Source: an uncultured Boseongicola sp. (lineage in GTDB: Bacteria > Actinomycetota > Acidimicrobiia > Spongiisociales > ZC4RG35). Taken from it: a DNA stretch of 64,000 bases. Below are positions 1 to 64,000 of the stretch, piece after piece; the first letter of the stretch is position 1; each line of letters begins with the position of its first letter. Where the stretch lies: contig CAXMMT010000031.1 of NCBI GenBank assembly GCA_964194555.1, forward strand, positions 1,338 to 65,337. Reading direction: 5' to 3'. The position numbers and the translations under genes were made by a program. Below the pieces are notes generated by a model. It was not told where the DNA came from. It did not search any database and worked only from the letters and a program-made list of their open reading frames with translations.

Positions 1-570
1 GCGCCGATGCTCGGACCCAGGAACTGGCCGACCTCCCACCACCCCGACCGGATCACGGCGCCTGCCATAGGGAGCAGGATGCGCATGTAGAGCAACCAGA
101 CCGGGTACCACGCACCCGTGGGCCGGCCGAACTCGACCATGCCCACCATGCCACCGGGTCGGACAACCCGGACCAGCTCGTCCAGGCATCGCGACACATC
201 GTCTACATAACGCAGCAAGTATCCGAAGGTGACGCCATCGAAGGTGTGATCGGCAAATGGCAGCCGTTCCGCAGTCGCCAACACGGTCGCAGCGCCGCGT
301 CGCTTTGCCATCTGTGTCATCTCTCTGCTCTGATCGACCGAGAGCACATTGAGGCCGCGTGACTCCAACAGCCGGGTAATCGAACCCGTTCCTGCCGCGA
401 CATCAAGCACCCGAGATCCAGGCGAAAGACCAAGCCCATCCACCATCGCCTGTCTCCACCGGGCGTCCTGGCCCATGCTCAGCAGCCGGGCCCAACGCTC
501 ATACGTTGGGGCGATAGGAGCGAAGAGTTCCCTGGCCAACTTCGGGGGCGAGGTCGTGTTGCCATCCACA
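1..570 (-). CDS. class I SAM-dependent methyltransferase (UbiE/MenG-like); 3' end runs off the window
   Basis: Manual minus-strand translation; it is not in the ORF track because there is no stop in the window. It reads ELFAPIAPTYERWARLLSMGQDARWRQAMVDGLGLSPGSRVLDVAAGTGSITRLL...AERLPFADHTFDGVTFGYLLRYVDD...VRPGG, where VLDVAAGTG is SAM-binding motif I. Start set at the in-frame GTG at 570 (TTG at 582 is an alternative). An in-frame TAA lies just upstream. Confidence 0.7.
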
Positions 571-877
571 ATGCTGTCCAATCTACGGGCACCAGCAGCT
601 TCGCGGTTTTTCCAACACGCAAAGAGCGCCGAGGCATCTGATAGGGCTTAGGGGGTGCTGCGGGGATGTGGTTTCGTAGCATTGCAGGAGTCCCGGATGG
701 GCTGGCTCTCGAGCAACCAGTATTTGGCCTCGGTTAGCGTCTGAAACAGGTACGCGGCCCGGCCGCGAAACATTCCAGCCTTTTGACCAACTACGCAGAC
801 ACACATGGGCGTAGTTTCGGCGGCCCTTTTGAGTGGTCACGGCCTGCTCCCGCTACTAAAGGGTCTGGGCATAGGAG

Positions 878-1552
878 GTGCCTCTCCTAAGGCCTTCGGG
901 TCGTGTTCCCGGTGGCCTCGCCGATCCGCGTCCGCTTCGCGACAGAGGCAACACTCTGGTCGGCGGGGATGAGAGCGCCCTCCGAGTACATGTCCTACCA
1001 ACACTGGGAGATCGAAGGATCGGCTCACTAACCCCAGGCGACATACATAGCTTGGTAAGTGAGTGGTCAGTACGGATGGCACCTCGGACCGTTCGTCGTA
1101 CCTACGGGGCCGTAAGGGCCGCGCTCAATTATGCAATCGCATCCGATCTGCCTCAGTATCCCCCGGGAACTGGCGAGCATCCTGAGTGCTCATCTGACCC
1201 ATCGAGAACTCACAGGCGCCGAACCCGACGCCCTCCTGTTTCAAACCGGACGGACAAACCTCTGGACTACTCGAATTGGAGGAGACGCGTCTGGCTGCCT
1301 GCGGTCGAATCGGCGGGCCTGAACGGTCTCGGGTTCCACGATCTGAGACGAACCAACGCGACAGCGATGGTCCTCGACGGCGTGGACATGAAGACGGCAC
1401 AGACACGCCTCGGGCACTCTGACCCTTGTCTCACGTTGGCTATCTACGCACAGGCGACGAGGGAGGGAGACCGGCTGGCGGCCGACAAGCTTGGCACCAG
1501 GCTGATGACATCGAGCTCTGACTATCTCGCAACCGAATTGACGGGTTCGTAG
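878..1552 (+). pseudogene. tyrosine recombinase / phage-type integrase remnant (frameshifted, internally deleted)
   Basis: ORF 878..1552 holds an N-terminal core-binding-like segment (LTPGDIHSLVSEWSVRMAPRTVRRTYGAVRAALNYAI). It also holds the catalytic C-terminus (GFHDLRRTNATAMVLDGVDMKTAQTRLGHSD...LAIYAQA). The middle part (IPRELASILSAHLTHRELTGAEPDALLFQTGR) is in another frame (ORF 1131..1322), and the box-I Arg region seems absent. The gene lies about 130 bp from the 3' end of tRNA-Pro. Confidence 0.7.
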
Positions 1553-1603
1553 CAGTCAGGGGTAGACGGTGAGATGCGATCTCCGCGCTGTGCTCGCATG
1601 GGT

Positions 1604-1625
1604 AACGCGGGATAAACGCGGGATA
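1604..1625. repeat. perfect tandem duplication of an 11-bp unit AACGCGGGATA
   Basis: Read directly: ggtAACGCGGGATAAACGCGGGATAgatcg, between the integrase remnant and the tRNA. Confidence 0.9.
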
Positions 1626-1644
1626 GATCGAAAGTAGTCCTGGC

Positions 1645-1668
1645 CAGAGCCCTGCTGTCAGAGCCCTG
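1645..1668. repeat. direct repeat CAGAGCCCTG-ctgt-CAGAGCCCTG
   Basis: Read directly, about 17 bp from the tRNA-Pro 3' end. Could be arm-type recombinase sites or an att scar. Confidence 0.85.
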
Positions 1669-1684
1669 ACCTGGTGTTTCTGAG

Positions 1685-1758
1685 TCGGGACGGCCGGATT
1701 CGAACCGACGACCTCAGCGTCCCGAACGCTGCGCGCTACCAAGCTGCGCCACGTCCCG
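1685..1758 (-). tRNA. tRNA-Pro (anticodon CGG)
   Basis: 74-nt cloverleaf folded by hand. Acceptor CGGGACG/CGTCCCG, D stem GCGC/GCGC, anticodon stem CAGCG/CGCTG, loop TTCGGGA (anticodon CGG), T arm GTCGG-TTCGAAT-CCGGC, discriminator A. No encoded CCA. Confidence 0.95.
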
Positions 1759-1810
1759 ATCTGGGGCAATGTTAGGCGTCGTCATGTGCGATACCTACTT
1801 GGCGGTCTGG

Positions 1811-2818
1811 CTAAAGGAGCAGCTCGGCGATCTGGATGGCGTTCAGAGCCGCGCCTTTGCGCAAATTGTCCCCCACAACCCAAAAATTGATCCCACCTGG
1901 CTCGCCCAGGGTCTCGCGAATCCGCCCCACCAGCACGTCATCGAGCCCTGCGCTGTCCAGCGGCGTCGGTGTCATGTCATTCCAGACGGACAAGCCGGGG
2001 GCCGAGTCAAGGATCGAGCCGGCTTCCTCTGAGCTCAGAGGTCTTTCAAAACGAAGTGTTGCCGCCAGACCATGACCCACCAACACCGGCACCCGAACAC
2101 ATGTCGGCTCCACAGCCAAATCGGGAATGTCCAGGATCTTGCGAGACTCGCGGACCAGCTTCATCTCCTCGTCGGTGTAACCGCCATCCACCTCGGACCC
2201 GGCAAAGGGAAGGACGTTGTAGCCGATGGGCCGCTCATACAACTCGGGCTTCGGATCGGTCCAACCCCCTTGCATCATCTCTACGAGAGCTGACTCGAGA
2301 CGCCGGTTTTGGCTCATCAACTCCTCAACACCCTGCTGACCCGAACCGGAAACCGATTGATACGACGACGCCACGATCGAGATGAGACCCGCAGCCTCGT
2401 GTAACGGCCCGGCGGCCATCATCAGGGTCATCGTGGTGCAGTTGGGGTTGGCAATGATCCCGTTGTGCTGGCCTGCCGCCTCATCGTTTACCTGGGCCAC
2501 CACTAGAGGAACATCGGGGTCCATCCGGAACGCCGACGAGTTGTCGATTACCACCGATCCGCTCTCGACGAATCGTTTGGCATGCTCCAATGATCGATCC
2601 GCGCCGGCAGAGAAGAGGGCAATGTCGATTCCCGATGGGTCCGCCGTGGCCAGATCTTCCACCTCGAGATCGCCCCATCGGGTCGAAAGGGTCTGCCCGG
2701 CCGAGCGATACGACGCCATCAACCTGACGTCCGATGCGAGAACGTTGCGCTCCTCCAGGATGGAGAGCATGGTCCTCCCCACAGCGCCGGTGGCACCAAC
2801 GATGGCGACGTTGGTCAA
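1811..2818 (-). CDS. asd: aspartate-semialdehyde dehydrogenase
   Basis: 335 aa. N-terminal Rossmann motif VAIVGATGAVG and an NPNCTT active-site Cys region. The TTG start overlaps the stop of the upstream aspartokinase (TTGA), the classic ask-asd operon arrangement. Confidence 0.95.
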   Translation of the reverse strand: MTNVAIVGATGAVGRTMLSILEERNVLASDVRLMASYRSAGQTLSTRWGDLEVEDLATADPSGIDIALFSAGADRSLEHAKRFVESGSVVIDNSSAFRMDPDVPLVVAQVNDEAAGQHNGIIANPNCTTMTLMMAAGPLHEAAGLISIVASSYQSVSGSGQQGVEELMSQNRRLESALVEMMQGGWTDPKPELYERPIGYNVLPFAGSEVDGGYTDEEMKLVRESRKILDIPDLAVEPTCVRVPVLVGHGLAATLRFERPLSSEEAGSILDSAPGLSVWNDMTPTPLDSAGLDDVLVGRIRETLGEPGGINFWVVGDNLRKGAALNAIQIAELLL

Positions 2819-3795
2819 GATGTGGTCTCCGATCTGAACAATTCCTCGTGAATAGAACGAACCGCGTCATCGATACGTTCGATGGGAACCTCGACACGTG
2901 CAAATCGGTCACCCGTGCCCAACACGGACGACGCTATGCCCGAGTCGCCGAGAGCGCTAGCGACCCGTTTGGTGGCCTGAGCCGCCCCGCTTCCAACAAT
3001 CGTGATCACACCCGCCCCATCTTCGAGGTCGGTGGCGATCCCCACAACGTCTCGACCTTGGGCATCGGTAACCACCCACGTGCCCGGCTCGTCAGTGAAC
3101 GAGGACCTCACATGGACGCGAACCCCGTTGGCCCGGGCATGCTCAACGGAATGAGGCATGAGAATGGAAGCCCCTCCCCCAGCCAGAACCAGCATGTCCT
3201 CGTAACTGACCGCCTCGATCCGAAGTGCGTCGGGAACCACCCGAGGGTCGGCGCTGAACACTCCGGCGACATCGGTCAGGATCTCGCAGGCTTCGGCATC
3301 GAGGCTCGCTGCAAGAGCCACAGCCGTCGTATCCGAGCCGCCCCTGCCCAGCGTCGTGATCTCACGGCTGTCGGGATCCACGCCCTGAAAGCCAGCGACG
3401 ATGACCACCTTGCCATCGGAAATCGACTCCCTGACCCGCTCGGCAGTAATTCCCGTTATGCGTGCTCCGCCATGAGAGGAGTCGGTGAGGATGCCTGCCT
3501 GCGATCCGGTGTAGCTAACGGCATCGATACCGCGGTCATGAAGGGCCATGGCGAGAAGCGCCATGGTGATGCGCTCACCGGCCGTCAGAAGCATGTCCAT
3601 CTCTCGTGGAGTGGGATTCGACGTGATCTCAGAAGCAAGGGAAACCAGACGATCGGTCGTTTGGCCCATGGCCGAAACGACGACAACGAGGTCGTGGCCC
3701 GAAGCGCGCGTATCCCGCACGCGATCAGCTACTGCCTGAATGCGAGACGGGTCGGCTACCGAAGATCCGCCGTACTTCTGCACTACTACCGACAT
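2815..3795 (-). CDS. lysC: aspartate kinase (short form, single ACT-like domain)
   Basis: MSVVVQKYGGSSVADPSRI...VVVVSAMGQTTDRL...GRGGSDTTAVALA are kinase-fold signatures. Start moved to the ATG at 3795; the track start at 3900 adds 35 aa that do not look conserved. Confidence 0.9.
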   Translation of the reverse strand: MSVVVQKYGGSSVADPSRIQAVADRVRDTRASGHDLVVVVSAMGQTTDRLVSLASEITSNPTPREMDMLLTAGERITMALLAMALHDRGIDAVSYTGSQAGILTDSSHGGARITGITAERVRESISDGKVVIVAGFQGVDPDSREITTLGRGGSDTTAVALAASLDAEACEILTDVAGVFSADPRVVPDALRIEAVSYEDMLVLAGGGASILMPHSVEHARANGVRVHVRSSFTDEPGTWVVTDAQGRDVVGIATDLEDGAGVITIVGSGAAQATKRVASALGDSGIASSVLGTGDRFARVEVPIERIDDAVRSIHEELFRSETTS

Positions 3796-3882
3796 AACGC
3801 CCTTAGTTTGCAGTGTTGAGTCGTCCAATACGAGACATTGTCTGGGTGGTTGGACATGAACCAAGCCTAAAGTCGCCCAGCC

Positions 3883-4674
3883 ATGTCCGACCGGAGACAA
3901 CGCCAGAAAGAGCAGCGCGCTGCCAAGCGCGAGACGGAGAAAAAGCAGGCAGCCCGCAAAGAGTTGGGACGTCGTCTCGCAACAGCGATGGGTTTTGGGC
4001 TAGTCGTCGTGACCGTCTTTGCCCTCAGCGGGGCCTTCTCTGGCGACAGCACCGACCTACCGAGATCCTATGAGGGCTTTCGCTCTCAGCCGACGGCCTG
4101 TGGGGCAGACCAGCCGCCCGCGGAGAGAATCATGTCCTTTGAGGCCCCCGAGACACAAAGCGACATCACTTCAACCAGCAATGTGACCGCCACCATGGCC
4201 ACCTCGTGCGGGGACATCGTCATGGAGCTAGACCCGGCGACCTCCCCGGAGACGGTGAACTCTTTCGTCTTCCTGGCCCGTGAAGGATTTTTCGACGGTC
4301 AGGTCTTTCACCGGATAGCCGAAGGTTTCGTCATTCAGGGAGGAGACCCGGAGGCGAACGGAACGGGTGGACCCGGATACATCATCGCCGACGAGTTCCC
4401 CACCGCGCCCGACTTCATCTACGAAGTCGGCTCCGTTGCCATGGCGAACCGAGGCGCCCGGAGCACCGGCTCCCAGTTCTTCTTCGTCATCGGCGAGGAT
4501 GCTCGCCATCTGACGTCGAACTTCAACGTTCTCGGCAAGGTGCTGTCCGGCCAGGACGCATTGGAAAGAATGGAGCAGGTCCCGAAAGGGGTCCTACCCG
4601 GATCAGTCGAGGAGAGCCTGCCTCTCGAGACGGTGTACATCGAGTCGGTAACCATCGACGTAACCGATTCTTGA
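3883..4674 (+). CDS. membrane-anchored cyclophilin-type peptidyl-prolyl cis-trans isomerase
   Basis: Basic N-terminus plus one TM helix (GFGLVVVTVFALSGAF), then a cyclophilin core (FHRIAEGFVIQGGDPEANGTGGPGY...ANRGARSTGSQFFF). Confidence 0.9.
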   Translation: MSDRRQRQKEQRAAKRETEKKQAARKELGRRLATAMGFGLVVVTVFALSGAFSGDSTDLPRSYEGFRSQPTACGADQPPAERIMSFEAPETQSDITSTSNVTATMATSCGDIVMELDPATSPETVNSFVFLAREGFFDGQVFHRIAEGFVIQGGDPEANGTGGPGYIIADEFPTAPDFIYEVGSVAMANRGARSTGSQFFFVIGEDARHLTSNFNVLGKVLSGQDALERMEQVPKGVLPGSVEESLPLETVYIESVTIDVTDS

Positions 4675-4709
4675 CGGCCCCGGCAGCCATCATCGGGGCT
4701 GAATAACCC

Positions 4710-5558
4710 ATGGCCGTTGATCTTCACTCCCACTCCATCGCCTCCGATGGCTCGGACAAACCAGCCCACCTCGTGACGCTCGCCCTCGAAAAAGGACTCA
4801 GCGCCCTTGCTCTGACCGATCACGACACCCAAGAAGGAGTCGCCGAAGCAAGGAGTGCAGCCACCGGGAGCGACTTGGAACTGATCCCGGGGACCGAGTT
4901 GTCACTCGCCTACGACACCGGTGGCATGCATCTGGTGGTTCTCTGGCTGGAACCGGGACCAGGCCCTCTTCAGGATCGCCTGGGAGAACTTCAGGGCGGC
5001 CGGGAGCAACGCAACGAAGGGATAGTGAGGATCCTCACTGATGCCGGGATGCCGATCGACATCTCCGAGGTTCTCGAAGAAGCGGCGGGAGGAAGCGTGG
5101 GACGTCCACACATCGCCACTGTGATGGTCGCGAAGGGGTATGTGCCGGATCTCGAGACCGCTTTCGACGAGTGGCTCGGCAGCGGAAAGCCGGCCTATGT
5201 GGGCAGGCCACGGCTGAATGCTGAAGATGCCATCGTCCTGGCGCGACAATCAGGGGCCGTGCCCGTCCTGGCCCATCCTCACACTCTCGGAATCAGCCGT
5301 GCAGCCGACATGGCCGACCTGCTTACCCCGCTTCAAGAGGCGGGACTGGTCGGATTGGAGGCGATCTACTCCAGCTACCACCGACATGAGAGGGAGGGCT
5401 ACGCCGATCTGGCTCGTCGATTTGGGCTGATTCCCTCGGGTGGCAGCGACTACCACGGAACCTACAAACAGGGGCTCGAGGTGGGCATCGGATACGGCGA
5501 TCTCGTCGTGCCCGACTCGACGGTCGAAGAGTTGCGGAGCTACGCAGGGGAGGCATGA
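4710..5558 (+). CDS. PHP-domain phosphoesterase (TrpH/YciV-like)
   Basis: N-terminal DLHSHSIASDGS metal-binding motif followed by LTDHDT. ATGA overlap with the downstream murJ. Confidence 0.8.
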   Translation: MAVDLHSHSIASDGSDKPAHLVTLALEKGLSALALTDHDTQEGVAEARSAATGSDLELIPGTELSLAYDTGGMHLVVLWLEPGPGPLQDRLGELQGGREQRNEGIVRILTDAGMPIDISEVLEEAAGGSVGRPHIATVMVAKGYVPDLETAFDEWLGSGKPAYVGRPRLNAEDAIVLARQSGAVPVLAHPHTLGISRAADMADLLTPLQEAGLVGLEAIYSSYHRHEREGYADLARRFGLIPSGGSDYHGTYKQGLEVGIGYGDLVVPDSTVEELRSYAGEA

Positions 5559-7087
5559 GCCGCCCACTCCGCATGGGGACCGCCGCTGCGGTCGTCGCCG
5601 GAAGTGTCCTGCTGTCCCGGATTCTTGGCCTGGGACGGGAGGCTCTCCTAGCCGGAATGTTCGGTGTCACCACAGAAGGTGACCTCTACAGACAGGCGTT
5701 CCTACTCCCCGATTTCCTCAACTACCTGTTAGCAGGCGCCTACCTGACGATCACTCTGATCCCCATACTCAGTCGTCACCTCGAGCGAGGCGACTCGGAA
5801 GGAGCGAGCCGGGCGTTCACCTCGATATTCCGATTCGTGGGTATTGGCATCGTCGCCCTCACCATGTTGATGTGGGTGTTTGCCGACCAGCTCGTCTCGC
5901 TGATCTTCCCCGAAGTCGTCGAGAATCACGACCGTCTGGTGTCGATGACACGCCTTGTTCTTCCTGCCCAGGTGTTCCTGGTGGTTGGCGCCCTGCTGAT
6001 GGCCGTTCAATACACCCACCGACGATTCGTCTACCCGGCTCTCGCTCCACTCATCTACAACGCGGCAATCATCGCCGGCGGCTTGATAGGAGCCGCAGTC
6101 AGCGATCCGTCGCCCGAGTCATTTCTCTGGGGAGCTGTCGTTGGTTCGGTCGTGGGCAACTTCGGTCTGCAGTGGATAGGGGCTCGCCGCACCGGAACCT
6201 GGTTGATGCGGCCCGTCCGCGGTGAGTCGTCGGTCGGGGAGTATCTGATACTCGCTCTGCCTCTGATGATCGGGCAGTCGGTGGCCGTGCTCGACGAACA
6301 GTTCGTGCGCTTCTTCGGGCAGGTCGAGGAGGGGACAACCTCTGCGCTGTCCTTCGCAAGACAACTCAACATGGTTCCCGTCGGGGTGATAGCCCAGGCT
6401 GCTGGAGTCGCGGCCTACCCGTTCCTGGCCCGACTGGCCGCGAAGGAGGATCACGACGGGCTGGTGGCGGCAACGGGGCGGGCCGCCCGCAACACCGTAT
6501 TCATCGCATTTGGAGCCACGGCTGCTCTGATCGTCCTCGCGCGACCGCTGGTGCGTCTCCTGTTCCAGTACGGTGCCTTCACGGCCGAGGATTCGGCCCT
6601 TGTCGCCAGTCTGCTGACAATCTATGCCTTCTCGATACCGGCATGGGGGCTCCATCAGATCCTTGCCAGGCACTTCTACGCAAGACGGAAGATGTGGACA
6701 CCAGTGCTCATAGGGACCGTGTTCTCGCTGATCGCAATTCCCTCCTGGCTGGGTCTCTATTCGGTGTTCGGCGTAAAGGGTTTCGCCCTCGCCTCGACGT
6801 TGGTAGTGACCGGTTACGCAATCGGCATGCTGGTTGCCTGGGGTTACGACGCCGGTTGGGCAGCGGTTCGCCGACTAGTCCCGTCACTGATTCGAGGACT
6901 CGTCGCAGCGGCGGCCGCCACGCTCATATCGCTTCCGCTGGTGAATGCACTCTTCGCAGAAGAGCTGACGATCTGGATGGGCCTGGGCGCGGCCTTGGTT
7001 GGCGGGCTCACCACACTCGCAGCCTTTCTCGGGGTCGCCCGACTCCTCCGCTCTCCGGAGTTGCGAGAGATCACACGACGCGGTTGA
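5555..7087 (+). CDS. murJ: lipid II flippase MurJ/MviN
   Basis: 510 aa, polytopic. N-terminus SRILGLGREALLAGMFG...DLYRQAFLLPDFLNYLLAGA is typical of the MurJ family. Confidence 0.85.
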   Translation: MSRPLRMGTAAAVVAGSVLLSRILGLGREALLAGMFGVTTEGDLYRQAFLLPDFLNYLLAGAYLTITLIPILSRHLERGDSEGASRAFTSIFRFVGIGIVALTMLMWVFADQLVSLIFPEVVENHDRLVSMTRLVLPAQVFLVVGALLMAVQYTHRRFVYPALAPLIYNAAIIAGGLIGAAVSDPSPESFLWGAVVGSVVGNFGLQWIGARRTGTWLMRPVRGESSVGEYLILALPLMIGQSVAVLDEQFVRFFGQVEEGTTSALSFARQLNMVPVGVIAQAAGVAAYPFLARLAAKEDHDGLVAATGRAARNTVFIAFGATAALIVLARPLVRLLFQYGAFTAEDSALVASLLTIYAFSIPAWGLHQILARHFYARRKMWTPVLIGTVFSLIAIPSWLGLYSVFGVKGFALASTLVVTGYAIGMLVAWGYDAGWAAVRRLVPSLIRGLVAAAAATLISLPLVNALFAEELTIWMGLGAALVGGLTTLAAFLGVARLLRSPELREITRRG

Positions 7088-7102
7088 AGCGGGTGCGCCG
7101 GT

Positions 7103-7309
7103 TTACAGACCGTCGGGGGCGACCACCTCGCGTGGCATGTTGGGCTCCTCGGGACTCAGGGCCCTCACCCACGCCGACAGACCGACAAAACCGTCAGATC
7201 CCCCCTGACGAGCGGTCTTCTCCTGGCGAAGGATCTGATGTATGACGACGGCGATAACCGCCGCCTCGAACTCGTCGGCGCCGCCCCTGATCTCGAACCC
7301 CTCAGTCAT
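7103..7309 (-). CDS. small protein resembling the acyl-CoA carboxylase epsilon subunit
   Basis: 68 aa with high GC3. FEIRGGADEFEAAVIAVVIHQIL matches the I-R/K-V-x-x-G-x-x-x-E-E-x-AA-x-x-AV pattern of AccE/PccE, and a later W-containing tail is present. Its start overlaps the mce stop by 8 nt. The context fits propionyl-/methylmalonyl-CoA metabolism. Confidence 0.4.
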   Translation of the reverse strand: MTEGFEIRGGADEFEAAVIAVVIHQILRQEKTARQGGSDGFVGLSAWVRALSPEEPNMPREVVAPDGL

Positions 7310-7712
7310 CAGCCAACTCCACCAACTCGATCAACGTCCCACCCAGGTCACCAGGGTGAACGAACGCGATTCGAGTCCCACGTCCACCAGAACGTGGCTC
7401 ACGGTCGATGAGACGGGCGCCATCGGCCTCCAGATGCTCCAGTGCCTTCTCGATGGAGACCACCGCGTAGGCGACATGATGAAGACCCTCGCCGTTATTG
7501 GACAAGAACTTGCCCACAGGGGTATCAGCGCCCAGGGGCTGCAACAACTGGACAAACGACCCACCAATAGGGATCATCGCCTCCTCGACACCCTGGTCCT
7601 CAACGGTCTCGCGATACAGGGGTTCGACGTTGTAACGCGATCGATAGCCGGCAAGCGCGGCGTCAAGATCATGCACGGCGATCGCCACGTGATCGAGGTT
7701 GAGCAGCTTCAC
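7302..7712 (-). CDS. mce: methylmalonyl-CoA epimerase (VOC/glyoxalase fold)
   Basis: 136 aa: LDHVAIAVHDLDAA...VEEAMIPIGGSFVQLLQPLG.DTPVGKFL...GEGLHHVAY.V. Confidence 0.85.
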   Translation of the reverse strand: MKLLNLDHVAIAVHDLDAALAGYRSRYNVEPLYRETVEDQGVEEAMIPIGGSFVQLLQPLGADTPVGKFLSNNGEGLHHVAYAVVSIEKALEHLEADGARLIDREPRSGGRGTRIAFVHPGDLGGTLIELVELADD

Positions 7713-7782
7713 CGGACTGAGGCTATTAGTGACAGATCAACCTGTCATCTCCGGACCGGTAGCATCATCACGAGGAGGTCTT

Positions 7783-8967
7783 GTGAAAAATTCAGTGATC
7801 ACCGGGATCGCTCGGACACCAATAGGTAGATACAACGGCGCCCTCAAGCCGTTGCGCGCCGTCGAACTCGGAGGCGTCGCCATCGCCGCCGCCGCTCAAC
7901 GAGCGCACGTCGATCCTGCCGACATCGACGAAGTCCTCTTCGGGCATGTGCTCCAGGCCGGTGAAGGCCAGATCACGGCACGTCAGGCAGCAGTCGAGGG
8001 CGGGTTGCCGATGACGGTTCCATCGGTGACAGTCAACAAGGTCTGTCTGTCCGGAATGTCCGCAATCGGGCTCGCCGACCGGGCCATCCGTCTTGGAGAG
8101 TCGACATTCGTGATGACAGGCGGCATGGAAAGCATGACCAACAGCCCTCATGTGGTTCGGGAACTGCGATGGGGGGCTCGCATCGGTAACGCCGAGTTGG
8201 TCGATGTGCTGGAGCATGACGGGCTCTTCTGCGCCTTCGACCAGTGCACCATGGGTGAGGCATCCGATCACAAGAACGACCGTCTCGGGATCAGCCGCGA
8301 AGAGCAAGACGAGTGGGCGGCGCGAAGCCACGAGAGAGCAGCCGAAGCGACTCGCAACGGCCAATTCGGTGCCGAAATAGCAGCCGTCACGGTGCCACAG
8401 CGGAAGAGCGAACCGCTGACCGTGGATGTTGATGAAGGGATCCGCGAGGACTCGACAGTCGAGTCGCTGGGGAACCTGGCACCGGCGTTCGTGTCAACCG
8501 GCACGATCACAGCCGGCAACGCCAGCCAGATTTCGGACGGCGCCGCCGCGGTGGTGGTTTCTGATCGCGATGCAGCCGAGGCGTCCGGTGCGCCCATCAT
8601 GGCTGAAATACTTGCTTACGGCCAGATCGGAGGTATCGATGCCACGCTGCACGAACGCCCGGCCGAGGCGCTGATGGTCGCTCTCAAGAAAGCGGGGATG
8701 GAGCCTTCCGATCTGGATCTGATCGAGATCAACGAGGCTTTTGCCGCTGTCTCACTCTGGTCGGCGCGAATGCTCGATGTCTCCGAGGACAAAGTGAACG
8801 TCAATGGCGGAGCCGTGGCACTCGGACATCCGTTGGGTGCCACCGGAGCCCGTCTTGTAGTTACCCTCATCAACGCCCTACGCCACCGAGGCGGAGGAAT
8901 AGGGGCAGCGACGCTGTGCGGTGGTGGCGGCCAGGGCGACGCGATCATCGTGAAGGTCAACGCATGA
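7783..8967 (+). CDS. acetyl-CoA C-acetyltransferase (thiolase)
   Basis: VITGIARTPIGRYNGAL, VNKVCLSGMSAI (active Cys) and a C-terminal NVNGGAVALGHPLGATGARL...CGGGGQG. Start moved to the GTG at 7783, which is preceded by AGGAGG at 7773-7778; the track start at 7699 would overlap mce. Confidence 0.9.
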   Translation: MKNSVITGIARTPIGRYNGALKPLRAVELGGVAIAAAAQRAHVDPADIDEVLFGHVLQAGEGQITARQAAVEGGLPMTVPSVTVNKVCLSGMSAIGLADRAIRLGESTFVMTGGMESMTNSPHVVRELRWGARIGNAELVDVLEHDGLFCAFDQCTMGEASDHKNDRLGISREEQDEWAARSHERAAEATRNGQFGAEIAAVTVPQRKSEPLTVDVDEGIREDSTVESLGNLAPAFVSTGTITAGNASQISDGAAAVVVSDRDAAEASGAPIMAEILAYGQIGGIDATLHERPAEALMVALKKAGMEPSDLDLIEINEAFAAVSLWSARMLDVSEDKVNVNGGAVALGHPLGATGARLVVTLINALRHRGGGIGAATLCGGGGQGDAIIVKVNA

Positions 8968-9959
8968 TGGCCGAACCGATTGAGCGAAACCTCGGCCTCG
9001 ACCTAGTCAGGGTCACCGAGACCGCCGCCCTTGCCGCCGGACGATGGCTGGGCCGGGGGGACAAAGAGAAAGTGGACCAGGCGGCAGTCGACGGAATGCG
9101 TCTCCATCTGTCAACCATGGATATCGATGGCGAGGTCATCATCGGCGAGGGCGAGAAGGACGAAGCCCCCATGCTCTTCAACGGGGAGAAGGTCGGTTCG
9201 GGGTCCGGAATGATTGTCGATGTCGCCGTAGACCCCGTCGATGGCACAACTCTGACGGCCGAAGGACTCCCCGGCGCTATCGCAGTCATTGCTCTCTCCG
9301 AGGGACGCGGAACCATGTATGCCCCCGGTTCGCTCGTATACATGGACAAGATCGCAGTGGGGCCGGAGGCCGCCGGAGCGATCGACCTCGACGCTCCGCT
9401 CGAACACAACCTCCAACAGGTTTCCAGGGCAAACGGCAAAGACATGGCCGATCTCCGATGCCTCATCCTCGACCGCCCTCGCAACCAGGGTTATATCGAT
9501 GCGGCGCGCGCAGCCGGCGCCCGGATTTCAGTCATGCGCGACGGCGACGTTGCCGCGGCCATCGCCACTTCCCAAGACGACCATGAAGCCGACATTCTCG
9601 TCGGCATCGGCGGTTCCCCCGAGGCGGTGATTGCAGCTGCCGCGCTCCGGTGCACCGGTGGCGAGATTCAGTGCCGGCTATGGCCACGCGACCAGACGGA
9701 GCAGGATTACGCCATCGACAATGGGCTCGATCTGGATCAGGTGATGACGACAGATGATCTGGTCTCATCGGACAATGTTTTTTTCGCTGCGACCGGCGTC
9801 ACCGGCGGGGAGTTTCTCCGCCGGGTCAACTTCAAGGGCGAGGACAAGGCTGTTACCCATTCGGTGATCATGCGCTCCAAGACCGGGTCGATCCGCTACA
9901 TGGACGCCCATCACGATCTCGCCCGCCTTCGAGAAATCTCGAGTCTGACCATCGACTAG
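8964..9959 (+). CDS. glpX: class II fructose-1,6-bisphosphatase
   Basis: RNLGLDLVRVTETAALAAGRWLGRGDKEKVDQAAVDGMR and GEGEKDEAPMLFNGEKVG are GlpX signatures. The ATG at 8964 overlaps the thiolase stop (ATGA). Confidence 0.9.
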   Translation: MMAEPIERNLGLDLVRVTETAALAAGRWLGRGDKEKVDQAAVDGMRLHLSTMDIDGEVIIGEGEKDEAPMLFNGEKVGSGSGMIVDVAVDPVDGTTLTAEGLPGAIAVIALSEGRGTMYAPGSLVYMDKIAVGPEAAGAIDLDAPLEHNLQQVSRANGKDMADLRCLILDRPRNQGYIDAARAAGARISVMRDGDVAAAIATSQDDHEADILVGIGGSPEAVIAAAALRCTGGEIQCRLWPRDQTEQDYAIDNGLDLDQVMTTDDLVSSDNVFFAATGVTGGEFLRRVNFKGEDKAVTHSVIMRSKTGSIRYMDAHHDLARLREISSLTID

Positions 9960-9961
9960 GC

Positions 9962-10609
9962 CTATATGCGTGCCGCGATTTCCACGGCTTCAACGAGGGA
10001 GTGGGCCACCGGAGCGCCCATGACCTCCAAATGAGGGAGGTGATGACTCCCCCCGTCGTAGAGCACCACATGGGCTCCCACATGCCGAGCCGCCATGGCA
10101 TCGTCCGGGGTATCACCCACCACGACAGTTCTCGCCGGGTCGACGCCAAGAGCCTCGACATGTTCCGCCATGTGCTGCGCCTTGAGGCCACCCGTCTCCC
10201 CGCTCAACCCGTCAATCAGAGCGAATCGCCCTGCGATGCCGCGTGCCCCAACGATCCGCTCCAGCCAGCTTTGAGGTGACATCGAAAGAAGGGACTGTCC
10301 CCAACCTTTGTCTTCGACGGCAGACAAGGCTTCGAGAGTGTCGGGAGTCAGAGTGGCAGTGTCGGCTTGCGCGAAGTACTCGTCATGAAAGCGGTCGTTG
10401 AGACCCTCCCACTCGGCGTCGCTCACCGGTCGCCCGAACAATGAGTTGTAGAAGGCTCGAACTGGCCTGGTGAAGTGGTCGCGATAGCCGTTCTCATCGA
10501 TGGGTCCGACCCCAAACATGGCCATGGAGGCGTTGGCAGCCGAAATCACAACCGGGAGATCGTCGAGAAGAGTGCCGTTCCAATCCCAAATTATGTGCAC
10601 CGGGCCCAT
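9962..10609 (-). CDS. HAD-superfamily hydrolase (phosphatase)
   Basis: Motif I IIWDWNGTLLDD and a C-terminal VVVGDTPDD motif. Confidence 0.75.
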   Translation of the reverse strand: MGPVHIIWDWNGTLLDDLPVVISAANASMAMFGVGPIDENGYRDHFTRPVRAFYNSLFGRPVSDAEWEGLNDRFHDEYFAQADTATLTPDTLEALSAVEDKGWGQSLLSMSPQSWLERIVGARGIAGRFALIDGLSGETGGLKAQHMAEHVEALGVDPARTVVVGDTPDDAMAARHVGAHVVLYDGGSHHLPHLEVMGAPVAHSLVEAVEIAARI

Positions 10610-10720
10610 CAGCCCAGATTAACGGTGAAACGCGAGACTGGCGTTCGTGGCCGTGGTTAGGGTGCCGTCTAATCGAGGAGGTAGGTCACGACGGCGGAGG
10701 GCACACGCAGGGAAACAGGA

Positions 10721-11296
10721 TTGTTCTTTGGATTCTTTCTTGCCTACCAGCGCTGGGCCGACCGATTCGCCGAGTTCACCGGCAAGCTCGCGGCATGGAT
10801 AGTCCTCCCCACCGTGGCCATCGGCTTTGTCAACGTGGTGCTGCGCTACATAGGCCAGACCACCAGCACGAGGCTCACCACAAACACCATCATCGAGCTT
10901 CAGTGGTACATGTACTCGGGGATCTTTCTCTTGGGATTCCCCTACATCCTCAAGCACCAGATCAACGTTCGGGTCGACTTCTGGTTTGCCAATCAGGGGC
11001 CGAAACGCAAAGCGTGGATCGACTTTGCCGGACACTGGATCGGTCTCATCCCTTTCGCCCTGATCGGCATATTCGTTGCCTTCCCACAAGGGATCAAGTC
11101 TTGGTCAAGATGGGAACAATCCCCTGATGCCGACGGACTGCCTCGCGGCCCCATCAAGATGCTCTTGGCGATTTCCTTCCTGCTTCTACTGATCCAGGCG
11201 GTCGCCGAGCAGATCAAGCTCTATGCGGTGATCACCGACCGCGCGCACCTGGTAGCGCTCGAAGGTGCCCACGAACAGCCGGTCAAGATCGAATGA
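10721..11296 (+). CDS. TRAP transporter small permease (DctQ-type)
   Basis: 191 aa, 4 TM. ATGA-coupled to the large permease. Confidence 0.8.
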
Positions 11297-12678
11297 GTCT
11301 CGAGCTTCTCGCCATCATCATGTTCGCCATCTTCCTGGTGATCATTCTCAGCGGATACCCGGTCGCTTTCTCATTTGCCGGCACGGCAGTCGTCTTCTTC
11401 GTTCTTGGCGTGATCTTCGGCGATCTCTCGTTCAGACAACTCAACGTTCTGTTCACCCAATGGTTCGCCAACTCTGTTTCCAACTTCACCTTCCTGGCGA
11501 TTCCGTTCTTCGTGTTCATGGGGGCCGTCTTCGAGAAGTCCGGTTTGGCGGAACGGTTGCTGACCACCATCGGGTTCCGGATGGGACCTTTGGAGGGTGG
11601 GCTGGCAGTAGCCGTAGTGATCGTCGGCACTCTGCTCGCGGCCGCAACTGGTGTTGTCGCGGCCACAGTCATCGTGATGGGTCTTCTCTCCCTACCGGTG
11701 ATGATGAAGTACGGCTACGACCCAAAGCTGGCGTCGGGGGTGATCATCGGTTCGGGGACGCTCGCCCAGCTGATCCCACCCAGTCTGGTTCTGATCATTC
11801 TTGCCCAGTTCATCCCTGTTTCCGTGGGAGAACTGTTTGCCGGCGCGTTGATCCCGGGCCTCATGCTCGCCGGGATATTCGCCATCTACTCGGTGGTGAT
11901 CGCATACGCGAAACCGGGTACGGCGCCGGCCATCCCCAAGTCCGAGCGTGACATGCCGGCAAAAACACTGGCATTCCAGGCGCTGAAGGTCGTCGTCCCT
12001 CCAATGTTCCTGGTCTTCGCGGTGTTGGGGTCGATCTTCGCCGGCATCGCCACCGCGTCCGAGGCCGGTGCGGTGGGAGCGATGGGGGCAGTGCTCCTAT
12101 CGGTGTTCTACCGGACCTTCGCTTGGAAAACGCTGGTCGAAGCGGCTCGAGCCACCGCAAACATCACGGGTCTCGTTCTCCAGATCCTGTTCGCTTCCAC
12201 CTTCTTCGCCATGGTATTCAACCTCCTGAACGGTCAGGATCTCATCACCAACTGGCTGACGGCGATCCCGGGCGACAAATGGGGATTCATCATCGCAGCC
12301 AACATCATCGTGTTTCTGCTGGGAATCAATCTCGAGTTCTTGGAGATCTCCTTCATAGTTATGCCTCTCTTCGTTCCCGCGGCGATAGCCCTGGGCCTCA
12401 CCGGGCCGCTCATGGTGTGGTTCGCGGTGATGATGGCCATCAACCTCAACATCGCGTTCATCTCGCCACCGGTCGGATTCTCTCTCTTCTATCTCCAATC
12501 CGTTGCGCCGCCAGAGGTGACGACCGCCGACATCCATAAGGGAGCTTTGCCGTTTATGGCGCTACAGAGTTTCGGACTGGTCGTCGTGATGCTTGTGCCG
12601 GAAACGGTCACATGGCTGGTCAACAGGTTCTTCGGTGACGACAACGTCAGCGCCATGATTCAACTGATCGCGCTCTAA
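11293..12678 (+). CDS. TRAP transporter large permease (DctM-type)
   Basis: 461 aa polytopic protein with typical DctM length and hydrophobic pattern ([11 protein letters not shown]...[12 protein letters not shown]). Confidence 0.9.
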
Positions 12679-12681
12679 CTA

Positions 12682-12711
12682 GAAAGGACCCTGCCGAGGC
12701 GGGGCCCTTTC
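12682..12711. terminator. imperfect hairpin between convergent dctM and the TRAP binding protein
   Basis: GAAAGGACCC-tgccgaggc-GGGGCCCTTTC. The flanks are A-rich on one side and T-rich on the other, consistent with bidirectional function. Confidence 0.4.
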
Positions 12712-12731
12712 GATTGTTGTCGGCTTGGTTC

Positions 12732-13877
12732 TCAGGCCCTGCCCACGTACTCGAGATACGAGGCCTCAGCGAGACCGTGCCACCCTTGGATACTCGTCCG
12801 GAACTTCTTCCACTCTTCGAATATCGAGGCAAAGTCGGCACTGGCGGCGGCACTCTCATCGAAGATCTCGAAAGATGCCTCCTCGGCCGCCTGCATCACG
12901 TCATCAGGGAACGGCAGGAGGGTTATATCGGGATTGTTGATGATTTCGTCTTCGAGCGCCACAGGGTTTCTGACGTCATAGAGGGCCATCATCGTGCTGT
13001 TGGCCTCATAGGCGGCCGTCTTGACAATCTCCTGATAGATCTCGGGCAATGCGTTCCACTTCGGCAACGGGATCTGCACCTCGAGCGACGGTCCTGGCTC
13101 CCACCAACCCGGGTAGTAGTAGAACTGGGTCACCTCATGGAAGCCCATCACGGTGTCGTCATAAGGCCCAACCCACTCGGTGGCATCTATGGCACCGGTC
13201 TGCAGTGCCTGGAAGATCTCACCGCCAGGCAGCACCTGAACGGTGACACCGAGCTTGGACATCACCTGGCTGCCGAGGCCGGGGATCCGCATGACAAGCC
13301 CCTCGAGGTCTGCGGTCGACGTGATCTCCTTGTTGAACCAGCCACCCATCTGAGCCCCGGTGTTCCCCGCGGGGAACTGGATGGCGTTGAACTTGTCCGC
13401 GTAGAAGTCTTGAAGCATCTCAAGACCGCCGCCTTCATACAGCCAGGCGTTCTGTTGTCGGGCAGTAAGACCAAATGGCAAGGCGGTGCCAAACGCCGTC
13501 GCCGGATCCAGACCCGTGTAGTAATACGAAGCGGTGTGCCCGGAGTCGATGCTGTCGGTCTCGATGTTCTGAAGAATTTCCAGCCCCGGCACCACTTCGC
13601 CAGACGGCTGGGCGGTGATCATGAATTTGCCACCGGTCATTGCAGCGACGCGATCTGCAAACCTCTCGGCTCCACCAAAGATGGTATCGAGAATTGGTGG
13701 CCAACTGGTTGCCAAAGCCCACTCGAGCTCTGGCAGACTGTCGTCGCCCGCTGCCTCGTCGAGATCGGCGTCCCCACTGCTACAGGCAGCAAGAGCAGCA
13801 GCGCCAAGTGCTCCCATCGATGCCATCTTGAGGAACTGTCGGCGCTCCATCAGTTTGGTGTGTTGCAGCTTGTTCAT
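12732..13877 (-). CDS. TRAP transporter substrate-binding protein (DctP-type) with Tat/lipoprotein signal
   Basis: MNKLQHTKLMERRQFLKMASMGALGAAALAACSSG is a twin-arginine signal with a lipobox. The mature part has the DctP-like pattern (SWPP...DSGHTASYYY...AGNTGAQMGGWF). Start set at the ATG at 13877, which follows a GGAG-type RBS; the track start at 14000 would overlap recR. Confidence 0.85.
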   Translation of the reverse strand: MNKLQHTKLMERRQFLKMASMGALGAAALAACSSGDADLDEAAGDDSLPELEWALATSWPPILDTIFGGAERFADRVAAMTGGKFMITAQPSGEVVPGLEILQNIETDSIDSGHTASYYYTGLDPATAFGTALPFGLTARQQNAWLYEGGGLEMLQDFYADKFNAIQFPAGNTGAQMGGWFNKEITSTADLEGLVMRIPGLGSQVMSKLGVTVQVLPGGEIFQALQTGAIDATEWVGPYDDTVMGFHEVTQFYYYPGWWEPGPSLEVQIPLPKWNALPEIYQEIVKTAAYEANSTMMALYDVRNPVALEDEIINNPDITLLPFPDDVMQAAEEASFEIFDESAAASADFASIFEEWKKFRTSIQGWHGLAEASYLEYVGRA

Positions 13878-13980
13878 ACTTCTCCTCTGTCCGGTGGTGA
13901 TCCACTCTCCCCATTGGGGTTGACGCAGGCTACGCAGACACGGAGGCTGATGTCGGACTGCAGGGAATATTTCTTGGCTC

Positions 13981-14574
13981 TTAGAGTTCGGAGCGGCCAA
14001 TCAGAGCGCGGCCGAGTGTTATCTCGTCGGCGTAGTCGAGGTCTCCGCCAACAGGCAGACCTGAAGCCAGCCGAGTGACTTTCACCCCATGGGTTTTGAA
14101 CTCCCGGGCGATGTACATCGCCGTAGCGTCACCCTCAATGGTCGGGTTGGTCGCCACGATCACCTCTTCGATCCCCTCGGGCTCGAGTCGAGTCATCAGT
14201 TCGTCAAATCGAAGTTGCCCTGGCCCAATGCCATTGATCGGTGAAAGGGAGCCGCCCAGGACGTGATAACTACCTTGATACTCCTGGGTGCGCTCCAATA
14301 CAATGATGTCCTGGGGCCGCTCGACAACACACACGATGCTGAAATCACGCCGCTGGTCGCGACAGATCGAGCAGAACTCCCCCGCCGCAACGTTGTAGCA
14401 CCGAGCGCAAGTCTTGATCTGGTCACGCATGTCGGTGATGGCAGTAGCGAGGCGAGTCGCATCGGCCTCCTCAACGGAAAGCAGATGGAAGGCAAGGCGT
14501 TGCGCCGACTTGGCCCCGATTCCGGGGAGACGGCTCAGCTCATCGATGAGACGCTGGACTGGTCCTTCAAACAT
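13981..14574 (-). CDS. recR: recombination protein RecR
   Basis: MFEGPVQRLIDELSRLPGIGAKSAQRLAFHLL (HhH), a Cys4 zinc motif CxxC...CxxC and a Toprim-like C-terminus. The ATG at 14574 overlaps the ybaB stop. Confidence 0.95.
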   Translation of the reverse strand: MFEGPVQRLIDELSRLPGIGAKSAQRLAFHLLSVEEADATRLATAITDMRDQIKTCARCYNVAAGEFCSICRDQRRDFSIVCVVERPQDIIVLERTQEYQGSYHVLGGSLSPINGIGPGQLRFDELMTRLEPEGIEEVIVATNPTIEGDATAMYIAREFKTHGVKVTRLASGLPVGGDLDYADEITLGRALIGRSEL

Positions 14575-14897
14575 CAACCAAGCAGACCACCGAGATCAAG
14601 ACCGCCTGCCAAGCCACCTAGCTGACTACTGGCGGCCTCGACGGCAGCCTCCATCGCCTGTCGCACCGCGGCGACAACGAGATCCTCGAGCATCTCGACA
14701 TCGTCGGCGTCCACGACCTCGGGAGAGATCTTGATCTCGACCAACTCGGGGCCGCCGGTTACGACGGCGGTGACCATCCCTCCGCCGGCAGAACCTTCGA
14801 AGCGGCGCTCGGCCAACTCTGCTTGAGCCTTGGCCAACTGCTCTTGCATCTGTTGCGCCTGTTGCATTATCTGACGCATGTCGGGCTGTTGATTCAT
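14574..14897 (-). CDS. ybaB: YbaB/EbfC nucleoid-associated protein
   Basis: MNQQPDMRQIMQQAQQMQEQLAKAQAELA...GGGMVTAVVTG...V.I.I.PEVVD.DDVEMLEDLV. Conserved dnaX-ybaB-recR order. Confidence 0.9.
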   Translation of the reverse strand: MNQQPDMRQIMQQAQQMQEQLAKAQAELAERRFEGSAGGGMVTAVVTGGPELVEIKISPEVVDADDVEMLEDLVVAAVRQAMEAAVEAASSQLGGLAGGLDLGGLLG

Positions 14898-14937
14898 AAT
14901 CAGCAGAGTACTCCCGGCCGGTGACATGTCTCGCTGC

Positions 14938-16671
14938 CTACTCGTCAACGACCTCAGCGCCTAGTTCAGCAGCCAGAAGGGCCGTGGGGTCGGTCTCGAC
15001 AGCCGGGCGCTCCTCGAGCTGGCTCATGTCGATACTGGTTTCGCTGTCAACACCGGCAGGCTGACCTGTCTTCGACCTGAACCTGACCCGGACGGGCGAT
15101 CCGAAAAGGTCGCTCGCCTTGGTAGCCACGATCTTGGAGACCGCATCGTCCTGCTCCAGGGCCGATAGGTGGAAATCGTGGGCAACCTCGAGCACGATGA
15201 TGTTGCCCTCAACACCGGCGGGAACAGCCTCCCGGAAGAAGGCCCAGCGTCTTGCTCCGAGGACATCGCGAAGACCCCCAAACAACCCGGGCCATATTTT
15301 CTGGAGTTGCTCGAATGTTATGTCGATGCCGGGTGCTTCTGGCTCGTCGACCGGCCCGTCATTGGAAACCAATGGGGCCGCCGCTTCAGCGAGTTCCTCT
15401 TTGGCCCCGATCTTCTCCTTCGCAGAGCTGGAGGCTGGCTTCTCGACTGATGCGGGGACAGGCTTGGGAAGCTCAGCCGGAGTGGAAGCCCGGCCAGACG
15501 TGGGCACTTCGGCCGGTTTCCCCATCCGTCTCTCCAGCCGGTCCATCCTGGCGATGAGAGATTCGGGGTCGCTGGCGGTTTCGGGACGAGTCAGCTTGAT
15601 CAGGGCCAATTCCGTCATGAGCCGCTCCTCCCGCCCTTCACGGATTCTCACCAGAGCCTCGCCGAGAAGATCAACACCTCTTAGAACATCGCCTGCGGGT
15701 ATCAGCTCCGCCGCCTTCTTCCACGACTCATAGACCTCGGGAGGCTCGTCGGATATCTCGGCGAGATTCGGCGCATAGTGGGCAAGGAAGACCCCTCTGA
15801 AGAAACCAACACACTCGGCAACGAAACGCCGCAGATCCACACCATCGGCAGAAAGCTCGGCAACCAACTCCAGCGCAGCTTTGGCATCGCGACCGGCGAC
15901 TGCATCGGCGAGACGCAGGAACACGTCCGAATCAGCCAGGCCGAGGGCCCTGCGAACCCCTGCCATATCGACCGTCCCCGCACCGAGGGCGGATACCTGT
16001 TCGAGAAGAGAAAGGGAGTCCCGGACCGACCCCTTTGCATGTCTGGCCATGCCAACGAGGGCAGGCGGGTCGGTCTGGTAGCCCTCGCGGTCGGCGATGG
16101 CTGAGAGATATCCGGCAAGCTCCTCGACCGGGATCGGATGGAAGTCAAATCGCTGGGTGCGGGACCGGATGGTGTCGAGCAGCTTGTAGGGCTCGGTCGT
16201 GGCCAGAACGAAGTGGACGTGGTCCGGCGGCTCCTCCAGAGTCTTGAGGAGGGCGTTCCCCGCAGCCTTGGAGAGCATGTGGGCCTCATCAAGGATGAAC
16301 ACGCGCTTCGAGGTTGCTGCCGAGGCAACAGTGGCAACACTCACCTTGATATCGCGAATGTCGTCGACTGAGTTGTGAGAGGCTGCGTCAAGCTCGAGAA
16401 CGTCGAGGGAGGTCCCCTGGGTTATTGCTTCGCAACTCCCGCATTCGTTGCACGGAGACCCGTCGGCATGTCTGTTTTCACAGTTGAGGGCCTTGGCCAG
16501 AATCCGCGCCGTTGAAGTCTTCCCGGTGCCGCGTGGTCCGGTGAATAGATAGGCGTGGGCAACACGCCCATCTGCTATCTCACGCGTCAGAGTTGTGGTG
16601 ATGTGGGCCTGGCCGATGACGTCGTCAAAGGTCTGTGGCCGATACTTGCGGTAGAGAGCCTGGTACTCCAA
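14938..16671 (-). CDS. dnaX: DNA polymerase III subunit gamma/tau
   Basis: YRPQTFDDVIGQ.H, Walker A GPRGTGKTS, a zinc module C..C..C..C and Walker B FILDEAHML. Confidence 0.9.
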   Translation of the reverse strand: MEYQALYRKYRPQTFDDVIGQAHITTTLTREIADGRVAHAYLFTGPRGTGKTSTARILAKALNCENRHADGSPCNECGSCEAITQGTSLDVLELDAASHNSVDDIRDIKVSVATVASAATSKRVFILDEAHMLSKAAGNALLKTLEEPPDHVHFVLATTEPYKLLDTIRSRTQRFDFHPIPVEELAGYLSAIADREGYQTDPPALVGMARHAKGSVRDSLSLLEQVSALGAGTVDMAGVRRALGLADSDVFLRLADAVAGRDAKAALELVAELSADGVDLRRFVAECVGFFRGVFLAHYAPNLAEISDEPPEVYESWKKAAELIPAGDVLRGVDLLGEALVRIREGREERLMTELALIKLTRPETASDPESLIARMDRLERRMGKPAEVPTSGRASTPAELPKPVPASVEKPASSSAKEKIGAKEELAEAAAPLVSNDGPVDEPEAPGIDITFEQLQKIWPGLFGGLRDVLGARRWAFFREAVPAGVEGNIIVLEVAHDFHLSALEQDDAVSKIVATKASDLFGSPVRVRFRSKTGQPAGVDSETSIDMSQLEERPAVETDPTALLAAELGAEVVDE

Positions 16672-16725
16672 GACATCGCCACCGTACAGCCCTGGAGGGA
16701 CCGATTCACACCCGCATCCGTTTTT

Positions 16726-16762
16726 TGAAGATCTACGCGGGCTATACCCGCGTAGATCTTCA
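16726..16762. promoter_or_regulatory. 37-nt perfect palindrome (16-bp arms, 5-nt centre) in the dnaX / ABC-transporter divergent region
   Basis: TGAAGATCTACGCGGG-ctata-CCCGCGTAGATCTTCA. A T6 run lies on the 5' side on the plus strand, so it is not a canonical terminator in either direction. Confidence 0.6.
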
Positions 16763-16805
16763 CAAACGATTCACTTACTGGCGGTTTCCGTCGATACTTC
16801 CACCC

Positions 16806-17612
16806 GTGACCCAGCCACTCATCGAAGACACCTCCGTCGAGCACATCCAATCTCCACCTGCAGTCTGGGCTCGCGGTCTGGTTAGGAAGTTTGGAAAAAC
16901 GGTCGCTGTCGACAACGTCAACCTCTCCATCCAGCGCGGGGAGTTCTACGGTCTGCTCGGCCAAAATGGCGCCGGAAAGACGACAACCATCAAGGTCATA
17001 GTTGGCCTCCTACGCCCCAATGCCGGGACGGTTGGGGTCGGTGAGTTCGACACCTGGAAGAACCCGATCGAGGTCAAGTCGAGAATCGGGGTGCTTCCCG
17101 AGGAGTTCAATCTCTACGAGCGTTTGACCGGGGCCGAGCTTCTCGACTTCACAGCTGCCATGCACGGTTTGACTAAAGAGGAGGCAAGGAGCCGAAGAAC
17201 CGAACTCCTCTCGTTGCTCGACCTCACGTCGGCGGGCTCGAAGCTCATCGGCGATTACTCGAGAGGCATGAGAAAGAAGGTCGCCCTCGGGGCGGCCATA
17301 ATCCATCGACCTCCCGTCCTGTTCCTCGACGAGCCTTTCGAGGGTGTCGACGCTGTCTCAGCCAGACTGATTCGCAACCTGCTGCGGCAGGCCGCCGCGG
17401 GTGGCACAACAATCATCTTCTCCTCCCACGAGATGCATCTGGTCGAAAAACTGTGCACCCGAATAGGGATCATGATCGAGGGCCGGCTCACAATTGAGGA
17501 GACTCCCGAGGGTCTCTGCCGGATCACCGGCAAGGACAACATCGAGGATGCCTTCATCGCGGCGGTCGGCGGCGACGAAACGAATGACTCCACGTGGTAC
17601 GCCAGCTCGTAG
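16806..17612 (+). CDS. ABC transporter ATP-binding protein
   Basis: Walker A GQNGAGKTT, signature YSRGMRKK and Walker B LFLDEP. Start placed at the GTG at 16806; the track start at 16635 lies inside dnaX, so that extension would overlap the dnaX 5' end and read through the palindrome. Confidence 0.85.
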   Translation: MTQPLIEDTSVEHIQSPPAVWARGLVRKFGKTVAVDNVNLSIQRGEFYGLLGQNGAGKTTTIKVIVGLLRPNAGTVGVGEFDTWKNPIEVKSRIGVLPEEFNLYERLTGAELLDFTAAMHGLTKEEARSRRTELLSLLDLTSAGSKLIGDYSRGMRKKVALGAAIIHRPPVLFLDEPFEGVDAVSARLIRNLLRQAAAGGTTIIFSSHEMHLVEKLCTRIGIMIEGRLTIEETPEGLCRITGKDNIEDAFIAAVGGDETNDSTWYASS

Positions 17613-19198
17613 AACTGAAGGCGCGCCTCACCTGGAATGGGGTCCGCCACGATGTTCAGCGACGCTTCGGTTTTCCAATCGCAACCATCCTTCTCGGATG
17701 GCTGTCGTTCTGGCTGGCAGGACTTCACATCGATGCTGCCCACAGTCTCGCCTCCACCAACCTTGCTGCGCTCAATCAGTATCTGGGGTGGGCGGCCCTC
17801 TTCTTCTTTCTGGCCTGGGTCACGTTGCCGGTGATCATCTTTCCTCTCGACGAGAACCTCGACCCCCAGCAGTTGGCCGTGTTGCCCATAGGCGGGACAC
17901 AGATGGTCAAAGGCTTGACAGCCGCCTCGCTGGTCGCACCGGCCACCATCGTCCCTGTTGTCCTACTTACTGCAAACGGCACAACCCAACCTGGTGGATG
18001 GTGGATGGCCGTCCCTGCGTCTCTCGTCTTCCTCGGGCTGCTTTCGGTCGGCTCTCAGCTGTTCTCGGCGACCATCTCTGCAATCCTTCGAACCCGCAGA
18101 GGACGCGACATCGCCACGTTTCTGGTGCTGGGTCTCGCCGCGGTTTCCTTCATCCTTTATAGGGCAGTCTCGACGAATATTCGAGACCTGGGACTCGAAG
18201 AGGCGGCTGTCGGGCACCCGATTCTCGATTGGGCCTTGCTACTCCCGCCTGTTGCGGCCCAGCGCGCCATAACCGAGGCAGCACTGGGAAATCCGCTTCT
18301 CGCGACAACCTTTCTGGCGGCCGCCCTGGCCGGGCTTCTCCTCCTGGCCGTGGCCTGGCGACGGCTTCTCGGATGGATGTTGACCACGCCGCTGGAGGGG
18401 AGCAAGCCAGCAGCCCGGTCCCGGCGCCGGGGAATGGCAAGCGGGGCGTGGGGGGTAATCCCGACAATGGCCCGCAAGGAACTCCGCTTCTACGTCCGGG
18501 ATCCTCGTCAGAGGCTGGTCTGGACTGGAACAGTCATCTTCGTTGGCATCGCCGTGGCCGGAACTGTCATGGGCGCAACCGGTTTGTTCGACCTCCGGGA
18601 CAACGAATGGGCACCTCTGGTCGCTCCGATTCTGGTGCTCTTTGTCGGGCTCCCTATTGCACTCAACCTCTTCGGATGGGAGCGAAACGCCGCCAGCTAT
18701 CTGTTTGTCCTGCCGGTGAAACCCCGCCAACTCCTTCTGGGAAAGAACGTCGCAGTGGCCATGGGCCTGACCGTCGAAACAATCATCCTCGCCGCCGGAC
18801 TGGCCTGGTTCACCGGATTCTGGCAATGGACCTGGATGGTCTTGCCATTGACAGTGGCCGCCATCGGATGCCAGATGTCGGTTGGCAACATGGTGTCCGT
18901 TCTCACCCCTCTCCGTCTCCCCCGCGAAGGGACCGACATCTTCGCTCAGTCGACCGAACAGGGCTGTCTCGCAATCGTGAGTCAGGTAGCGTCGTTCTTT
19001 GCCATCGGCATGCTTCTCGTCCCACCCGCCTCGGTTGTGGTTCTTGCGGTCGACTTCGGTCAGGCCATATCCCCCTGGTTCGCCTCCCTCTTCGCCATTG
19101 GCTACGGCATCATCCTCTACTCGCTCTCCCTTCTTGTCTCCTCGCGCATACTCAGGCGACGGCTGCCCGAAGTGATGGCCTGGGTTCAGGTTGTCTGA
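17594..19198 (+). CDS. polytopic membrane protein, putative ABC exporter permease partner
   Basis: 534 aa with more than 10 predicted TM helices. Overlaps the upstream ABC ATPase by 19 nt. Confidence 0.6.
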   Translation: MVRQLVELKARLTWNGVRHDVQRRFGFPIATILLGWLSFWLAGLHIDAAHSLASTNLAALNQYLGWAALFFFLAWVTLPVIIFPLDENLDPQQLAVLPIGGTQMVKGLTAASLVAPATIVPVVLLTANGTTQPGGWWMAVPASLVFLGLLSVGSQLFSATISAILRTRRGRDIATFLVLGLAAVSFILYRAVSTNIRDLGLEEAAVGHPILDWALLLPPVAAQRAITEAALGNPLLATTFLAAALAGLLLLAVAWRRLLGWMLTTPLEGSKPAARSRRRGMASGAWGVIPTMARKELRFYVRDPRQRLVWTGTVIFVGIAVAGTVMGATGLFDLRDNEWAPLVAPILVLFVGLPIALNLFGWERNAASYLFVLPVKPRQLLLGKNVAVAMGLTVETIILAAGLAWFTGFWQWTWMVLPLTVAAIGCQMSVGNMVSVLTPLRLPREGTDIFAQSTEQGCLAIVSQVASFFAIGMLLVPPASVVVLAVDFGQAISPWFASLFAIGYGIILYSLSLLVSSRILRRRLPEVMAWVQVV

Positions 19199-19207
19199 CC
19201 GCGCAGG

Positions 19208-19236
19208 AAACAGCGTCGTGGGCAAGCTGTTTTTTC
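19208..19236 (+). terminator. rho-independent terminator candidate
   Basis: AAACAGC-gtcgtgggcaa-GCTGTTT followed by TTTTC, 10 nt after the permease stop. Confidence 0.5.
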
Positions 19237-19287
19237 GATTTCCCGAATCCTTAAACCGATAGGACACCACTAGCCTGCCGCGCGCCC

Positions 19288-20448
19288 ATGGAAGACACTG
19301 GCGCGCAACCTGAAGGTCCTACGCGCAAGCCATTCCTGGGGTTGAACGAGACGGCGGCCCGTCTCGGCCTCGCCATCTTCTTCCTTTACCTCTTCCTGGT
19401 CGGCGTCAAGTCGCTCGAGATAGGGATCAGCTCCTTCGGCGGAGACTTCGTCGATCAGGTCTTCTCCAACGTTGCAAACCCGATCGCCGGTCTTGCCGCG
19501 GGGGTCCTGGCGACTGTTCTGGTCCAATCATCCTCGGTCACCACCGCCACCATCGTTGGGCTGGTGGGGGCGGGAGTACTTCCCGTCGAATCCGCTGTAC
19601 CGATGGTGATGGGCGCCAACATCGGAACCACCGTCACCAACACTCTGGCCTCACTGGGCCATGTCAGACAGAGCGCCTACTTCCAACGGGCGTTCTCCGC
19701 AGCCACAGTCCACGACTACTTCAACCTCCTGAGCGTCGCAATTCTGCTTCCGCTCGAAGTGGCATTTGGTCTCATCTCGAGAATCGCAATCAGGTTTGCC
19801 GACCTCGTCGCAGGCATCCTTCCGGAAATCGGCTCAGGCTCCAGCCCGATCAAGTCCGCAATTGGGGCCCCGGTCTCGTGGATGGCCGAAACGATCGAGT
19901 CTCTCGGATGGTCCACAGCCGAAGGAGCCATTCTCCTAATCGTCGGAATGGGACTGATCTTCCTTGCCCTCTGGATGATCACCAGACAGATGAAGGCCGT
20001 GATGTCTGGGCGGATTGAAAACGCTATCAATGGAGTCCTCAGCAAGGGGGCCGGCGCGGGGGCGCTTCTCGCCGGGATGTTGATGACGATTGCCGTTCAA
20101 AGCTCTTCGATCACGACTTCAATCCTCGTTCCCCTTGTCGCAGCAGGTGTGCTGACGCTCCGGAACGCATTCCCTGTGACGTTGGGCGCCAACCTCGGAA
20201 CGACCGCGACAGCGCTCTTGGCGTCGATAGCCGCCGACTCCCCCGATGCCTTGGTCATCGCGCTCGCCCATGTGACGTTCAACGTACTGGGAATCCTCAT
20301 CTTCTACCCCTGGCCAAGGTTGAGAGGCATCCCGATCCTGCTGGCCGAGCGCACCGGAGAGGCCGCCGTGCGACACAAGTCGATCGTTGCCGCCTACGTC
20401 ATAGGTTTATTCATTTTGACCCCGATAGCCGTACTCTTGATCACGTAG
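19288..20448 (+). CDS. Na+/phosphate cotransporter family protein
   Basis: Duplicated Na/Pi motif: QSSSVTTATIVGLVGAG...GANIGTTVT and QSSSITTSILVPLVAAG...GANLGTTAT. Confidence 0.85.
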   Translation: MEDTGAQPEGPTRKPFLGLNETAARLGLAIFFLYLFLVGVKSLEIGISSFGGDFVDQVFSNVANPIAGLAAGVLATVLVQSSSVTTATIVGLVGAGVLPVESAVPMVMGANIGTTVTNTLASLGHVRQSAYFQRAFSAATVHDYFNLLSVAILLPLEVAFGLISRIAIRFADLVAGILPEIGSGSSPIKSAIGAPVSWMAETIESLGWSTAEGAILLIVGMGLIFLALWMITRQMKAVMSGRIENAINGVLSKGAGAGALLAGMLMTIAVQSSSITTSILVPLVAAGVLTLRNAFPVTLGANLGTTATALLASIAADSPDALVIALAHVTFNVLGILIFYPWPRLRGIPILLAERTGEAAVRHKSIVAAYVIGLFILTPIAVLLIT

Positions 20449-20460
20449 GAAGGCGAAGCG

Positions 20461-21129
20461 ATGTTCTCCATTTTCAGAGATTCCGATCAGCTCGAGACTG
20501 TTGAGCAGCAACTAGTCGAGATGTTGACCAACTGCCAGGACACGTTCCGTCTTGCCACCGCTGCTGTGTTCGGCGAGATGGACGTGACCGAGGCAGGTGA
20601 TCTGCTGGACGCTGTCGACAAGAACCTCAACAGAACCGAGCGTGCCATCAGAAGAGAGTTGCTCGTCCACGGAACCGTGAGAGGCACCGAGGTCGACCAG
20701 GGCCTGATGCTCACATACATGTCGGTCGCGAAGGACATTGAGCGCATCGGCGATTACTGCAAGAACATCTGGAACCTCGCTCAGATGGGAGTCAACCTCT
20801 CAGGCGGTTTCGACAACGACGAGCTGACAAAGCACTGCGAAAGAGTTGCCGACCTGATCAAAGCGGCTCTTGACGCCTTCGCCGAGCAGGACGCCGAGAA
20901 AGTTCACAAGCTGATACCGGGCATCAAGGACGACGCCCAGCACTATGACCGACATCTCATCGAATTCGTCAACTCCGATTTGCCTGGAAGCGTGGCTGCG
21001 CCAAGGGCACTGTTCTACCGGTATATCAAGAGAATCAGCGCCCATCTCGCCAATGTCCTGTCCTCGGTGGTGATGCCGGTCGACCGTCTCGACTTCTACA
21101 AGAAGTCAAAGGCAATCGACACCGAGTAG
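20461..21129 (+). CDS. PhoU-domain protein
   Basis: 222 aa, helical. Contains the PhoU-type motif AKDIERIGDYCKNI. Directly downstream of the Na/Pi transporter; the two are often fused in other bacteria. Confidence 0.75.
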   Translation: MFSIFRDSDQLETVEQQLVEMLTNCQDTFRLATAAVFGEMDVTEAGDLLDAVDKNLNRTERAIRRELLVHGTVRGTEVDQGLMLTYMSVAKDIERIGDYCKNIWNLAQMGVNLSGGFDNDELTKHCERVADLIKAALDAFAEQDAEKVHKLIPGIKDDAQHYDRHLIEFVNSDLPGSVAAPRALFYRYIKRISAHLANVLSSVVMPVDRLDFYKKSKAIDTE

Positions 21130-21153
21130 ACCCGACCGGAGCAGGAAGCCACG

Positions 21154-21711
21154 ATGCGGTTAGGGATCGACCTCGATGGGGTGGTAGCCAACTTCACCCA
21201 GGGGTGGATGAACTTCTACAACCGTGACTTCGGCACCAGTCTGGTGTTGGAGGACTCGCAGAACTGGGGCGATCTGGTGGGCCTCACCCATTTCAAGCAC
21301 ATCAACGAGTTCTGGGAGTGGTCATCGGACCTCGACGGACACTCGGTATTCTGGCATCTCGACACCTTCCCGGGCGCCGTCGAGGCGATACGAAGTCTCG
21401 TCGACGAAGAGCATCAGATCGTCATCATCACCACCAAGCCCGACTTCGCCGTGAACGACACCTACGAATGGCTCGAGCGACACCGAATTCCTGCAGCCGA
21501 GGTCCACATCCTCGAAGACAAGTGGCTGATCGACTGCGAGGTCTACCTGGATGATGGCCCCCACGTGCTCCCCGGGTTGGTCGAGCACAGGGCCGATCGC
21601 ACAGTCTGCAGATACGTTCGCCCCTGGAACAGTCCTGTTGACGGGGTCGTCGATGTCCACGACTTTGATGAGTTTCGCGATGTCGTCGATCAGCTGACAA
21701 AGCCCTCGTAA
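21154..21711 (+). CDS. 5'(3')-deoxyribonucleotidase-like HAD phosphatase (NT5C family)
   Basis: MRLGIDLDGVVANF (DxDxV motif I) and a later ITTKP motif. 185 aa. Confidence 0.7.
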   Translation: MRLGIDLDGVVANFTQGWMNFYNRDFGTSLVLEDSQNWGDLVGLTHFKHINEFWEWSSDLDGHSVFWHLDTFPGAVEAIRSLVDEEHQIVIITTKPDFAVNDTYEWLERHRIPAAEVHILEDKWLIDCEVYLDDGPHVLPGLVEHRADRTVCRYVRPWNSPVDGVVDVHDFDEFRDVVDQLTKPS

Positions 21712-21772
21712 TCGCGGCTACGCTCGCCTCGGTGTCCAGCGGACGCCCACTGGAATTAGGAGGAAACCAGAC

Positions 21773-22888
21773 ATGAAACGAAGAGCCCTTTGGGCCCTCT
21801 TGGCCGTCTTTGCTCTCGTCGTTGCGGCTTGTGGCGACGGGGATGCGGCCGACACGACTGAGGCGGCACCGGCAACGACCGAAGCGGCCCCCGATACGAC
21901 AGAACCTGCCCCGGAACCAACAACGACCGAGGCAATGGCCGCGATCGGAAGTGAGGAGCACCCGATCCAGGTGCTGTTCGTGCCTTCTGTGTCCGCCGAG
22001 GAGATCATCGCCGGCGGTGAGTTGCTCGATGCGACACTCGAGGCGGAAACCGGCCTCACGTTCGAAGTGAGCGTTGGATCCTCGTACGCCGCTGTCATCG
22101 AAGAGATGTGTGCATCGCCCGACGACACCATCGGATTTATTCCAGCTCAGGCCTATGTTCTCGGTAGCGATCTCTGTGGTATCGAGGTGTCCCTGAAGTC
22201 ATTGCGCTTCGGCTACACCGAGTACTGGACCCAGTTCATCGTGGCTCGTGATTCGGACATTCAGAGTGTCGAGGACCTGAACGGGAAGACATGGGCCTAC
22301 CCGGAGACCACTTCGACCTCCGGTTTCCTGGTCCCGAGCGGCATCTTTGCAACGCTGGGCATTGTGCCAAGTGAGTCATTCGAGGCGGGTGGCCATAGTG
22401 CTACTGCGCAAGCGATCTACGATGGTTCTGCCGACTTCGGCACCACCTTCTTCTCGCCTGCGATCGACTCCGAAGATACTCCGTTGTGGGACGGCGATCC
22501 GGCCAACGCGGATGTACCCGACGATCTTGTCGAGGCCTGCGCTCTGGACGCCGACGGTCAGATCGTCTGTGGAGACAACTTCTACCCGCGGGACGCCCGT
22601 CGCAACATTCGGGAAGGCGCACCGGATGTCATCCAGAAGGTCAGAATCGTCACGCTGTCGGCTCCGATTCCGAACGACACTCTTTCCTACGGACCGGAAG
22701 TCTCCGATGATCTTCAGACCATCATCAACGATGCTCTGCAGACATTCGCTGAGGACGACCCAGAAGGATTCGCGGAAGCCTTCGATGCCTATTCGTGGTC
22801 GGGTGTTACGGAAACCACAGATTCCGAATTCGACTCGATCCGGGCGCTGCTAGATGCGCTTGGATTCAGCATCGACGATCTGGGCTAG
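21773..22888 (+). CDS. phnD: phosphonate/phosphite ABC transporter substrate-binding lipoprotein
   Basis: Lipobox LVVAAC, a TTEAAP-rich linker, then a PhnD-like core (IQVLFVPS...SYAAVIEEM...IGFIPAQAYV...YWTQFIVARDS...TSTSGFLVP). Confidence 0.85.
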   Translation: MKRRALWALLAVFALVVAACGDGDAADTTEAAPATTEAAPDTTEPAPEPTTTEAMAAIGSEEHPIQVLFVPSVSAEEIIAGGELLDATLEAETGLTFEVSVGSSYAAVIEEMCASPDDTIGFIPAQAYVLGSDLCGIEVSLKSLRFGYTEYWTQFIVARDSDIQSVEDLNGKTWAYPETTSTSGFLVPSGIFATLGIVPSESFEAGGHSATAQAIYDGSADFGTTFFSPAIDSEDTPLWDGDPANADVPDDLVEACALDADGQIVCGDNFYPRDARRNIREGAPDVIQKVRIVTLSAPIPNDTLSYGPEVSDDLQTIINDALQTFAEDDPEGFAEAFDAYSWSGVTETTDSEFDSIRALLDALGFSIDDLG

Positions 22889-22907
22889 TAGCGCAGGGAT
22901 GATCAAA

Positions 22908-22947
22908 CCGAAAAGGTGGGGCTTGCCGGCCCCACCTTTTCGGTATT
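22908..22947 (+). terminator. rho-independent terminator after phnD
   Basis: Perfect 15-bp stem CCGAAAAGGTGGGGC-ttgccg-GCCCCACCTTTTCGG followed by TATT. Confidence 0.8.
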
Positions 22948-22953
22948 GGGAAC

Positions 22954-23706
22954 ATGCTTCAGGTTGAGCACTTAACCAAGGTCTACGAGAACGGAACCGT
23001 CGCTCTCGAGGATGTCAGCTTCACGCTGCCGGATGGTCAATTCATGGCTGTCATCGGTCTGTCAGGATCCGGCAAATCGACCCTTCTTCGCTGCATAAAT
23101 CGGCTGGTCGAGCCGACCGAAGGCCGCATCCTCTGGCATGGAATCGACGTCACGGCAGCCGGCCAGGAGGAATTGCGACGCATCCGCCGTCGAATCGGCA
23201 TGGTCTTCCAGCACTTCAACCTGGTCAATCGGTCAAAGGTCTCAACGAATGTCCTCGCCGGCCGTCTTGGATATACAAACCCCGCATTGAGCATGCTCAA
23301 CCACTTCGAGCAAGCCGACCGGGATAAAGCGATGAAGGTGCTGGACAGAGTCGAACTCGTTGAGAAGTCCGACTCGCTTGCGTCGGAACTCTCCGGTGGC
23401 CAGCAGCAGAGAGTAGGCATTGCCCGCGCCTTGATGCAGGACCCGGAGATCATGCTCGCCGACGAACCGGTTGCCAGTCTCGACCCGGTTTTGGCTCACT
23501 CCATCATGCAGCACCTCGAGTCGATCAACAAAGACGACGGCGTCACCGTGCTTTGTTCGCTCCATTTCCTCGACCTCGTCCATCGATACTCAAATCGGGC
23601 AATAGCCCTCTTCGACGGCAAGCTTGTTTACGACGGGCTACCCGCCGACATCGACGACGAGAGGTTCAAGGACATTTACGGCCACGAGGCAGAGCGAATT
23701 GGCTGA
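22954..23706 (+). CDS. phnC: phosphonate ABC transporter ATP-binding protein
   Basis: Walker A GLSGSGKST, LRCINRL, signature LSGGQQQRV and Walker B MLADEP. Confidence 0.9.
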   Translation: MLQVEHLTKVYENGTVALEDVSFTLPDGQFMAVIGLSGSGKSTLLRCINRLVEPTEGRILWHGIDVTAAGQEELRRIRRRIGMVFQHFNLVNRSKVSTNVLAGRLGYTNPALSMLNHFEQADRDKAMKVLDRVELVEKSDSLASELSGGQQQRVGIARALMQDPEIMLADEPVASLDPVLAHSIMQHLESINKDDGVTVLCSLHFLDLVHRYSNRAIALFDGKLVYDGLPADIDDERFKDIYGHEAERIG

Positions 23707-25897
23707 GCCCAGACGATCGCGTCGTCGACTCTACATTGTCCTCGGCATCGTCACCGCCATCGTCATCTACGGCCTGGCCGTGGAGAGAACGGGTGTCAGC
23801 CTCGATGAGATCACGTCAGAGTCACGTCAAACCCAACTTGTCAGGATTATTCGGGCACTGGCCCGCCCCGAGTTGGTCACCTACGACTTCGAGAACGCCA
23901 ACACCGACGTCGAATTCTTCATCCCCTGCCAGGAAGATGGGAACGACCGCCCGACCACCACCGACGGTGTGACAGTGACGCCCGGCTGTGGCGAACCTGA
24001 GCAGATTGTGACAGTCCAGGGCAGCCGTTTCGAACCGTTTGCCGAAGGTCGAATCCAGTTCATCCCCGACTCAGAGTTCGAGGTGACACTACCGATGGGG
24101 TTATTCCAGGCCGACGGAAATGGTCACTTCTCGCTCGACCTCGAGCTTCCTGACCGGCCGTCGAACAACCCTCAGATCATCAGGGTCCAAGTACCCCAAC
24201 GGCTAGGAACCTGGACGAACCGGGAGGAAGTCTGGACCGACACCAACGAGAACGGTGTCATCGATGCCGGAATCCTCATAGAAGGCGGACTGGAGGTGAC
24301 AGTAGAGGGCGTACACGTCGATACCCCTGCCGCCGCCCTCCTGGACGCCACTGCCCAGGTGGCCGAGTTCGTCACCACTGGCGACCCGATCATCGCTGTG
24401 GACGGTCCGGCGCGCGGCCTCACCACCGACCCGATCGGAGAGAGCCACAGTGAGATCACGATCACCGAGCTGACGGTTCAGACAACATCGATCCTGATCA
24501 GGATTGAGGGACCGGAGGGAACAGACATTTCTCGGTGGCGAGTCGCCATATATGAAGGCACGACGGGCGAGGTCATCGGAACCAGTTTTCTCGGCGACCA
24601 GATCGAGCTCTCTCCGCGTGTCTCGGAGCAGACCAAGCTCACCACCGAGAAGATCATCGACACTGTCTTCCTTGCTCTGCTTGCCACAACCATCGGACTA
24701 TCGGTCGCCTTGCCGTTGAGCTTCATCGCCGCACGCAACCTGATGAAAGATGTTTCCACAACGGTAATCGGGTTAGGTCTCGGACTGCTGGCGATCCCGG
24801 CTGGTGTGGCCCTAGGGGCGGCCTACATCAGTCTGCAGAGGCTCATTCTAGGAGACCTCATCAACCAGAACCTCGTGCGTTTCATCCTCGTTGCCCTCGG
24901 CGGATTAGCCACGTTCCTCCTTGTCCGGCAGATCTTCCTGGGTTCCGAAACCAGGTCCACCCTTGTGAGGACGGCTCGAGCTTTGGCATCCATGATCGCG
25001 GTTTCTCTCGCCCTCGAGGGTCTGTTCGCACTCCTCACTCAGGGCGGCAACGCCCTCAGTGAGGCATTCGGAGTATTCGATTTCGTCCCCGGGCTTTTCG
25101 CCACGATAGGCGAGGTCGGAACCGTCCTTCTCCCCTTCCTGACAGGCTTGATCGGCGCCTCGATCGTTCTTGGACTGGCCAGCAGGACGGCGTTCTGGCT
25201 CAATATCCATGAGAGAGCCGGTTTGCGGGCCGTGACAGGATTCGTTGTGATGGCTCTGGGCGGAGCCGTGGTCGGGATTCTCATTGGCGCCGCGATCGGT
25301 TGGCTCTATCAGATCGCCAATCCGCTCGCCACGTTCGTCGTGCCGGCCATCTTCGGTACCCTATTCGGCCTGTTCATTGCGGAACGAGGCCGCCGTCGTG
25401 GAGAGATCAAGATCGGGCTGACCGTCTACTACATCGCTCGTACCATTTTCAACACCCTGCGTTCGATCGAGCCCCTGGTAATGGTGATCGTTTTTGTCGT
25501 GTGGGTTGGGTTCGGGGAGTTCGCCGGTGCTCTGGCTCTGGCGCTTCATACGGCCGCTTCACTGGCCAAACTCTATTCCGAGCAGGTTGAATCGATCTCG
25601 GAGGGCCCGATGGAAGCAGTACGCGCTACGGGGGCTACCCGACTCCAAACAATCATCTATGCGGTGGTACCCCAGATCGTTCCGCCTTACATCTCGTTCA
25701 CGATGTATCGCTGGGATATCAACGTCCGCATGTCGACCATCCTTGGGTTTGCCGGTGGTGGCGGAATCGGGTTTCTTCTTCAGCAGAACATCCAGCTGGG
25801 GGATTATCGGGCAGCGTCGGTGCAGATGTTGGCTATCGCCATAGTGGTTGCGTCCATGGACTACACGTCGTCGAAGCTGCGTGAACGGTTCGTCTGA
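23699..25897 (+). CDS. phnE: atypically large PhnE-type ABC permease with an approximately 260-aa extracytoplasmic insert
   Basis: The C-terminus is classic PhnE (EAVRATGATRLQTIIYAVVPQIVPPYISFTMYRWDINVRMSTILGFAGGGGIG). The N-terminal third is one TM helix followed by a soluble, beta-rich region. Start is either the TTG at 23699 (GAGG RBS, 8-nt overlap with phnC) or the TTG at 23624. Confidence 0.75.
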   Translation: MAEPRRSRRRLYIVLGIVTAIVIYGLAVERTGVSLDEITSESRQTQLVRIIRALARPELVTYDFENANTDVEFFIPCQEDGNDRPTTTDGVTVTPGCGEPEQIVTVQGSRFEPFAEGRIQFIPDSEFEVTLPMGLFQADGNGHFSLDLELPDRPSNNPQIIRVQVPQRLGTWTNREEVWTDTNENGVIDAGILIEGGLEVTVEGVHVDTPAAALLDATAQVAEFVTTGDPIIAVDGPARGLTTDPIGESHSEITITELTVQTTSILIRIEGPEGTDISRWRVAIYEGTTGEVIGTSFLGDQIELSPRVSEQTKLTTEKIIDTVFLALLATTIGLSVALPLSFIAARNLMKDVSTTVIGLGLGLLAIPAGVALGAAYISLQRLILGDLINQNLVRFILVALGGLATFLLVRQIFLGSETRSTLVRTARALASMIAVSLALEGLFALLTQGGNALSEAFGVFDFVPGLFATIGEVGTVLLPFLTGLIGASIVLGLASRTAFWLNIHERAGLRAVTGFVVMALGGAVVGILIGAAIGWLYQIANPLATFVVPAIFGTLFGLFIAERGRRRGEIKIGLTVYYIARTIFNTLRSIEPLVMVIVFVVWVGFGEFAGALALALHTAASLAKLYSEQVESISEGPMEAVRATGATRLQTIIYAVVPQIVPPYISFTMYRWDINVRMSTILGFAGGGGIGFLLQQNIQLGDYRAASVQMLAIAIVVASMDYTSSKLRERFV

Positions 25898-25911
25898 GCA
25901 GAACCGTAGGC

Positions 25912-26922
25912 TTGAACGCAATGGATCCAATGCTGCGGCGGACCCGCGAGGATCGCGAGCGTCTAGAGCACGAGCTACTCGCTCCGGCGGCAACCAAAGC
26001 CGACCAGACCAAAGGTCGGGAGGAGCACGAGGATGCGGACGAGTTTCGGACGGCCTACGAGCGAGACCGGGATCGAATCGTTCATGCCAAGGCGTTCCGG
26101 CGTCTCAAGCACAAGACTCAGGTCTTCCTCAACCCCGATGGGGATCACTTCGTCACCCGAATGACCCACACCATTCAGGTGACCCAGGTGGGACGGGCCA
26201 TGGCGAGTGCGCTGGGGTTGAACGAGGACCTGACCGAGGCCATATGCCTGGCCCACGATGTGGGTCACTCGCCGTTCGGTCACACCGGGGAGGATGCCCT
26301 GACTCCCTTCGTCGATGGCGAATGGCTGCATGCGATACACGGTGTCCGCACCTTGTCGCTGCTCGAACCACTGAACCTCACCGATGAGGTTCTGGACGGA
26401 GTGAGAGCACACACCTGGAAGATCGACCCGCCACCGGAAACGCCCGAAGGCCTGCTGTGCCGGTACGCCGACCGCATCGCCTACCTGACTCATGACGTAT
26501 CCGACGCCCTCCGTGCCGGGGTGATCGAATACCACGAGATCCCTACGGCCACCCTGACCACGTTCGGCGCCACCTCGAGGGAGTGGATAAGCGCCATGGC
26601 AACGTCGGTGATCGAGACCAGTCACCGGTTGGGACGTGTCGAGATGGAACCCCGTCATCTCGAGGTCATGGGCCAGCTTCGGGACTTCATGTTCGAGCGT
26701 GTCTATCTGAGCAGAGAGGTCGAGGCTCAGAAAGAGAAGGCGATTCTGATCATTCAGGATCTTGTCCGGTACTACTCGGAGAACGCACAAGAGGTCCCCG
26801 ACTCATATACGGTGCCGGGCGCCGAACCACTCACCCGGGCCGTCGACTATGTGGCAGGCATGACCGATCGTTTCGCCGTGAACACCCACGACCGCCTCTA
26901 TCGCCCCACCCTGCTCGACTAA
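25912..26922 (+). CDS. dGTPase-like HD-domain triphosphohydrolase
   Basis: FRTAYERDRDRIVHAKAFRRLKHKTQVF...DHFVTRMTHTIQVTQV and LAHDVGHSPFGHTGE. Confidence 0.85.
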   Translation: MNAMDPMLRRTREDRERLEHELLAPAATKADQTKGREEHEDADEFRTAYERDRDRIVHAKAFRRLKHKTQVFLNPDGDHFVTRMTHTIQVTQVGRAMASALGLNEDLTEAICLAHDVGHSPFGHTGEDALTPFVDGEWLHAIHGVRTLSLLEPLNLTDEVLDGVRAHTWKIDPPPETPEGLLCRYADRIAYLTHDVSDALRAGVIEYHEIPTATLTTFGATSREWISAMATSVIETSHRLGRVEMEPRHLEVMGQLRDFMFERVYLSREVEAQKEKAILIIQDLVRYYSENAQEVPDSYTVPGAEPLTRAVDYVAGMTDRFAVNTHDRLYRPTLLD

Positions 26923-26927
26923 ACCGT

Positions 26928-26975
26928 TTACCTGAGGTAGTTAGGCCCATATCCGGGCTTAACTACCTCAGGTAA
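26928..26975. terminator. 21-bp-stem hairpin between the convergent dGTPase-like gene and the signal peptidase
   Basis: TTACCTGAGGTAGTTAGGCCC-atatcc-GGGCTTAACTACCTCAGGTAA: 20 Watson-Crick pairs plus one G-T. The right arm includes the last 4 codons and the stop of the signal peptidase gene. Confidence 0.7.
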
Positions 26976-27556
26976 CGAGACAGGTGACGACCGCGCCGTC
27001 GCCGGAACGACTTTCCATCTTGGGGGTCCGGCCACAACAGGAGACCCGCGGCGAGACCCCCCAAGGCTGCGATGAGCAACCACGACCTCATGACCGCGAG
27101 AACGCGACCGCCCACAGGGATCCAGAGCTTGGCCACTCCCAACACATCAGAATTGGCCAGCTTCCAGTTGTCGGGGCTAATGCTGTTGTCACCTTGGGTT
27201 ACCCACCCCGTTCCATCTCCGCCGATCACTCTGTGGATTATCGGATTTCCAGCCCCTGTCTGCCCTTCGGGAACTCGGAAAAGAATCACGTCACCAAGAT
27301 GCACGGGCTCTCGCCAGGTGACCACCGCATCACCCAGGGCGAACGTTGGCTCCATCGAGTTGCCGGCGACGATCACCATGCCAAATCGCCCGCCAAACGA
27401 CGCGGGCCAAAGGACCAGAAGAAGACAGACGACAAGCATCGACTGAAAGAAGGCCACCGGGTCGAGTCTCTGTGTGACCCGACCCGCCACACTCCCTGGA
27501 TCAATGTGACGTCCGGGAGAGGCTGTGCGACTGCGGGGAAGCGTCAGGCTGGTCAT
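26963..27556 (-). CDS. signal peptidase I, SipW/eukaryal-archaeal (S26B) type
   Basis: One TM helix, then VVAGNSMEPTF (catalytic Ser), IIHRV (His) and TQGDN. Start placed at the ATG at 27556, which forms an ATGA overlap with the upstream small ORF; the track start is 27589. Confidence 0.8.
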   Translation of the reverse strand: MTSLTLPRSRTASPGRHIDPGSVAGRVTQRLDPVAFFQSMLVVCLLLVLWPASFGGRFGMVIVAGNSMEPTFALGDAVVTWREPVHLGDVILFRVPEGQTGAGNPIIHRVIGGDGTGWVTQGDNSISPDNWKLANSDVLGVAKLWIPVGGRVLAVMRSWLLIAALGGLAAGLLLWPDPQDGKSFRRRRGRHLSRYLR

Positions 27557-27795
27557 GGCACCAACCCCTCCACCTGGAACCAGGCCCACCGGCTACGCCG
27601 GTCGAAGTCGGATTCCATGCCGAACCGTGTGTTGGAGCCGAAAGCGTTCAGTTCCCCTGCCGACATCGTGTGTGTCGCGACAAACGTTCCGTTGGCGTAG
27701 ATGTTGATGCTGGGCTTGTAGCCGAGCCAGCACCGGTCTGACCGCTCTTTGCGGATGCCGTTACGTGGCCTGGGGACACGTTTCTGCACACGCAT
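27553..27795 (-). CDS. hypothetical small basic protein (80 aa) translationally coupled to the signal peptidase
   Basis: MRVQKRVPRPRNGIRKERSDRCWLGYKPSINIYANGTFVATHTMSAGELNAFGSNTRFGMESDF... High GC3, with GGAGAGG 14 nt upstream of the ATG. No signal peptide. Only the 3' part of track ORF 27553..28092 is kept, because the rest overlaps a bona fide ABC ATPase N-terminus. Confidence 0.4.
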   Translation of the reverse strand: MRVQKRVPRPRNGIRKERSDRCWLGYKPSINIYANGTFVATHTMSAGELNAFGSNTRFGMESDFDRRSRWAWFQVEGLVP

Positions 27796-27819
27796 TATCG
27801 AGGTAGCCTCTCCGGTCCC

Positions 27820-28707
27820 GTGCTCTCGATCCGTGACCTTCACAAAAGCTTTGGCAGCATCGTCGCGCTCGATGGCTGTGGGTTCGACGTTCCCCGGGGT
27901 CGAATGCTCGGATTCCTCGGACCCAACGGCGCCGGCAAGACCACGACGATGCGGGCCCTTTTTGGGCTGGTTCGACCCGACTCCGGCACGACCAAATGGG
28001 ACGACAAGCCGATAGGCCATCGCGAGCGACTCCGATTTGGGTACATGCCCGAGGAGCGTGGCCTCTACCCGAAGATGAAGGCCCATGACCAACTTTCCTA
28101 CCTCGGTCGACTACACGGTCAGACCAAGGCCAAGGCATCCGAGGCCGCTGATTACTGGCTGAATCGGCTCGGGCTGACGGAGCGGAGTACCGACCCGATC
28201 GAAGCCCTTTCACACGGCAACCAGCAGCGAGTACAACTGGCGGCGGCTCTGGTTCACGACCCTGACCTTTTGGTACTTGACGAACCGTTCGCCGGGCTCG
28301 ATCCCATCGCGGTCGAGACAATGTCGGACGCGCTGCGTGAACAGGCGGCGAATGGCAAAGCGGTCGTCTTCAGCTCTCACCAACTCGACCTGGTCGAAGA
28401 TCTTTGTGAAGACGTGGTGATAATCAACGAAGGCCGCGTGGTGGTCGAGGGTCGTGTAACCAGCCTGAAGGACGCCTCGCCGATTCGACACCTGGAACTC
28501 GAGGTTGACGGGGACGCGGATACGCTGCTCAAAACCCTGAGCGGTGTCCGCAGCACAGAGTTCGACGGAACACGCCACACCGTTCTCATTGATGCCGACA
28601 GCGACCTCCGGGGTTTCCTCGCGCGCGCTCAGGACGCCGGCCGACTCCGGCATTTCTCCTACACGACTCCATCTCTCACCGACCTCTTCCGGGAGGCAGT
28701 GCGATGA
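27820..28707 (+). CDS. ABC transporter ATP-binding protein (ABC-2/NatA-like)
   Basis: Walker A GPNGAGKTT, signature LSHGNQQRV and Walker B LVLDEP. Confidence 0.9.
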   Translation: MLSIRDLHKSFGSIVALDGCGFDVPRGRMLGFLGPNGAGKTTTMRALFGLVRPDSGTTKWDDKPIGHRERLRFGYMPEERGLYPKMKAHDQLSYLGRLHGQTKAKASEAADYWLNRLGLTERSTDPIEALSHGNQQRVQLAAALVHDPDLLVLDEPFAGLDPIAVETMSDALREQAANGKAVVFSSHQLDLVEDLCEDVVIINEGRVVVEGRVTSLKDASPIRHLELEVDGDADTLLKTLSGVRSTEFDGTRHTVLIDADSDLRGFLARAQDAGRLRHFSYTTPSLTDLFREAVR

Positions 28708-29915
28708 CTCCACTTGGAGCCATGTGGGAGATTGCTCGCCGTGAGATCCGAGAGCGAGGGAAGTCGAAGGCCTATCTCCTGACAAGTCTCATCACGCTGT
28801 TGCTCGTCATCGGGATCATCGTTATTCCCACCTTCATCGGCGGTGGGTCCGACGAGCACACGGTTGGCTCCCTTGGTGATGGCAACACCGAGATTGTCGA
28901 AGCCGCAGAGCAAATCGGCAACGGTGGGGTTGAGTCAGGAGAGGACCCGAACGTTGTCATCGAGATTGTGGAATTCGAAGATCGAGAAACTGCCGATGCG
29001 GCTCTGGAGTCAGGCGAAATAGACGTGCTCCTGGTGGATGGTGAGGAGATGGTCACCGCGGGAGGGACCGGATTCTTTGGGTCGTCATTGGCTCGTTTAC
29101 TCCAGAGAGGAGCTGCCACGGTCGAGCTGGAGCGGCTCGTCGCCGAGAGTGGGGCCGCCGCAACTGAGGTGATCGATGTCATGACTTCCGATCCACTCGA
29201 GCTATCAAGTCTTTCAGGCGAAGACCCCTCTGATGAGACCGGAACGATCATCGCCTACGTTGGGCTCATGTTGCTCTACATAGCGATTCTTCTCTATGGG
29301 ACTTGGATCCTCACAGGAGTTACCGAAGAGAAGACCAACCGCGTGGTCGAAGTGCTTCTGTCGAGTGTTCGCCCCTGGCAGCTTCTCGGCGGAAAGATCA
29401 TGGGTATCGGGCTCTTGGGGCTCGGTCAGTTCGGGCTGACGATCGTGGTAGCGGCGGTCGCGATTCAGATTACAGGGGCCTTCGACTTGCCGGAGTTGCC
29501 AACTGAGGGGATCGTCAATCTCGTCGTCTGGTTCGTCCTTGGGTTCTTGCTCTACGCGGTGATCTTCGGAGCCGCCGGTTCCCTGGCCAGCCGGATGGAG
29601 GATGCCCAGACCGCGGCTTTGCCGGTGACAGCCCTCGCCGTCATCGGGTTTTTTGTCTCAATCACATCACTCGACAACCCCGACGGTCTACTCGCCACCG
29701 TTGGCACATTCGTACCCCTGACCGCCGCGTTCGTGGTGCCAGTGCGCGCAGCACTCGGAGCCATCGAGGTGTGGGAGTACGTTCTGGCGGTATTGATCAC
29801 TGTCGGCACGATCGTGGTGATGGTCTTCGTCGCCGGACGCGTCTACGCGGGAGGCATTCTCCAATTCGGTGGGAAGATCAAGATCCGCGATGCTTGGAGG
29901 TCCGCCGGTCAATAG
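28704..29915 (+). CDS. ABC-2 type transporter permease (NatB-like)
   Basis: 403 aa. One N-terminal TM helix, an acidic extracytoplasmic loop of about 150 aa, then 5 C-terminal TM helices. 4-nt overlap with the ATPase gene. Confidence 0.8.
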   Translation: MTPLGAMWEIARREIRERGKSKAYLLTSLITLLLVIGIIVIPTFIGGGSDEHTVGSLGDGNTEIVEAAEQIGNGGVESGEDPNVVIEIVEFEDRETADAALESGEIDVLLVDGEEMVTAGGTGFFGSSLARLLQRGAATVELERLVAESGAAATEVIDVMTSDPLELSSLSGEDPSDETGTIIAYVGLMLLYIAILLYGTWILTGVTEEKTNRVVEVLLSSVRPWQLLGGKIMGIGLLGLGQFGLTIVVAAVAIQITGAFDLPELPTEGIVNLVVWFVLGFLLYAVIFGAAGSLASRMEDAQTAALPVTALAVIGFFVSITSLDNPDGLLATVGTFVPLTAAFVVPVRAALGAIEVWEYVLAVLITVGTIVVMVFVAGRVYAGGILQFGGKIKIRDAWRSAGQ

Positions 29916-29941
29916 GTTCATGCACGGATAATCTCCACACC

Positions 29942-30751
29942 ATGGGTTACCAACACCTCGAGATAGAAACCAAAGGGCACGTTGCGACGCTCTGGCTAAA
30001 CCGTCCCGAGAAACGCAATGCCTTCTCCGAGGACATGTGGGTTGACATTCCAAAGGCGATGAACGACCTCGAAGTCGACGATTCGATCAGAGTGATCGTT
30101 GTCGCCGGTCGTGGCACGACGTTCTGTGTGGGGATCGACATCAACATGCTGGCCGGCCTTCAACCGACTGGCGACTCCCAGGCCGACTCCAACCTGAAGC
30201 TCTACGACACGATCCGCCGACTCCAGAAGACAAACAGCGTCTTCGCCCACTCTTCCAAACCGGTGATCGCAGCGGTGCATGGCTATTGCCTCGGTCAGGG
30301 GATCAACCTGATTTCGGCATGTGACATCAGACTCGCCTCGTCCGACGCACAGTTCTCAGTAAGGGAAACCCGGCTGGGCATCGTCGCCGACGTTGGGGCG
30401 TTACAACGTCTCCCCGGAATCATCGGTGCCGGCCATCTCGCCGAGCTTGCTTTCACGGGGAAGGACATCGATGCCGCCAGAGCCAAAGACATCGGCCTGC
30501 TCAACGACATCTACTCCGACCAGGACGCTCTCATGAGAGCTACCTACGAGCTGGCCGCAGAGATCGCCGCCAACTCACCCCTGACGGTTTCGGGAGTCAA
30601 GAAGATCCTCGCCGCCAACGACGGACGAACTGTTGACGAAGCTCTCGACTATGTGGCTCAATGGAACTCGTCGTTCCTGATGTCGAACGACTTGATGGAG
30701 GCAATCAGCGCCTTCATGGAGAAGCGAGAGCCGGACTTCAAAGGCAACTGA
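29942..30751 (+). CDS. enoyl-CoA hydratase/isomerase (crotonase) family protein
   Basis: MGYQHLEIETKGHVATLWLNRPEKRNAF...VVAGRGTTFCVGIDI...PVIAAVHGYCLGQGINL. Start moved to the ATG at 29942. Confidence 0.9.
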   Translation: MGYQHLEIETKGHVATLWLNRPEKRNAFSEDMWVDIPKAMNDLEVDDSIRVIVVAGRGTTFCVGIDINMLAGLQPTGDSQADSNLKLYDTIRRLQKTNSVFAHSSKPVIAAVHGYCLGQGINLISACDIRLASSDAQFSVRETRLGIVADVGALQRLPGIIGAGHLAELAFTGKDIDAARAKDIGLLNDIYSDQDALMRATYELAAEIAANSPLTVSGVKKILAANDGRTVDEALDYVAQWNSSFLMSNDLMEAISAFMEKREPDFKGN

Positions 30752-30783
30752 AGAAGGGGAACACCGTCGGGACCTCCCCCTCC

Positions 30784-31470
30784 CTATCCCCGACGGTCCT
30801 GACGCAGGAGTGTCCGCACCGCAGAGTTCTTCCACAGGTTTCCGAACTGCGACCACTGCCGACGCTTGTCGATAAGGCTGGCCGTCATCGAGACGGGCTC
30901 ACTGCTTCCGAAGTGGCCACTCAGTTCTGTCAGTGTGTGCTTCCAGATCTTGTCTTCGAGACGACTGGTGTAGATCCTGAAGCTGGCCTCGTAGAGAGGA
31001 TCGTTGGCCCGGACCAGCAGGTGGATGCGAGTCACCGTCTCCCCGTCGTCATCCTCGTAGGCGCTGAAGGTGATGATGGCCGCCCAGGGGTGTCCTTCGG
31101 GCGTCATGTATGACCAGGAACGCTCATCCGCATAGATGACACGAACCCCGGTGGAGATTTTGGCTGGGCCAACGCCGCCACCGATGATGGCGATCTCACC
31201 CGGTGCAATGCCCCCCGCTGGTGCGTAGAACTTGTTTGACGGATACCAGAAGTCGCCGAAGTGCTCCTTCCAGGTGGCGATCACTTTCTCCGGGGTGGGA
31301 CCCGGAATCGAAACTTCATAGGTCTTCTGCCATAGCTGACCGAACCCCTGGAGAGGTCCGGTGGGCTTGCGGCCTTCGACGTTGCCTGTGACGGCACCTT
31401 CGGCGACCTCACCTACTTTGAATTCGTCAATCGGCTTCGCCCAATTCTCGGCATCTCTTGGTTCAGACAT
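30784..31470 (-). CDS. hypothetical soluble protein (possibly DUF1990-like)
   Basis: 228 aa with high GC3. The ATG at 31470 is preceded by GGGAGAAG. The family assignment is from memory of the sequence pattern and is weak. Confidence 0.55.
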   Translation of the reverse strand: MSEPRDAENWAKPIDEFKVGEVAEGAVTGNVEGRKPTGPLQGFGQLWQKTYEVSIPGPTPEKVIATWKEHFGDFWYPSNKFYAPAGGIAPGEIAIIGGGVGPAKISTGVRVIYADERSWSYMTPEGHPWAAIITFSAYEDDDGETVTRIHLLVRANDPLYEASFRIYTSRLEDKIWKHTLTELSGHFGSSEPVSMTASLIDKRRQWSQFGNLWKNSAVRTLLRQDRRG

Positions 31471-31490
31471 CACTTCTCCCTTCACGCCAA

Positions 31491-31525
31491 GTTCTACGGG
31501 ATTGCCGTTCCGCAACCGTTACGAA
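31491..31525 (-). promoter_or_regulatory. GTAACG direct-repeat promoter, site e (upstream of 30784..31470)
   Basis: Minus strand: TTCGTAACG-gttgc-GGAACG-gcaatcccg-TAGAAC, then 20 nt containing the RBS, then the ATG at 31470. Same architecture as the sites at 35935, 36640, 37534 and 40315. Confidence 0.55.
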
Positions 31526-31573
31526 GTCCGGTTAACCGTGTCGTAACGCCAAATACGCCACAATCGGTTCTGA

Positions 31574-32962
31574 GTGAGCGATTTCGATACGACAATTGTC
31601 GGAGCCGGCCCCAACGGCCTGGCCGCCGCCGTGGAGATGGCCCGTGCTGGAAGGAAAGTGCTCCTGATCGAAGGAGCCGACGAGATAGGGGGAGGCACTA
31701 GGACCGAAGAGTTGACCCTTCCTGGGTTCCTACATGACGTCTGCTCGGCAGTGCACCCGGCCGGTGTCGCTTCGCCGTTCTTCAAAGAACTTGGGTTGGA
31801 TGTCGAATGGATACAGCCACCGACCCCGTTCAGCCACCCTCTCGACGGTGGCAGGTCGGTGGCTCTTCACCGCTCCGTCGGGGAGACTGCCGGTCAGTTG
31901 GGTGTCGACGAGTCCGCCTATGCCGGTTTGATGGAGCCCATGGTGAAAGGCATCGATGAGCTCATCGAAGATGTCCTCGCACCAGTAACAATCAACCCCA
32001 AACACAAGACCAAGTTCGCCCGGGTCGCCGCCATCGGCAGCCTGTCGGCATCCCTGTTGGTGAAGCGATTCAAGACCGAGGGGGCCAGAGCATTGATCGC
32101 CGGTCTGGCGGCTCACTCCATAGCACCATTCAATGCGCCGGCTACGTCCGCCGTGGGGATAATGCTCGGTGCGATTGGCCACCATTACGGCTGGCCATTG
32201 GCGAAAGGCGGTTCGATGAGCATCGCCATGGCCCTGGCAGATCGACTGGACGAACTCGGCGGCGTCATCGAGACGGGGCGATGGGTGGACGACATCCGCG
32301 AGTTGCCTGGTGAGGCTGTTCTTCTCGACGTGATGCCTCCCGCGGCCTACCGGATCGCCAAGGATCGGCTCTCCCCATCGAGTCTGCGACGGCTCCCCAG
32401 GTGGAAGCCGGGACCGGGAGTCTTCAAAGTGGATTGGGCGCTGAGCGAGCCAATCCCCTGGGCCGACCCGTTGAGCGGCCAGGCGGCCACGGTCCATGTG
32501 GGTGGCTCCTATGAGGAAGTGGAGGCCGCCGAAAGCGCCGTGTTCAAGGGAGAACACCCGGATCGGCCCTTCGTGCTGATGGCACAACAATCTCAGTTTG
32601 ATGAAACCCGTGCCCCCGACGGGAAGCACACCGCGTGGGGCTATTGCCATGTGCCCAACGGCTCGGACGTGGACATGACCGAGAACATCGAGAAACAGAT
32701 CGAGCGTTTTGCGCCCGGTTTCAGGGATGTCATCCTGGAACGGTCCACCCGGAACGCAGCTCAGTATCAGACCTACAACCCCAACTACGTAGGCGGGGAC
32801 ATCGGTGGGGGCGGGTTCGGGCTGAAGAAGATCATGCAGATGGGCGCCAAACGCCCGTATCAACTGGGCGGCGGGGTTTATCTGTGCTCATCTGCCACCC
32901 CGCCAGGCGCAGGCGTTCACGGCATGTGCGGCTATTACGCGGCGAGAGCGGCTCTAACCTGA
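31574..32962 (+). CDS. FAD/NAD(P)-dependent oxidoreductase, phytoene-desaturase (CrtI)-related
   Basis: N-terminal dinucleotide fold TTIVGAGPNGLAAAVEMARAGRKVLLIE and a C-terminal ...GGGVYLCSSATPPGAGVHG. Confidence 0.85.
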   Translation: MSDFDTTIVGAGPNGLAAAVEMARAGRKVLLIEGADEIGGGTRTEELTLPGFLHDVCSAVHPAGVASPFFKELGLDVEWIQPPTPFSHPLDGGRSVALHRSVGETAGQLGVDESAYAGLMEPMVKGIDELIEDVLAPVTINPKHKTKFARVAAIGSLSASLLVKRFKTEGARALIAGLAAHSIAPFNAPATSAVGIMLGAIGHHYGWPLAKGGSMSIAMALADRLDELGGVIETGRWVDDIRELPGEAVLLDVMPPAAYRIAKDRLSPSSLRRLPRWKPGPGVFKVDWALSEPIPWADPLSGQAATVHVGGSYEEVEAAESAVFKGEHPDRPFVLMAQQSQFDETRAPDGKHTAWGYCHVPNGSDVDMTENIEKQIERFAPGFRDVILERSTRNAAQYQTYNPNYVGGDIGGGGFGLKKIMQMGAKRPYQLGGGVYLCSSATPPGAGVHGMCGYYAARAALT

Positions 32963-32966
32963 AAAG

Positions 32967-32999
32967 GGGTATATACGATACCCACTCTTGGGTATATAC
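32967..32999 (+). promoter_or_regulatory. vapBC promoter/operator: two GGGTATATAC direct repeats, the second containing a TATACT -10
   Basis: GGGTATATAC at 32967-32976 and again at 32990-32999, each embedding the palindrome GTATATAC. TATACT ends 6 nt before the vapB ATG at 33007, which implies a leaderless mRNA. Confidence 0.5.
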
Positions 33000-33006
33000 T
33001 TCCATC

Positions 33007-33237
33007 ATGACCAAGCGTCTGATAGAAATAGATGACGAGTTGCTCGACATGGCCAGAGAACTGGCCGACGCCGAAACCATCAAAGGAACCGTGGAAGAAG
33101 CCTTGAGAAGGCTCGTCAGAATCGAATCAACCAAACTACATATCGAGGAGCTCGCTGAATCACTCGAGCCAAACGCCGTTGAGCTCCTCGAGGAATCCAG
33201 ACGCGTCAACCCGCCGCCCGGTGGCTTTCCTGATTGA
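33007..33237 (+). CDS. vapB: type II antitoxin, VapB-like (ribbon-helix-helix)
   Basis: MTKRLIEIDDELLDMARELADAETIKGTVEEALRRLV. 76 aa. Overlaps the downstream PIN gene. Confidence 0.75.
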   Translation: MTKRLIEIDDELLDMARELADAETIKGTVEEALRRLVRIESTKLHIEELAESLEPNAVELLEESRRVNPPPGGFPD

Positions 33238-33628
33238 CACGTCGGTCTGGGGGCGAGACAACCAGCCGGCTATTCAGGAGCGACTGCAAGAGTTGAATCG
33301 CGCGCAGAGCATCTGGACATGTCGGGCGGTTGATTTAGAGACTGTGTATAGCGCTCGAGCGAGAGATGCGGCGGCCCATGTTTATCGTCGGAGACTCATG
33401 CTCGACGTCCCTATCACCACGGCGATCATGGATCGCTCCCTCGACGTTACAGCCGAAATGGCTTCTGCTGGGCTCCACCGCCACGCCAAGCCAATGGACC
33501 TCATCATCGCGGCTGCAGCGGAGGCCGAGGATCTCACCGTCCTCCACTACGACCGGGATTTCGATCACATCGCCTCAGTCACCGGCCAACCAACCGAGTG
33601 GGTGGCCCCTCCCGGGAGCCTGGGCTAG
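33221..33628 (+). CDS. vapC: type II toxin, PIN-domain ribonuclease VapC
   Basis: VAFLIDTSVW (first acidic residue)...DLIIAAAAEAEDLTVLHYDRDFDHIA. The GTG at 33221 is in frame and gives a 17-nt overlap with vapB. Confidence 0.85.
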   Translation: MAFLIDTSVWGRDNQPAIQERLQELNRAQSIWTCRAVDLETVYSARARDAAAHVYRRRLMLDVPITTAIMDRSLDVTAEMASAGLHRHAKPMDLIIAAAAEAEDLTVLHYDRDFDHIASVTGQPTEWVAPPGSLG

Positions 33629-33635
33629 ACCAGCC

Positions 33636-34001
33636 CTAAGCCGCTGCAGCCGACTCCTCATCGTCGAAGATGACGATCGCCTCGTCGAGACGGGTGAGGG
33701 CAAAGATCTCCCGATAGTGCTCGGTGAGCCCGTACGCCCGCAGAGCGTGTCCGCTTCTTTGGGCCCGGATGAGAGTCGTCACCAGGAGGCCTATTCCTCC
33801 ACTATTCATGTACTCCAGTCCGGTGAAGTTGAGGATGACGGCCTTCGCTCCCTCCCCGGCGGCCTCGTGGGCCGTAGTGATTTCTTTCTCGGAGAATGAG
33901 GTGATCTCTCCTTCGATGTCGATTACCCGTACTCCGTCTCCGATGTCTCTTACATTCATGGTCAGATTTGTCGTAGGCACAGATCCCTCTCCTTGTCTCA
34001 T
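33636..34001 (-). CDS. STAS-domain anti-sigma-factor antagonist (RsbV/SpoIIAA-like), copy 2
   Basis: ILNFTGLEYMNSGGIGLLV contains the conserved phosphorylatable Ser. ATGA overlap with copy 1. Confidence 0.85.
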   Translation of the reverse strand: MRQGEGSVPTTNLTMNVRDIGDGVRVIDIEGEITSFSEKEITTAHEAAGEGAKAVILNFTGLEYMNSGGIGLLVTTLIRAQRSGHALRAYGLTEHYREIFALTRLDEAIVIFDDEESAAAA

Positions 34002-34333
34002 TTCCCCAGATTGGCGTCTTCGTAGATATGCATGAAGTCGGACAAGCGGGTGATCTGAAAGACCTCCCGATAATGCTCGGTCAGACCGTAGGCACCGACC
34101 TCTCGTGCTTCGGCCCGGGCCATTGCCAGAATCCCGACGATGACTGCGATGCCGGTCGAATTGATGTACTCGACGGCTCCAAAGTCGAGAAGAATCTCGC
34201 CAGGTGTAGCCAAGGCCTTCTCGTAGGCCTCCTCCATCCCACCTTTCGCGGCACGATTGACGACCCCGCTCAACTCAATGACAGAGCCTTTGTCTGTGGA
34301 CGTCACTGTTGCCTTAAACCCGTCCTCTGGCAT
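33998..34333 (-). CDS. STAS-domain anti-sigma-factor antagonist (RsbV/SpoIIAA-like), copy 1
   Basis: LLDFGAVEYINSTGIAVIV. Shares ...YGLTEHYRE.F..TRL... with copy 2. TAATG overlap with the upstream phosphatase-kinase gene. Confidence 0.85.
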   Translation of the reverse strand: MPEDGFKATVTSTDKGSVIELSGVVNRAAKGGMEEAYEKALATPGEILLDFGAVEYINSTGIAVIVGILAMARAEAREVGAYGLTEHYREVFQITRLSDFMHIYEDANLGK

Positions 34334-35928
34334 TAGGAATCTCCTTCCCGCTTCATCACGAGTTCGACGGTATGCGTTCCGTTCTCGCTGCTTCTCCTGA
34401 CCTCATCGACCATCTGACCGATGAGAAACAATCCCCATCCCCTGGGACTCTGGTCCCCCGCCAGCTTCGCCTCGAGATCGGGGCGCTCAGCATCGGGGAT
34501 CTCTTTGTCACCACCCTGGTCGGTGACCCTGACTGTCACTGTTGTCCCGGTAGCAGCCACTACGACTCCCACCTCGAGCTCGGCGTCGTACTCGTTGCCA
34601 TGTTCGATGGCGTTCATGACCGTCTCGCCAACTGCGGTCTTGAGGCGCTCGAACTTCGCCGGATCCAGACCCAGCGGACCCACAACATCTGCAACTTTGG
34701 TGATGGCCGTCCTCTCGTTGCCTTCCTCGCTAGCCAACGTGAAACTCGTCAAGACTTGTCCCGAGGTGGTATTGCCAAATGCCGCCGCAGCCCGCTCGGC
34801 CGATGCGGTCCTCTTCACCACTACAAGGGTGATGTCGTCTTCCTGCTCGGCGTCAGGCCCCGTCCACTTCTCCAGATCCGTGACAAGAGCGTTGACCATG
34901 TCGTCGCCCTTCGGCTTCTTGGCCACCTGACCCATCAAGCGTCCGAAGCCATACATTTCTCCTTCGATGTTGTGCGCCTCGGTGATGCCGTCGCTGGTGA
35001 GAACCATCACTTCGCCGTCCTGGAGCGCGTAGGTGCGCTCCTCGTATTCCATGTCCCTCATCAGCCCCAAAGGCATCCCGGTGGCCCTCAGCTCGATTAC
35101 GCCGTTTGCATTCCGGACATATGGAAGGTTGTGCCCGGCGTTGGCAAACACCAGATCGCCGCTCTTGGTGTCGATGATGGCGTAGAGGCACGTGACAAAC
35201 ATGGCCGGCGGAATCTCAGGAACGAGGTTGTTGTTGACATCATCGAGCACAGCCGACGGTGAGTCGTAACGCAGGGCCGCCCCCCGAAGCATTGATCGAC
35301 AGCTGGCCATCACCAGGGCCGCCGGGACACCCTTATCGGTCACGTCGCCGATGACGACGCCGAGTTTCCCCTCGCCCAGATCTATGAAGTCGTAGAAGTC
35401 GCCGCCGACGGCACGGGCGGGTCGATAGAAGGCATCGACATGCCATCCCGCAATGGTGGGAAGCTCTTTGGGTAACAGGGTCTGTTGGATCAGAGCAGCG
35501 ACCTGGAGCTCCTGGTTGATGCGCTCCATCTCCTTCGCTTCCGCTTGCTGCTCCTGAACCAACTGGGCGACCTTCATTGCCGGAGCGACCTGGGAGGCCA
35601 GACTGCCCAGAAGACGGCGATCGTCGGTCGAATAGGGCTGATCGGAGAGACGGTTGCCGAGGTAGAGGGCACCGAGCAGTTCGCCTTGACCTATCAGCGG
35701 AACAATGAGCTCGACTCCCGAGTCCTTGAGCTGGTCGATCGCATCCGAGCTGAGGTCGATGTCCTCTAACTCCACCGGACCGCCACTGGAAAGCAGAAGC
35801 GTTTCGAGCGGGTCACCCGGGGAAATGTCGATCGGGTCGATCAGCTGGGTTTTGGACGTCGCAACCGGGTCCGGAGCAGTCTCTGCAGCTCCTTCTCTCG
35901 TCTTTCGGCGCTTTCTGAGCGACTCCAT
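34333..35928 (-). CDS. fusion protein: partial GAF, PP2C/SpoIIE phosphatase and RsbW/SpoIIAB-type HATPase (anti-sigma kinase-like)
   Basis: PP2C motifs GGDFYDF, GDVTDKGVPAAL, LTSDGITEA and EDDITLVVV. The C-terminal 130 aa carry the N-box VMNAIEHGN and the G-box RGWGLFLI. Confidence 0.85.
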   Translation of the reverse strand: MESLRKRRKTREGAAETAPDPVATSKTQLIDPIDISPGDPLETLLLSSGGPVELEDIDLSSDAIDQLKDSGVELIVPLIGQGELLGALYLGNRLSDQPYSTDDRRLLGSLASQVAPAMKVAQLVQEQQAEAKEMERINQELQVAALIQQTLLPKELPTIAGWHVDAFYRPARAVGGDFYDFIDLGEGKLGVVIGDVTDKGVPAALVMASCRSMLRGAALRYDSPSAVLDDVNNNLVPEIPPAMFVTCLYAIIDTKSGDLVFANAGHNLPYVRNANGVIELRATGMPLGLMRDMEYEERTYALQDGEVMVLTSDGITEAHNIEGEMYGFGRLMGQVAKKPKGDDMVNALVTDLEKWTGPDAEQEDDITLVVVKRTASAERAAAAFGNTTSGQVLTSFTLASEEGNERTAITKVADVVGPLGLDPAKFERLKTAVGETVMNAIEHGNEYDAELEVGVVVAATGTTVTVRVTDQGGDKEIPDAERPDLEAKLAGDQSPRGWGLFLIGQMVDEVRRSSENGTHTVELVMKREGDS

Positions 35929-35934
35929 GATCCC

Positions 35935-35969
35935 TTTCTACCTCGCCAGCGTTCCGAAAACGTTACGAG
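35935..35969 (-). promoter_or_regulatory. GTAACG direct-repeat promoter, site a (partner-switching operon, predicted leaderless)
   Basis: Minus strand: CTCGTAACG-ttttc-GGAACG-ctggcgagg-TAGAAA-gggatc-ATG(35928). The -10-like hexamer ends 6 nt before the ATG. Confidence 0.6.
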
Positions 35970-36112
35970 TCTCAGGAGCAGAGTGCACTTGGACCACCCT
36001 GCAGTTGTGTGGGTACTGGCCTCCGGCGGAAGCCAATAGCGCCCGCACCAAGAAAGGGACCGTCACGAATCGACTCGTCACTGTTCCACCATCCCTCCGT
36101 GAACTGACAGTG

Positions 36113-36607
36113 CTATCCCACCGCCGTTGGTGTTTCCACAAGGTTGGTGTTGGTGGAAACGAGTCGGGCTCCCAGAAGCTCAGACATGGCCGCGCACCCT
36201 TCACGCATGACGTTGTGATGGGCCCGGACCAGAATCGGCTTGGCGAATCCAGCGACGAAGTTCATCCACGGCTTCGTCGTCGACACATACCAATTGAACC
36301 TGACATGGGTCTGATTATCGCGAGTCTCCAGTAGGTAGGTGCCCGTCCCGATCAGGTCGCCTCGAATAACACTCTTGATCCTGACAGGCCGATCCACCTC
36401 GACCACCTTTGCCTCGAAATCCATCGCGTAACCAAGCGGGCTCCTGATCGAGTAGGAGGCGCGAGTACCCAACCCGTCGGCGCCCCCCTCGTCGAGCAGC
36501 CTGGAGTTCTTGACCGACGGCCACCAGGCCGAGAATTTCTCCGGATGTTCTAGGACCTCATAGACCTTTTCGATCGGTGCGGTAAGCACCCACTCCGTTT
36601 CGAACAT
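36113..36607 (-). CDS. SRPBCC (START/Bet v1-like, polyketide cyclase/dehydrase fold) protein
   Basis: MFETEWVLTAPIEKVYEVLEHPEKFSAWWP is a typical SRPBCC N-terminus. The ATG at 36607 follows GGAAGGAGGG. Longer starts at 36688 and 36802 are possible but would cover promoter site b. Confidence 0.7.
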   Translation of the reverse strand: MFETEWVLTAPIEKVYEVLEHPEKFSAWWPSVKNSRLLDEGGADGLGTRASYSIRSPLGYAMDFEAKVVEVDRPVRIKSVIRGDLIGTGTYLLETRDNQTHVRFNWYVSTTKPWMNFVAGFAKPILVRAHHNVMREGCAAMSELLGARLVSTNTNLVETPTAVG

Positions 36608-36639
36608 GTAATGGACCACTTGTCCCTCCTTCCACTCTT

Positions 36640-36675
36640 CGTTATCGCACGTGCCCGCTACAGGATCGTTACGAG
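36640..36675 (-). promoter_or_regulatory. GTAACG direct-repeat promoter, site b (upstream of the SRPBCC gene)
   Basis: Minus strand: CTCGTAACG-atcctg-GTAGCG-ggcacgtgc-GATAAC, then a 5'UTR with the GGAAGGAGGG RBS, then the ATG at 36607. The inter-repeat spacer is one nt longer than at the other sites. Confidence 0.45.
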
Positions 36676-36714
36676 AGGGTTGAAACATGGTTCCAAGTCC
36701 GCCAAGTTGGGGGC

Positions 36715-37029
36715 GTGACTTCATTAGAGCCGGCTCGCCACGCTTTGTATGCTGTACTCGAGGACGTCCTCGGAACCGAGCACGCCGAAACACTGATGAC
36801 ACATCTACCCCAACACGAGTCCGACCAAGTGGCCACCAAGGCCGATCTGGGAAGGGTCGAGACGCGGATAGATGACAGGTTCGATCGCATGGAGGATCGT
36901 TTCGATGAACGTTTCAACCGGATGGAAGTTCGGATTGACAAGATGAACCGCAACTTCATCACTGTCTCCTTCGGCACCCTCACCGTGATGACCGCAATCT
37001 TCGCCTTCCTCACGAAGATGTGGGTGTAG
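36715..37029 (+). CDS. tail-anchored coiled-coil protein, paralog 1 (DUF1640-like pattern)
   Basis: GTG start. EPARHALYAVLEDVLGTEHAETLMTHLPQHESDQVATKADL, then RF-heptads (DRFDRME DRFDERF NRMEVRI DKMNRNF), then one C-terminal TM helix. Confidence 0.65.
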   Translation: MTSLEPARHALYAVLEDVLGTEHAETLMTHLPQHESDQVATKADLGRVETRIDDRFDRMEDRFDERFNRMEVRIDKMNRNFITVSFGTLTVMTAIFAFLTKMWV

Positions 37030-37084
37030 AGCCTCCTTCCCATAGGTCTTGAAACCGTCTGACCAGGGCGGCATAGTCGAACCA

Positions 37085-37438
37085 ATGTCATCAGTAGAAC
37101 CAGCCCGTCACGCCCTGTACTCTGTTCTCGAGAATGTTCTCGGCGAGCAACACGCGGACACCCTGATGACACATCTTCCCCAACACGAGTCCGAGGAGGT
37201 CACCACCAAATCGGACCTGAAGGTCCTGGAGGACAGTGTTGATGGGCGATTCAATATCGTGGACGAGCGATTCAATCGGGTCGACGAGCGATTTGATCGC
37301 ATGGAAGACAGGTTTGACGCACTCAACCTTCGATTCGATGCCCTCCATCAGACACTGCACACGCAGTTCAGGAACTACACCGTGACAATGGTGGGTGCCA
37401 TGACCGCGCTGACAGCCATCTACACCTTCCTCAACTAG
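37085..37438 (+). CDS. tail-anchored coiled-coil protein, paralog 2
   Basis: MSSVEPARHALYSVLENVLGEQHADTLMTHLPQHESEEVTTKSDL, five xRF(D/N)xxx heptads and a C-terminal TM helix. The track start at 37049 adds 12 aa that are absent from paralog 1. Confidence 0.65.
   Translation: MSSVEPARHALYSVLENVLGEQHADTLMTHLPQHESEEVTTKSDLKVLEDSVDGRFNIVDERFNRVDERFDRMEDRFDALNLRFDALHQTLHTQFRNYTVTMVGAMTALTAIYTFLN
37244..37348 (+). repeat. five tandem 21-nt units encoding xRF(D/N)xxx heptads inside paralog 2
   Basis: gggcgattcaatatcgtggac / gagcgattcaatcgggtcgac / gagcgatttgatcgcatggaa / gacaggtttgacgcactcaac / cttcgattcgatgccctccat. Confidence 0.8.
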
Positions 37439-37533
37439 ACGCCGGGTCCTCTCGCACCCAGACGCCGACAGACGACGGCTGCATAGTCTCCTCGACGCAT
37501 CGACAAACGTTCCGGGAATCGTCGCCTTCATCA

Positions 37534-37568
37534 GCCGTAACGGTACGGTTATCTTCCCGCACGAGAAG
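37534..37568 (+). promoter_or_regulatory. GTAACG direct-repeat promoter, site c (upstream of the SARP regulator; possible autoregulation)
   Basis: GCCGTAACG-gtacg-GTTATC-ttcccgcac-GAGAAG. This is the most degenerate of the five sites. Confidence 0.4.
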
Positions 37569-37613
37569 AGAGGAACCGAACTGCTCGACATACGGCTAAT
37601 TGGCCCACCCGAA

Positions 37614-40313
37614 GTGACTCTCGAAGGCTTGCACGTCGAGGTTGACACCCGAAAGGCCATCGCTCTGCTCGCGTACCTCGCCGTCGAACACACCGCCTCG
37701 AGGGACACGCTCTCGACACTTTTCTGGGTCGACTCGCCCACAGATCGAGCCCGAGCCACGCTACGCCGTACTCTTTCCTCTCTCCGATCAGGGGTCGGGA
37801 GCGACGCCATAGCGGCCGACCGTCATAGCGTCTCACTTGAAGACGGCGCGGGCATCGACCTTGCCCATTTCGAACAGGCTCTCGGAGAGATGGCCAACCA
37901 CGACCACGGGCCAGAAGAAGTCTGCCCCATGTGTATTCCTCACCTCCGCAAGGCCACCGCCCTTTACAGGGGGGACTTCCTCGAGGGCTTCTCGGTTCGT
38001 GACGCTCCGGGGTTTGAGGATTGGGCGCGAAACATCACCGAATCTCTCAGAATGAAGGCTGGCGAGACCTTCCATCGTCTTGGCATGGCGCTTGCTGCCG
38101 ACGGTGACTATCCATCGGCAATCGCCGCTGTTTCACGATGGGTCGAACTCGATGAACTGCACGAACCCGCCCATCGCCTTCTCATGCTGTTGAACGCCTG
38201 GGCGGGTGACCGACCCGGCGCTGTGGAGGCCTATCGGAACTTCGTCGCAATCCTCGACCGGGAGCTTGGCGTTCCACCTCTCGATGAGACCACCGAGCTC
38301 CACGAGGCAATCCTCGACGAGGATCTGCCACCAGCGCCTGGCCTGCGGCGCCGAATCAGAGCCGCTTCACGGATCACGCCGAAGGGCGATGACTTGCTAG
38401 ATCGCCTGGACGAAATGCAATCGCTTCGCGATGCTCTGGGATCGATCGGCTCTCGGGGGGATGTCGTGTCTGTCTCCGGGACTGCATGGATGGGAAAAAC
38501 CCGACTCCTCGAGGAACTCGCCTCCGAAGCAAGAGGTAGCGGAACCGGAGCACTGATCGGCAGGTCGTTTCGAATGGAGCAAGGTCTTCCCTACGGGGTG
38601 GCCACCCAGATCCTTCGTAGCGGAGAGACACTCATCAAGGCGAGCGAAGGCGAAATCCCGCCGTGGGCTCTGATCGAGGCGTCCCGGCTCGACCCGTCTT
38701 TGGCTTCGAGCAACTCACCGGCCGACTTTGACCGATTTGGCGAGCTCCGACTGTTCGAAGCTGTATACGAGATCCTCTCAGTCGTCTCCCACTCCCGGCC
38801 TCTTCTCCTCATCGCCGATGACATTCAGTGGATCGACTCCGCCTCGGCTTCCTTGTTGTCGTATTTGGGACACCGCATCGGCGATCTCCGGGTCCTCATG
38901 CTGCTGGCACACAGGGCGGGAGACCCCCTTCCCGACGCAATCGGCGATGTCATCGGTTCGGCCCTGGAGGTGAAACTGGCTCCTTTGACCCCAGATGACT
39001 TGAAGATGGTTGTCGAAGACTCCGATCGGGCAATCGAGATCATCGCTCAGACCGGAGGTGTCCCCCTTCTCGCCCGTGAGGCGATCGCAGTAGATGGCAA
39101 GGGCAGCGACGACCTCTCCGGTGTCGAGCGCTACATGGAGTCAAAGTTGCGCGATGCCAGCGAGTTGAGCAAGCAGGTCCTGGCAACTGCGGCCGTCCTT
39201 ACCGGCGTATGCGATGCGTCTCTACTGAAAAGGACATCGGGAAGATCGGAAGAGGAGGTGGTCGAGGCCGTCGAGGAGCTGATAGGTATCGGACTGCTCC
39301 GCGAAGTTCCTGAGGGCGATGGACTCAGTTTCACACTCGATTCGCTGGAGAAATTGTCGTACGACTCTTTGTCGCTGATACGACGGCGTCTGCTGCATCG
39401 TCGGGCTGGCGAAGCTCTTGCAGACAGACCTCGTTCCGCCACCGACCCTCTTCTTGCTGCAGGTGTGGCCGCCCAGTTCCGCGGAGCCGGTGATCCCCGG
39501 GCAGCCGACTGGTATCGCGTCGCAGGTGACCTGGCGCGCGGTGTCTATGCCAACGCCGAGGCTCACAGCTTCTACGAAGCAGCGATCGCCCTCGGATCGG
39601 TTGCCGTTGGCGAGCTGCGTTTGGGTCTCGCCGATCTGGCGATGACAAGGGGGGACTACACAACTGCGATCCAGGAGCTGACTGCTGCGGCCGCACAGTC
39701 CGACGGCGAATTACTGGGGATTATCGAGCACAGGCTCGGTGACGCCAATCGACTGCTCGGCCGCTTCGACATGGCAGCCGAGCATTTTCAACGATCCGTC
39801 GAAACACATCCCGAACTCGCGGGGCTCTACGCCGATTGGGCTCTTCTCGAACAGCGTATGGGCAACACGGAGAACGCTTTCGCCATGGCCGAGAAGGCTA
39901 GAGCCGCCGCAGACGAATCTGCCAACGACCTGGTCCGGTCGCGCGTTCTGAATGTCTCCGGCATCGTGGCCGACGATCCGGCGGTCGCTATGCAGTACCT
40001 GGATGAGGCGCTGCAGCTCGCCGGTGACGATGAGTTGGCCAGGATGGCCGTTCTGAACAACCGCGCCCACCTACTGCTCCAGATCGGCAATGGCGACGGG
40101 GCCATTCGTCTGATCGAGGAGGCGATCGGGATCGCGGCGAGCACAGGTCACCGGCATCGCGAGGCGGCACTTCACAATCATCTAGCTGACCTTCATCACA
40201 TCGCCGATCGTGAGAGTGAGGCCGAAGCGGCGATGACAGAGGCGGTTGCCCTGTTTGCCGACATCGACGCAGGAGCGTGGGAGCCCGAACTGTGGCTGTT
40301 GTCCAGATGGTGA
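37614..40313 (+). CDS. SARP-family regulator: OmpR-type winged helix, BTAD, AAA/NB-ARC-like ATPase and TPR (AfsR-like STAND architecture)
   Basis: RKAIALLAYLAVE...LSTLFW...RATLRRTLSSLR (wHTH), LYRGDFLEGF...E.AHR.LM......GDRPGAVEAYR.F...L..ELGVPP (BTAD) and Walker A GTAWMGKTRLL, followed by about 350 aa of TPR-like repeats. The N-terminus probably extends upstream of the GTG at 37614 (see findings). Confidence 0.85.
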   Translation: MTLEGLHVEVDTRKAIALLAYLAVEHTASRDTLSTLFWVDSPTDRARATLRRTLSSLRSGVGSDAIAADRHSVSLEDGAGIDLAHFEQALGEMANHDHGPEEVCPMCIPHLRKATALYRGDFLEGFSVRDAPGFEDWARNITESLRMKAGETFHRLGMALAADGDYPSAIAAVSRWVELDELHEPAHRLLMLLNAWAGDRPGAVEAYRNFVAILDRELGVPPLDETTELHEAILDEDLPPAPGLRRRIRAASRITPKGDDLLDRLDEMQSLRDALGSIGSRGDVVSVSGTAWMGKTRLLEELASEARGSGTGALIGRSFRMEQGLPYGVATQILRSGETLIKASEGEIPPWALIEASRLDPSLASSNSPADFDRFGELRLFEAVYEILSVVSHSRPLLLIADDIQWIDSASASLLSYLGHRIGDLRVLMLLAHRAGDPLPDAIGDVIGSALEVKLAPLTPDDLKMVVEDSDRAIEIIAQTGGVPLLAREAIAVDGKGSDDLSGVERYMESKLRDASELSKQVLATAAVLTGVCDASLLKRTSGRSEEEVVEAVEELIGIGLLREVPEGDGLSFTLDSLEKLSYDSLSLIRRRLLHRRAGEALADRPRSATDPLLAAGVAAQFRGAGDPRAADWYRVAGDLARGVYANAEAHSFYEAAIALGSVAVGELRLGLADLAMTRGDYTTAIQELTAAAAQSDGELLGIIEHRLGDANRLLGRFDMAAEHFQRSVETHPELAGLYADWALLEQRMGNTENAFAMAEKARAAADESANDLVRSRVLNVSGIVADDPAVAMQYLDEALQLAGDDELARMAVLNNRAHLLLQIGNGDGAIRLIEEAIGIAASTGHRHREAALHNHLADLHHIADRESEAEAAMTEAVALFADIDAGAWEPELWLLSRW

Positions 40314-40314
40314 T

Positions 40315-40350
40315 CTCGTAACGGTCCGGTAACGCGGCGCCTGGCAATAT
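40315..40350 (+). promoter_or_regulatory. GTAACG direct-repeat promoter, site d (upstream of the tandem membrane paralogs)
   Basis: CTCGTAACG-gtccg-GTAACG-cggcgcctg-GCAATAT. It starts 2 nt after the SARP stop codon. The ATG at 40361 lies about 11 nt after the -10-like element. Confidence 0.55.
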
Positions 40351-40459
40351 CGAGGTCTCAATGGCTCAAACAAAACGCGTTTCGTGGTTGCTACTTGTCG
40401 CGTGACTCGTCTTCGCCGTCTCGGTCGTCGCTTCAGTAGTCCTATGGCCAACCATCCAC

Positions 40460-41455
40460 GTGTTCCTGGGACTCGTTGCCAACACGCTCATATTGGTCAG
40501 CGGGTCGATAATCGTCTTGAAGGCCGACCAACAAACCATCGGCTGGATTCTTGTCTTCCTCGGTCTCATTTTCATGATCACTGGGGGAGTCTTGCTGGGT
40601 ATTCAGAACGCCTATCAAACCCAATGGACGCGCGTGGTGACCGAGGCAGGAATTGGCGGACTGTGGCTGTTCATCTACCTGATATTGATCTTCCCCAGCG
40701 GTGAACTACCCACCCGCTTCTCGAGAGTGCTGCTTTGGATCGCCGGCATCGGGGCGATCGCTCTTTCAATTGTCGGCGTTCGAACCGCTCTCTTCTACGG
40801 CGAGGGCGGTTACGCCGAGAGTTTTTTGGGCGTGGTCTTTTTCGCAGTTCTGATGCTTGCCGCCATTGTGATTCACCTCGTCCATCTTCGTTATCGGAGC
40901 TCTATTGAGAAGCGTCAGCTCAAGTGGTTCATCTTTGCCCTGAATGTCACCATGTCGCTCTACTTGGTCGCGAGCGCCTTTGGCGTACCCGAGACCACAT
41001 TCCTAGTGATCGACGCCTTTGCCACTTCGTTTTGGCCAATCGCGATCCTCATCGCCATCACCCGCCATCGCCTATACGACATCGACCGCATTGTTTCGAG
41101 AACCGCCTCATACGCCATCGTGGTTGGTCTGCTCGCAGCGGTCTTCTTTGGCGTCGTGACCGCGGTGACAGCCCTACTCCCGACACAGAACGCGCTTGCG
41201 GTGGTTGGATCGACTCTTGTTGTGGCGGCCCTCTTCAACCCGGTGCGTCTCCGAGTCCAGCAGTGGGTGGATCGACGGTTCAACCGGAGCCATTACGAGG
41301 CGCAAGGTGTCATCGACTCTTTTGCAGCCACCCTTCAGGACGAGCCAGCTATCGAAAACCTCGTCGAACGTCTCCAAGCGGTCGTGATCGAGACAATGGG
41401 CCCATCGTTGACCGGCACATGGGATAACACTGGCGTCGGCAATGACACCTCCTGA
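40460..41455 (+). CDS. polytopic membrane protein with a sensor-kinase-like N-terminal module but no kinase domain, paralog 1
   Basis: About 8 TM helices, then ITRHRLYDIDRIVSRTASYAIVVG...ALFNPVRLRVQQWVDRRFNRSHYEA.... The GTG at 40460 is the first start after an in-frame TGA. The homologous N-terminus begins at the ATG at 40361 (see findings). Confidence 0.65.
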   Translation: MFLGLVANTLILVSGSIIVLKADQQTIGWILVFLGLIFMITGGVLLGIQNAYQTQWTRVVTEAGIGGLWLFIYLILIFPSGELPTRFSRVLLWIAGIGAIALSIVGVRTALFYGEGGYAESFLGVVFFAVLMLAAIVIHLVHLRYRSSIEKRQLKWFIFALNVTMSLYLVASAFGVPETTFLVIDAFATSFWPIAILIAITRHRLYDIDRIVSRTASYAIVVGLLAAVFFGVVTAVTALLPTQNALAVVGSTLVVAALFNPVRLRVQQWVDRRFNRSHYEAQGVIDSFAATLQDEPAIENLVERLQAVVIETMGPSLTGTWDNTGVGNDTS

Positions 41456-42599
41456 GACCACCGGCAACCGCAAGCTCTGGTGGGTACTGCCCATATGGTT
41501 CGTCGCGGTGGCCCCCTCGTGGGTGTTCATCGGGGTCGGCTTCGACTTCTCCCTGATCTGGATCGCAGTTCAATTCGCTCTACTCGCATCCGGAATCCTG
41601 ATCCTCGCCAACGTGCGAAGACACAAAGTTGGACTACTCCTCTTCGTTGCAGGCGCCACCCTCTCCCTCGCACCCCCACTGTTTGCGACCGTGGAAGTCC
41701 TCGAGGACGTACTGCCCGAGATTGTCGGCGCAATCGCATTGGCAGTTGGGAGCGTTCTCATCACAATCTGGCTCCCATTGAACATTGCCGCAATAGCGCT
41801 CTTTCCCACCGGGGACTGGCCGACGCGAAAATGGCGCTATCCAGGCTTTCTGGTCGGTGTGTCGTTGGGTCTGGCTGTCCTCGCCCCGATGTTGAACGGT
41901 GGTTTTGGCGGCGACAACTCAGACGGTGATGCCACCCCATGGGCAACTGCGATTGCTCCGGTTGGCGACATCGTCTCCAACCTCTTCTTCTTGTCGCTGC
42001 TGTTTTCCGCCGTAGTGGCTCTCACCTCGGTGATCTATCGATTCATCAGATCCGATGGAATCGAGCGTCAGCAGATGAAGTGGTTCGCGCTCTCGGTTTC
42101 GATCCTGACCGTGGGATTCTTCCTCGATCAGACGGTTCTCGGGTTAACGGCCGCTGAAGGCTGGCGGGCGGTTGGGGTCGGGTTCCTCGTCATCCAGACA
42201 CTGGTGGTGATGGCCGTCGCCATCATCAAGTATCGCATCTATGAGATCGACCGAATCATCTCGAGGACCGTCTCCTACGTTCTGGTGGCCGGGATGCTCG
42301 TCTCTCTCTTCTTCGTTGTTGTCACCGGGATCACATCGTTTCTCCCGTCTCAAAACTCACTGGCTGTTGCGGCTTCGACTCTCGCCGTCGCCGCCCTATT
42401 CAATCCACTTCGGATTCGCGTTCAACGCGGCGTCGATCGTCGATTCAATCGGGACCGATATCGGCGCCAGCAGGTCATCGATGATTTCGCTTCGGGGCTA
42501 CAGGATCAGACGGATCTCGAGGATCTTGCCGACGACCTGAGCACCGTCGTCGAGTCAGTGCTCCAACCGTCGTCGGTTGGCGTCTGGATCAGGGACTGA
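41442..42599 (+). CDS. polytopic membrane protein, paralog 2 (kinase-less sensor-like module)
   Basis: IIKYRIYEIDRIISRTVSYVLVAG...ALFNPLRIRVQRGVDRRFNRDRYRRQ...SSVGVWIRD. 14-nt overlap with paralog 1. Confidence 0.7.
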   Translation: MTPPETTGNRKLWWVLPIWFVAVAPSWVFIGVGFDFSLIWIAVQFALLASGILILANVRRHKVGLLLFVAGATLSLAPPLFATVEVLEDVLPEIVGAIALAVGSVLITIWLPLNIAAIALFPTGDWPTRKWRYPGFLVGVSLGLAVLAPMLNGGFGGDNSDGDATPWATAIAPVGDIVSNLFFLSLLFSAVVALTSVIYRFIRSDGIERQQMKWFALSVSILTVGFFLDQTVLGLTAAEGWRAVGVGFLVIQTLVVMAVAIIKYRIYEIDRIISRTVSYVLVAGMLVSLFFVVVTGITSFLPSQNSLAVAASTLAVAALFNPLRIRVQRGVDRRFNRDRYRRQQVIDDFASGLQDQTDLEDLADDLSTVVESVLQPSSVGVWIRD

Positions 42600-42665
42600 C
42601 CCGCTCTGTCGGGAGACGGTCACGCGCTAAAGCATTCGCGCAAATCTGCCGAAGCTATTCGGGTT

Positions 42666-42935
42666 ATGACTGTTTCAGACATTGTTCTCGACGAATGGGC
42701 AACAAGACCACTGGGCAAGGCTGCGCGAATAGCGATCGCAGCGGGCGGGATGATCACCGCCACACTTGTTCTCCTGATGGCGACCATGCTGACCAGCGGC
42801 GCATGGCTCTTTGTCCTCGCCGGGGTTGCCCTCGCGGCCACTTCAGTGCGAGCAGCCAGGTTCCCGACCATCACCCGACTCGGTGTAGTGGCGGCCAATC
42901 TCGTCGCTATACCGCTCATCGCCCAGATCATCTAA
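42666..42935 (+). CDS. small hypothetical membrane protein (3 predicted TM helices)
   Basis: 89 aa, hydrophobic, with high GC3. No recognisable motif. Confidence 0.45.
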   Translation: MTVSDIVLDEWATRPLGKAARIAIAAGGMITATLVLLMATMLTSGAWLFVLAGVALAATSVRAARFPTITRLGVVAANLVAIPLIAQII

Positions 42936-43112
42936 GTCTCACCGATGCCCGATAAGGGCACCGGACGTCAGCAATGGCCGCCGGCTAACGGTGGCCGTTG
43001 TTGTTGGCAGGCCCTCCAGATCGCATCCTTCGCACTATCCCGATATAGTCATGTGCCGTCGACGACGACCCTAGGTCCCGCCGACTAATCACACTCTCTA
43101 ATTGGAGGTTCA

Positions 43113-43490
43113 ATGCCGCTTCTCGACCTGTTCTGGTCCATGCTCTGGTTCTTTATGTTCTTCGTGTGGATCTGGCTGCTGATCACGATCTTTGCCGACA
43201 TCTTCCGCAGCGAAATCTCTGGCTTTGGCAAGGCGGGCTGGATCCTCTTCGTGATAGTCCTTCCCTTCCTCGGAGTCCTCATCTATCTGATCGCCAATGG
43301 CGACACGATGCAGGAGCGCTCCATGAAGCAGGCTTCCGATATGGCGAACGCGCAGCGCGACTACATCCAATCTGTTGCCGGTGATAGTTCGTCGGCTGCT
43401 GACGAGATCGCCAAGCTCGCTTCACTGAAGGACTCCGGTGCCATCAGCGACGCCGAGTTCCAGGCGCAGAAGGCCAAGCTTCTCGCTTAG
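43113..43490 (+). CDS. PLDc_N-domain membrane protein with C-terminal SHOCT domain
   Basis: WFFMFFVWIWLLITIFADIFRS...GKAGWILFVIVLPFLGVLIYLI is the PLD-nuclease N-terminal TM pair. The C-terminus LASLKDSGAISDAEFQAQKAKLL is a SHOCT motif. GGAGG RBS. Confidence 0.8.
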   Translation: MPLLDLFWSMLWFFMFFVWIWLLITIFADIFRSEISGFGKAGWILFVIVLPFLGVLIYLIANGDTMQERSMKQASDMANAQRDYIQSVAGDSSSAADEIAKLASLKDSGAISDAEFQAQKAKLLA

Positions 43491-43513
43491 ACCCGAACCA
43501 CACTCAACTGGAA

Positions 43514-43547
43514 AGACCCCCGTCGACGACGGGGGTCTCTTCTTATT
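43514..43547. terminator. bidirectional rho-independent terminator
   Basis: AGACCCCCGTCG-a-CGACGGGGGTCT followed by CTTCTTATT. A-rich on the other side. Lies between convergent genes. Confidence 0.8.
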
Positions 43548-43562
43548 GCAGCCGGCAATGCG

Positions 43563-45206
43563 TTAGCCGTCTATCTCATACTCGAACGTTGTGGTCGGAA
43601 CCCACTTGACCGAGACGCCGACCGGCTTGCCGAACTCCTCTTCGAAATCCGCCGCCAAATCGTCAATTGGCGGCGGATTCTCCGAACCCTCAACTATGAC
43701 GAAGAACTCGTCACCGGTGTACTCAGAAAGTATGACTTGAAGATCCGAGTCGCCCAACCAATCCTCTACGAGACTCTCCGCAGCGGCAACGCCTGCAGTC
43801 TGTTTCTGGAAAGTATCCGCGCTCGCTCCGAGAATTGCGATGACAGCGATAGCCAAAACCCCCACCATCCCCAAGCTTCTCTTCACCCAAGCTCGATTCT
43901 CCGATAGTCGAAGCACCGGCACGACACCCGTGAGGATGAAAACACCGCCACCGACGAGGATGATGGCGACGAGGTTTGTAACGAAGAGCAGAACGGCACC
44001 GGACGCCGCCGACCACTCCGCCTGCGAGATCATGAGACCTACCACAGCCAAAGGAGGCACCAGGGCAATTGCCACCGCAACACCGGGGAGGGAATCCGAA
44101 ACGTCGGGTCTCGATAATGCGAAGGCGCCCGCACCACCCGCCGCGATGGCTATGGCGAGGTCAACGACAGTTGGGCCGATCCGTGAAGCCACCTGTGAGT
44201 TGGCAACGGTGGAGATGTCCGGTCCGTACATCCAACCGAAGAGAACGCTGAGACCGACGGCGAACAGGATCCCCCCTAGCGCCACTCCACCAGACATGGC
44301 TGCTCTTCGCGGCCAACCCATCACCATGGCAAGAGATGTCCCCATCAGTGGAGTCATCAGAGGAGCAACGAGCATCGCACCGATGACCACGGCTGTTGAG
44401 TCACCAATAATGCCAAAGGCGGCTATCCCCGTGGCAAATCCCATGAGCGTGAAGAATCTCGAGAGTCGGCGAGGTCCGATGTCCCCCTCGTAGAAGAGCT
44501 TGTCGTAAAGCTGACGCCGATCGTCGGCCGTGTTCGGTCTTGTTTGGATCCACGCCAGAAAGGTCTGCCAAACCCCACCGGGTTCGATCGTTCGATCATC
44601 GAGTCGGACATTCGTGACCAGCGTGAGTACGCCAGCGACGAACCAGTAAGTGGCAAGGATTAGAACTGCCAACCCGAGTATTGAGCGGGGCGAGGTCACC
44701 AGGGCGGCCCCTATAGCCACGTAGAAGAAGGCACCCAGCATGGGCTCGAGCACAGACCCGCTCTCTCGTCCTCGGAATGCCCGATAACCGTTGATAACAC
44801 CCAATACGATCAGGGCGGTGCCACCCGCTTGACCGAGCTTTTCACCGGTGAAGTCGGGGATGAAGAAGAGACCAAGAGCAGCCGCCACCAGGAACAGAAC
44901 TCGAGCGATATCCCAACCCGTTCGTGTATCAGCATGACGAAGATCGAGAACTCCGCCAACGGCCCAGGCAACCAGAATTGTCGCTACGAGAAAGCCAAAA
45001 GTACGTGGTGAGGTGCTTGGTGAGCGAAGTACGATGACCGAAACCACAATCGCCGCCACTCCCCTCAAGGAATCAGCCGTGAGTAGCTGTGACATGTCGA
45101 AGCCGGCACCCTCTGGAAGGACAGGACCTTCGTAATCCTGGAATTCCTCCGACATCATGTCCGTGATTGGCCGGTCGGTGGATTCCTTGTTTTGGCTCAC
45201 TCCCAC
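43563..45206 (-). CDS. DUF389-type membrane protein with an extra N-terminal multi-TM (HdeD-like) region
   Basis: RRLSRFFTLMGFATGIAAFGIIGDSTAVVIGAMLVAPLMTPLMG is the DUF389 core pattern as I recall it. The start may instead be the ATG at 45158. Confidence 0.65.
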   Translation of the reverse strand: MGVSQNKESTDRPITDMMSEEFQDYEGPVLPEGAGFDMSQLLTADSLRGVAAIVVSVIVLRSPSTSPRTFGFLVATILVAWAVGGVLDLRHADTRTGWDIARVLFLVAAALGLFFIPDFTGEKLGQAGGTALIVLGVINGYRAFRGRESGSVLEPMLGAFFYVAIGAALVTSPRSILGLAVLILATYWFVAGVLTLVTNVRLDDRTIEPGGVWQTFLAWIQTRPNTADDRRQLYDKLFYEGDIGPRRLSRFFTLMGFATGIAAFGIIGDSTAVVIGAMLVAPLMTPLMGTSLAMVMGWPRRAAMSGGVALGGILFAVGLSVLFGWMYGPDISTVANSQVASRIGPTVVDLAIAIAAGGAGAFALSRPDVSDSLPGVAVAIALVPPLAVVGLMISQAEWSAASGAVLLFVTNLVAIILVGGGVFILTGVVPVLRLSENRAWVKRSLGMVGVLAIAVIAILGASADTFQKQTAGVAAAESLVEDWLGDSDLQVILSEYTGDEFFVIVEGSENPPPIDDLAADFEEEFGKPVGVSVKWVPTTTFEYEIDG

Positions 45207-46600
45207 TCCGCCGCTTCCAATCGTCCGTCCCTGATCTCGGTCACAAAGGCCTCGTAGTCCAATTCGTTCTGACGAGCGTACCTAACCCCAAACTCGCCGA
45301 GGGACCGATCAAAGTTGGATCCAGATCCAAGGTAGGAAGCGATCGCTACCGGGTCTCCAGAGACGGCATGGGCCCTCGCCAGTGTCCAACCGCACACCTT
45401 CGCGTAGCGACCCATCCCCTCCTCATCCATACCAGCGAAAGATAACGACGCTTTCCAATCCTTCAGCTGACGCCAGTAGTAATGACTACCCGAATAATTC
45501 CCCTCGCTCCAACCGAGGAAGATGTCACTCGCCGCCTGCATGAGTCGCTGGCCTTCGACAACTCTCTGACCGCTCGTCGAATACCGGCTTGGCGCCAGGT
45601 GTTCCTCGAGGACCGATCTCCCTGCCTCTTTGACCTGTAGAAGAAGGATGTCATCTCGCCCTCTCCCAACGAGAAGGGCTACGAAACAACGGGTCCCGAC
45701 GCTTCCAACTCCGACAACCTTGAGAGCTAGATCCACCACCTGGTACCGACCCAGAAGATGCTCAACCGCATCGCTGAGACTGCGGCGATACCCGGCGAAG
45801 CTCTCGTTGATCGACTCCTCGACATGCTCGCTGTCAACATTGATAGGCATGCTGCGGAATGGCACCAGTAGTGGCGGGGCACTCCGAAACCTGAGATGTC
45901 CATCCTCGTGCTCGACGAGCTTTTTGGCCGCCCGGAGATGATCCTTCTTTCTCGCCCCGCGGATGAACCTGTCCAGTTGTTTGCGGCGTTTCCGCTTGAC
46001 GTTTTCCTTTTCGGCGCGAACCGCGAGATCATCTAGGGAGAACCGGCTATACCAGGTCTCCAGCCAACCCCTCTTTGCGAACTTCCCCATGATTTCTCTA
46101 TACGAACGGACAGATTCCTCGGCCAACTCTCGTCCGTCATCCTCGTCAAATCCCAGATCTTGCGAAGCGATGACAAGAGACGCAGCGAGTCTCTTGACAT
46201 CCCATTCCCAAGGCCCAGGGAGTGTCTCGTCAAAGTCGTTGAGATCGAAGAGAAGGTCACGCTCGGGCGAGGCGAAGACGCCGAAGTTGGAGAGATGAGC
46301 ATCTCCACACAACTGGACTTCGAGACCAGTGCTCGGAGTGTGTGAGAGATCGTGAGCCATGATCCGGGCTGCCCCTCGATAGAACGTGAATGCAGACTCC
46401 GCCATTCTCACTCTTCGAACCGGGGCCAGAAAAGACAGACGATCCACGTTTTGACCTTCGATCAGGGCTACCGGATCCGGTCTGGTGGCTGAAGAGATCC
46501 AGTCCCCGTGACTGCTGCGTGGAACCTCCTTGCGTAGTGACCGCCCATCTTGGCCGGGAGCGGTTTGGTTGGGATGAGGCACGGCAAGCCAGTTTGGCAC
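45197..46600 (-). CDS. DUF2252-like protein
   Basis: GRSLRKEVPRSSHGDW...RPDPVALIEGQN..RL..L.PVR..RM..S.FTFYRGAA...CGDAHLSNFG...DLNDFDE. Start trimmed to the GTG at 46600 (or 46582), because the track start at 46882 overlaps the CPBP gene. Confidence 0.7.
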   Translation of the reverse strand: MPNWLAVPHPNQTAPGQDGRSLRKEVPRSSHGDWISSATRPDPVALIEGQNVDRLSFLAPVRRVRMAESAFTFYRGAARIMAHDLSHTPSTGLEVQLCGDAHLSNFGVFASPERDLLFDLNDFDETLPGPWEWDVKRLAASLVIASQDLGFDEDDGRELAEESVRSYREIMGKFAKRGWLETWYSRFSLDDLAVRAEKENVKRKRRKQLDRFIRGARKKDHLRAAKKLVEHEDGHLRFRSAPPLLVPFRSMPINVDSEHVEESINESFAGYRRSLSDAVEHLLGRYQVVDLALKVVGVGSVGTRCFVALLVGRGRDDILLLQVKEAGRSVLEEHLAPSRYSTSGQRVVEGQRLMQAASDIFLGWSEGNYSGSHYYWRQLKDWKASLSFAGMDEEGMGRYAKVCGWTLARAHAVSGDPVAIASYLGSGSNFDRSLGEFGVRYARQNELDYEAFVTEIRDGRLEAAEWE

Positions 46601-46629
46601 GCCGAGACATCTGCTGGTTCGAGAATTTG

Positions 46630-47349
46630 CTAGCCGACCGACGAGGTGGGCGATACCTCCAACCGTTGTCGGGCGGCGAGTCGGGCGTAGACGGCCAAAG
46701 TCATGTTGATACCGGCGTGGACGGCTACAGGGACCCAGATCGAGCCGGTTTCCATTCGAAGCCAAACAAGAGCTGCCCCGGCAAGAGACGTTGCCAAGAC
46801 GGTGATTCCGACATGAAAAGCATTTCGTTTCCAATCCGTGCCATGGGCGCGTGCTTGATCGAAACCGGGACCGACATGCCACAAACCAAAGAGAAGAGCA
46901 CCCCCGATCAGAGCGACCGACGGTGGGTAGAGGGCAACTAGCGCTGCATGAAGTACGCCCCGAAAGAAGGCCTCCTCGATGAGAGCGGTCATGACCGGGA
47001 TCCGAACGGCGATCTGCATGAACGCCTGACGTGGGGAGAGCGCGGCGAGTCTCGGGTCGGCCAGTTGTGGTCGAAGCTCAGGGTTCCTCAGCATGTACCC
47101 GCCGATGGCCGACATGACCAGGACCGTGGCAAGGGCCCACGCTGTCACAACCGCCGTATCGGGAGCTCCGAGTCCGATTGTCTCGAAACCGAAGATCCAG
47201 CCGGCACCAAGCGTCAAGACAGCTCCGACCACACCGGTGAGAACGGGCGCAATCAACGTCCGGCGCCGGGCGGGGATCAGCAGATAGACGATCGTCTGAA
47301 AGACGATTGCGTAACCGACAAGCGGTGCGACTGTTGAAACGAGTGTCAT
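46630..47349 (-). CDS. CPBP-family intramembrane glutamic endopeptidase (CAAX protease/Abi)
   Basis: Motifs EEAFFRG, FGLWH and HAGIN within a 7-TM protein. Confidence 0.85.
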   Translation of the reverse strand: MTLVSTVAPLVGYAIVFQTIVYLLIPARRRTLIAPVLTGVVGAVLTLGAGWIFGFETIGLGAPDTAVVTAWALATVLVMSAIGGYMLRNPELRPQLADPRLAALSPRQAFMQIAVRIPVMTALIEEAFFRGVLHAALVALYPPSVALIGGALLFGLWHVGPGFDQARAHGTDWKRNAFHVGITVLATSLAGAALVWLRMETGSIWVPVAVHAGINMTLAVYARLAARQRLEVSPTSSVG

Positions 47350-47483
47350 GGTGAGAAAGAGATAGTTGTGCGCATCCCATTTTGGACGCTACCGGCGTTT
47401 AGTTGGTTCCCCGGCATCGATTGATACCGGAAGTGTGCGCTACCCGTTCCTAACGTGACAAGACCAACTCAGGAAGCCTTTTC

Positions 47484-48167
47484 TTGTCGCCAGAGATATC
47501 CAAACGATGGCAGCGATTCGAGCGATCATCCGACGCCTACGTCGCCGTGACCGTGATGCTCCTATTGCTGATACTCGTCCCAATCGCCCTGTCTCCCAAT
47601 AAGGACTCTTCAGGAATCATTACCGCCATTCTCGCCGGCGGCGCCGCAACACTCTCGATGGCTGCTTCGGAGGCGAAGCCGTGGGCAGTGCGGATCTCAT
47701 GGTTGGCCTGGGTCGTGGTGATACTGGCCTTTGTCGTTCCTGGCAGTCAGGAAGCTGTGGTCGGAGTCGCATCTTTGATACTCGGGGTACTTCTGATCGC
47801 AACGCCCTTCGTGATCGTGAGACGCATTGCCAAACACGACATCATCACCGGCACAACGATGTGGGGAGCGATCGCCGCCTACCTTGCGCTCGGTATCGCC
47901 TTCAGCTTCATCTTCGCCACCATCCATAGCCTGGATCCAGACGCCTTCCAGGCCGTGGCTGGCGGCGGGCTGGGGGAGTTCAACTATTTCAGCTTTGTCA
48001 CCATGACCACAGTCGGATATGGAGACATCACACCCGTGACCGACGTAGCCCGGGCGGTGGTGGTGTTCCAGACGATCATGGGTCAAATCTTCCTCGTTGT
48101 GGTGGTGGCACGGGTCGTCTCGCTGCTCGGCACCGGCCGAACCATGCGATCGTCTCGAGAAGACTGA
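47484..48167 (+). CDS. potassium channel family protein (pore-loop TVGYGD)
   Basis: FSFVTMTTVGYGDITP selectivity filter flanked by TM helices. TTG start. Confidence 0.8.
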   Translation: MSPEISKRWQRFERSSDAYVAVTVMLLLLILVPIALSPNKDSSGIITAILAGGAATLSMAASEAKPWAVRISWLAWVVVILAFVVPGSQEAVVGVASLILGVLLIATPFVIVRRIAKHDIITGTTMWGAIAAYLALGIAFSFIFATIHSLDPDAFQAVAGGGLGEFNYFSFVTMTTVGYGDITPVTDVARAVVVFQTIMGQIFLVVVVARVVSLLGTGRTMRSSRED

Positions 48168-48183
48168 CAAGCCCGCGTCCCAT

Positions 48184-50097
48184 CTACTGGACGACCTCGC
48201 CCACCTTCTCGAAGGGATCGGTGATGACACCAGGCTCCTCGGCCTTGATCCGGGCTGCGCGATCCAACTCACGCGCTATGAGGGTGTCGTGGATCGCCTG
48301 CCGCTGCTCATCAGTGGTCGACGCAAATCCATAAGTCGCCTGAACAAAGTCGGCGGTGTCCCCTCGATAATCGTGACCAAATGACTTGAACTCGCCAGGA
48401 ACTGTGACCATTGCGTTCATCGCATCGATCATGATTTGGATGAAGGAGATAACGGGAGTCCACTTCATCTTCTCGGGGACATTTCGACCCCGTTCGCCAT
48501 CGAGCCACGGCGGTTTCTTGACCGCCAACCGGAGTGACATCGTCGCGATTGGATCATTGTCGTGATCAACGACCACTGCCCTCAGCCTGTCACGTTCCTC
48601 GGGTGACAGGGCTGCGTACTGCTCAAAGCTATCGAAAGCGGCAACGGTCCCTTCCGGCGTCAGTGGGTTTCGACCTTCGCGCATTCCGGCCTTGGACCAG
48701 CGGGCAAGACCGGGCAGGCCAAACCAAAGGGCTTTCGAAATGCCGTAGTGGTCAAATCCCTCGATGCCCTGATGCATGATCACGTCAGAGCTCGACCAGG
48801 CCCCAAGACTCTCACCAAAGACCAGGACCTTGGGACGCTTCTTCTCGTCAACAGTTCGGAGACGTTGTCTGACACCCCACAGAAGTTGTCGGAACTGGGC
48901 TCGACCCAGGGACACACCCTGAACCTCGAGGAATGAGGGTGCCTTCCCATACTGGATGCACACCGTGGCGATGTCACCACGCGCCAGAAGTTCGGCGGAC
49001 TCGATCATGGTGTGATCAACCCAGCCGGTACCGGTTGGCGATACCAGAAGCAGATACTCCCTATCAAAGACACCGAGACGCTCCATCTCGTTGAGAGCCA
49101 ATTCGGATCTGCCCGTGGCATAGATCGGCTCGGAGTCGACACCCACATACGCACGGATGGGGTGAGCCTTGGCAGGCTCACCGAGCGTATCCTCGATGAC
49201 ATCTGGCGATACAACCTCAGTCACATACCGGCGACCCTGGAGACCCAGTTCCTCGAATGGCGAAATGCTGTTCGGGCCGCCGGAGACAAACTCATTACTC
49301 GGTGGCACCGAGAAGTTGGTCTCCATCTTTGCGTTGGCCCGCGATATGCGTCGGACGAGACTGCCATAGAGAACCACCGCCCCCGCACCCCAAAGTGCGC
49401 CGTTGATGGCTCGACCGATCGCCGAGTGACCCGAGCTCTCACCGATGTATCCGACAAGTGAGTCTCGGGATGAGAGGTACCCGCGCCCGACCCATCTACC
49501 GGCAAATGCCAGACCGGTGGCAATGGCTATGGACATAGGCAGCTGAGCCGGTTTGTCATCTTCGGTCCAACGCTGAATGACGGCCTTGCGAGTTTCCAGC
49601 TCCTTACCCCAACGGCTTGCCACATAGCCGAAACCGCCGAGACCGGTGATGATGGGGACAATGGGTGTGTCGATCCTCCCTTGCACCTCGTTGCCTGCTT
49701 CGTGGATGATGCCGCCTATCGCGGCGACACTGACGATCTGCCCAGCACTGCGCAGCATCGCCTTGGATGTGGCTTCGTCATCGGACTCCTGGATTCGAGC
49801 CAGGGTCGCACCTCCGGCCGCGATCACCGCCCGTGACCCGATCCGCCAGGCGAGCGGTGACCCCTTGGGGGCAACACTTCTCGCCAGAACATCGACGCTC
49901 AGACCGATGGCCTCCGCAGCGAGCACCGTCAGACCCGCAGCGATGCCCTGATGGACCGAGGTTCTCGGCATCAAGGATGGCCCAAACGAATCGAGCGCCG
50001 CACCGGCCTTCAGCGGCCCGGCCGGGCCACTGGTGATCGGGTTGAGCCGGTCCGACACCGTGACCGCCACCCTTACAAAGTTCTCTGTGAGGTTCAT
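48184..50097 (-). CDS. membrane-anchored alpha/beta-hydrolase-family protein (Abhydrolase_9-like)
   Basis: The N-terminal 250 aa contain several TM helices. The C-terminal part has VLVFGESLGAWSS, a GxSxG-type nucleophile elbow. Confidence 0.65.
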   Translation of the reverse strand: MNLTENFVRVAVTVSDRLNPITSGPAGPLKAGAALDSFGPSLMPRTSVHQGIAAGLTVLAAEAIGLSVDVLARSVAPKGSPLAWRIGSRAVIAAGGATLARIQESDDEATSKAMLRSAGQIVSVAAIGGIIHEAGNEVQGRIDTPIVPIITGLGGFGYVASRWGKELETRKAVIQRWTEDDKPAQLPMSIAIATGLAFAGRWVGRGYLSSRDSLVGYIGESSGHSAIGRAINGALWGAGAVVLYGSLVRRISRANAKMETNFSVPPSNEFVSGGPNSISPFEELGLQGRRYVTEVVSPDVIEDTLGEPAKAHPIRAYVGVDSEPIYATGRSELALNEMERLGVFDREYLLLVSPTGTGWVDHTMIESAELLARGDIATVCIQYGKAPSFLEVQGVSLGRAQFRQLLWGVRQRLRTVDEKKRPKVLVFGESLGAWSSSDVIMHQGIEGFDHYGISKALWFGLPGLARWSKAGMREGRNPLTPEGTVAAFDSFEQYAALSPEERDRLRAVVVDHDNDPIATMSLRLAVKKPPWLDGERGRNVPEKMKWTPVISFIQIMIDAMNAMVTVPGEFKSFGHDYRGDTADFVQATYGFASTTDEQRQAIHDTLIARELDRAARIKAEEPGVITDPFEKVGEVVQ

Positions 50098-50190
50098 GGC
50101 TGAGAAATCTAGTCAAACACCTCTCGATGAACCGAAATGCGGGTCGAGGCCATGAAACGGTTCACAGAAGAGTGTTTGACTAGGTTCACC
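50091..50190. promoter_or_regulatory. nested inverted repeats and four GGTTCA elements in the hydrolase/arylsulfatase divergent region
   Basis: CTAGTCAAACAC (50109-50120) pairs with GTGTTTGACTAG (50172-50183). An inner pair is TGAACCG (50128-50134) with CGGTTCA (50158-50164). GGTTCA occurs at 50091, 50159 and 50183, and in inverted orientation at 50128. Confidence 0.4.
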
Positions 50191-50224
50191 CTTTGCTCTA
50201 TCCACATCCAACCAGGAGTCGAAG

Positions 50225-52588
50225 ATGACCAGCGAGCGCAGTCGTGATGTTCTACCCGTTCCGGACAAGCCCTATCAGGGACTTCTCACCTACGACGCCA
50301 AAGACCCGGCCTCCAGTTTTCCTCCGATCGCGCCGATTCGTCCCCCGGCCGGGGCGCCCAACGTCCTGATCGTGCTTCTCGACGACGTCGGCTTCGGCGC
50401 CTCGAGCGCATTTGGTGGTCCATGTGAGACTCCGATCGCGGAGCGACTGGCCGGGGAAGGGCTGAAGTACAACAGGTTTCATACGACCGCCCTTTGCTCG
50501 CCCACACGAGCAGCGCTTCTTACCGGACGTAACCACCACTCGGTCGGAATGGGCGGAATCACCGAGCTTGCAACGTCTGCTCCCGGATACACCTCTGTGA
50601 TCCCGAACTCCACTGCCTCACTGGCCGAGATGCTGAAACTCAACGGGTACTCGACGGCACAGTTCGGAAAGTGTCATGAAGTGCCCGTTTGGGAAACGAG
50701 TCCGATGGGTCCGTTTCGACAGTGGCCGACTGGACAGGGTTTCGAGCACTTCTATGGCTTCATCGGGGGCGAGACCAACCAATACGCCCCTGCGATCTAC
50801 AGGGACACCGTCCCGATCGAGCCCGAGCATGGTGACGACGAGGACTACCACTTCGGCGAGGACATGACCGATCACACCATCGACTGGATCCGCCAGCAGA
50901 AGGCTCTGATGCCGGACAAGCCATTCTTTGCCTACTACGCGCCTGGGGCCACCCACGCTCCGCACCATGTGCCCCCCGTCTGGTCGGACAAGTACAAGGG
51001 AAAGTTCGACCAGGGATGGGACGTCGTTCGTGAACAGACTCTGGCCCGACAAAAGGAGCTAGGAGTCATCCCCGACGATGCCGTGCTCACCGAACGGCCC
51101 GAGGAGATCCCGGCTTGGGACGACATGCCCGAGGATCTGAAGCCGGTGCTCGCCAGACAAATGGAGATCTACGCGGGATTTCTCGAGCACACAGATCACC
51201 AGGTGGGCCGTCTCATCGACGCCCTCGAAGACCTCGAGGTCCTGGATGACACGTTGGTTTTCTACATAATCGGAGACAACGGAGCATCGGCGGAGGGGAC
51301 CATCAACGGCACCTTCAACGAGATGCTCAGCCTCAACGGTGCATTTGACATAGAGACCCCCGAGTTCATGGCCGCGCGCATCGATGACTTTGGTGGCCCC
51401 GAGGCGTACAACCACTTCGCCGTGGGTTGGGCGCATGCGATGGATACGCCATATCAATGGACTAAGCAGGTGGCTTCGCATTGGGGGGGCACACGCAACG
51501 GCACGGTCGTCCACTGGCCAAACGGATTCAGCAGTCGCGGGGAGATCCGCAGCCAATTCCACCATGTTATCGACGTCGCGGCCACGGTCATGGAAGCAGC
51601 CGGGCTACCACACCCGACTTTCGTCAACGGTGTCCAGCAGGAGGCTCTCCAAGGCACCAGCATGGCCTACAGCTTTGACGATGAGGACGCCGACGATGTG
51701 CGGACGACCCAGTACTTCGAGATGTTCGTCAACCGAGGCATCTATCACGAGGGTTGGACAGCGGTGACCCGACACAGCACACCCTGGGTCCTGGGCGAGG
51801 AGTTGCCGCCAATCGCCGGAGATGTATGGGAACTCTACGGACCCGACGATTGGACCCAGTCGAACAACCTCGCCGATCAGATGCCCGAGAAGCTGGAAGA
51901 GCTCCAGAGGCTGTTTCTGATCGAGGCAGCCCGATACCAGGTGCTACCACTAGATGATCGACGTGTCGAGAGATTCAACTCGGATATGGCGGGGAGACCG
52001 CTTCTCATCCACGGAAACAGCCAGTTGCTCTTCGGAGGGATGGGTCGACTCCCCGAGAACACTGTCTTGAACATCAAGAACAAGAGCCACGCGGTTACAG
52101 CTCAGATCGCGGTCCCGGTCGACGGAGGTGACGGTGTTCTCGTCGCTCAAGGCGGACAGTTCGGCGGCTGGGTTCTCTACGTATACGAAGGCAAACCTGT
52201 CTATTGCTACAACTTGTTCGGTGCCCAGCGCTTCAAGGTATATGGGAACACGACCCTCGATGCCGGTGAGCATCAGGTTCGAGCCGAGTTCGACTACGAC
52301 GGGGGTGGCCTTGGCAAGGGAGGGACAATCACTCTCTACATCGACGGTGAGGCCGTCGGCGAAGGTCGGGTAGAAGGCACTCAGCCGATGTTGTTCTCCG
52401 CCGATGAGACCACCGACGTAGGCCACGACACCGCCACGTCTGTCACCGACGACTTCGCTTCTTCGGCTGAAACTCGCTATCCGGGTCGAGTGCGGTGGGT
52501 TCAGATCGATCTCGGTGAGGATGCCGAGGATGCCGACCACTTCATAACCCCCGAAGAGCGACTGCGCATCGCCATGGCCATCCAGTAG
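50225..52588 (+). CDS. arylsulfatase (Cys-type, formylglycine-dependent)
   Basis: NVLIVLLDDVGFG and the CSPTRAALLTGRNHH signature (C-x-P-x-R). 787 aa. Confidence 0.9.
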   Translation: MTSERSRDVLPVPDKPYQGLLTYDAKDPASSFPPIAPIRPPAGAPNVLIVLLDDVGFGASSAFGGPCETPIAERLAGEGLKYNRFHTTALCSPTRAALLTGRNHHSVGMGGITELATSAPGYTSVIPNSTASLAEMLKLNGYSTAQFGKCHEVPVWETSPMGPFRQWPTGQGFEHFYGFIGGETNQYAPAIYRDTVPIEPEHGDDEDYHFGEDMTDHTIDWIRQQKALMPDKPFFAYYAPGATHAPHHVPPVWSDKYKGKFDQGWDVVREQTLARQKELGVIPDDAVLTERPEEIPAWDDMPEDLKPVLARQMEIYAGFLEHTDHQVGRLIDALEDLEVLDDTLVFYIIGDNGASAEGTINGTFNEMLSLNGAFDIETPEFMAARIDDFGGPEAYNHFAVGWAHAMDTPYQWTKQVASHWGGTRNGTVVHWPNGFSSRGEIRSQFHHVIDVAATVMEAAGLPHPTFVNGVQQEALQGTSMAYSFDDEDADDVRTTQYFEMFVNRGIYHEGWTAVTRHSTPWVLGEELPPIAGDVWELYGPDDWTQSNNLADQMPEKLEELQRLFLIEAARYQVLPLDDRRVERFNSDMAGRPLLIHGNSQLLFGGMGRLPENTVLNIKNKSHAVTAQIAVPVDGGDGVLVAQGGQFGGWVLYVYEGKPVYCYNLFGAQRFKVYGNTTLDAGEHQVRAEFDYDGGGLGKGGTITLYIDGEAVGEGRVEGTQPMLFSADETTDVGHDTATSVTDDFASSAETRYPGRVRWVQIDLGEDAEDADHFITPEERLRIAMAIQ

Positions 52589-52662
52589 CCGCGTCCTCAA
52601 GCATGACGAGTGCCCCTTGGGAGAGCGTCTGATCTGATCGGCTCTCTCAACGTGTCCCCGCT

Positions 52663-53835
52663 TTGGCTCTTGCAGTAGCAATCTCGCTGGTTGTCATCCT
52701 CGTGGTGCTTGTGCACCTCGTCGGCGGATGGCTCTACGCCAACGGGTTTCGGAGGAGCGCGCTACGCGTCCAACCTCCGAAGCGCACTTTTGGAGTCTGG
52801 GTTCGCTCTGTCGACAAGAGACAGATCACACTCACCGCCGGCGAACCCCGGCAGGACATCGGACACCCGGGGACTCTTGGTCTCTTCTGGAAAGGCGGGT
52901 ACGGACAGGTCGGATCGGTGATCGGGGTCGAGGGTATGGATGTAACCCGGAGGTACACCCAGATCGAGGGTGATACACCCCCGATATGTCAGGACGGGAC
53001 ACTGGAGAGCTGCGCGCCGGTGGATCTGGAGGGCTACGCCTATCCATCCGACCCGTCCGACGTCGATCTCGAGTTCGAAGAGACCACATACAACAGCCCG
53101 CTCGGACCTATCGAAGCGTGGGTCATTCCCGCTGACGATGCTGGCGCGTGGGCAATCCACATCCACGGTTGGACAGCCGAAAGAAGGGAGGCGATTCGTC
53201 TGCTGCCAACCATTCACTCAGCCGGTATTACCTCGATGGTCATCGACTATCGCAACGACCCCGGGGCGCCTCGTGACCCGAGTGGCCACTACCGGTTCGG
53301 CCAAACCGAGTGGGAAGACGTCGAAGGGGCTATTCGATATGCGGCCGACCACGGTGCCATGAACATCATCCTGATCGGCTACAGCACAGGTTCCGCCCAC
53401 GCCATGGCATTCCTGGAACATTCGGAGCTGGCAGTACGGGTCATCGGCGTGGTACTCGACTCGCCGAACATCCTCCTCGCCGAGGCGGTGCGCCACGGAT
53501 CTCAGGATCTGCGCTTCTCGGGCACCAACATCAAGATCAGTCGCCTGGTCACCGAGTTCGGCATGTGGATCGCCGATCTCCGCTGGAAGATCGACTGGGA
53601 AGCTACCAACTACGTGCAGAGGGCAGCCACCATTCTGACGGTGCCGACGCTGGTCTTTCACGGCACGTCGGACCACCGGGTGCCGATCTCAGTGAGTCGC
53701 CAACTCGAATCGCTTGCCAAAGAGGTCGTGACACTCGTGGAGAGCCGCGCGGCGGGTCATGTGATGAGTTGGAACGCCGACCCGGAACGCTATGAGAGGT
53801 ATCTGGGAAACTTCTTGGGAGCGATTCAGAATTGA
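52663..53835 (+). CDS. membrane-anchored alpha/beta hydrolase
   Basis: N-terminal TM helix, nucleophile elbow GYSTGSA and a later HGTSDH motif. TTG start. Confidence 0.7.
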   Translation: MALAVAISLVVILVVLVHLVGGWLYANGFRRSALRVQPPKRTFGVWVRSVDKRQITLTAGEPRQDIGHPGTLGLFWKGGYGQVGSVIGVEGMDVTRRYTQIEGDTPPICQDGTLESCAPVDLEGYAYPSDPSDVDLEFEETTYNSPLGPIEAWVIPADDAGAWAIHIHGWTAERREAIRLLPTIHSAGITSMVIDYRNDPGAPRDPSGHYRFGQTEWEDVEGAIRYAADHGAMNIILIGYSTGSAHAMAFLEHSELAVRVIGVVLDSPNILLAEAVRHGSQDLRFSGTNIKISRLVTEFGMWIADLRWKIDWEATNYVQRAATILTVPTLVFHGTSDHRVPISVSRQLESLAKEVVTLVESRAAGHVMSWNADPERYERYLGNFLGAIQN

Positions 53836-54803
53836 ACAGCCGCCGCTGCCCAATGAAATCCGGCGCCGAACGCGGTCAGGACAACCAGATCACCCTTCTC
53901 GATTGTGCCGTTGCCAACGGCCTCCCACATGGCCAGGGGGACGGTCGCTGAGCCGGTGTTGCCGTACTCGTCGACGTTGACATAGATCCTGTCCTCATCG
54001 AGTCCCATCCTCTTGCGGACGGCGTCGATGATTCGCAGATTCGCCTGATGCGGGATCACCAGAGCGACATCGGAGACTGACTTGCCTATTCGTTGAAGAA
54101 CCTCCGCAGAGGCTTCACTCATCCGTCGCACAGCCTCGACGAAGACCTTGCGCCCATCCATTATCAGACGGTTGTAGTCGCCATTCAGCAACGTCTTCTC
54201 GTTGAAGGGATTGCGTGTTCCCCCCGCCGCGAGTGTGAGAATCTCCGCACTTCCCCCATCGGTGCCTGAGACCACGTCGAGAACCTCGGCGCGGCCAGGT
54301 TCGGGCCCCATGATCACGGCGCCCGCGGCGTCCCCGAAAAGGGGCGCGGTGTTTCGGTCCTTAGGCGAGATCATCCTCGAGATCAGCTCGACACCGATCA
54401 CAAGGACGTTCTTGGGAGATACCGCAATCCGGCTTCGTGCCACGTCGACGGCCTGGACAAACCCTGCGCAGCCGCTTCCGCCGAGGTCGTAAGTGGGAAT
54501 GGCGCGACAGCCGAGTTGATGCTGGACCAGGGCCGACGTGTCAGGGGTCATCATCTCCGGCGTGTCGGTGGCCAGGATGATCTCGTCGATGTCATCTGCC
54601 ACGAGGCCGGAGTCCTTCAGAGCGCTCTCTGCAGCCGCCACCGACATGGTCATCGTCGATTCGTCATCGGCTGCCATCCGGCGGCGTTTGATGCCGGTTC
54701 GCTGGATGATCCACTCGTCGGAAGTATCAACCAGCTCGGCCCAGTACTCGTTTGTGACTACCCGCTCCGGGGTATAGGCCCCAAATCCCATGAAGTGCGC
54801 CAT
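53826..54803 (-). CDS. fabH: 3-oxoacyl-ACP synthase III
   Basis: TNEYWAELVDTSDEWIIQRTGIKRRR, active-site Cys in GGSGCAGF, HQAN and GNTGSAT motifs. Its 3' end overlaps the convergent hydrolase gene by 10 nt. Confidence 0.9.
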   Translation of the reverse strand: MAHFMGFGAYTPERVVTNEYWAELVDTSDEWIIQRTGIKRRRMAADDESTMTMSVAAAESALKDSGLVADDIDEIILATDTPEMMTPDTSALVQHQLGCRAIPTYDLGGSGCAGFVQAVDVARSRIAVSPKNVLVIGVELISRMISPKDRNTAPLFGDAAGAVIMGPEPGRAEVLDVVSGTDGGSAEILTLAAGGTRNPFNEKTLLNGDYNRLIMDGRKVFVEAVRRMSEASAEVLQRIGKSVSDVALVIPHQANLRIIDAVRKRMGLDEDRIYVNVDEYGNTGSATVPLAMWEAVGNGTIEKGDLVVLTAFGAGFHWAAAAVQF

Positions 54804-54845
54804 ACGAAGTGTGACCTTAGGTGACCGATTCCGGTTACGGCTCGG

Positions 54846-55718
54846 TCAACTTGCTGGCGCGTCTGACGAAGTCGGCAGGGTTTGCTCATGCTTCTTCTTC
54901 ATGATCTCCACTCCGTAGAGAAGAATCAGCGCCGAGTAGTAGATGAACACCAGCCCGAGAAAGACTGATCCAGCAGCCCCCGCCGCCGATTGGAACGTGT
55001 ATGCGGCCACATAGAGCCCATAGGCCCAGGCGCCTATCGATAGCATTGTCATCGCGACAATCGACGGCAGCCAGACAGAGTTCCAGGCGATGTGCTCTTC
55101 CGGGGTGTACTTGTAGAGGATCGCGATGAACAGGGCACCGAGGGCGAGCGGCACCAGCGAACCGGTGGTTTTGATCAGGATGTCGGCGATCAAGCTCCCA
55201 AACACACGATCGAGCATTCCTATCACCGCCTCGGCTAGCAAAGTGAGAGTGAGCAAGGCGCCGGCACCAAAGACGGCGAGCACTCCAAATAGCCTCCGCT
55301 GAAGAGTTCCTCTAGCCCCACCCACCCAGGGGGCGTCCCAAATAATGTCCACTACGTCCTTCCAGGCAACGAACAACAGCGTGGCAGTGAACAGAAGGAC
55401 ACCAAGTGTGACCAGGGACACGACTACTCCCGTGTCAACCAGTTGTAGCTGCTCAAAGGCATAAATGAGCGAGGTCGCCAAATCATCCCCCAAGACGTCG
55501 GCGATCAGTTTCTCCACCTCGGCAGTCACGGCATCCTGGCCAAAGAAGATCGATGCCAGGGAGATTGCCAAGAAAATGACAGGGATCAACGCGAAGAGGC
55601 TGTAGTAGGCGACCGCAGCGCCGAGTCGAATGACCCGGTCGTCGATCCATGATCGCGCAGAAGTGAGGAGCAGATTTGCGGTTCTCACCACCGGTCCTTC
55701 GCCTGTCAGGGTTCTCAC
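54846..55718 (-). CDS. YihY/BrkB-family membrane protein
   Basis: RLGAAVAYYSLFALIPVIFL and 6 TM helices. The GTG at 55718 forms a GTGA overlap with the upstream gene's stop; the track start is 55742. Confidence 0.8.
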   Translation of the reverse strand: MRTLTGEGPVVRTANLLLTSARSWIDDRVIRLGAAVAYYSLFALIPVIFLAISLASIFFGQDAVTAEVEKLIADVLGDDLATSLIYAFEQLQLVDTGVVVSLVTLGVLLFTATLLFVAWKDVVDIIWDAPWVGGARGTLQRRLFGVLAVFGAGALLTLTLLAEAVIGMLDRVFGSLIADILIKTTGSLVPLALGALFIAILYKYTPEEHIAWNSVWLPSIVAMTMLSIGAWAYGLYVAAYTFQSAAGAAGSVFLGLVFIYYSALILLYGVEIMKKKHEQTLPTSSDAPAS

Positions 55719-58147
55719 ACGTATCCGTTCTTCTCCAGCCACCTCATCGAGAAGAACCCGGCACCCGACGGGATGTAGAAGGTTGCCACTCTGTAGATGA
55801 CAGCGGCCGCAAAGGCAGTGGTCTCATCCACGCCAAAAACAACCAGGAACGCGGTCAACACTGCCTCTGAAACCCCAACGCCGCCTGGAATCGGAACCAG
55901 GCCTCCGAGAAGTCCAGTGGCCACCGTCGCAGTGAGCACCGACCAGATCCCGAGGGAGACATCGAGACTGAGCAGTATGAGCCACAAACTCAGGGCCAGG
56001 ACGAACCGGGAGCCAAAGTTGCTGGCGAGCAGTCCCAAGGTCCTCTTGGGATCCTTGAGAACATCGCGGAACGCACCCAGCGCCTCTCCGAGAATCGGCA
56101 ACACCCAATCTCGAAGCCGCTGCACCCTCCGGACGAGATACACGACCAGGAGAACAACTCCGATCAAGACCAGAAGAACCACACCCCACTCCGTCTCACC
56201 CGATGTGAGACCAAAGCTGACACTGCCCGATACGACTGCGAGAACCAGAATCACCACTTCCAACAGCAATCCTGAAAGAGTGTCTATCGACCCCTGCACC
56301 AGGGCCGACGTGAATGAAACCCCATACTTCCTGAGGAAAGCGGCGGTCATGGCGATTCGGCCCGCCGAACTGGGAACCGCGAGGGAGATGAACTTGATGG
56401 CCGATTGGAGAATCACCACCGGGCGAAGTGGGATCGGATAACCAACCGCAGCGAGCATGGCGGTTGCCTCGGGGAAGTAGACGAACTGCCCCACGATGAA
56501 AGCAACGACGATGAAAGCCCAATCCGCGTCTTGAACTTCTTCCCAGACGGCGACAAAGTCGATATCCGCCAACAGTGAGATCAAGAAGTAGACGGCAAAC
56601 AGGGACACCGCCATCATCGCCAGGTTCTTTCCCTGCACCCGTCGTATCTGCACCTGATCCTCGGTTTCCGAGGAGGTGACCCTGGCTACCTCGTCATACA
56701 CTTCACGCACGAACACCTTCGGCTTGGAGAGAGCTCGGCGTTCGGCGGCACTTACGCCTGGCATTTGTATGTAGGGGAGAGACGTGGACAGAACCTCATC
56801 TCCCAGACCCTGTCGCGCGCTCGCCACGACCCCCTCCACGCCGAACAATCGGGACATCGAAACAAGAAGCTCAACTATGTCGAGGGAGAGAGCAGACTCG
56901 GGACCGGCCACAACTCCGGCTCCAAAGTCACCGATCTGATGACCTTGGGGCGTGATCGTAATAGCTGAGCACCGGAGCGCCCCGTGGGAGATGCGGCCTT
57001 CGTGAAGCTGACGCACCGACCGCCAGATCGAGACGAGCTGATCTTGAGATATCTCCCCGGATTTCATTTCGGAGAGCCGGCGGCCCGACCTGTCGACGGC
57101 CAGGACAGCCATGTCGTCACCGCCCATTCCCGCTGCCAGCACTCGCGGCACGGAGGCTCCGGTCCGCTCGGCCATCAGGGTCACAAGCGCCTCGTGCTCC
57201 ACGCTTTGCATCCGAGTCAGCGCCAGGGACGGGGTGGTATCCCGGTACCAGAGATACCTCCAGGTACGAGCGAACAACTGTGAGTCGGTCGAGTCTCTTC
57301 CGTACGCTTTGACCTCCACACGACCGTGGGCGTCGCTGGCTCCAATAAGCCGCCTCACGCCCCAAGATTGATCGTCGTCCAACTCCAGGTCGAAAATATC
57401 CACACCCAGCCCACGCAACGCCGACGCGATCGAGCCGGTGTCAGGGAATCCACGGGGAGATCCGAAGATCAACAACACGATGGCCGAGGCACCTGCCCCA
57501 AGACCAAAGGCACCAAATGCGCTACTCGGGAGACCGAGTCCGAGGCCAACGCCTGCTGCACCAACAGCCAGTATCACGCCCCATCCGAGTCGACGCATGG
57601 GTCTGGTGAGATGGGGAGCCACCACGAGCAGCATCGCGGTAACGACGGCCACCCGGAAGATCGGGAACTGGGAGATGGGCTCGGCAAGTCCGAGTTCGGG
57701 AAGAAACCGTGGCCAACTCCCGCTTATCAGCCGAACCAGGGTTGTCGCCAGTGCTGCAACTGTGAAGGTGACCAGGACCATGTCCCGAGCGGCATCCAGC
57801 CTGTGCTTCCATTGAACCAGCACGACCAGGAAAATCCCGACGACGTAAAAGAACCCTGCGGTGTACACAACCGAGATAGTCCCGGCGAGCCAATCCGGGA
57901 CGGCTCCGACAACCTCCGACACGGTGGCCTCGACATCAGCGACTTTGAGATACGACCGCCATGACCACAGGAAGAGCAGGACTCCCAAAGCCAAACCGGT
58001 GGCATCGGCGGCTCGACGCACCCGAGGCTGCTCGGTCGCGGGGATGAGGTACCTGCTGCGAGTGACAGCTACTCCTCTCCGTTGAGGTTTTCGTTGAGCC
58101 AAGCGGTCGCCTCCTCGTGGGCGCGGACCACCGTCGACCCGACCCAT
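55715..58147 (-). CDS. membrane protein: N-terminal TM block, cytoplasmic kinase-like (probably inactive) domain and C-terminal LPG-synthase-TM/flippase-like (UPF0104) domain
   Basis: The C-terminal 330 aa resemble the MprF-type TM domain family. The central region has ...LHEGRISHGALRCSAITITPQGHQIGDFGAG, i.e. HG-A-L where PKL kinases have HGDL, with DFG retained. The start is uncertain: 58147 overlaps SulP, and the GTG at 58021 is an alternative. Confidence 0.65.
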   Translation of the reverse strand: MGRVDGGPRPRGGDRLAQRKPQRRGVAVTRSRYLIPATEQPRVRRAADATGLALGVLLFLWSWRSYLKVADVEATVSEVVGAVPDWLAGTISVVYTAGFFYVVGIFLVVLVQWKHRLDAARDMVLVTFTVAALATTLVRLISGSWPRFLPELGLAEPISQFPIFRVAVVTAMLLVVAPHLTRPMRRLGWGVILAVGAAGVGLGLGLPSSAFGAFGLGAGASAIVLLIFGSPRGFPDTGSIASALRGLGVDIFDLELDDDQSWGVRRLIGASDAHGRVEVKAYGRDSTDSQLFARTWRYLWYRDTTPSLALTRMQSVEHEALVTLMAERTGASVPRVLAAGMGGDDMAVLAVDRSGRRLSEMKSGEISQDQLVSIWRSVRQLHEGRISHGALRCSAITITPQGHQIGDFGAGVVAGPESALSLDIVELLVSMSRLFGVEGVVASARQGLGDEVLSTSLPYIQMPGVSAAERRALSKPKVFVREVYDEVARVTSSETEDQVQIRRVQGKNLAMMAVSLFAVYFLISLLADIDFVAVWEEVQDADWAFIVVAFIVGQFVYFPEATAMLAAVGYPIPLRPVVILQSAIKFISLAVPSSAGRIAMTAAFLRKYGVSFTSALVQGSIDTLSGLLLEVVILVLAVVSGSVSFGLTSGETEWGVVLLVLIGVVLLVVYLVRRVQRLRDWVLPILGEALGAFRDVLKDPKRTLGLLASNFGSRFVLALSLWLILLSLDVSLGIWSVLTATVATGLLGGLVPIPGGVGVSEAVLTAFLVVFGVDETTAFAAAVIYRVATFYIPSGAGFFSMRWLEKNGYV

Positions 58148-59751
58148 TCATCCGAGGTGTATATGTTCTCCGACCCCAGCAAGCCCGCCACACCTGTCGC
58201 TATCAACTGGTCGTGAACACGCTCGTCGGCATAGATGAGCGCCAATTTGCTGTCGACCTCCAGCAGGGAACTGGCGTATCGGCTGAGAACGTCCATGAAT
58301 GTGGAGCCCAGATCTGACTTGCCACGCAGCCGGACTATAACCACAGAGTTCCTCGAAGAACCGGTAACGGCTGGCATCTCCTCTTCGAAAACGGGCGCCG
58401 ACGCGAAGAAAAGACTGCCGTAAGGCTGCAGAACAATGACCTCGTTGGGCCCAACTTCCGCTGGTGCGTCAACTTCGCGAATGCGGCCGTTCTCCTTGAC
58501 GATCCAGCGTCTAACGGAGATTCGATTCGACTGCTTGATCACGAAGAGGATCAATGAGATTCCGATGCCCACCAGTACCGCGTTCTGGAGAGGGATGATC
58601 ATGGTGAGGACAAAGGTGACGGACATGACCACCGCCTGAGTGTTACCCGTGCGCCACACAGCTTTGATGTCGCCCGGCTTCACCGTTCGATAGCCGACGA
58701 TCATCAAGAGGCCGGCCAACGCAGGCATCGCGATGTAGCCAACGGCGTCGCCGAGCAACAGGATGGATACGGCCATCACCGCTCCCGCGATCACCATCGC
58801 GGCCTTCGAACGAGCGCCCGCCTCTTTCACCAGCGAACTCGCCGACATCGACCCGCCAACTGGCATGCCCTGGAATATTCCCGCGGCCACGTTGGCAGCA
58901 CCCTGCCCCACAAAGTCCTGGCTGGCATCGGGAAACTCGCCGTCCGGATTTGGGAAACTCGCCGATATACCCGCCCCCTGCACAAGGCCCACAAAGGCCA
59001 GGGCGGCAGCAGGAAGCAGCAACCCGGGAATCAGCCTCAGATCGGGCCACATCGGAAGGGGCAGGGATCCTGGGATTTCGGTGATGTCACGAAGTTGCTG
59101 GACATCCCAACCAACAAGCGGCACCACTATCGACGTAACGATGATCGCCGCCACCATCCCCAGCGTGCCGAGACGTGTCTTCTCGAAGACGATGATCAGG
59201 ACGATGGTGGTGGCGCCAATCAACATCGAAGGCCAATGGGCCTGACCAAGGTTGAATAGGAGGTCGAAGGCCCTGACCACACGGTTGGCGCCTTCGGCCT
59301 CGTAGCCGCTGAAGTTGTCCAACTGACCGAGCACGATGTTGATACCCACCGCGTTGATGAATCCGACCATCACCGAGTTGGACACCCAGCGGAGTAACGA
59401 GCCAAGCTTGAAGAGTCCCGCAGCGAGCATGACAGCACCAGTAACCACGGCAAGGGTGAACAAGGCCCGCTCGGGATCTTCGCCTCCGTGAACGGCGGGC
59501 ACATCGGCAACGATGATCGCCATCGCCCCGGTGGCCTGTACCGCCATGAATGTGGCGCTGGTGAAAAATGCCCCAGTCACGGTCCCAACCATGTAGCCGT
59601 ACAACCCGAACACCGGGTTCACCCCGGCGAGAAGCCCACCGGCGAGACCATCGGGCACACTCACCACACCCAGCGCCAGACCCGCAACGGCGTCCTCGCG
59701 CAACGTCTCCCGGTTGAAGAGCGAGCGAGTCCAGAGTTTGAGTCGGTCCAT
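58069..59751 (-). CDS. SulP-family anion transporter with C-terminal STAS domain
   Basis: LREDAVAGLALGVVSVPDGLAGGLLAGVNPVFGLY. 560 aa. Confidence 0.9.
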   Translation of the reverse strand: MDRLKLWTRSLFNRETLREDAVAGLALGVVSVPDGLAGGLLAGVNPVFGLYGYMVGTVTGAFFTSATFMAVQATGAMAIIVADVPAVHGGEDPERALFTLAVVTGAVMLAAGLFKLGSLLRWVSNSVMVGFINAVGINIVLGQLDNFSGYEAEGANRVVRAFDLLFNLGQAHWPSMLIGATTIVLIIVFEKTRLGTLGMVAAIIVTSIVVPLVGWDVQQLRDITEIPGSLPLPMWPDLRLIPGLLLPAAALAFVGLVQGAGISASFPNPDGEFPDASQDFVGQGAANVAAGIFQGMPVGGSMSASSLVKEAGARSKAAMVIAGAVMAVSILLLGDAVGYIAMPALAGLLMIVGYRTVKPGDIKAVWRTGNTQAVVMSVTFVLTMIIPLQNAVLVGIGISLILFVIKQSNRISVRRWIVKENGRIREVDAPAEVGPNEVIVLQPYGSLFFASAPVFEEEMPAVTGSSRNSVVIVRLRGKSDLGSTFMDVLSRYASSLLEVDSKLALIYADERVHDQLIATGVAGLLGSENIYTSDEWVGSTVVRAHEEATAWLNENLNGEE

Positions 59752-59868
59752 GGGAGCGAGGTGACTCTAGGAGCTTCCGAAGCAGGGAGCAGAAGTCATA
59801 CGGCCGGGACCAGCTATCTCATCTCATGGGTTGTCTCGAACCGTCAGCAGACAGCTGACACAGCCGGA

Positions 59869-60369
59869 CTATCTGCTCGAAGCACCCAGCGCAATCAATG
59901 CTTCGGGGCTCAAGAAGTCTTGTGCAATGAGAATGCCACCCGAGTCACGCATAGCGTTGCGGAATCCGATCGCCCAGACATGCTCGACAACAAGCATCAT
60001 CGCCGCTCCCCCGGCGGGAATGTCGTCAGCAATCGATGAGAGTGACTCCTCGTCGAGTCCGTACTCATACTCGTCGAGGGCCGAAATGGCACCAGCCACA
60101 GCTCCGAGCTCGGCTCCTTCGACGCCGCCGGCACCAAGCCCGATCAGGCCGCCGACCCATGCTCCGTAGACCATGGCTTCGTCAGCAGTCAGGTCAGACA
60201 TCTCGGCGGCGAGAATGTCCCCGCTCTCGTCCTTGTAGACACCCAGCATGTCCACAACCCTGATGGCGCCCGACTCACTTGCCGCGACCAGCTCGGAGAG
60301 GATGCTGCCATCTAGCTGAGGGTCGGTGAACCCGACGACAAACATCTGGAGGGGTCCGATTTCTTCCAC
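59869..60369 (-). CDS. hypothetical protein with a glycine-zipper centre (DUF6325/DUF1269-like pattern)
   Basis: GPLQMFVVGF....DGSILSELVAASESGAIRVVDMLGVYKDESGD, then WVGGLIGLGAGGVEGAELGAVAGA. GTG start 6 nt after GGAG. Confidence 0.5.
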   Translation of the reverse strand: MEEIGPLQMFVVGFTDPQLDGSILSELVAASESGAIRVVDMLGVYKDESGDILAAEMSDLTADEAMVYGAWVGGLIGLGAGGVEGAELGAVAGAISALDEYEYGLDEESLSSIADDIPAGGAAMMLVVEHVWAIGFRNAMRDSGGILIAQDFLSPEALIALGASSR

Positions 60370-60442
60370 TTCTAACTCCTATCGATAGGTGGTGACGTTT
60401 TAGCAGTTCGCCATCAAACGGAACAATCCAGCGTCAGGTCTT

Positions 60443-63352
60443 CTACGGCAGAGGCACCAACCTCACCTCGATCCGCTGATTCGGGTTGAACGCGATCCTG
60501 GCCAGGATCCTGACGTCGGTCGCCGTAAGCTCATCTATCAACTGGTAACGCTCTCGGAGCTCGGCCACCGGCTGATCGGGATAGAGATAGTTGGTGATGA
60601 GCGCGTCGGCGATGACGGGGTTGCCCAGCAGGTCGAGCTCGGTCCGCAACTGCTCCAGGGCAGTCGAAAATTGCGTCTCGGTAGGCCCGTTCTCGAGCAG
60701 ATCGGCAAGGTCGGCGATCACCTCTTCCGATATGCGGCCAAGGTCGTCGGGATCGCCGGTGGCGCTGACAAACGCCTCGGCGAACGGATCAGGATCCCGT
60801 TGAAGATCAACGCCTGCGAATATCGAGTAGGAGGCTGACAGATCTTCTCGTACGCGATTTCGCAGTCGATTGTTGACAATCAACTCCAGGAGACGGGCCG
60901 TGAGCCGGTCCTTATGGGACGGTTCGAACGGGTTGGTGAACGACATTGCGAGACGACCCTGAGGGTCCTGACCTGCTTCGACTGTCGATACCTGCACCTC
61001 CCGAGGTGGTAGGGGCTGGTTATCAACCCAACGTTCACGATCCGGGGTCCCCGGGAGGGTTCCGATGTACCGGGCAGCCAGGTCCGTCATCTCGTCGATG
61101 TCGAAGTCTCCGACAAAGGCAAAGGCGAAATCCCCGGCGTTGGCAAAGCGCTCGCGGTAAACAGCCTCGGCAATGTCGACGTCGAAATCGGCAAGTTGGT
61201 CGGTGGTCGGTATCACGAAATATCGGGGATCATCGCCGTAGTACCCCCGGTCGAGTGCCTCTTGAAAAACGACCCCGGGAAGATCCTCTCGCGATGCATT
61301 CAGAGTGGCCATCTCGTCGAGCACCGCCATGACGGCAACGTCATCGACGCGAGGCGCCGTCACGTACAGATGAGTCAGTTGGAAGAGGACCTCAACATCG
61401 CCGACTCCCGCACTGCCGGTGAGCCCTTCCCGGGTCTCTGAAATCCATGGGAACACTTCCACGATCCTGTCTGCCAACAGCCGCTGCAGTGTTGGCACAT
61501 CGGCCGGTCCGACACCGCTCCTGGCAATGATGCCCGTGATCAAGAAGATCTCGGGAAGATCCTCTACGGCAATTTGGGAGGTTCCTCCGAAGCTCTCAGC
61601 CGACATGAACACCGTCTCCTCGGCAATCTCGCTCTGCCAGAGAAAGACCGTCGCACCGTTCTCGAACCTCAGTGTCGTGTAGCCAAAGGAACTGTCCACC
61701 TCGCGAGAGATCAGCGGAGCGGCATCCGGAGCCGCCATGAGAACGTCGACGTCAGAGTCGGTGTCCTCCCTGGTCACGATCTCTGCTGATGCAACTTCGT
61801 CGATGATCCCGAGAATGCGCTCTGAGTCGGGAACAACCGAGTCGGAGTCGTCGGGACCCACCGCCAAAATGACCGGTGCTGTCTCTACATTCGAGTTCAG
61901 CGCTTCTTCGAGATCCGCTTTGGTCAGACGGTCGAGCACTCCAGACTCGACACGAAACCTCTGCTCGGGGCTCATCAGGTGACCGCCGGCGAGGTGATAC
62001 GCCACTATCTGGTCGGCATAGGCTGCATCCTGTCTCGACTCCTGCTGCTCATGCAACTGTCCCGATGCTGCGACGAATCGAGTCACCGCTCGGTCGAATT
62101 CGGTGTCAGTGAAACCAAACTCGTCGAGCCGCTCAACCTCCACCAAGATCAGCCTGAGAGCCTCTTCGAGATCTGGCGGTCTCGCTTGGGCGTCGATTCC
62201 CTCCAGCCGAATCGCTCGCCCGTAGTTCAACTCCACCGCAGACGACCCGAGCAGGGGAGCGTCTCCCTTCAGGGCATCGTCGTTGAGTCGGTTTGCCAGG
62301 AGCCCCAGGGCCATGGATAGCGCCACCGAAGATTGATACTGGCCCACGGTCTTCAGCCTCGAAGACTCGCTTGGCCAGAGGACCGTCACCGAGGCACTGG
62401 CTGCCTCGTGGTCCGCCAAGCCCGAGGCTCGGGTTTCCATTGGAGGCTGATAGGCCCCTGGAACGTAGGGCCTCGGGTTTACCGGGGCCCCGAGGTCGGC
62501 AAAGGCCGACCGGATGCGATCCTCCATCTGGTCAACGTCGAAGTCGCCAACGGCCACCACTGCCATCAAGTCGGGTCGATACCAGTCGTCGTAGAAGCGT
62601 CGAAGCTGCTCTGGAGTGGTTGACTCAATCGATTCAGCGGTTCCGATCGGCAGCTTGCCCTCATAGTCGGTGCCCGGAAGCACCAGTTGTTGAAAGGCCT
62701 CTCCGACCCGACCGCCGTACCCCTGCGCCCTCAGCCTCCACTCGTCGACGACTATTCCTCTCTCTTCGACAACATCTGTCTCGGTGAGGGTTGCCTCACC
62801 AGCCCATTCCCGCAGCACATCGATTCCGAGGGCGATCAACTCGTCGTCTGCAGACAACGAGAGCTCGTAGACCGTCTCGTCGAATGACGTGTGGGCGTTG
62901 ATATCGGGCCCGAACCGGGGGCCAAACGACTCAAGGACGGCGATCAGCTCATTTCGGGGGAACCGCTCGGTCCCGTTGAACATCATGTGCTCGAGGAAGT
63001 GGGCGGAACCGGCCTGATCGTCATCCTCTTGTAGCGAGCCAACGTTGACCAGAAGTTTCAGCTCGACCCTCTCGCCAGGAGAATCGTTGAACCGGATGTA
63101 ATAGGTCAGATCATTGTCGAGGGTTCCTATCCGCACGTCTGGATCGATGGGCAGTGCCTCCGCCAACGCCGGGTTCAGGGTTGCAACGGTGGTACCCGCC
63201 GATGTCGAAGAACCTGGGTTGGGAAGAGTGGTGGTGCTGGGTACGGTCGAGCCCGTGCACGCGGACAGAACCACTGCGAACAGGACGACTATCGATCCTC
63301 TCAGTTTGATCCTCGAATTACACTCCATGAGTGGAGTTTGACCATACGACAA
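60443..63352 (-). CDS. M16 (pitrilysin/insulinase) family zinc metallopeptidase lipoprotein, double-unit
   Basis: Inverted zinc motif HFLEHMMFNGT. Lipobox VLSAC. 969 aa, equal to two M16 active/inactive pairs. Confidence 0.9.
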   Translation of the reverse strand: MSYGQTPLMECNSRIKLRGSIVVLFAVVLSACTGSTVPSTTTLPNPGSSTSAGTTVATLNPALAEALPIDPDVRIGTLDNDLTYYIRFNDSPGERVELKLLVNVGSLQEDDDQAGSAHFLEHMMFNGTERFPRNELIAVLESFGPRFGPDINAHTSFDETVYELSLSADDELIALGIDVLREWAGEATLTETDVVEERGIVVDEWRLRAQGYGGRVGEAFQQLVLPGTDYEGKLPIGTAESIESTTPEQLRRFYDDWYRPDLMAVVAVGDFDVDQMEDRIRSAFADLGAPVNPRPYVPGAYQPPMETRASGLADHEAASASVTVLWPSESSRLKTVGQYQSSVALSMALGLLANRLNDDALKGDAPLLGSSAVELNYGRAIRLEGIDAQARPPDLEEALRLILVEVERLDEFGFTDTEFDRAVTRFVAASGQLHEQQESRQDAAYADQIVAYHLAGGHLMSPEQRFRVESGVLDRLTKADLEEALNSNVETAPVILAVGPDDSDSVVPDSERILGIIDEVASAEIVTREDTDSDVDVLMAAPDAAPLISREVDSSFGYTTLRFENGATVFLWQSEIAEETVFMSAESFGGTSQIAVEDLPEIFLITGIIARSGVGPADVPTLQRLLADRIVEVFPWISETREGLTGSAGVGDVEVLFQLTHLYVTAPRVDDVAVMAVLDEMATLNASREDLPGVVFQEALDRGYYGDDPRYFVIPTTDQLADFDVDIAEAVYRERFANAGDFAFAFVGDFDIDEMTDLAARYIGTLPGTPDRERWVDNQPLPPREVQVSTVEAGQDPQGRLAMSFTNPFEPSHKDRLTARLLELIVNNRLRNRVREDLSASYSIFAGVDLQRDPDPFAEAFVSATGDPDDLGRISEEVIADLADLLENGPTETQFSTALEQLRTELDLLGNPVIADALITNYLYPDQPVAELRERYQLIDELTATDVRILARIAFNPNQRIEVRLVPLP

Positions 63353-63439
63353 TCAACGCTCGAATCGATTGGACTCCTTGTGGTGTGTCGCTCGTTTAGT
63401 TGGTCCGCGATGTATTTGATTTGTCGAAAGGAGAGGTGA

Positions 63440-64000
63440 TGAGCCTCGGAATTGGATTGTTTGGCGCCCAGTTACGACCCGGGGAGACCGACTGGTCTCG
63501 CGCCTATGAAGAGACTGTCAAGTTGGCAGTGGAGGCCGAGGGACTTGGCCTCAGTTCGGTCTGGACGACGGAGCACCACTTCGTGGACGACGGATACATG
63601 CCCTCTCTCGCGGTGGTCAGTGGAGCGATAGCTGCTGCCACCTCCAAGATCGAGATAGGCACAGGTGTGATCCTCGCTCCGTTACATCATCCTCTGCGTC
63701 TTGCCGAGGACGCAGCCACGGTGAGCCTGTTGAGCGGCGGCCGTTTCACCCTGGGTCTGGGACTCGGCTGGAGCGAGACAGAATTCGCCGGCCTCGGGGC
63801 GAATCCGAGAACCCGGGGCGCGGCCATGGAGGAGATCCTGTCCATCCTTCCCAAAGCGTGGTCTGGAGAGCCGTTTCGTCATCGGGGGAAGATCTACGAC
63901 CTTCCGGAACTGGCGGTTCGTCCGGTTCCCTCGAAGCCCATTCAGGTATTGATTGGCGGAGGGGCCGAGGCGGCGATCCGCCGGGCTGCCCGTCTGGCCG
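63440..64000 (+). CDS. LLM-class (luciferase-like) flavin/F420-dependent oxidoreductase; 3' end runs off the window
   Basis: Manual translation: [19 protein letters not shown]...[19 protein letters not shown]......[11 protein letters not shown]. The ATG at 63440 follows AAGGAGAGG. Confidence 0.8.

What the first reader, a model, noticed from the sequence alone, without database searches (positions are those of the whole stretch)
31491..40350. Five promoters share a GTAACG direct-repeat architecture matching SARP-dependent promoters, centred on a SARP-AAA-TPR regulator
Read directly, in gene orientation:
- Site a (35969->35935, minus): CTCGTAACG-ttttc-GGAACG-ctggcgagg-TAGAAA-gggatc-ATG of the PP2C/kinase fusion.
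- Site e (31525->31491, minus): TTCGTAACG-gttgc-GGAACG-gcaatcccg-TAGAAC, then RBS and ATG at 31470.
- Site d (40315-40350, plus): CTCGTAACG-gtccg-GTAACG-cggcgcctg-GCAATAT, then ATG at 40361.
- Site b (36675->36640, minus): CTCGTAACG-atcctg-GTAGCG-ggcacgtgc-GATAAC, then RBS and ATG at 36607.
- Site c (37534-37568, plus): GCCGTAACG-gtacg-GTTATC-ttcccgcac-GAGAAG, upstream of the SARP gene.
The hexamers repeat at 11 bp (12 bp in site b). If read as heptamers, the 3' repeat ends 8 bp before a -10-like nAnAAn hexamer, and there is no separate -35. This is the layout described for Streptomyces SARP targets (ActII-ORF4, DnrI and AfsR type): heptameric direct repeats on one helix face, with the last repeat 8 bp from the -10. 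I found GTAACG-N5-G(G/T)(A/T)A(C/T/G)(C/G) followed by such a -10-like hexamer at none of the other intergenic GTAACG hits I checked, apart from a degenerate copy at 1602-1619 (see rejected list). All five sites lie within 9 kb of the only SARP gene. The implied regulon is the sigma-less partner-switching operon, an SRPBCC protein, a DUF1990-like protein, the regulator itself and the tandem kinase-less sensor-like membrane proteins. As far as I know this wiring has not been described.
Basis: partly seen in the sequence, partly recalled or inferred. Interest (0 to 1): 0.8.

Follow-up and report, generated by a model that had tools for sequence, protein, structure and literature searches.

The report
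Conserved SARP-type promoter motif and regulon
A short repeated DNA motif (CGTAACG, then a related 7-mer 11 bases on) sits just upstream of six neighbouring genes around a SARP-family regulator gene and is kept at the same promoters in many related uncultured actinobacteria. It is very probably that regulator's binding site, which defines a new but mechanistically ordinary regulon.

Summary
Four sites (a, e, d, b) share one register: CGTAACG-N4-(C/G/T)G(G/T)(A/G)(A/G)CG-N9-(-10-like hexamer).

Site c is a conserved single CGTAACG, 7 nt upstream of a TAnnnT -10 here (6-7 nt across loci).

A weight matrix built only from orthologous loci ranks e, a, d and b as the window's top four hits. The motif sits at the same promoters in all eight distinct orthologous loci (regulator 55-82% identical). 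An exact-pattern scan of metagenomes found 113 stretches. In the 80 fetched, about 75 have the motif upstream of the same gene families.

The regulator has a SARP fold (AfsR/EmbR matches, pLDDT 90) followed by a P-loop ATPase and TPR region. The PP2C-kinase gene appears leaderless. That places the repeats at about -39..-33 and -28..-22, within 1 bp of the AfsR afs box.

Binding by this SARP is inferred, not shown (confidence about 0.7). Verdict: a new member of a known kind, a SARP regulon outside antibiotic clusters that includes a partner-switching operon with no sigma-factor gene.

The parts
31491..31523 (-). Site e, promoter of the DUF1990-like gene: CGTAACG (31523-31517), gttg, CGGAACG (31512-31506), N9, TAGAAC (31496-31491). 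An RBS follows, then ATG at 31470.
   Evidence: Top PWM hit, 29.9. Conserved in L007, L010, L014 and L016.
31531..31573 (+). Site f (new), promoter of the FAD-oxidoreductase gene, divergent from e: weak upstream repeat GTTAACC (31531-31537), gtgt, CGTAACG (31542-31548), N10, CACAAT (31559-31564), then 9 nt to GTG at 31574.
   Evidence: CGTAACG-N9/10-CACAAT is conserved in L007, L010 and L014.
35935..35967 (-). Site a, promoter of the GAF-PP2C-HATPase gene: CGTAACG (35967-35961), tttt, CGGAACG (35956-35950), N9, TAGAAA (35940-35935), then 6 nt to ATG at 35928. There is no RBS, so the mRNA is predicted to be leaderless.
   Evidence: The same layout occurs in 7/7 orthologous loci and in about 29 non-identical metagenome promoter sequences.
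36641..36673 (-). Site b, promoter of the SRPBCC gene: CGTAACG (36673-36667), atcc, TGTAGCG (36662-36656), N9, GATAAC (36646-36641). An RBS follows, then ATG at 36607.
   Evidence: PWM score 18.7. Conserved in L007 and L010.
37508..37555 (+). Site c region, the regulator's own promoter: invariant CGTTCCG (37508-37514), 21 nt, a single CGTAACG (37536-37542), 7 nt, then TATCTT (37550-37555), a TAnnnT -10. An RBS lies at about 37566-37574 and the probable CTG start at 37581.
   Evidence: CGTTCCG, CGTAACG and TAnnnT are conserved in 8/8 loci.
40317..40350 (+). Site d, promoter of the two tandem membrane-protein paralogues: CGTAACG (40317-40323), gtcc, GGTAACG (40328-40334), N9-10, GCAATAT (-10-like CAATAT 40345-40350). 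It begins 4 nt after the SARP stop codon.
   Evidence: PWM score 24.7. Conserved in L007, L009, L010 and L013.
37581..40313 (+). Large SARP regulator: wHTH, BTAD, P-loop AAA_16/STAND ATPase and TPR. The probable start is CTG at 37581, because no ATG/GTG/TTG lies upstream of GTG 37614 and orthologues begin (M/L)LDIRLLGPPEV.
33636..35928 (-). Target operon: GAF-PP2C(SpoIIE)-HATPase_c_2 fusion (34333-35928) followed by two STAS proteins (33998-34333 and 33636-34001). The operon holds no sigma-factor gene.
   Evidence: Synteny.
36113..36607 (-). Target gene: SRPBCC (Polyketide_cyc2) protein.
   Evidence: Synteny.
30784..31470 (-). Target gene: 228-aa protein with a weak DUF1990 match (E 0.0011, below the Pfam cut-off).
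   Evidence: Synteny.
31574..32962 (+). Probable target gene: FAD/NAD-binding amine-oxidase-like oxidoreductase.
40361..42935 (+). Target genes downstream of site d: a membrane-protein paralogue (40361/40460-41455, with an in-frame TGA at 40403), a second paralogue (41442-42599), and a conserved 89-aa protein (42666-42935). None belongs to a Pfam family.

Best explanation
These sites are the operator-promoters of a local regulon controlled by the adjacent large SARP (wHTH-BTAD-STAND ATPase-TPR).

Proposed mechanism:
- Two SARP domains bind side by side to two heptamers 11 bp apart, CGTAACG followed by CG(G/T)(A/G)(A/G)CG. Some relatives have a third upstream heptamer.
- The repeats occupy about -39 to -22, where a -35 element would normally sit.
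- From there the bound SARP recruits or adapts RNA polymerase to a weak -10 (TAGAAA or nAnnnT) about 9 bp downstream, as shown structurally for AfsR.

Predicted targets:
- the leaderless GAF-PP2C-kinase operon with its two STAS genes;
- an SRPBCC protein;
- a DUF1990-like protein;
- the divergent FAD oxidoreductase;
- a family of unknown polytopic membrane proteins, followed by a conserved 89-aa protein gene.

At its own promoter the regulator has a single heptamer 7 bp from a canonical TAnnnT -10 (6-7 bp across loci). That is 2-3 bp out of the activator register, so I infer autoregulation, probably negative.

Shown here: the motif, its significance, its conservation and gene association, the SARP fold, and the geometry. 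Inferred: that this SARP is the binder, the direction of regulation, and the transcription starts.
For: 1. Significance. 3 exact matches against 0.01 expected. 6 of 9 heptamers lie in 917 nt of intergenic DNA, P about 1e-11, all in gene orientation. The ortholog-only PWM puts e, a, d and b on top.

2. Conservation. The same heptamers sit at the same promoters in L007, L009, L010 and L013-L016 (L011 and L012 are further copies of the L010 locus), where the regulator is 55-82% identical. The spacers between heptamers vary.

3. Motif-first test. TCGTAACG-N4-CGGRACG-N9-TAGAA found 113 metagenome stretches. Of the 80 fetched:
- 28 lie directly upstream of PP2C orthologues, plus 4 more judged by eye;
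- 2 lie upstream of the DUF1990-like gene;
- 32 lie upstream of the membrane-protein family, plus about 9 more judged by eye;
- about 5 lie upstream of other or unclear genes.

4. The regulator is a SARP. BTAD, AAA_16 and TPR domains. Profile matches to AfsR 8k60 at E 9e-10 and EmbR at E 6e-7 over residues 2-319. The model of residues 1-262 has pLDDT 90, and its Foldseek top six are AfsR and EmbR at E about 1e-11. The helix segment R-A-T-L-R-R-T-L-S-x-L (residues 58-68), which I take to be the recognition helix, is invariant or nearly invariant across 26 orthologues, in keeping with the invariant heptamer.

5. Geometry. The heptamer-plus-4-nt-spacer unit equals the SARP 11-bp unit. PimR uses heptamers with 4-bp spacers, in two or three copies (PMC5930380). 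The 3' repeat is 8-9 bp from the -10 (rule quoted in PMC10936776).

6. Position. TAGAAA is followed by 6-7 nt and then the conserved ATG, with no RBS, in about 25 loci. This fixes the repeats at about -39..-33 and -28..-22, against the AfsR afs box at -40..-19.

7. No alternative promoter or regulator. The site-bearing intergenic regions have no sigma-70-type -35/-10 pair. The SARP is the only DNA-binding protein conserved in the neighbourhood, and sites flank it on both sides.
Against: - There is no binding, expression or TSS data.
- The motif also occurs upstream of membrane-protein paralogues on contigs with no SARP within up to 12 kb (L095, L047). Adjacency is therefore not universal, and a regulator acting in trans from elsewhere cannot be excluded.
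- L020, a relative about 86% identical at the nucleotide level, lacks the 9.1-kb segment that carries the SARP yet keeps an intact e site.
- The heptamer pair resembles the GlnR box (gTnAc-n6-GaAAC).
- The heptamer never varies among the orthologues, so co-variation between protein and site could not be tested.
- TAGAAA lacks the usual T at -7.
- The c site does not fit the activator register.
Confidence: 0.7

Rival explanations
1. The repeats are bound by a different OmpR/PhoB-type winged-helix regulator encoded elsewhere, for example a GlnR-like orphan response regulator. The SARP would then be one of its targets rather than the binder.
For: - GTAAC-n6-GGAAC/GGGAC resembles the GlnR a/b sites gTnAc-n6-GaAAC (PMC10235972).
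- Direct repeats with 11-bp periodicity are generic to the OmpR family.
- The motif occurs at membrane-protein genes with no SARP within 12 kb.
- The motif survives in a relative that lacks the SARP segment.
Against: - None of the target genes is a nitrogen-metabolism gene.
- Typical GlnR cis elements have two boxes with four sites; here there are two or three heptamers.
- The fixed 8-9 bp distance to the -10 and the replacement of the -35 are the SARP hallmark.
- In the window, 6 of the 9 CGTAACG/CGTTACG heptamers lie within the 9 kb around the SARP gene, and no strong double-repeat site lies in the remaining 55 kb (best PWM score 13.0).
- No such response regulator is conserved in the neighbourhood. 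LuxR-type response regulators appear in some loci only.
Confidence: 0.12
2. The conserved blocks are the -35 and -10 elements of an alternative sigma factor, for instance the one controlled by the PP2C/STAS partner-switching module, which would then be auto-regulated.
For: - The operon encodes an RsbW/SpoIIAB-like kinase domain and two STAS antagonists, and such operons are often transcribed by their cognate sigma.
- GTAAC resembles ECF-type -35 cores (own knowledge).
- In a-type sites, GTTT-N14-GGTAGA loosely resembles SigB/F promoters (own knowledge; sequences).
Against: - CGTAACG and the -10 hexamer are 20 bp apart, too far for a -35/-10 pair.
- A sigma model explains neither the second heptamer in the spacer, nor the third heptamer a further 11 bp upstream, nor the direct-repeat nature of the motif.
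- The TTT in the spacer is confined to a-type sites.
- The -10 hexamers differ between promoter classes (TAGAAA, CACAAT, cAnnnT, GATAAC) while the heptamers stay constant.
Confidence: 0.05
3. The similarity is non-regulatory: a chance pattern, recent duplication of one promoter segment, or a small mobile repeat.
For: One of 100 simulated sequences gave a PWM score of 22.9. A few CGTAACG copies inside genes are explained by codons, namely those of the VDRRFNRxxY motif of the membrane-protein family.
Against: - Only the heptamers and the -10 are conserved, while spacers and flanks differ, so this is not a duplicated segment.
- Four hits score at least 18.7, and the sites cluster in intergenic DNA (P about 1e-11).
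- The motif is kept at orthologous promoters where the regulator is down to 55% identical, and in 113 metagenome stretches.
Confidence: 0.01

Closest known systems
AfsR of Streptomyces coelicolor (large SARP: SARP-NOD-TPR) and its afs box at the afsS promoter
   Same: - Same domain order: wHTH-BTAD, P-loop NTPase, TPR.
- Same fold of the N-terminal 260 residues.
- Two direct repeats of an 11-bp unit overlap the -35 position. The predicted position here, -39..-22, compares with -40..-19 for AfsR.
- Weak -10 and no usable -35.
   Different: - About 24% identity in the SARP domain. The NCBIfam AfsR equivalog score is 43 bits against a cut-off of 1430, so this is not an AfsR orthologue.
- The repeat sequence is different (CGTAACG).
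- The relatives that carry names are annotated Acidimicrobiia or Actinomycetota MAGs.
- The targets are signalling and membrane genes next to the regulator, not afsS or antibiotic pathways.
PimR / SanG / PolR-type SARP operators (heptamers CGGCAAG with 4-bp spacers)
   Same: Heptameric direct repeats separated by 4-nt spacers, in two or three copies. At least two copies are needed for binding (PMC5930380). The 3' heptamer here (CGGAACG/CGGGACG) shares CGG and the A at position 5 with CGGCAAG.
   Different: The PimR main operator does not overlap the -35, whereas these sites do. PimR has a single target gene inside an antibiotic cluster. Here there are six or more promoters and no biosynthetic cluster.
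EmbR of Mycobacterium tuberculosis (SARP with FHA domain)
   Same: A SARP-fold regulator outside Streptomyces that controls genes unrelated to antibiotics. It is a structural match to the model (E about 3e-11).
   Different: EmbR carries a C-terminal FHA domain instead of ATPase-TPR. As far as I know, no comparable repeat motif has been defined for it.
GlnR boxes of actinobacteria
   Same: Pentamer cores 11 bp apart (gTnAc-n6-GaAAC), bound by tandem winged-helix domains.
   Different: - The usual GlnR cis element has two boxes with four sites.
- Its targets are nitrogen-metabolism genes.
- As far as I recall, GlnR boxes are not held at a fixed 8-9 bp from the -10.
- No GlnR-like gene lies in these loci.

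Membership tests
SARP family regulator (large SARP subclass) | N-terminal OmpR-type winged-helix DNA-binding domain | tested here: met
   - Pfam Trans_reg_C alone was not detected.
- The orthologue profile aligns residues 2-319 to AfsR and EmbR, including their wHTH.
- The AlphaFold model (pLDDT 90) shows a strand-helix-helix-wing N-terminus and superposes on the AfsR and EmbR SARP domains.
SARP family regulator (large SARP subclass) | Bacterial transcriptional activation domain (BTAD) after the wHTH | tested here: met
   PF03704 at E 1.5e-20 over residues 93-245.
SARP family regulator (large SARP subclass) | Central NB-ARC/AAA (STAND) ATPase and C-terminal TPR domain | tested here: met
   AAA_16 at E 1.6e-17 and TPR_12 at E 1e-16. 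The P-loop GxxWMGKT and the Walker B DD are invariant in 26 orthologues.
SARP family regulator (large SARP subclass) | Actinobacterial origin | tested here: met
   The close homologues that carry a name are from Acidimicrobiia or Actinomycetota MAGs. The window's own organism name could not be retrieved.
AfsR orthologue | Score above the NCBIfam equivalog cut-off for AfsR | tested here: not met
   43 bits against a cut-off of 1430. Filed as a SARP, not as AfsR.
SARP-dependent promoter | Direct (not inverted) repeats spaced 11 or 22 bp | tested here: met
   Heptamer-N4-heptamer in a, e, d, b and, weakly, f. Three heptamers at 11-bp steps occur in many metagenome promoters. Site c has one heptamer only.
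SARP-dependent promoter | 3' repeat about 8 bp upstream of the -10 element | tested here: met
   There are 9 nt between the 7-mer and the hexamer in a, e, b and d, which is 8 nt if the repeat is read one base longer. The gap is 9-10 nt in f and g-type sites. It is not met at site c, where the gap is 6-7 nt. The -10 elements are predicted, not mapped.
SARP-dependent promoter | Repeats overlap or replace the -35 element | tested here: met
   The site-bearing intergenic regions have no TTGACA-like -35 with 16-18 bp spacing. With the leaderless ATG taken as +1, the repeats span -39..-22.
SARP-dependent promoter | Specific binding and activation by the cognate SARP | not testable with these tools
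   Needs EMSA, footprinting or DAP-seq, plus expression data.
GlnR box | a site gTnAc and b site GaAAC separated by 6 nt, usually two boxes, at nitrogen-metabolism promoters | tested here: not met
   The core sequence is similar (GTAAC-n6-GGAAC). However, there is a single box with two or three heptamers, and none of the targets is a nitrogen gene.

The most novel reading that the evidence does not exclude
A large SARP, from a family known almost only as a switch for antibiotic gene clusters, is the conserved master of a signalling regulon in uncultured Acidimicrobiia and related actinobacteria. It would directly drive a leaderless PP2C-phosphatase/anti-sigma-type kinase fusion with two STAS partners and no sigma factor, together with an expanding family of unknown membrane proteins. 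On this reading the partner-switching module feeds back on the SARP's ATPase-TPR part, or on the membrane proteins, rather than on a sigma factor. That would be a sigma-independent circuit joining a STAND regulator to a partner-switching module.
Probability: 0.2. Interest if true: 0.7.

Novelty: new member of a known kind. Interest (0 to 1): 0.5.

Why it matters
- It extends SARP-type activation (tandem heptamers that replace the -35) to a deep-branching, mostly uncultured actinobacterial lineage, and to targets unrelated to antibiotic synthesis.
- It gives a defined operator (CGTAACG-N4-CGGRACG), predicted transcription starts, and six or more predicted promoters. These can be tested directly with a 262-residue DNA-binding fragment.
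- It assigns a shared regulatory context to several families of unknown function: a membrane-protein family of about 400 aa, an 89-aa protein, and the DUF1990-like and SRPBCC proteins.
- It raises a testable link between a STAND-type SARP and a partner-switching phospho-relay that has no sigma-factor gene in its operon.

Tried and rejected
- The genome-contig scan with the single protein returned only distant Actinoplanes STAND proteins (27-36% identity over the ATPase part; L001-L006).
- Pfam did not detect Trans_reg_C in the N-terminus. The question was settled by profile and structure instead.
- ECF/SigD-like reading (GTAAC as -35): rejected. There is no conserved CGT/GAT 16-18 nt downstream, and the distance to the conserved hexamer is 20 nt.
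- SigB/F-like reading (GTTT-N14-GGTAGA): this fits a-type sites only.
- Reading site c as a double repeat with GAGAAG as -10: rejected by the eight-locus alignment.
- The window hit at 60544 (PWM 13.0) is at the level of the null and was not pursued.
- The copy at 1602-1619 is an 11-bp tandem repeat.
- Intragenic CGTAACG-ggac-CGGTTGA in the membrane-protein paralogues is explained by codons of a conserved peptide.
- A search for another regulator shared by the membrane-gene loci that lack a SARP found none.
- SARP presence near the metagenome hits is uninformative for most loci because the contigs are short.

Full report
**1. What is in the sequence**

In gene orientation, four sites line up base for base.
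- a (35967->35935, minus strand): CGTAACG tttt CGGAACG ctggcgagg TAGAAA gggatc ATG
- e (31523->31491, minus strand): CGTAACG gttg CGGAACG gcaatcccg TAGAAC
- d (40317-40350, plus strand): CGTAACG gtcc GGTAACG cggcgcctg GCAATAT
- b (36673->36641, minus strand): CGTAACG atcc TGTAGCG ggcacgtgc GATAAC

Site c (37536-37542) has the first heptamer only.

It is upstream of the FAD-oxidoreductase gene, which is divergent from e. It reads GTTAACC gtgt CGTAACG ccaaatacgc CACAAT, followed by 9 nt and then GTG at 31574.

**2. Is it more than chance?**

- The exact pattern GTAACG-N5-GKWACG occurs 3 times against 0.01 expected.
- Nine CGTAACG/CGTTACG heptamers occur in the 64 kb. Six of them fall in 917 nt of intergenic DNA between 31.4 and 40.4 kb (Poisson P about 1e-11). 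All six point towards the adjacent gene.
- A weight matrix built only from 16 sites in other organisms' loci ranks e, a, d and b as the four best positions in the window on either strand, with scores of 29.9, 27.3, 24.7 and 18.7. The fifth hit scores 13.0. The best score per simulated sequence averaged 11.7, with one outlier of 22.9 in 100.

**3. Surroundings**

The gene at 37614..40313 has BTAD, AAA_16 and TPR domains. No ATG, GTG or TTG lies upstream of 37614 in frame, yet the frame continues as LLDIRLIGPPEV, which matches the N-termini of orthologues. The start is therefore probably CTG at 37581, behind an AGAGGA ribosome-binding site. It is the only SARP gene in the window.

The neighbouring genes are:
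- a GAF-PP2C(SpoIIE)-HATPase_c_2 fusion followed by two STAS genes, with no sigma-factor gene in the operon;
- an SRPBCC protein;
- a 228-aa protein with a sub-threshold DUF1990 match;
- an FAD oxidoreductase;
- downstream of site d, two paralogous membrane proteins and a conserved 89-aa protein, none in a Pfam family.

However, an in-frame TGA follows at 40403, and the same frame then stays open to 41455.

**4. Related loci**

The regulator has thousands of homologues. The named ones come from Acidimicrobiia or Actinomycetota MAGs. I fetched the DNA around homologues of 82, 63, 60, 57, 57, 55 and 55% identity (L007, L009, L010-L012, L013-L016).

Gene order is largely conserved. CGTAACG is present at the corresponding promoters in every locus, while the spacers between heptamers vary.

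- **a-type consensus:** CGTAACG-nTTT-CGGGACG-N9-TAGAAA, then 6-7 nt, then ATG.
- **e-type and d-type sites** keep both heptamers.
- **A further class, g,** is absent from the window. It precedes membrane-protein paralogues that are divergent from the regulator and reads CGTTGCG-N4-CGTAACG-N9-cAnnnT.
- **The regulator's own promoter,** in all eight loci, carries an invariant CGTTCCG, then 21-22 nt, then CGTAACG, then 6-7 nt, then TAnnnT, followed by the ribosome-binding site.

**5. Motif-first test**

I scanned the metagenome collection for TCGTAACG-N4-CGGRACG-N9-TAGAA, which gave 113 stretches. Of the 80 fetched:
- 28 lie immediately upstream of PP2C-fusion orthologues;
- 2 lie upstream of the DUF1990-like gene;
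- 32 lie upstream of the membrane-protein family.

Of the 18 that were not classified automatically, about 9 are membrane-family genes and 4 are PP2C starts cut off by contig ends. About 5 have other or unclear downstream genes; two of these (L034, L039) show the same 156-aa DUF6220-like membrane protein next to a SARP.

Essentially no hit looks random.

Many membrane-gene promoters, and the most divergent PP2C promoters, carry a third heptamer a further 11 bp upstream. The divergent PP2C promoters have TAGAAT, a canonical TAnnnT, in place of TAGAAA. This supports reading the hexamer as a -10.

In about 25 distinct PP2C promoters the hexamer is followed by 6-7 nt and then the conserved ATG, with no ribosome-binding site. 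The mRNA is therefore predicted to be leaderless. This pins the repeats at about -39..-33 and -28..-22.

**6. Is the regulator a SARP?**

- A profile of 26 orthologues matches AfsR (8k60, E 9e-10, residues 4-319) and EmbR (2fez, E 6e-7).
- An AlphaFold model of residues 1-262 (mean pLDDT 90, pTM 0.85) has the AfsR SARP domain and EmbR as its only strong PDB matches (E about 1e-11, TM 0.65-0.70).
- The helix segment RATLRRTLSxL (residues 58-68), which I take to be the recognition helix, as well as the P-loop and the Walker B, are invariant or nearly invariant across the orthologues.
- The protein is not an AfsR orthologue: it scores 43 bits against the NCBIfam cut-off of 1430.

**7. Comparison with what is known**

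The AfsR structural paper states the rule for SARP targets: direct repeats 11 or 22 bp apart, with the 3' repeat 8 bp from the -10. It places the afs box at -40..-19, overlapping a poor -35, with two SARP protomers side by side contacting sigma region 4 and the core enzyme (PMC10936776).

PimR-type SARPs bind heptamers with 4-bp spacers, in two or three copies, and need at least two (PMC5930380; review PMC10972967).

The sites here have exactly this geometry. A consensus scan finds no sigma-70-type -35/-10 pair in the site-bearing intergenic regions.

I found no paper linking SARPs to Acidimicrobiia regulons or to partner-switching modules.

**8. Mechanism proposed**

Shown here: a conserved, highly specific, oriented tandem-heptamer element at a fixed distance from -10-like hexamers of six adjacent promoters, next to a gene for a protein with a SARP fold.

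Inferred:
- that this SARP binds the element as a side-by-side dimer, or as a trimer where three heptamers exist;
- that it activates transcription by substituting for the -35 contact;
- that its ATPase-TPR part gates this activity;
- that the single, out-of-register heptamer in its own promoter mediates autoregulation, probably negative.

I put the SARP-as-binder model at about 0.7.

**9. Rivals**

- **Another winged-helix regulator.** A GlnR-like or other OmpR-family regulator is the main rival (about 0.12).
  - For: the GlnR box gTnAc-n6-GaAAC is similar. Some motif-bearing membrane-gene loci have no SARP within 12 kb. L020, a relative with about 86% nucleotide identity, lacks the 9.1 kb from 32,940 to 42,032 that includes the SARP yet retains site e.
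  - Against: the identity of the targets, the fixed promoter geometry, the clustering around the SARP, and the lack of any other conserved regulator gene nearby.
- **An alternative-sigma promoter** (about 0.05). This fails to explain the second and third heptamers or the 20-bp distance.
- **Chance or duplication.** This is excluded.

**10. Verdict**

This is a new member of a known kind: the mechanism is textbook SARP. The operator sequence, the lineage, and a regulon built around a partner-switching operon that holds no sigma-factor gene and a family of unknown membrane proteins have not, to my knowledge, been described.

Interest is moderate (0.5).

Noticed in passing
window 40361-41455: The first membrane-protein paralogue downstream of site d starts with the family-typical N-terminus at ATG 40361. 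It has an in-frame TGA at 40403-40405, and the same frame then stays open for about 350 codons. This could be a recent pseudogene, a sequencing error, or use of the internal GTG at 40460. In L007 only a remnant of about 240 nt of this gene survives (ATG GCT TAG).
   Followed up: partly
L020 (PVMK01147067.1) 6647-7259, against window 32940 and 42032: A relative with about 86% nucleotide identity joins window position 32940 directly to 42032. It lacks the 9.1 kb that carries VapBC, both STAS genes, the PP2C fusion, SRPBCC, the SARP and most of the membrane genes. It still keeps an intact e-type site upstream of the DUF1990-like gene.
   Followed up: partly
window 37508-37514, and the same position in L007, L009, L010 and L013-L016: An invariant CGTTCCG, the reverse complement of the 3' heptamer CGGAACG, lies 28-29 nt upstream of the heptamer in the regulator's own promoter in 8/8 loci. 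Its role is unexplained. It could be an upstream operator shared by the divergent promoters.
   Followed up: partly
L007 9975-9992, L010 9855-9872, L013, L015, L016 (absent from window): In relatives, one to three further membrane-protein paralogues lie divergent from the regulator. They have their own site, CGTTGCG-N4-CGTAACG-N9-cAnnnT. The window lacks these genes and has a paralogue downstream of the regulator instead.
   Followed up: yes
L017-L096 (e.g. L030, L054, L062, L022, L031, L052): Many metagenome promoters have three heptamers at 11-bp steps, (T/G)GT(T/G)ACG-N4-CGTAACG-N4-CGGGACG. The membrane-gene class has a conserved leader of about 50 nt with GGAGGAGG before the start codon.
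   Followed up: partly
L007 8982, L015 3220, L016 6454 and 8747: CGTAACGggacCGGTTGAaacgacg recurs inside the membrane-protein genes on the antisense strand. It corresponds to codons of the conserved C-terminal peptide VDRRFNRxxY, so it reflects coding constraint and is not a site.
   Followed up: yes
window 1602-1630: GGTAACGCGGGATAAACGCGGGATAGATCG is a short 11-bp tandem repeat in an intergenic stretch. It is not the motif, and its function is unknown.
   Followed up: no
window 32990-33628: A VapB/PIN toxin-antitoxin pair sits between the FAD-oxidoreductase gene and the STAS genes in the window and in L007. L010 has a different 169-aa gene there, so this is a variable insertion within the otherwise conserved block.
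   Followed up: no
L034 and L039, about 118 nt downstream of the motif: An additional putative target class is a 156-aa membrane protein with a DUF6220 match just below the Pfam cut-off (27.9 against 29.8 bits). It lies behind a three-heptamer site, divergent from a more distant SARP homologue.
   Followed up: partly

Follow-up and report, generated by a model that had tools for sequence, protein, structure and literature searches.

In the HsbR-HsbA system of Pseudomonas aeruginosa, the CrsR-CrsA system of Shewanella, and the SypE-SypA system of Vibrio fischeri, a PP2C phosphatase and an RsbW-like kinase are combined in one protein that acts on a STAS protein. According to passages in two papers, these systems do not in every case act on a linked sigma factor (PMC6482189, PMC10120452). 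Mycobacterium tuberculosis Rv1364c is a single PAS-PP2C-GHKL kinase-STAS chain whose structure has been solved (3ke6) and which has been studied biochemically; kinase and phosphatase activities on its own STAS domain are reported in a passage that cites Greenstein 2009 (PMC7693655). In the GAF- or PAS-linked PPM phosphatases of the RsbU/RsbP/RsbZ type, a complete sensor, a long helical linker, and the PPM domain share a chain, with the kinase on another polypeptide. Signaling from GAF, PAS, or REC domains to PPM domains through a helical linker has been proposed as a general route of activation (PMC12143880).

The window (the whole 64,000-nt stretch of DNA analyzed here) encodes a fusion protein in which, as in Rv1364c, a PP2C phosphatase is directly followed by an RsbW-like kinase. 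Unlike Rv1364c, with its complete PAS domain and C-terminally fused STAS domain, the fusion starts with half of a GAF domain and is followed by two separate STAS genes. It is also accompanied by membrane paralogs and a SARP-type regulator, and, whereas Rv1364c is discussed as a regulator of SigF, the module in the window has no linked sigma factor. HsbR, CrsR, and SypE have REC input and a single STAS protein; in the window there are two STAS proteins and a split GAF apparently fed by membrane proteins. The order of sensor, linker, and PPM domain is shared with the RsbU/RsbP/RsbZ type, the linker helix of the fusion being predicted by AF2 to span 50 residues. Homology over the full length of both the fusion and the membrane paralog is found in uncharacterized unsplit TM-GAF-SpoIIE(-HATPase_c_2) sensors (P0123/L045, P0150, P0154, P0208, P0229, and P0230), which match the membrane body, juxtamembrane motif, GAF, linker, PP2C, and kinase. 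These sensors are single polypeptides with an intact GAF, whereas the version in the window is interrupted in the loop past GAF β1 and has its membrane half multiplied.

The phosphatase-kinase fusion and the two STAS genes

The open reading frames (ORFs) and, in Pfam searches, the domains that the first-pass annotation of this locus had described were confirmed, namely, a 531-amino acid protein composed of a partial GAF, a PP2C, and a kinase domain, followed by two STAS genes (Table 1). The SpoIIE model PF07228 matched the fusion at residues 186 to 373 (2e-51), and the HATPase assignment of the C terminus also held, with a match to HATPase_c_2 (PF13581) at residues 402 to 523 (8.8e-19). In NCBIfam, the C terminus gave partial SpoIIAB/RsbW-type matches, of which TIGR01925 (1.7e-12) was under its equivalog cutoff. 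The best fold match found by Foldseek was to the RsbU and RsbW domains of Rv1364c (3ke6, E 7.8e-17); in the PDB sequence search, 3ke6 was likewise the best two-domain structure, aligned with residues 156 to 481. The kinase domain matched the SpoIIAB fold with a TM of 0.8, and the PP2C domain had PDB matches to SiaA, RssB, and SpoIIE. Pfam detected neither a PAS domain, the N terminus being half of a GAF, nor a Response_reg (REC) domain in the fusion; a weak match to the RssB model NF045505 spans the PP2C part only.

Table 1. Positions of the cluster features and putative control elements in the window.
Feature	Position	Strand	Remarks
unk243, weakly DUF1990-like	30784..31515	-	likely start ATG 31470; perfect box at 31506-31522
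CrtI/amine-oxidase-superfamily FAD oxidoreductase	31574..32962	+	constant neighbor of unk243
STAS2	33636..34001	-	121 aa as longest ORF; predicted phospho-site Ser in YMNSGGIG
STAS1	33998..34333	-	111 aa; predicted phospho-site Ser59 in YINSTGIA
Fusion protein	34333..35928	-	531 aa; disordered basic leader 1-24, GAF C-terminal two-thirds ~31-118, long linker helix 101-151, PP2C/SpoIIE 186-373, RsbW/SpoIIAB-type GHKL kinase 402-523
Direct repeat GTAACGTTTTCGGAACG, 11-bp spacing	35950..35966	-	putative SARP box/-35 region
SRPBCC/polyketide-cyclase-fold protein	36113..36802	-	directly upstream of fusion; likely start ATG 36607
SARP-type regulator (BTAD, AAA_16 ATPase, TPR)	37614..40313	+	899 aa from first GTG
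Perfect direct repeat GTAACGGTCCGGTAACG	40318..40334	+	between SARP stop and membrane paralogs
Membrane paralog, 331 aa from GTG	40460..41455	+	same tail as 385-aa paralog
Membrane paralog, 385 aa	41442..42599	+	polytopic body, then conserved juxtamembrane motif (...FNPLRIRVQRGVDRRFNR...), then GAF α1-β1 fragment

In 55 orthologs with 51 to 94% identity, the PP2C aspartates D177, D180, D195, D313, D364, and D365 are invariant, as are the kinase residues E435 and N439 (N box), D470 and G472 (G1), and G497 and G499 (G2). The fusion is thus predicted to be active both as a phosphatase and as a kinase. The joining of the two opposing domains, which had been presented as unusual, turned out not to be so: a homolog search returned at least 8000 matches of the same architecture, such fusions already carry the NCBI name "ATP-binding SpoIIE family protein phosphatase," and Rv1364c has already been studied. 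A fused phosphatase-kinase with STAS substrates is an ordinary, known, and very common kind of protein.

Both STAS proteins pass the STAS model PF01740, and their genes are present in nearly all orthologous loci (STAS1 in 72/74, STAS2 in 73/74). Their YINSTGIA and YMNSGGIG motifs each contain a serine that, in the alignment, corresponds to the phosphoserine of TM1442 and RsbV within the YMDSAGLG/YMDSTGLG motif. This serine does not vary among the orthologs, 76/76 for STAS1 and 76/76 for STAS2, in agreement with the earlier claim that both proteins keep a phosphorylatable serine. Overlaps had been described at both gene junctions. The TAATG overlap between the fusion stop and the STAS1 start is real, and the ATGA overlap between STAS1 and STAS2 is present in the DNA; however, STAS2 orthologs do not have its first five residues, and a GTG at 33980 is preceded by a Shine-Dalgarno sequence, GGAGAGGG. 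The true start of STAS2 is therefore probably this GTG, giving a 114-aa protein, and the STAS1/STAS2 junction is probably a short gap.

The partial GAF domain and the membrane paralogs

The GAF match in the fusion covers only positions 45 to 132, or 47 to 132 in the Pfam domain scan, of the 133-position profile, and the fusion does not have a complete GAF in its own chain. A miscalled start that conceals the rest of the domain was ruled out: the frame is open for only three more codons upstream (534 aa in total), leaving no room for a hidden N-terminal extension, and nothing GAF-like lies 3′ of the membrane genes. The membrane family, polytopic proteins whose C-terminal tails correspond to the first GAF helix and strand, has six members in the genome, two of them in the window and four elsewhere. 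It has no significant match in Pfam or NCBIfam, and the membrane components of the system are all annotated merely as hypothetical proteins. The 385-aa paralog ends with ...VGVWIRD-stop; upstream of the 331-aa paralog, a homologous N terminus is broken by an in-frame stop. As can be seen from the alignment, the membrane paralogs stop directly past the sequence ...ETMQPxxVSLWLR, and the fusion begins inside the variable loop that follows it.

When the tail of the 385-aa paralog was added to the fusion, the GAF match widened from profile positions 45-132 to 1-132, the GAF score increasing from 36.3 to 43.7 bits and the GAF_3 score from 27.0 to 35.9 bits. With the tails of four other paralogs from the same genome, the PF01590 alignment started at profile positions 1 to 15 and scored 37.2 to 40.3 bits (a gain of 0.9 to 4.0), and the GAF_3 match was extended by only three of the four. 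With five shuffled control tails, the GAF alignment started at positions 39 to 44 and there was no gain in score. The gains obtained with real tails were modest, amounting to 1 to 9 bits.

Both halves are carried by a natural single chain, L045/P0123, in which the Pfam GAF match spans profile positions 1-132 across the junction. The membrane family aligns to this protein up to the last residue of the family, and the alignment of the fusion resumes nine residues further on. Among the 120 matches listed, nearly all cover 100% of the tail and GAF region in one chain, and TM-GAF-SpoIIE-HATPase_c_2 proteins of 894 to 1067 aa are among them. L045 is unlikely to be a read-through artifact, since it lacks the leader of ~25 residues found in the split proteins, and since there are many independent contiguous relatives. 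In the AF2 model of the contiguous protein, helix α1 (379-394) and strand β1 (399-403) have a pLDDT of 89 to 95, and the remaining GAF has a pLDDT of 96 to 97. Overall, these sequence comparisons and models suggest that the partial GAF of the fusion is most likely one half of a domain split with the membrane family encoded in the same cluster. The first-pass annotation was thus correct in calling a partial GAF but overlooked that it is half of a split domain. No paper on a "split GAF" was found in a literature search; a paper on S-component/5TMR (PMC11109136) turned out to have no bearing on it.

The genomic distribution of the two halves is also consistent with a joint function. In 401 sampled genomes, the membrane family was found in 60/60 fusion-positive and 48/341 fusion-negative genomes, a statistic that ignores phylogeny. 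Where at least 3 kb of upstream DNA was available, a membrane paralog was present within 10 kb of the fusion in 59/67 loci and missing in 8/67. Across loci, the membrane genes are usually adjacent to and co-directional with the fusion gene; in the window, they lie outside the fusion operon, following the SARP gene on the opposite strand.

The paralogs and the fusion could also be co-regulated without making contact. The half-GAF would then be a self-sufficient dimerization or linker module, and the tails would be remnants or serve another partner. In the AF2 model of the fusion alone, the GAF part is reduced to two helices and a β-hairpin, but with a pLDDT of 83 to 88, so it may be stable or dimerize without a donated strand. 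Four of the six paralogs are unlinked to the fusion in their own genome, and membrane-family matches do occur in 48 genomes that have no fusion. However, these matches are mostly weak and may represent contiguous sensors. The half-GAF is also devoid of a strand that is confidently modeled in contiguous relatives, and the co-occurrence in 60/60 genomes and the usual adjacency and shared direction of the genes speak against this reading. Moreover, paralogs of the same locus are 61 to 77% identical in their tails while their membrane bodies have drifted to 35%, and ~220 members of the family end at the same residue, neither of which would be expected of a remnant. We therefore consider co-regulation without contact unlikely. 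The reading that we prefer, and regard as probable, is that several membrane sensors share, through the split GAF, one bifunctional enzyme that sets the phosphorylation of the STAS proteins.

The SARP gene, direct-repeat boxes, and companion enzymes

The survey covered 80 orthologous loci, which represent three classes and two phyla. The system is widespread, with carriers in Acidimicrobiia, Thermoleophilia, Propionibacteriales (among them the cultured Kribbella antiqua, K. steppae, and K. orskensis), and one or more Chloroflexota MAGs. The loci share a SARP regulator, one to nine membrane paralogs, the fusion, STAS1, STAS2, a DUF1990-like protein (unk243), and a CrtI-like flavoenzyme. All-against-all clustering of the locus ORFs revealed no conserved family beyond these seven, the other clusters consisting of antisense ORFs. 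An SRPBCC-fold gene is found in the closest Acidimicrobiia loci only.

The SARP gene is present in 44/52 loci that have at least 8 kb of upstream DNA. The 3′ end of the GTAACGTTTTCGGAACG repeat is located 21 nt ahead of the fusion ATG, and in 14 orthologous loci that have the fusion as the first gene of a separate transcription unit, the same box lies at about -38. The consensus GTAACG-N5-GNAACG has seven matches in the window compared to 0.69 expected; a box with one mismatch (36656-36672) lies by the SRPBCC gene. In 1.29 Mb of loci, there are 47 perfect copies of the box, 45 of which are directly upstream of cluster genes. The arrangement of a putative SARP-dependent promoter, tandem repeats with 11-bp spacing that overlap the -35 region beside a SARP gene, is thus found here. 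Judging from these cis-elements, the cluster appears to be the regulon of the adjacent SARP acting through 11-bp direct-repeat boxes.

The first-pass annotation had overlooked that the STAS genes are constantly accompanied by the DUF1990-like gene and the CrtI-like flavoenzyme. The gene for unk243 is present in 59/64 loci. A PDB sequence search with unk243 was empty, and from Pfam and NCBIfam only a subthreshold match to DUF1990 was obtained (19.4 bits, cutoff 23 bits).

These companions could themselves be the output of the module. In this case, the STAS proteins, depending on their phosphorylation, would bind and control the DUF1990-like protein, the flavoenzyme, or both, and the response would be metabolic or lipid-modifying, not a transcriptional one mediated by the SARP or by a sigma factor. 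The gene order is suggestive: unk243 follows STAS2 in the same direction in 37/63 loci, at a median distance of 47 nt, with the flavoenzyme next in 20 of these 37, and in 22 further loci a divergent flavoenzyme/unk243 pair abuts STAS2. However, co-regulation by the SARP would explain the co-location equally well, since 24 loci have the box ahead of unk243, and the similarity of unk243 to DUF1990 is below the cutoff. An output of this kind, in place of transcriptional control, seems unlikely.

The output candidates proposed in the first-pass annotation were the SARP regulator and neighboring tail-anchored proteins. Of these, the SARP is supported by both synteny and the box, while the tail-anchored coiled-coil neighbors (36715..37438) were rejected: TA2-like genes occur in only 2/80 loci, and their paralogs are scattered in the genome.

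Sigma factors and the proposed mechanism

No Sigma70_r2 match was found anywhere on the 70-kb contig C31 that holds the window, in line with the previously noted lack of a sigma gene in the 64 kb. All 14 sigma genes of the genome are on other contigs, and the sole group-3 sigma factor in the assembly is of the WhiG/FliA type. No sigma factor of the SigB/F/G type was found in this assembly, which is 84% complete (best score 131 bits compared to a family cutoff of 234). Across the orthologs, any sigma gene lies within 10 kb in only 4/80 loci, at inconsistent positions. An adjacent sigma gene just beyond the window is thereby ruled out, and, judged by gene linkage only, the module has no cognate sigma factor of the kind expected in partner-switching systems. 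A classical partner switch, in which the RsbW-like domain would be an anti-sigma factor for an unlinked sigma factor (possibly encoded in the 16% of the genome that is missing from the assembly) and the STAS proteins ordinary anti-anti-sigma factors, would agree with the fit of the kinase domain to SpoIIAB and RsbW models and structures, the incomplete genome, and the separation of partner-switch genes from sigma genes in many actinobacteria, but is quite unlikely given the sigma repertoire and linkage just described and the fact that the constant neighbors are the SARP, the membrane paralogs, and the two enzymes.

We propose that the module is of the partner-switching type, with an Rv1364c-like bifunctional enzyme that would act on two separately encoded STAS proteins. 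It most likely originated by fission of a single-chain TM-GAF-PP2C-kinase sensor within a variable loop of the GAF, after which the membrane half multiplied. In the mechanism that we infer, a membrane paralog would donate its α1-β1 tail in trans, giving the soluble enzyme a complete GAF. The state of this GAF would then be relayed along the long coiled-coil linker to the PP2C domain, by the general route proposed for GAF, PAS, and REC domains (PMC12143880), shifting the balance of dephosphorylation and phosphorylation at the invariant serine of STAS1 and STAS2. The STAS proteins would, in turn, act on a partner other than a linked sigma factor, for which the SARP and the co-operonic DUF1990-like/flavoenzyme pair are the best candidates. 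Taken as a whole, the scheme is put forward tentatively: the split GAF may serve as a plug-in connector by which one to dozens of membrane receptors per genome complete one soluble PP2C/kinase, funneling their signals into a sigma-independent switch, with the SARP or the co-operonic DUF1990-like/flavoenzyme pair as the target of its two STAS proteins.

The locus presents a well-defined partner switch that has no linked sigma factor and is tied instead to a SARP and two enzymes. Should the membrane half have multiplied, with its paralogs sharing one enzyme half, bacteria would have here a new means of connecting many inputs to a single switch, in which domain complementation would take the place of phosphotransfer or stressosome-type scaffolding.

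Fused phosphatase-kinase and its two STAS partners

The three minus-strand ORFs of the operon agree with the first-pass annotation (see table). Its reading of the largest as a partial GAF, a PP2C/SpoIIE and a HATPase domain in one chain was confirmed by Pfam: SpoIIE matched residues 186–373 (2e-51) and HATPase_c_2 residues 402–523 (8.8e-19), and for GAF only profile positions 47–132 of 133 were matched. In NCBIfam, the C-terminus gave partial SpoIIAB/RsbW-type matches, and both small proteins matched anti-sigma-antagonist models. Among solved structures, the fusion aligned best with the SiaA PP2C domain and with Rv1364c (3ke6, PP2C plus kinase, query 156–481), its C-terminus with SpoIIAB and RsbW, and STAS1 and STAS2 with TM1442 and RsbV. 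The serine proposed as phosphorylatable in each STAS protein falls on that of the YMDSAGLG/YMDSTGLG motif in TM1442/RsbV, their phosphoserine, and was kept in 76 of 76 orthologs of either paralog. In 55 orthologs (51–94% identity), no variation was seen in the PP2C aspartates or in the N, G1, and G2 boxes of the kinase. As judged from sequence, the enzyme is likely bifunctional and Rv1364c-like, with two STAS substrates; no other protein in its own genome gave a strong HATPase_c_2 or SpoIIE match.

Of the two gene junctions described earlier, the TAATG is real. The ATGA overlap is doubtful, since STAS2 orthologs lack its first five residues and a GTG at 33980 is preceded by a good Shine-Dalgarno sequence. 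A further STAS domain, at the C-terminus of a 560-aa ORF, probably belongs to a SulP-type transporter and is unrelated to the partner-switch genes.

The view that joining kinase and phosphatase in one chain is unusual did not hold. The fusion has at least 8000 homologs, and the best 120 of these, mostly from Acidimicrobiia, all share its architecture under existing names (“SpoIIE family protein phosphatase,” “ATP-binding SpoIIE family protein phosphatase,” and “RsbU/anti-sigma regulatory factor”). Rv1364c of M. tuberculosis, a PP2C-kinase(-STAS) fusion, has been studied and is reported to have both activities (PMC7693655); like the window fusion, it carries PP2C and kinase in one chain, and 3ke6 was the top match in the fold search. 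The fused chain is therefore of a known kind, without novelty. Open frames of ~397–459 aa in one related family (f24; e.g., G284:C96:2916-4016 and G245:C8:6628-7737 in sampled genomes) match query residues ~8–389 only and comprise half-GAF and PP2C without the kinase domain, which may be a separate gene in the carriers.

Features of the window discussed in the text
Feature	Coordinates	Strand	Product
243-aa gene	30784..31515		weakly DUF1990-like, 243 aa
Flavoenzyme gene	31574..32962	+	CrtI-like FAD oxidoreductase
vapB/vapC (PIN) pair	32962-33628		
STAS2	33636..34001	-	121 aa, ORF
STAS1	33998..34333	-	111 aa, ORF
Fusion	34333..35928	-	531 aa, ORF
Tail-anchored paralogs	36715-37438		coiled-coil proteins
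SARP ORF, start region	37534-37616		
First membrane paralog, interrupted N-terminus	40361-40459		MAQTKRVSWLLLVA
First membrane paralog	40460..41455	+	331-aa ORF
Second membrane paralog	41442..42599	+	
Small membrane protein	43113-43490		…LKDSGAISDAEFQAQKAKLL
STAS-domain ORF	58069-59751		560 aa

A conserved cluster without sigma factor linkage

Fusion relatives were found at 427 loci in reference genomes, and the best 80 (51–74% identity, full length) were taken; they represent Acidimicrobiia, Thermoleophilia, and Propionibacteriales (cultured Kribbella among them), plus one Chloroflexota MAG. All their ORFs were searched with the window proteins and 13 own-genome sigma factors. STAS1 and STAS2 lie downstream of the fusion in 72 and 73 of the 74 loci extending far enough, and the cluster is marked by tight synteny and co-occurrence: the 243-aa protein was present in 59/64 loci, the membrane family in 59/67 (often tandemly arrayed, with up to nine members), and the flavoenzyme in 38/53. 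The 243-aa gene follows STAS2 in the same direction in 37 of 63 loci, and in 22 others a divergent flavoenzyme/243-aa pair adjoins STAS2. All-against-all clustering of the locus ORFs gave no further conserved family.

The vapB/vapC pair between STAS2 and the flavoenzyme gene looks inserted, since the 80 orthologous loci contain no PIN (VapC) match. The Chloroflexota locus, from a Candidatus Limnocylindria MAG (L050, JBOGTE010000036.1), also has the complete cluster, with membrane paralogs, fusion, STAS1, STAS2, 243-aa gene, and flavoenzyme, owing either to spread across phyla or to misbinning. Acidimicrobiia-like copies also occur in several MAG records (loci L004, L006, L011, L013, L014, L021, L024, and L073) titled “uncultured Acidobacteriota” or “Gammaproteobacteria,” labels that look unreliable.

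The reported lack of a sigma factor gene in the 64 kb was borne out, as all 14 Sigma70_r2 matches of the genome are on other contigs. The orthologs agree: sigma genes were near the fusion in only 4 of 80 loci, at unrelated positions. The partner switch thus has no sigma linkage. Its target could alternatively be an unlinked sigma factor; in the source MAG (2.1 Mb, 100 contigs, 84% complete), no sigma reached the SigB/F/G family cut-off, and the sole group-3 sigma is of the WhiG/FliA type. As for the output partners suggested earlier, the SARP regulator gained ground (its gene is present in 44/52 loci), and the two tail-anchored proteins were rejected as part of the module, being near the fusion in 2/80 loci only; four further relatives of the latter lie on contigs C62, C68, and C33.

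A direct-repeat box, GTAACG-N5-GNAACG, appears to be a promoter element common to the cluster genes. The window has seven matches with at most one mismatch (0.69 expected), and its three perfect copies precede the fusion operon, the 243-aa gene, and the membrane paralogs. Across the 80 loci (1.29 Mb), 47 perfect copies were found versus a naive expectation of ~0.4, and 45 of them are directly upstream of cluster genes on the same strand (243-aa gene, 24; fusion, 14, mostly 28–37 nt ahead of the start; membrane genes, 5; SRPBCC, 1; SARP, 1). SARP-dependent promoters contain tandem repeats with 11-bp spacing, and the box, next to a SARP gene, fits a putative element of this type. In the SARP ORF itself, the first canonical start (GTG, 37614) follows sequence that still seems to resemble the first strand of the SARP DNA-binding domain; a lone GTAACG lies at 37537.

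A GAF domain divided between fusion and membrane proteins

The membrane family, annotated merely as hypothetical, has no match in Pfam or NCBIfam. Its members consist of a polytopic body, a conserved juxtamembrane block, and a tail (...DLxxLxxxLxxVVxETMQPxxVSLWLR) after which the chain ends within 0–7 residues in most of ~220 members. The tail resembles the initial helix and strand of a GAF domain, exactly the piece absent from the fusion. Within one locus, paralogs share 35% identity in the body, 77% in the juxtamembrane block, and 61% in the GAF fragment. The source genome encodes one fusion and six membrane paralogs. In the first window paralog, a homologous ATG-initiated N-terminus is interrupted 14 codons in by an in-frame stop, and the ORF restarts at a GTG (40460); the paralog may be a pseudogene or a shortened copy, or the stop a sequencing error. 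Downstream of the paralogs, a small membrane protein has a SHOCT-like C-terminus, recognised by eye.

When the tail of the 385-aa paralog was joined to the fusion N-terminus, the match extended over GAF profile positions 1–132, with the GAF score increasing from 36.3 to 43.7 bits and the GAF_3 score from 27.0 to 35.9 bits. The tails of four further own-genome paralogs moved the start of the PF01590 GAF alignment to profile positions 1–15 (37.2–40.3 bits); five shuffled tails had no effect. Both halves occur in one chain of 919–939 aa at locus L045 (protein P0123): members of the membrane family align there through to their final residue, fusion homology restarts nine residues later, and the Pfam GAF match (profile 1–132) crosses the junction. 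Many further contiguous relatives, of the TM-GAF-SpoIIE, TM-GAF-PAS-SpoIIE, and TM-GAF-SpoIIE-HATPase_c_2 types, span the complete tail and GAF region. In a joint alignment, the membrane paralogs stop directly behind the WLR strand; the fusion starts in the variable loop that comes next. At the sequence level, the half-GAF together with the membrane tails is homologous to single-chain sensors with an intact GAF.

The AF2 model of the contiguous protein places α1 (379–394) and β1 (399–403) at pLDDT 89–95 and the remaining GAF at 96–97, with a 50-residue linker helix running from GAF into the PP2C domain. Modeled alone, the window fusion has a disordered leader (1–24) and a half-GAF of only two helices and a β-hairpin (pLDDT 83–88). 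Among 401 genomes sampled from the phylum, the membrane family was present in 60/60 fusion-positive genomes versus 48/341 fusion-negative ones, the latter mostly weak matches (Fisher p = 7e-42, uncorrected for phylogeny). Alternatively, the membrane proteins and the fusion could work independently of each other.

Proposed signal route

We propose that the membrane tails complete the GAF of the fusion in trans. The signal would then reach the PP2C domain along the helical linker; a linker-to-PPM route has been proposed as general for PPM phosphatases (PMC12143880). The phosphorylation state of the STAS proteins would govern a non-sigma output, for which SARP or the DUF1990-like/flavoenzyme pair are candidates; the output could instead be directed at enzymes. 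Our literature search found no paper mentioning a “split GAF.” With the fused PP2C-kinase chain already known, the split sensor is what is new and worth experiment: if the membrane proteins do supply the missing GAF piece, several membrane sensors would be common to one enzyme.
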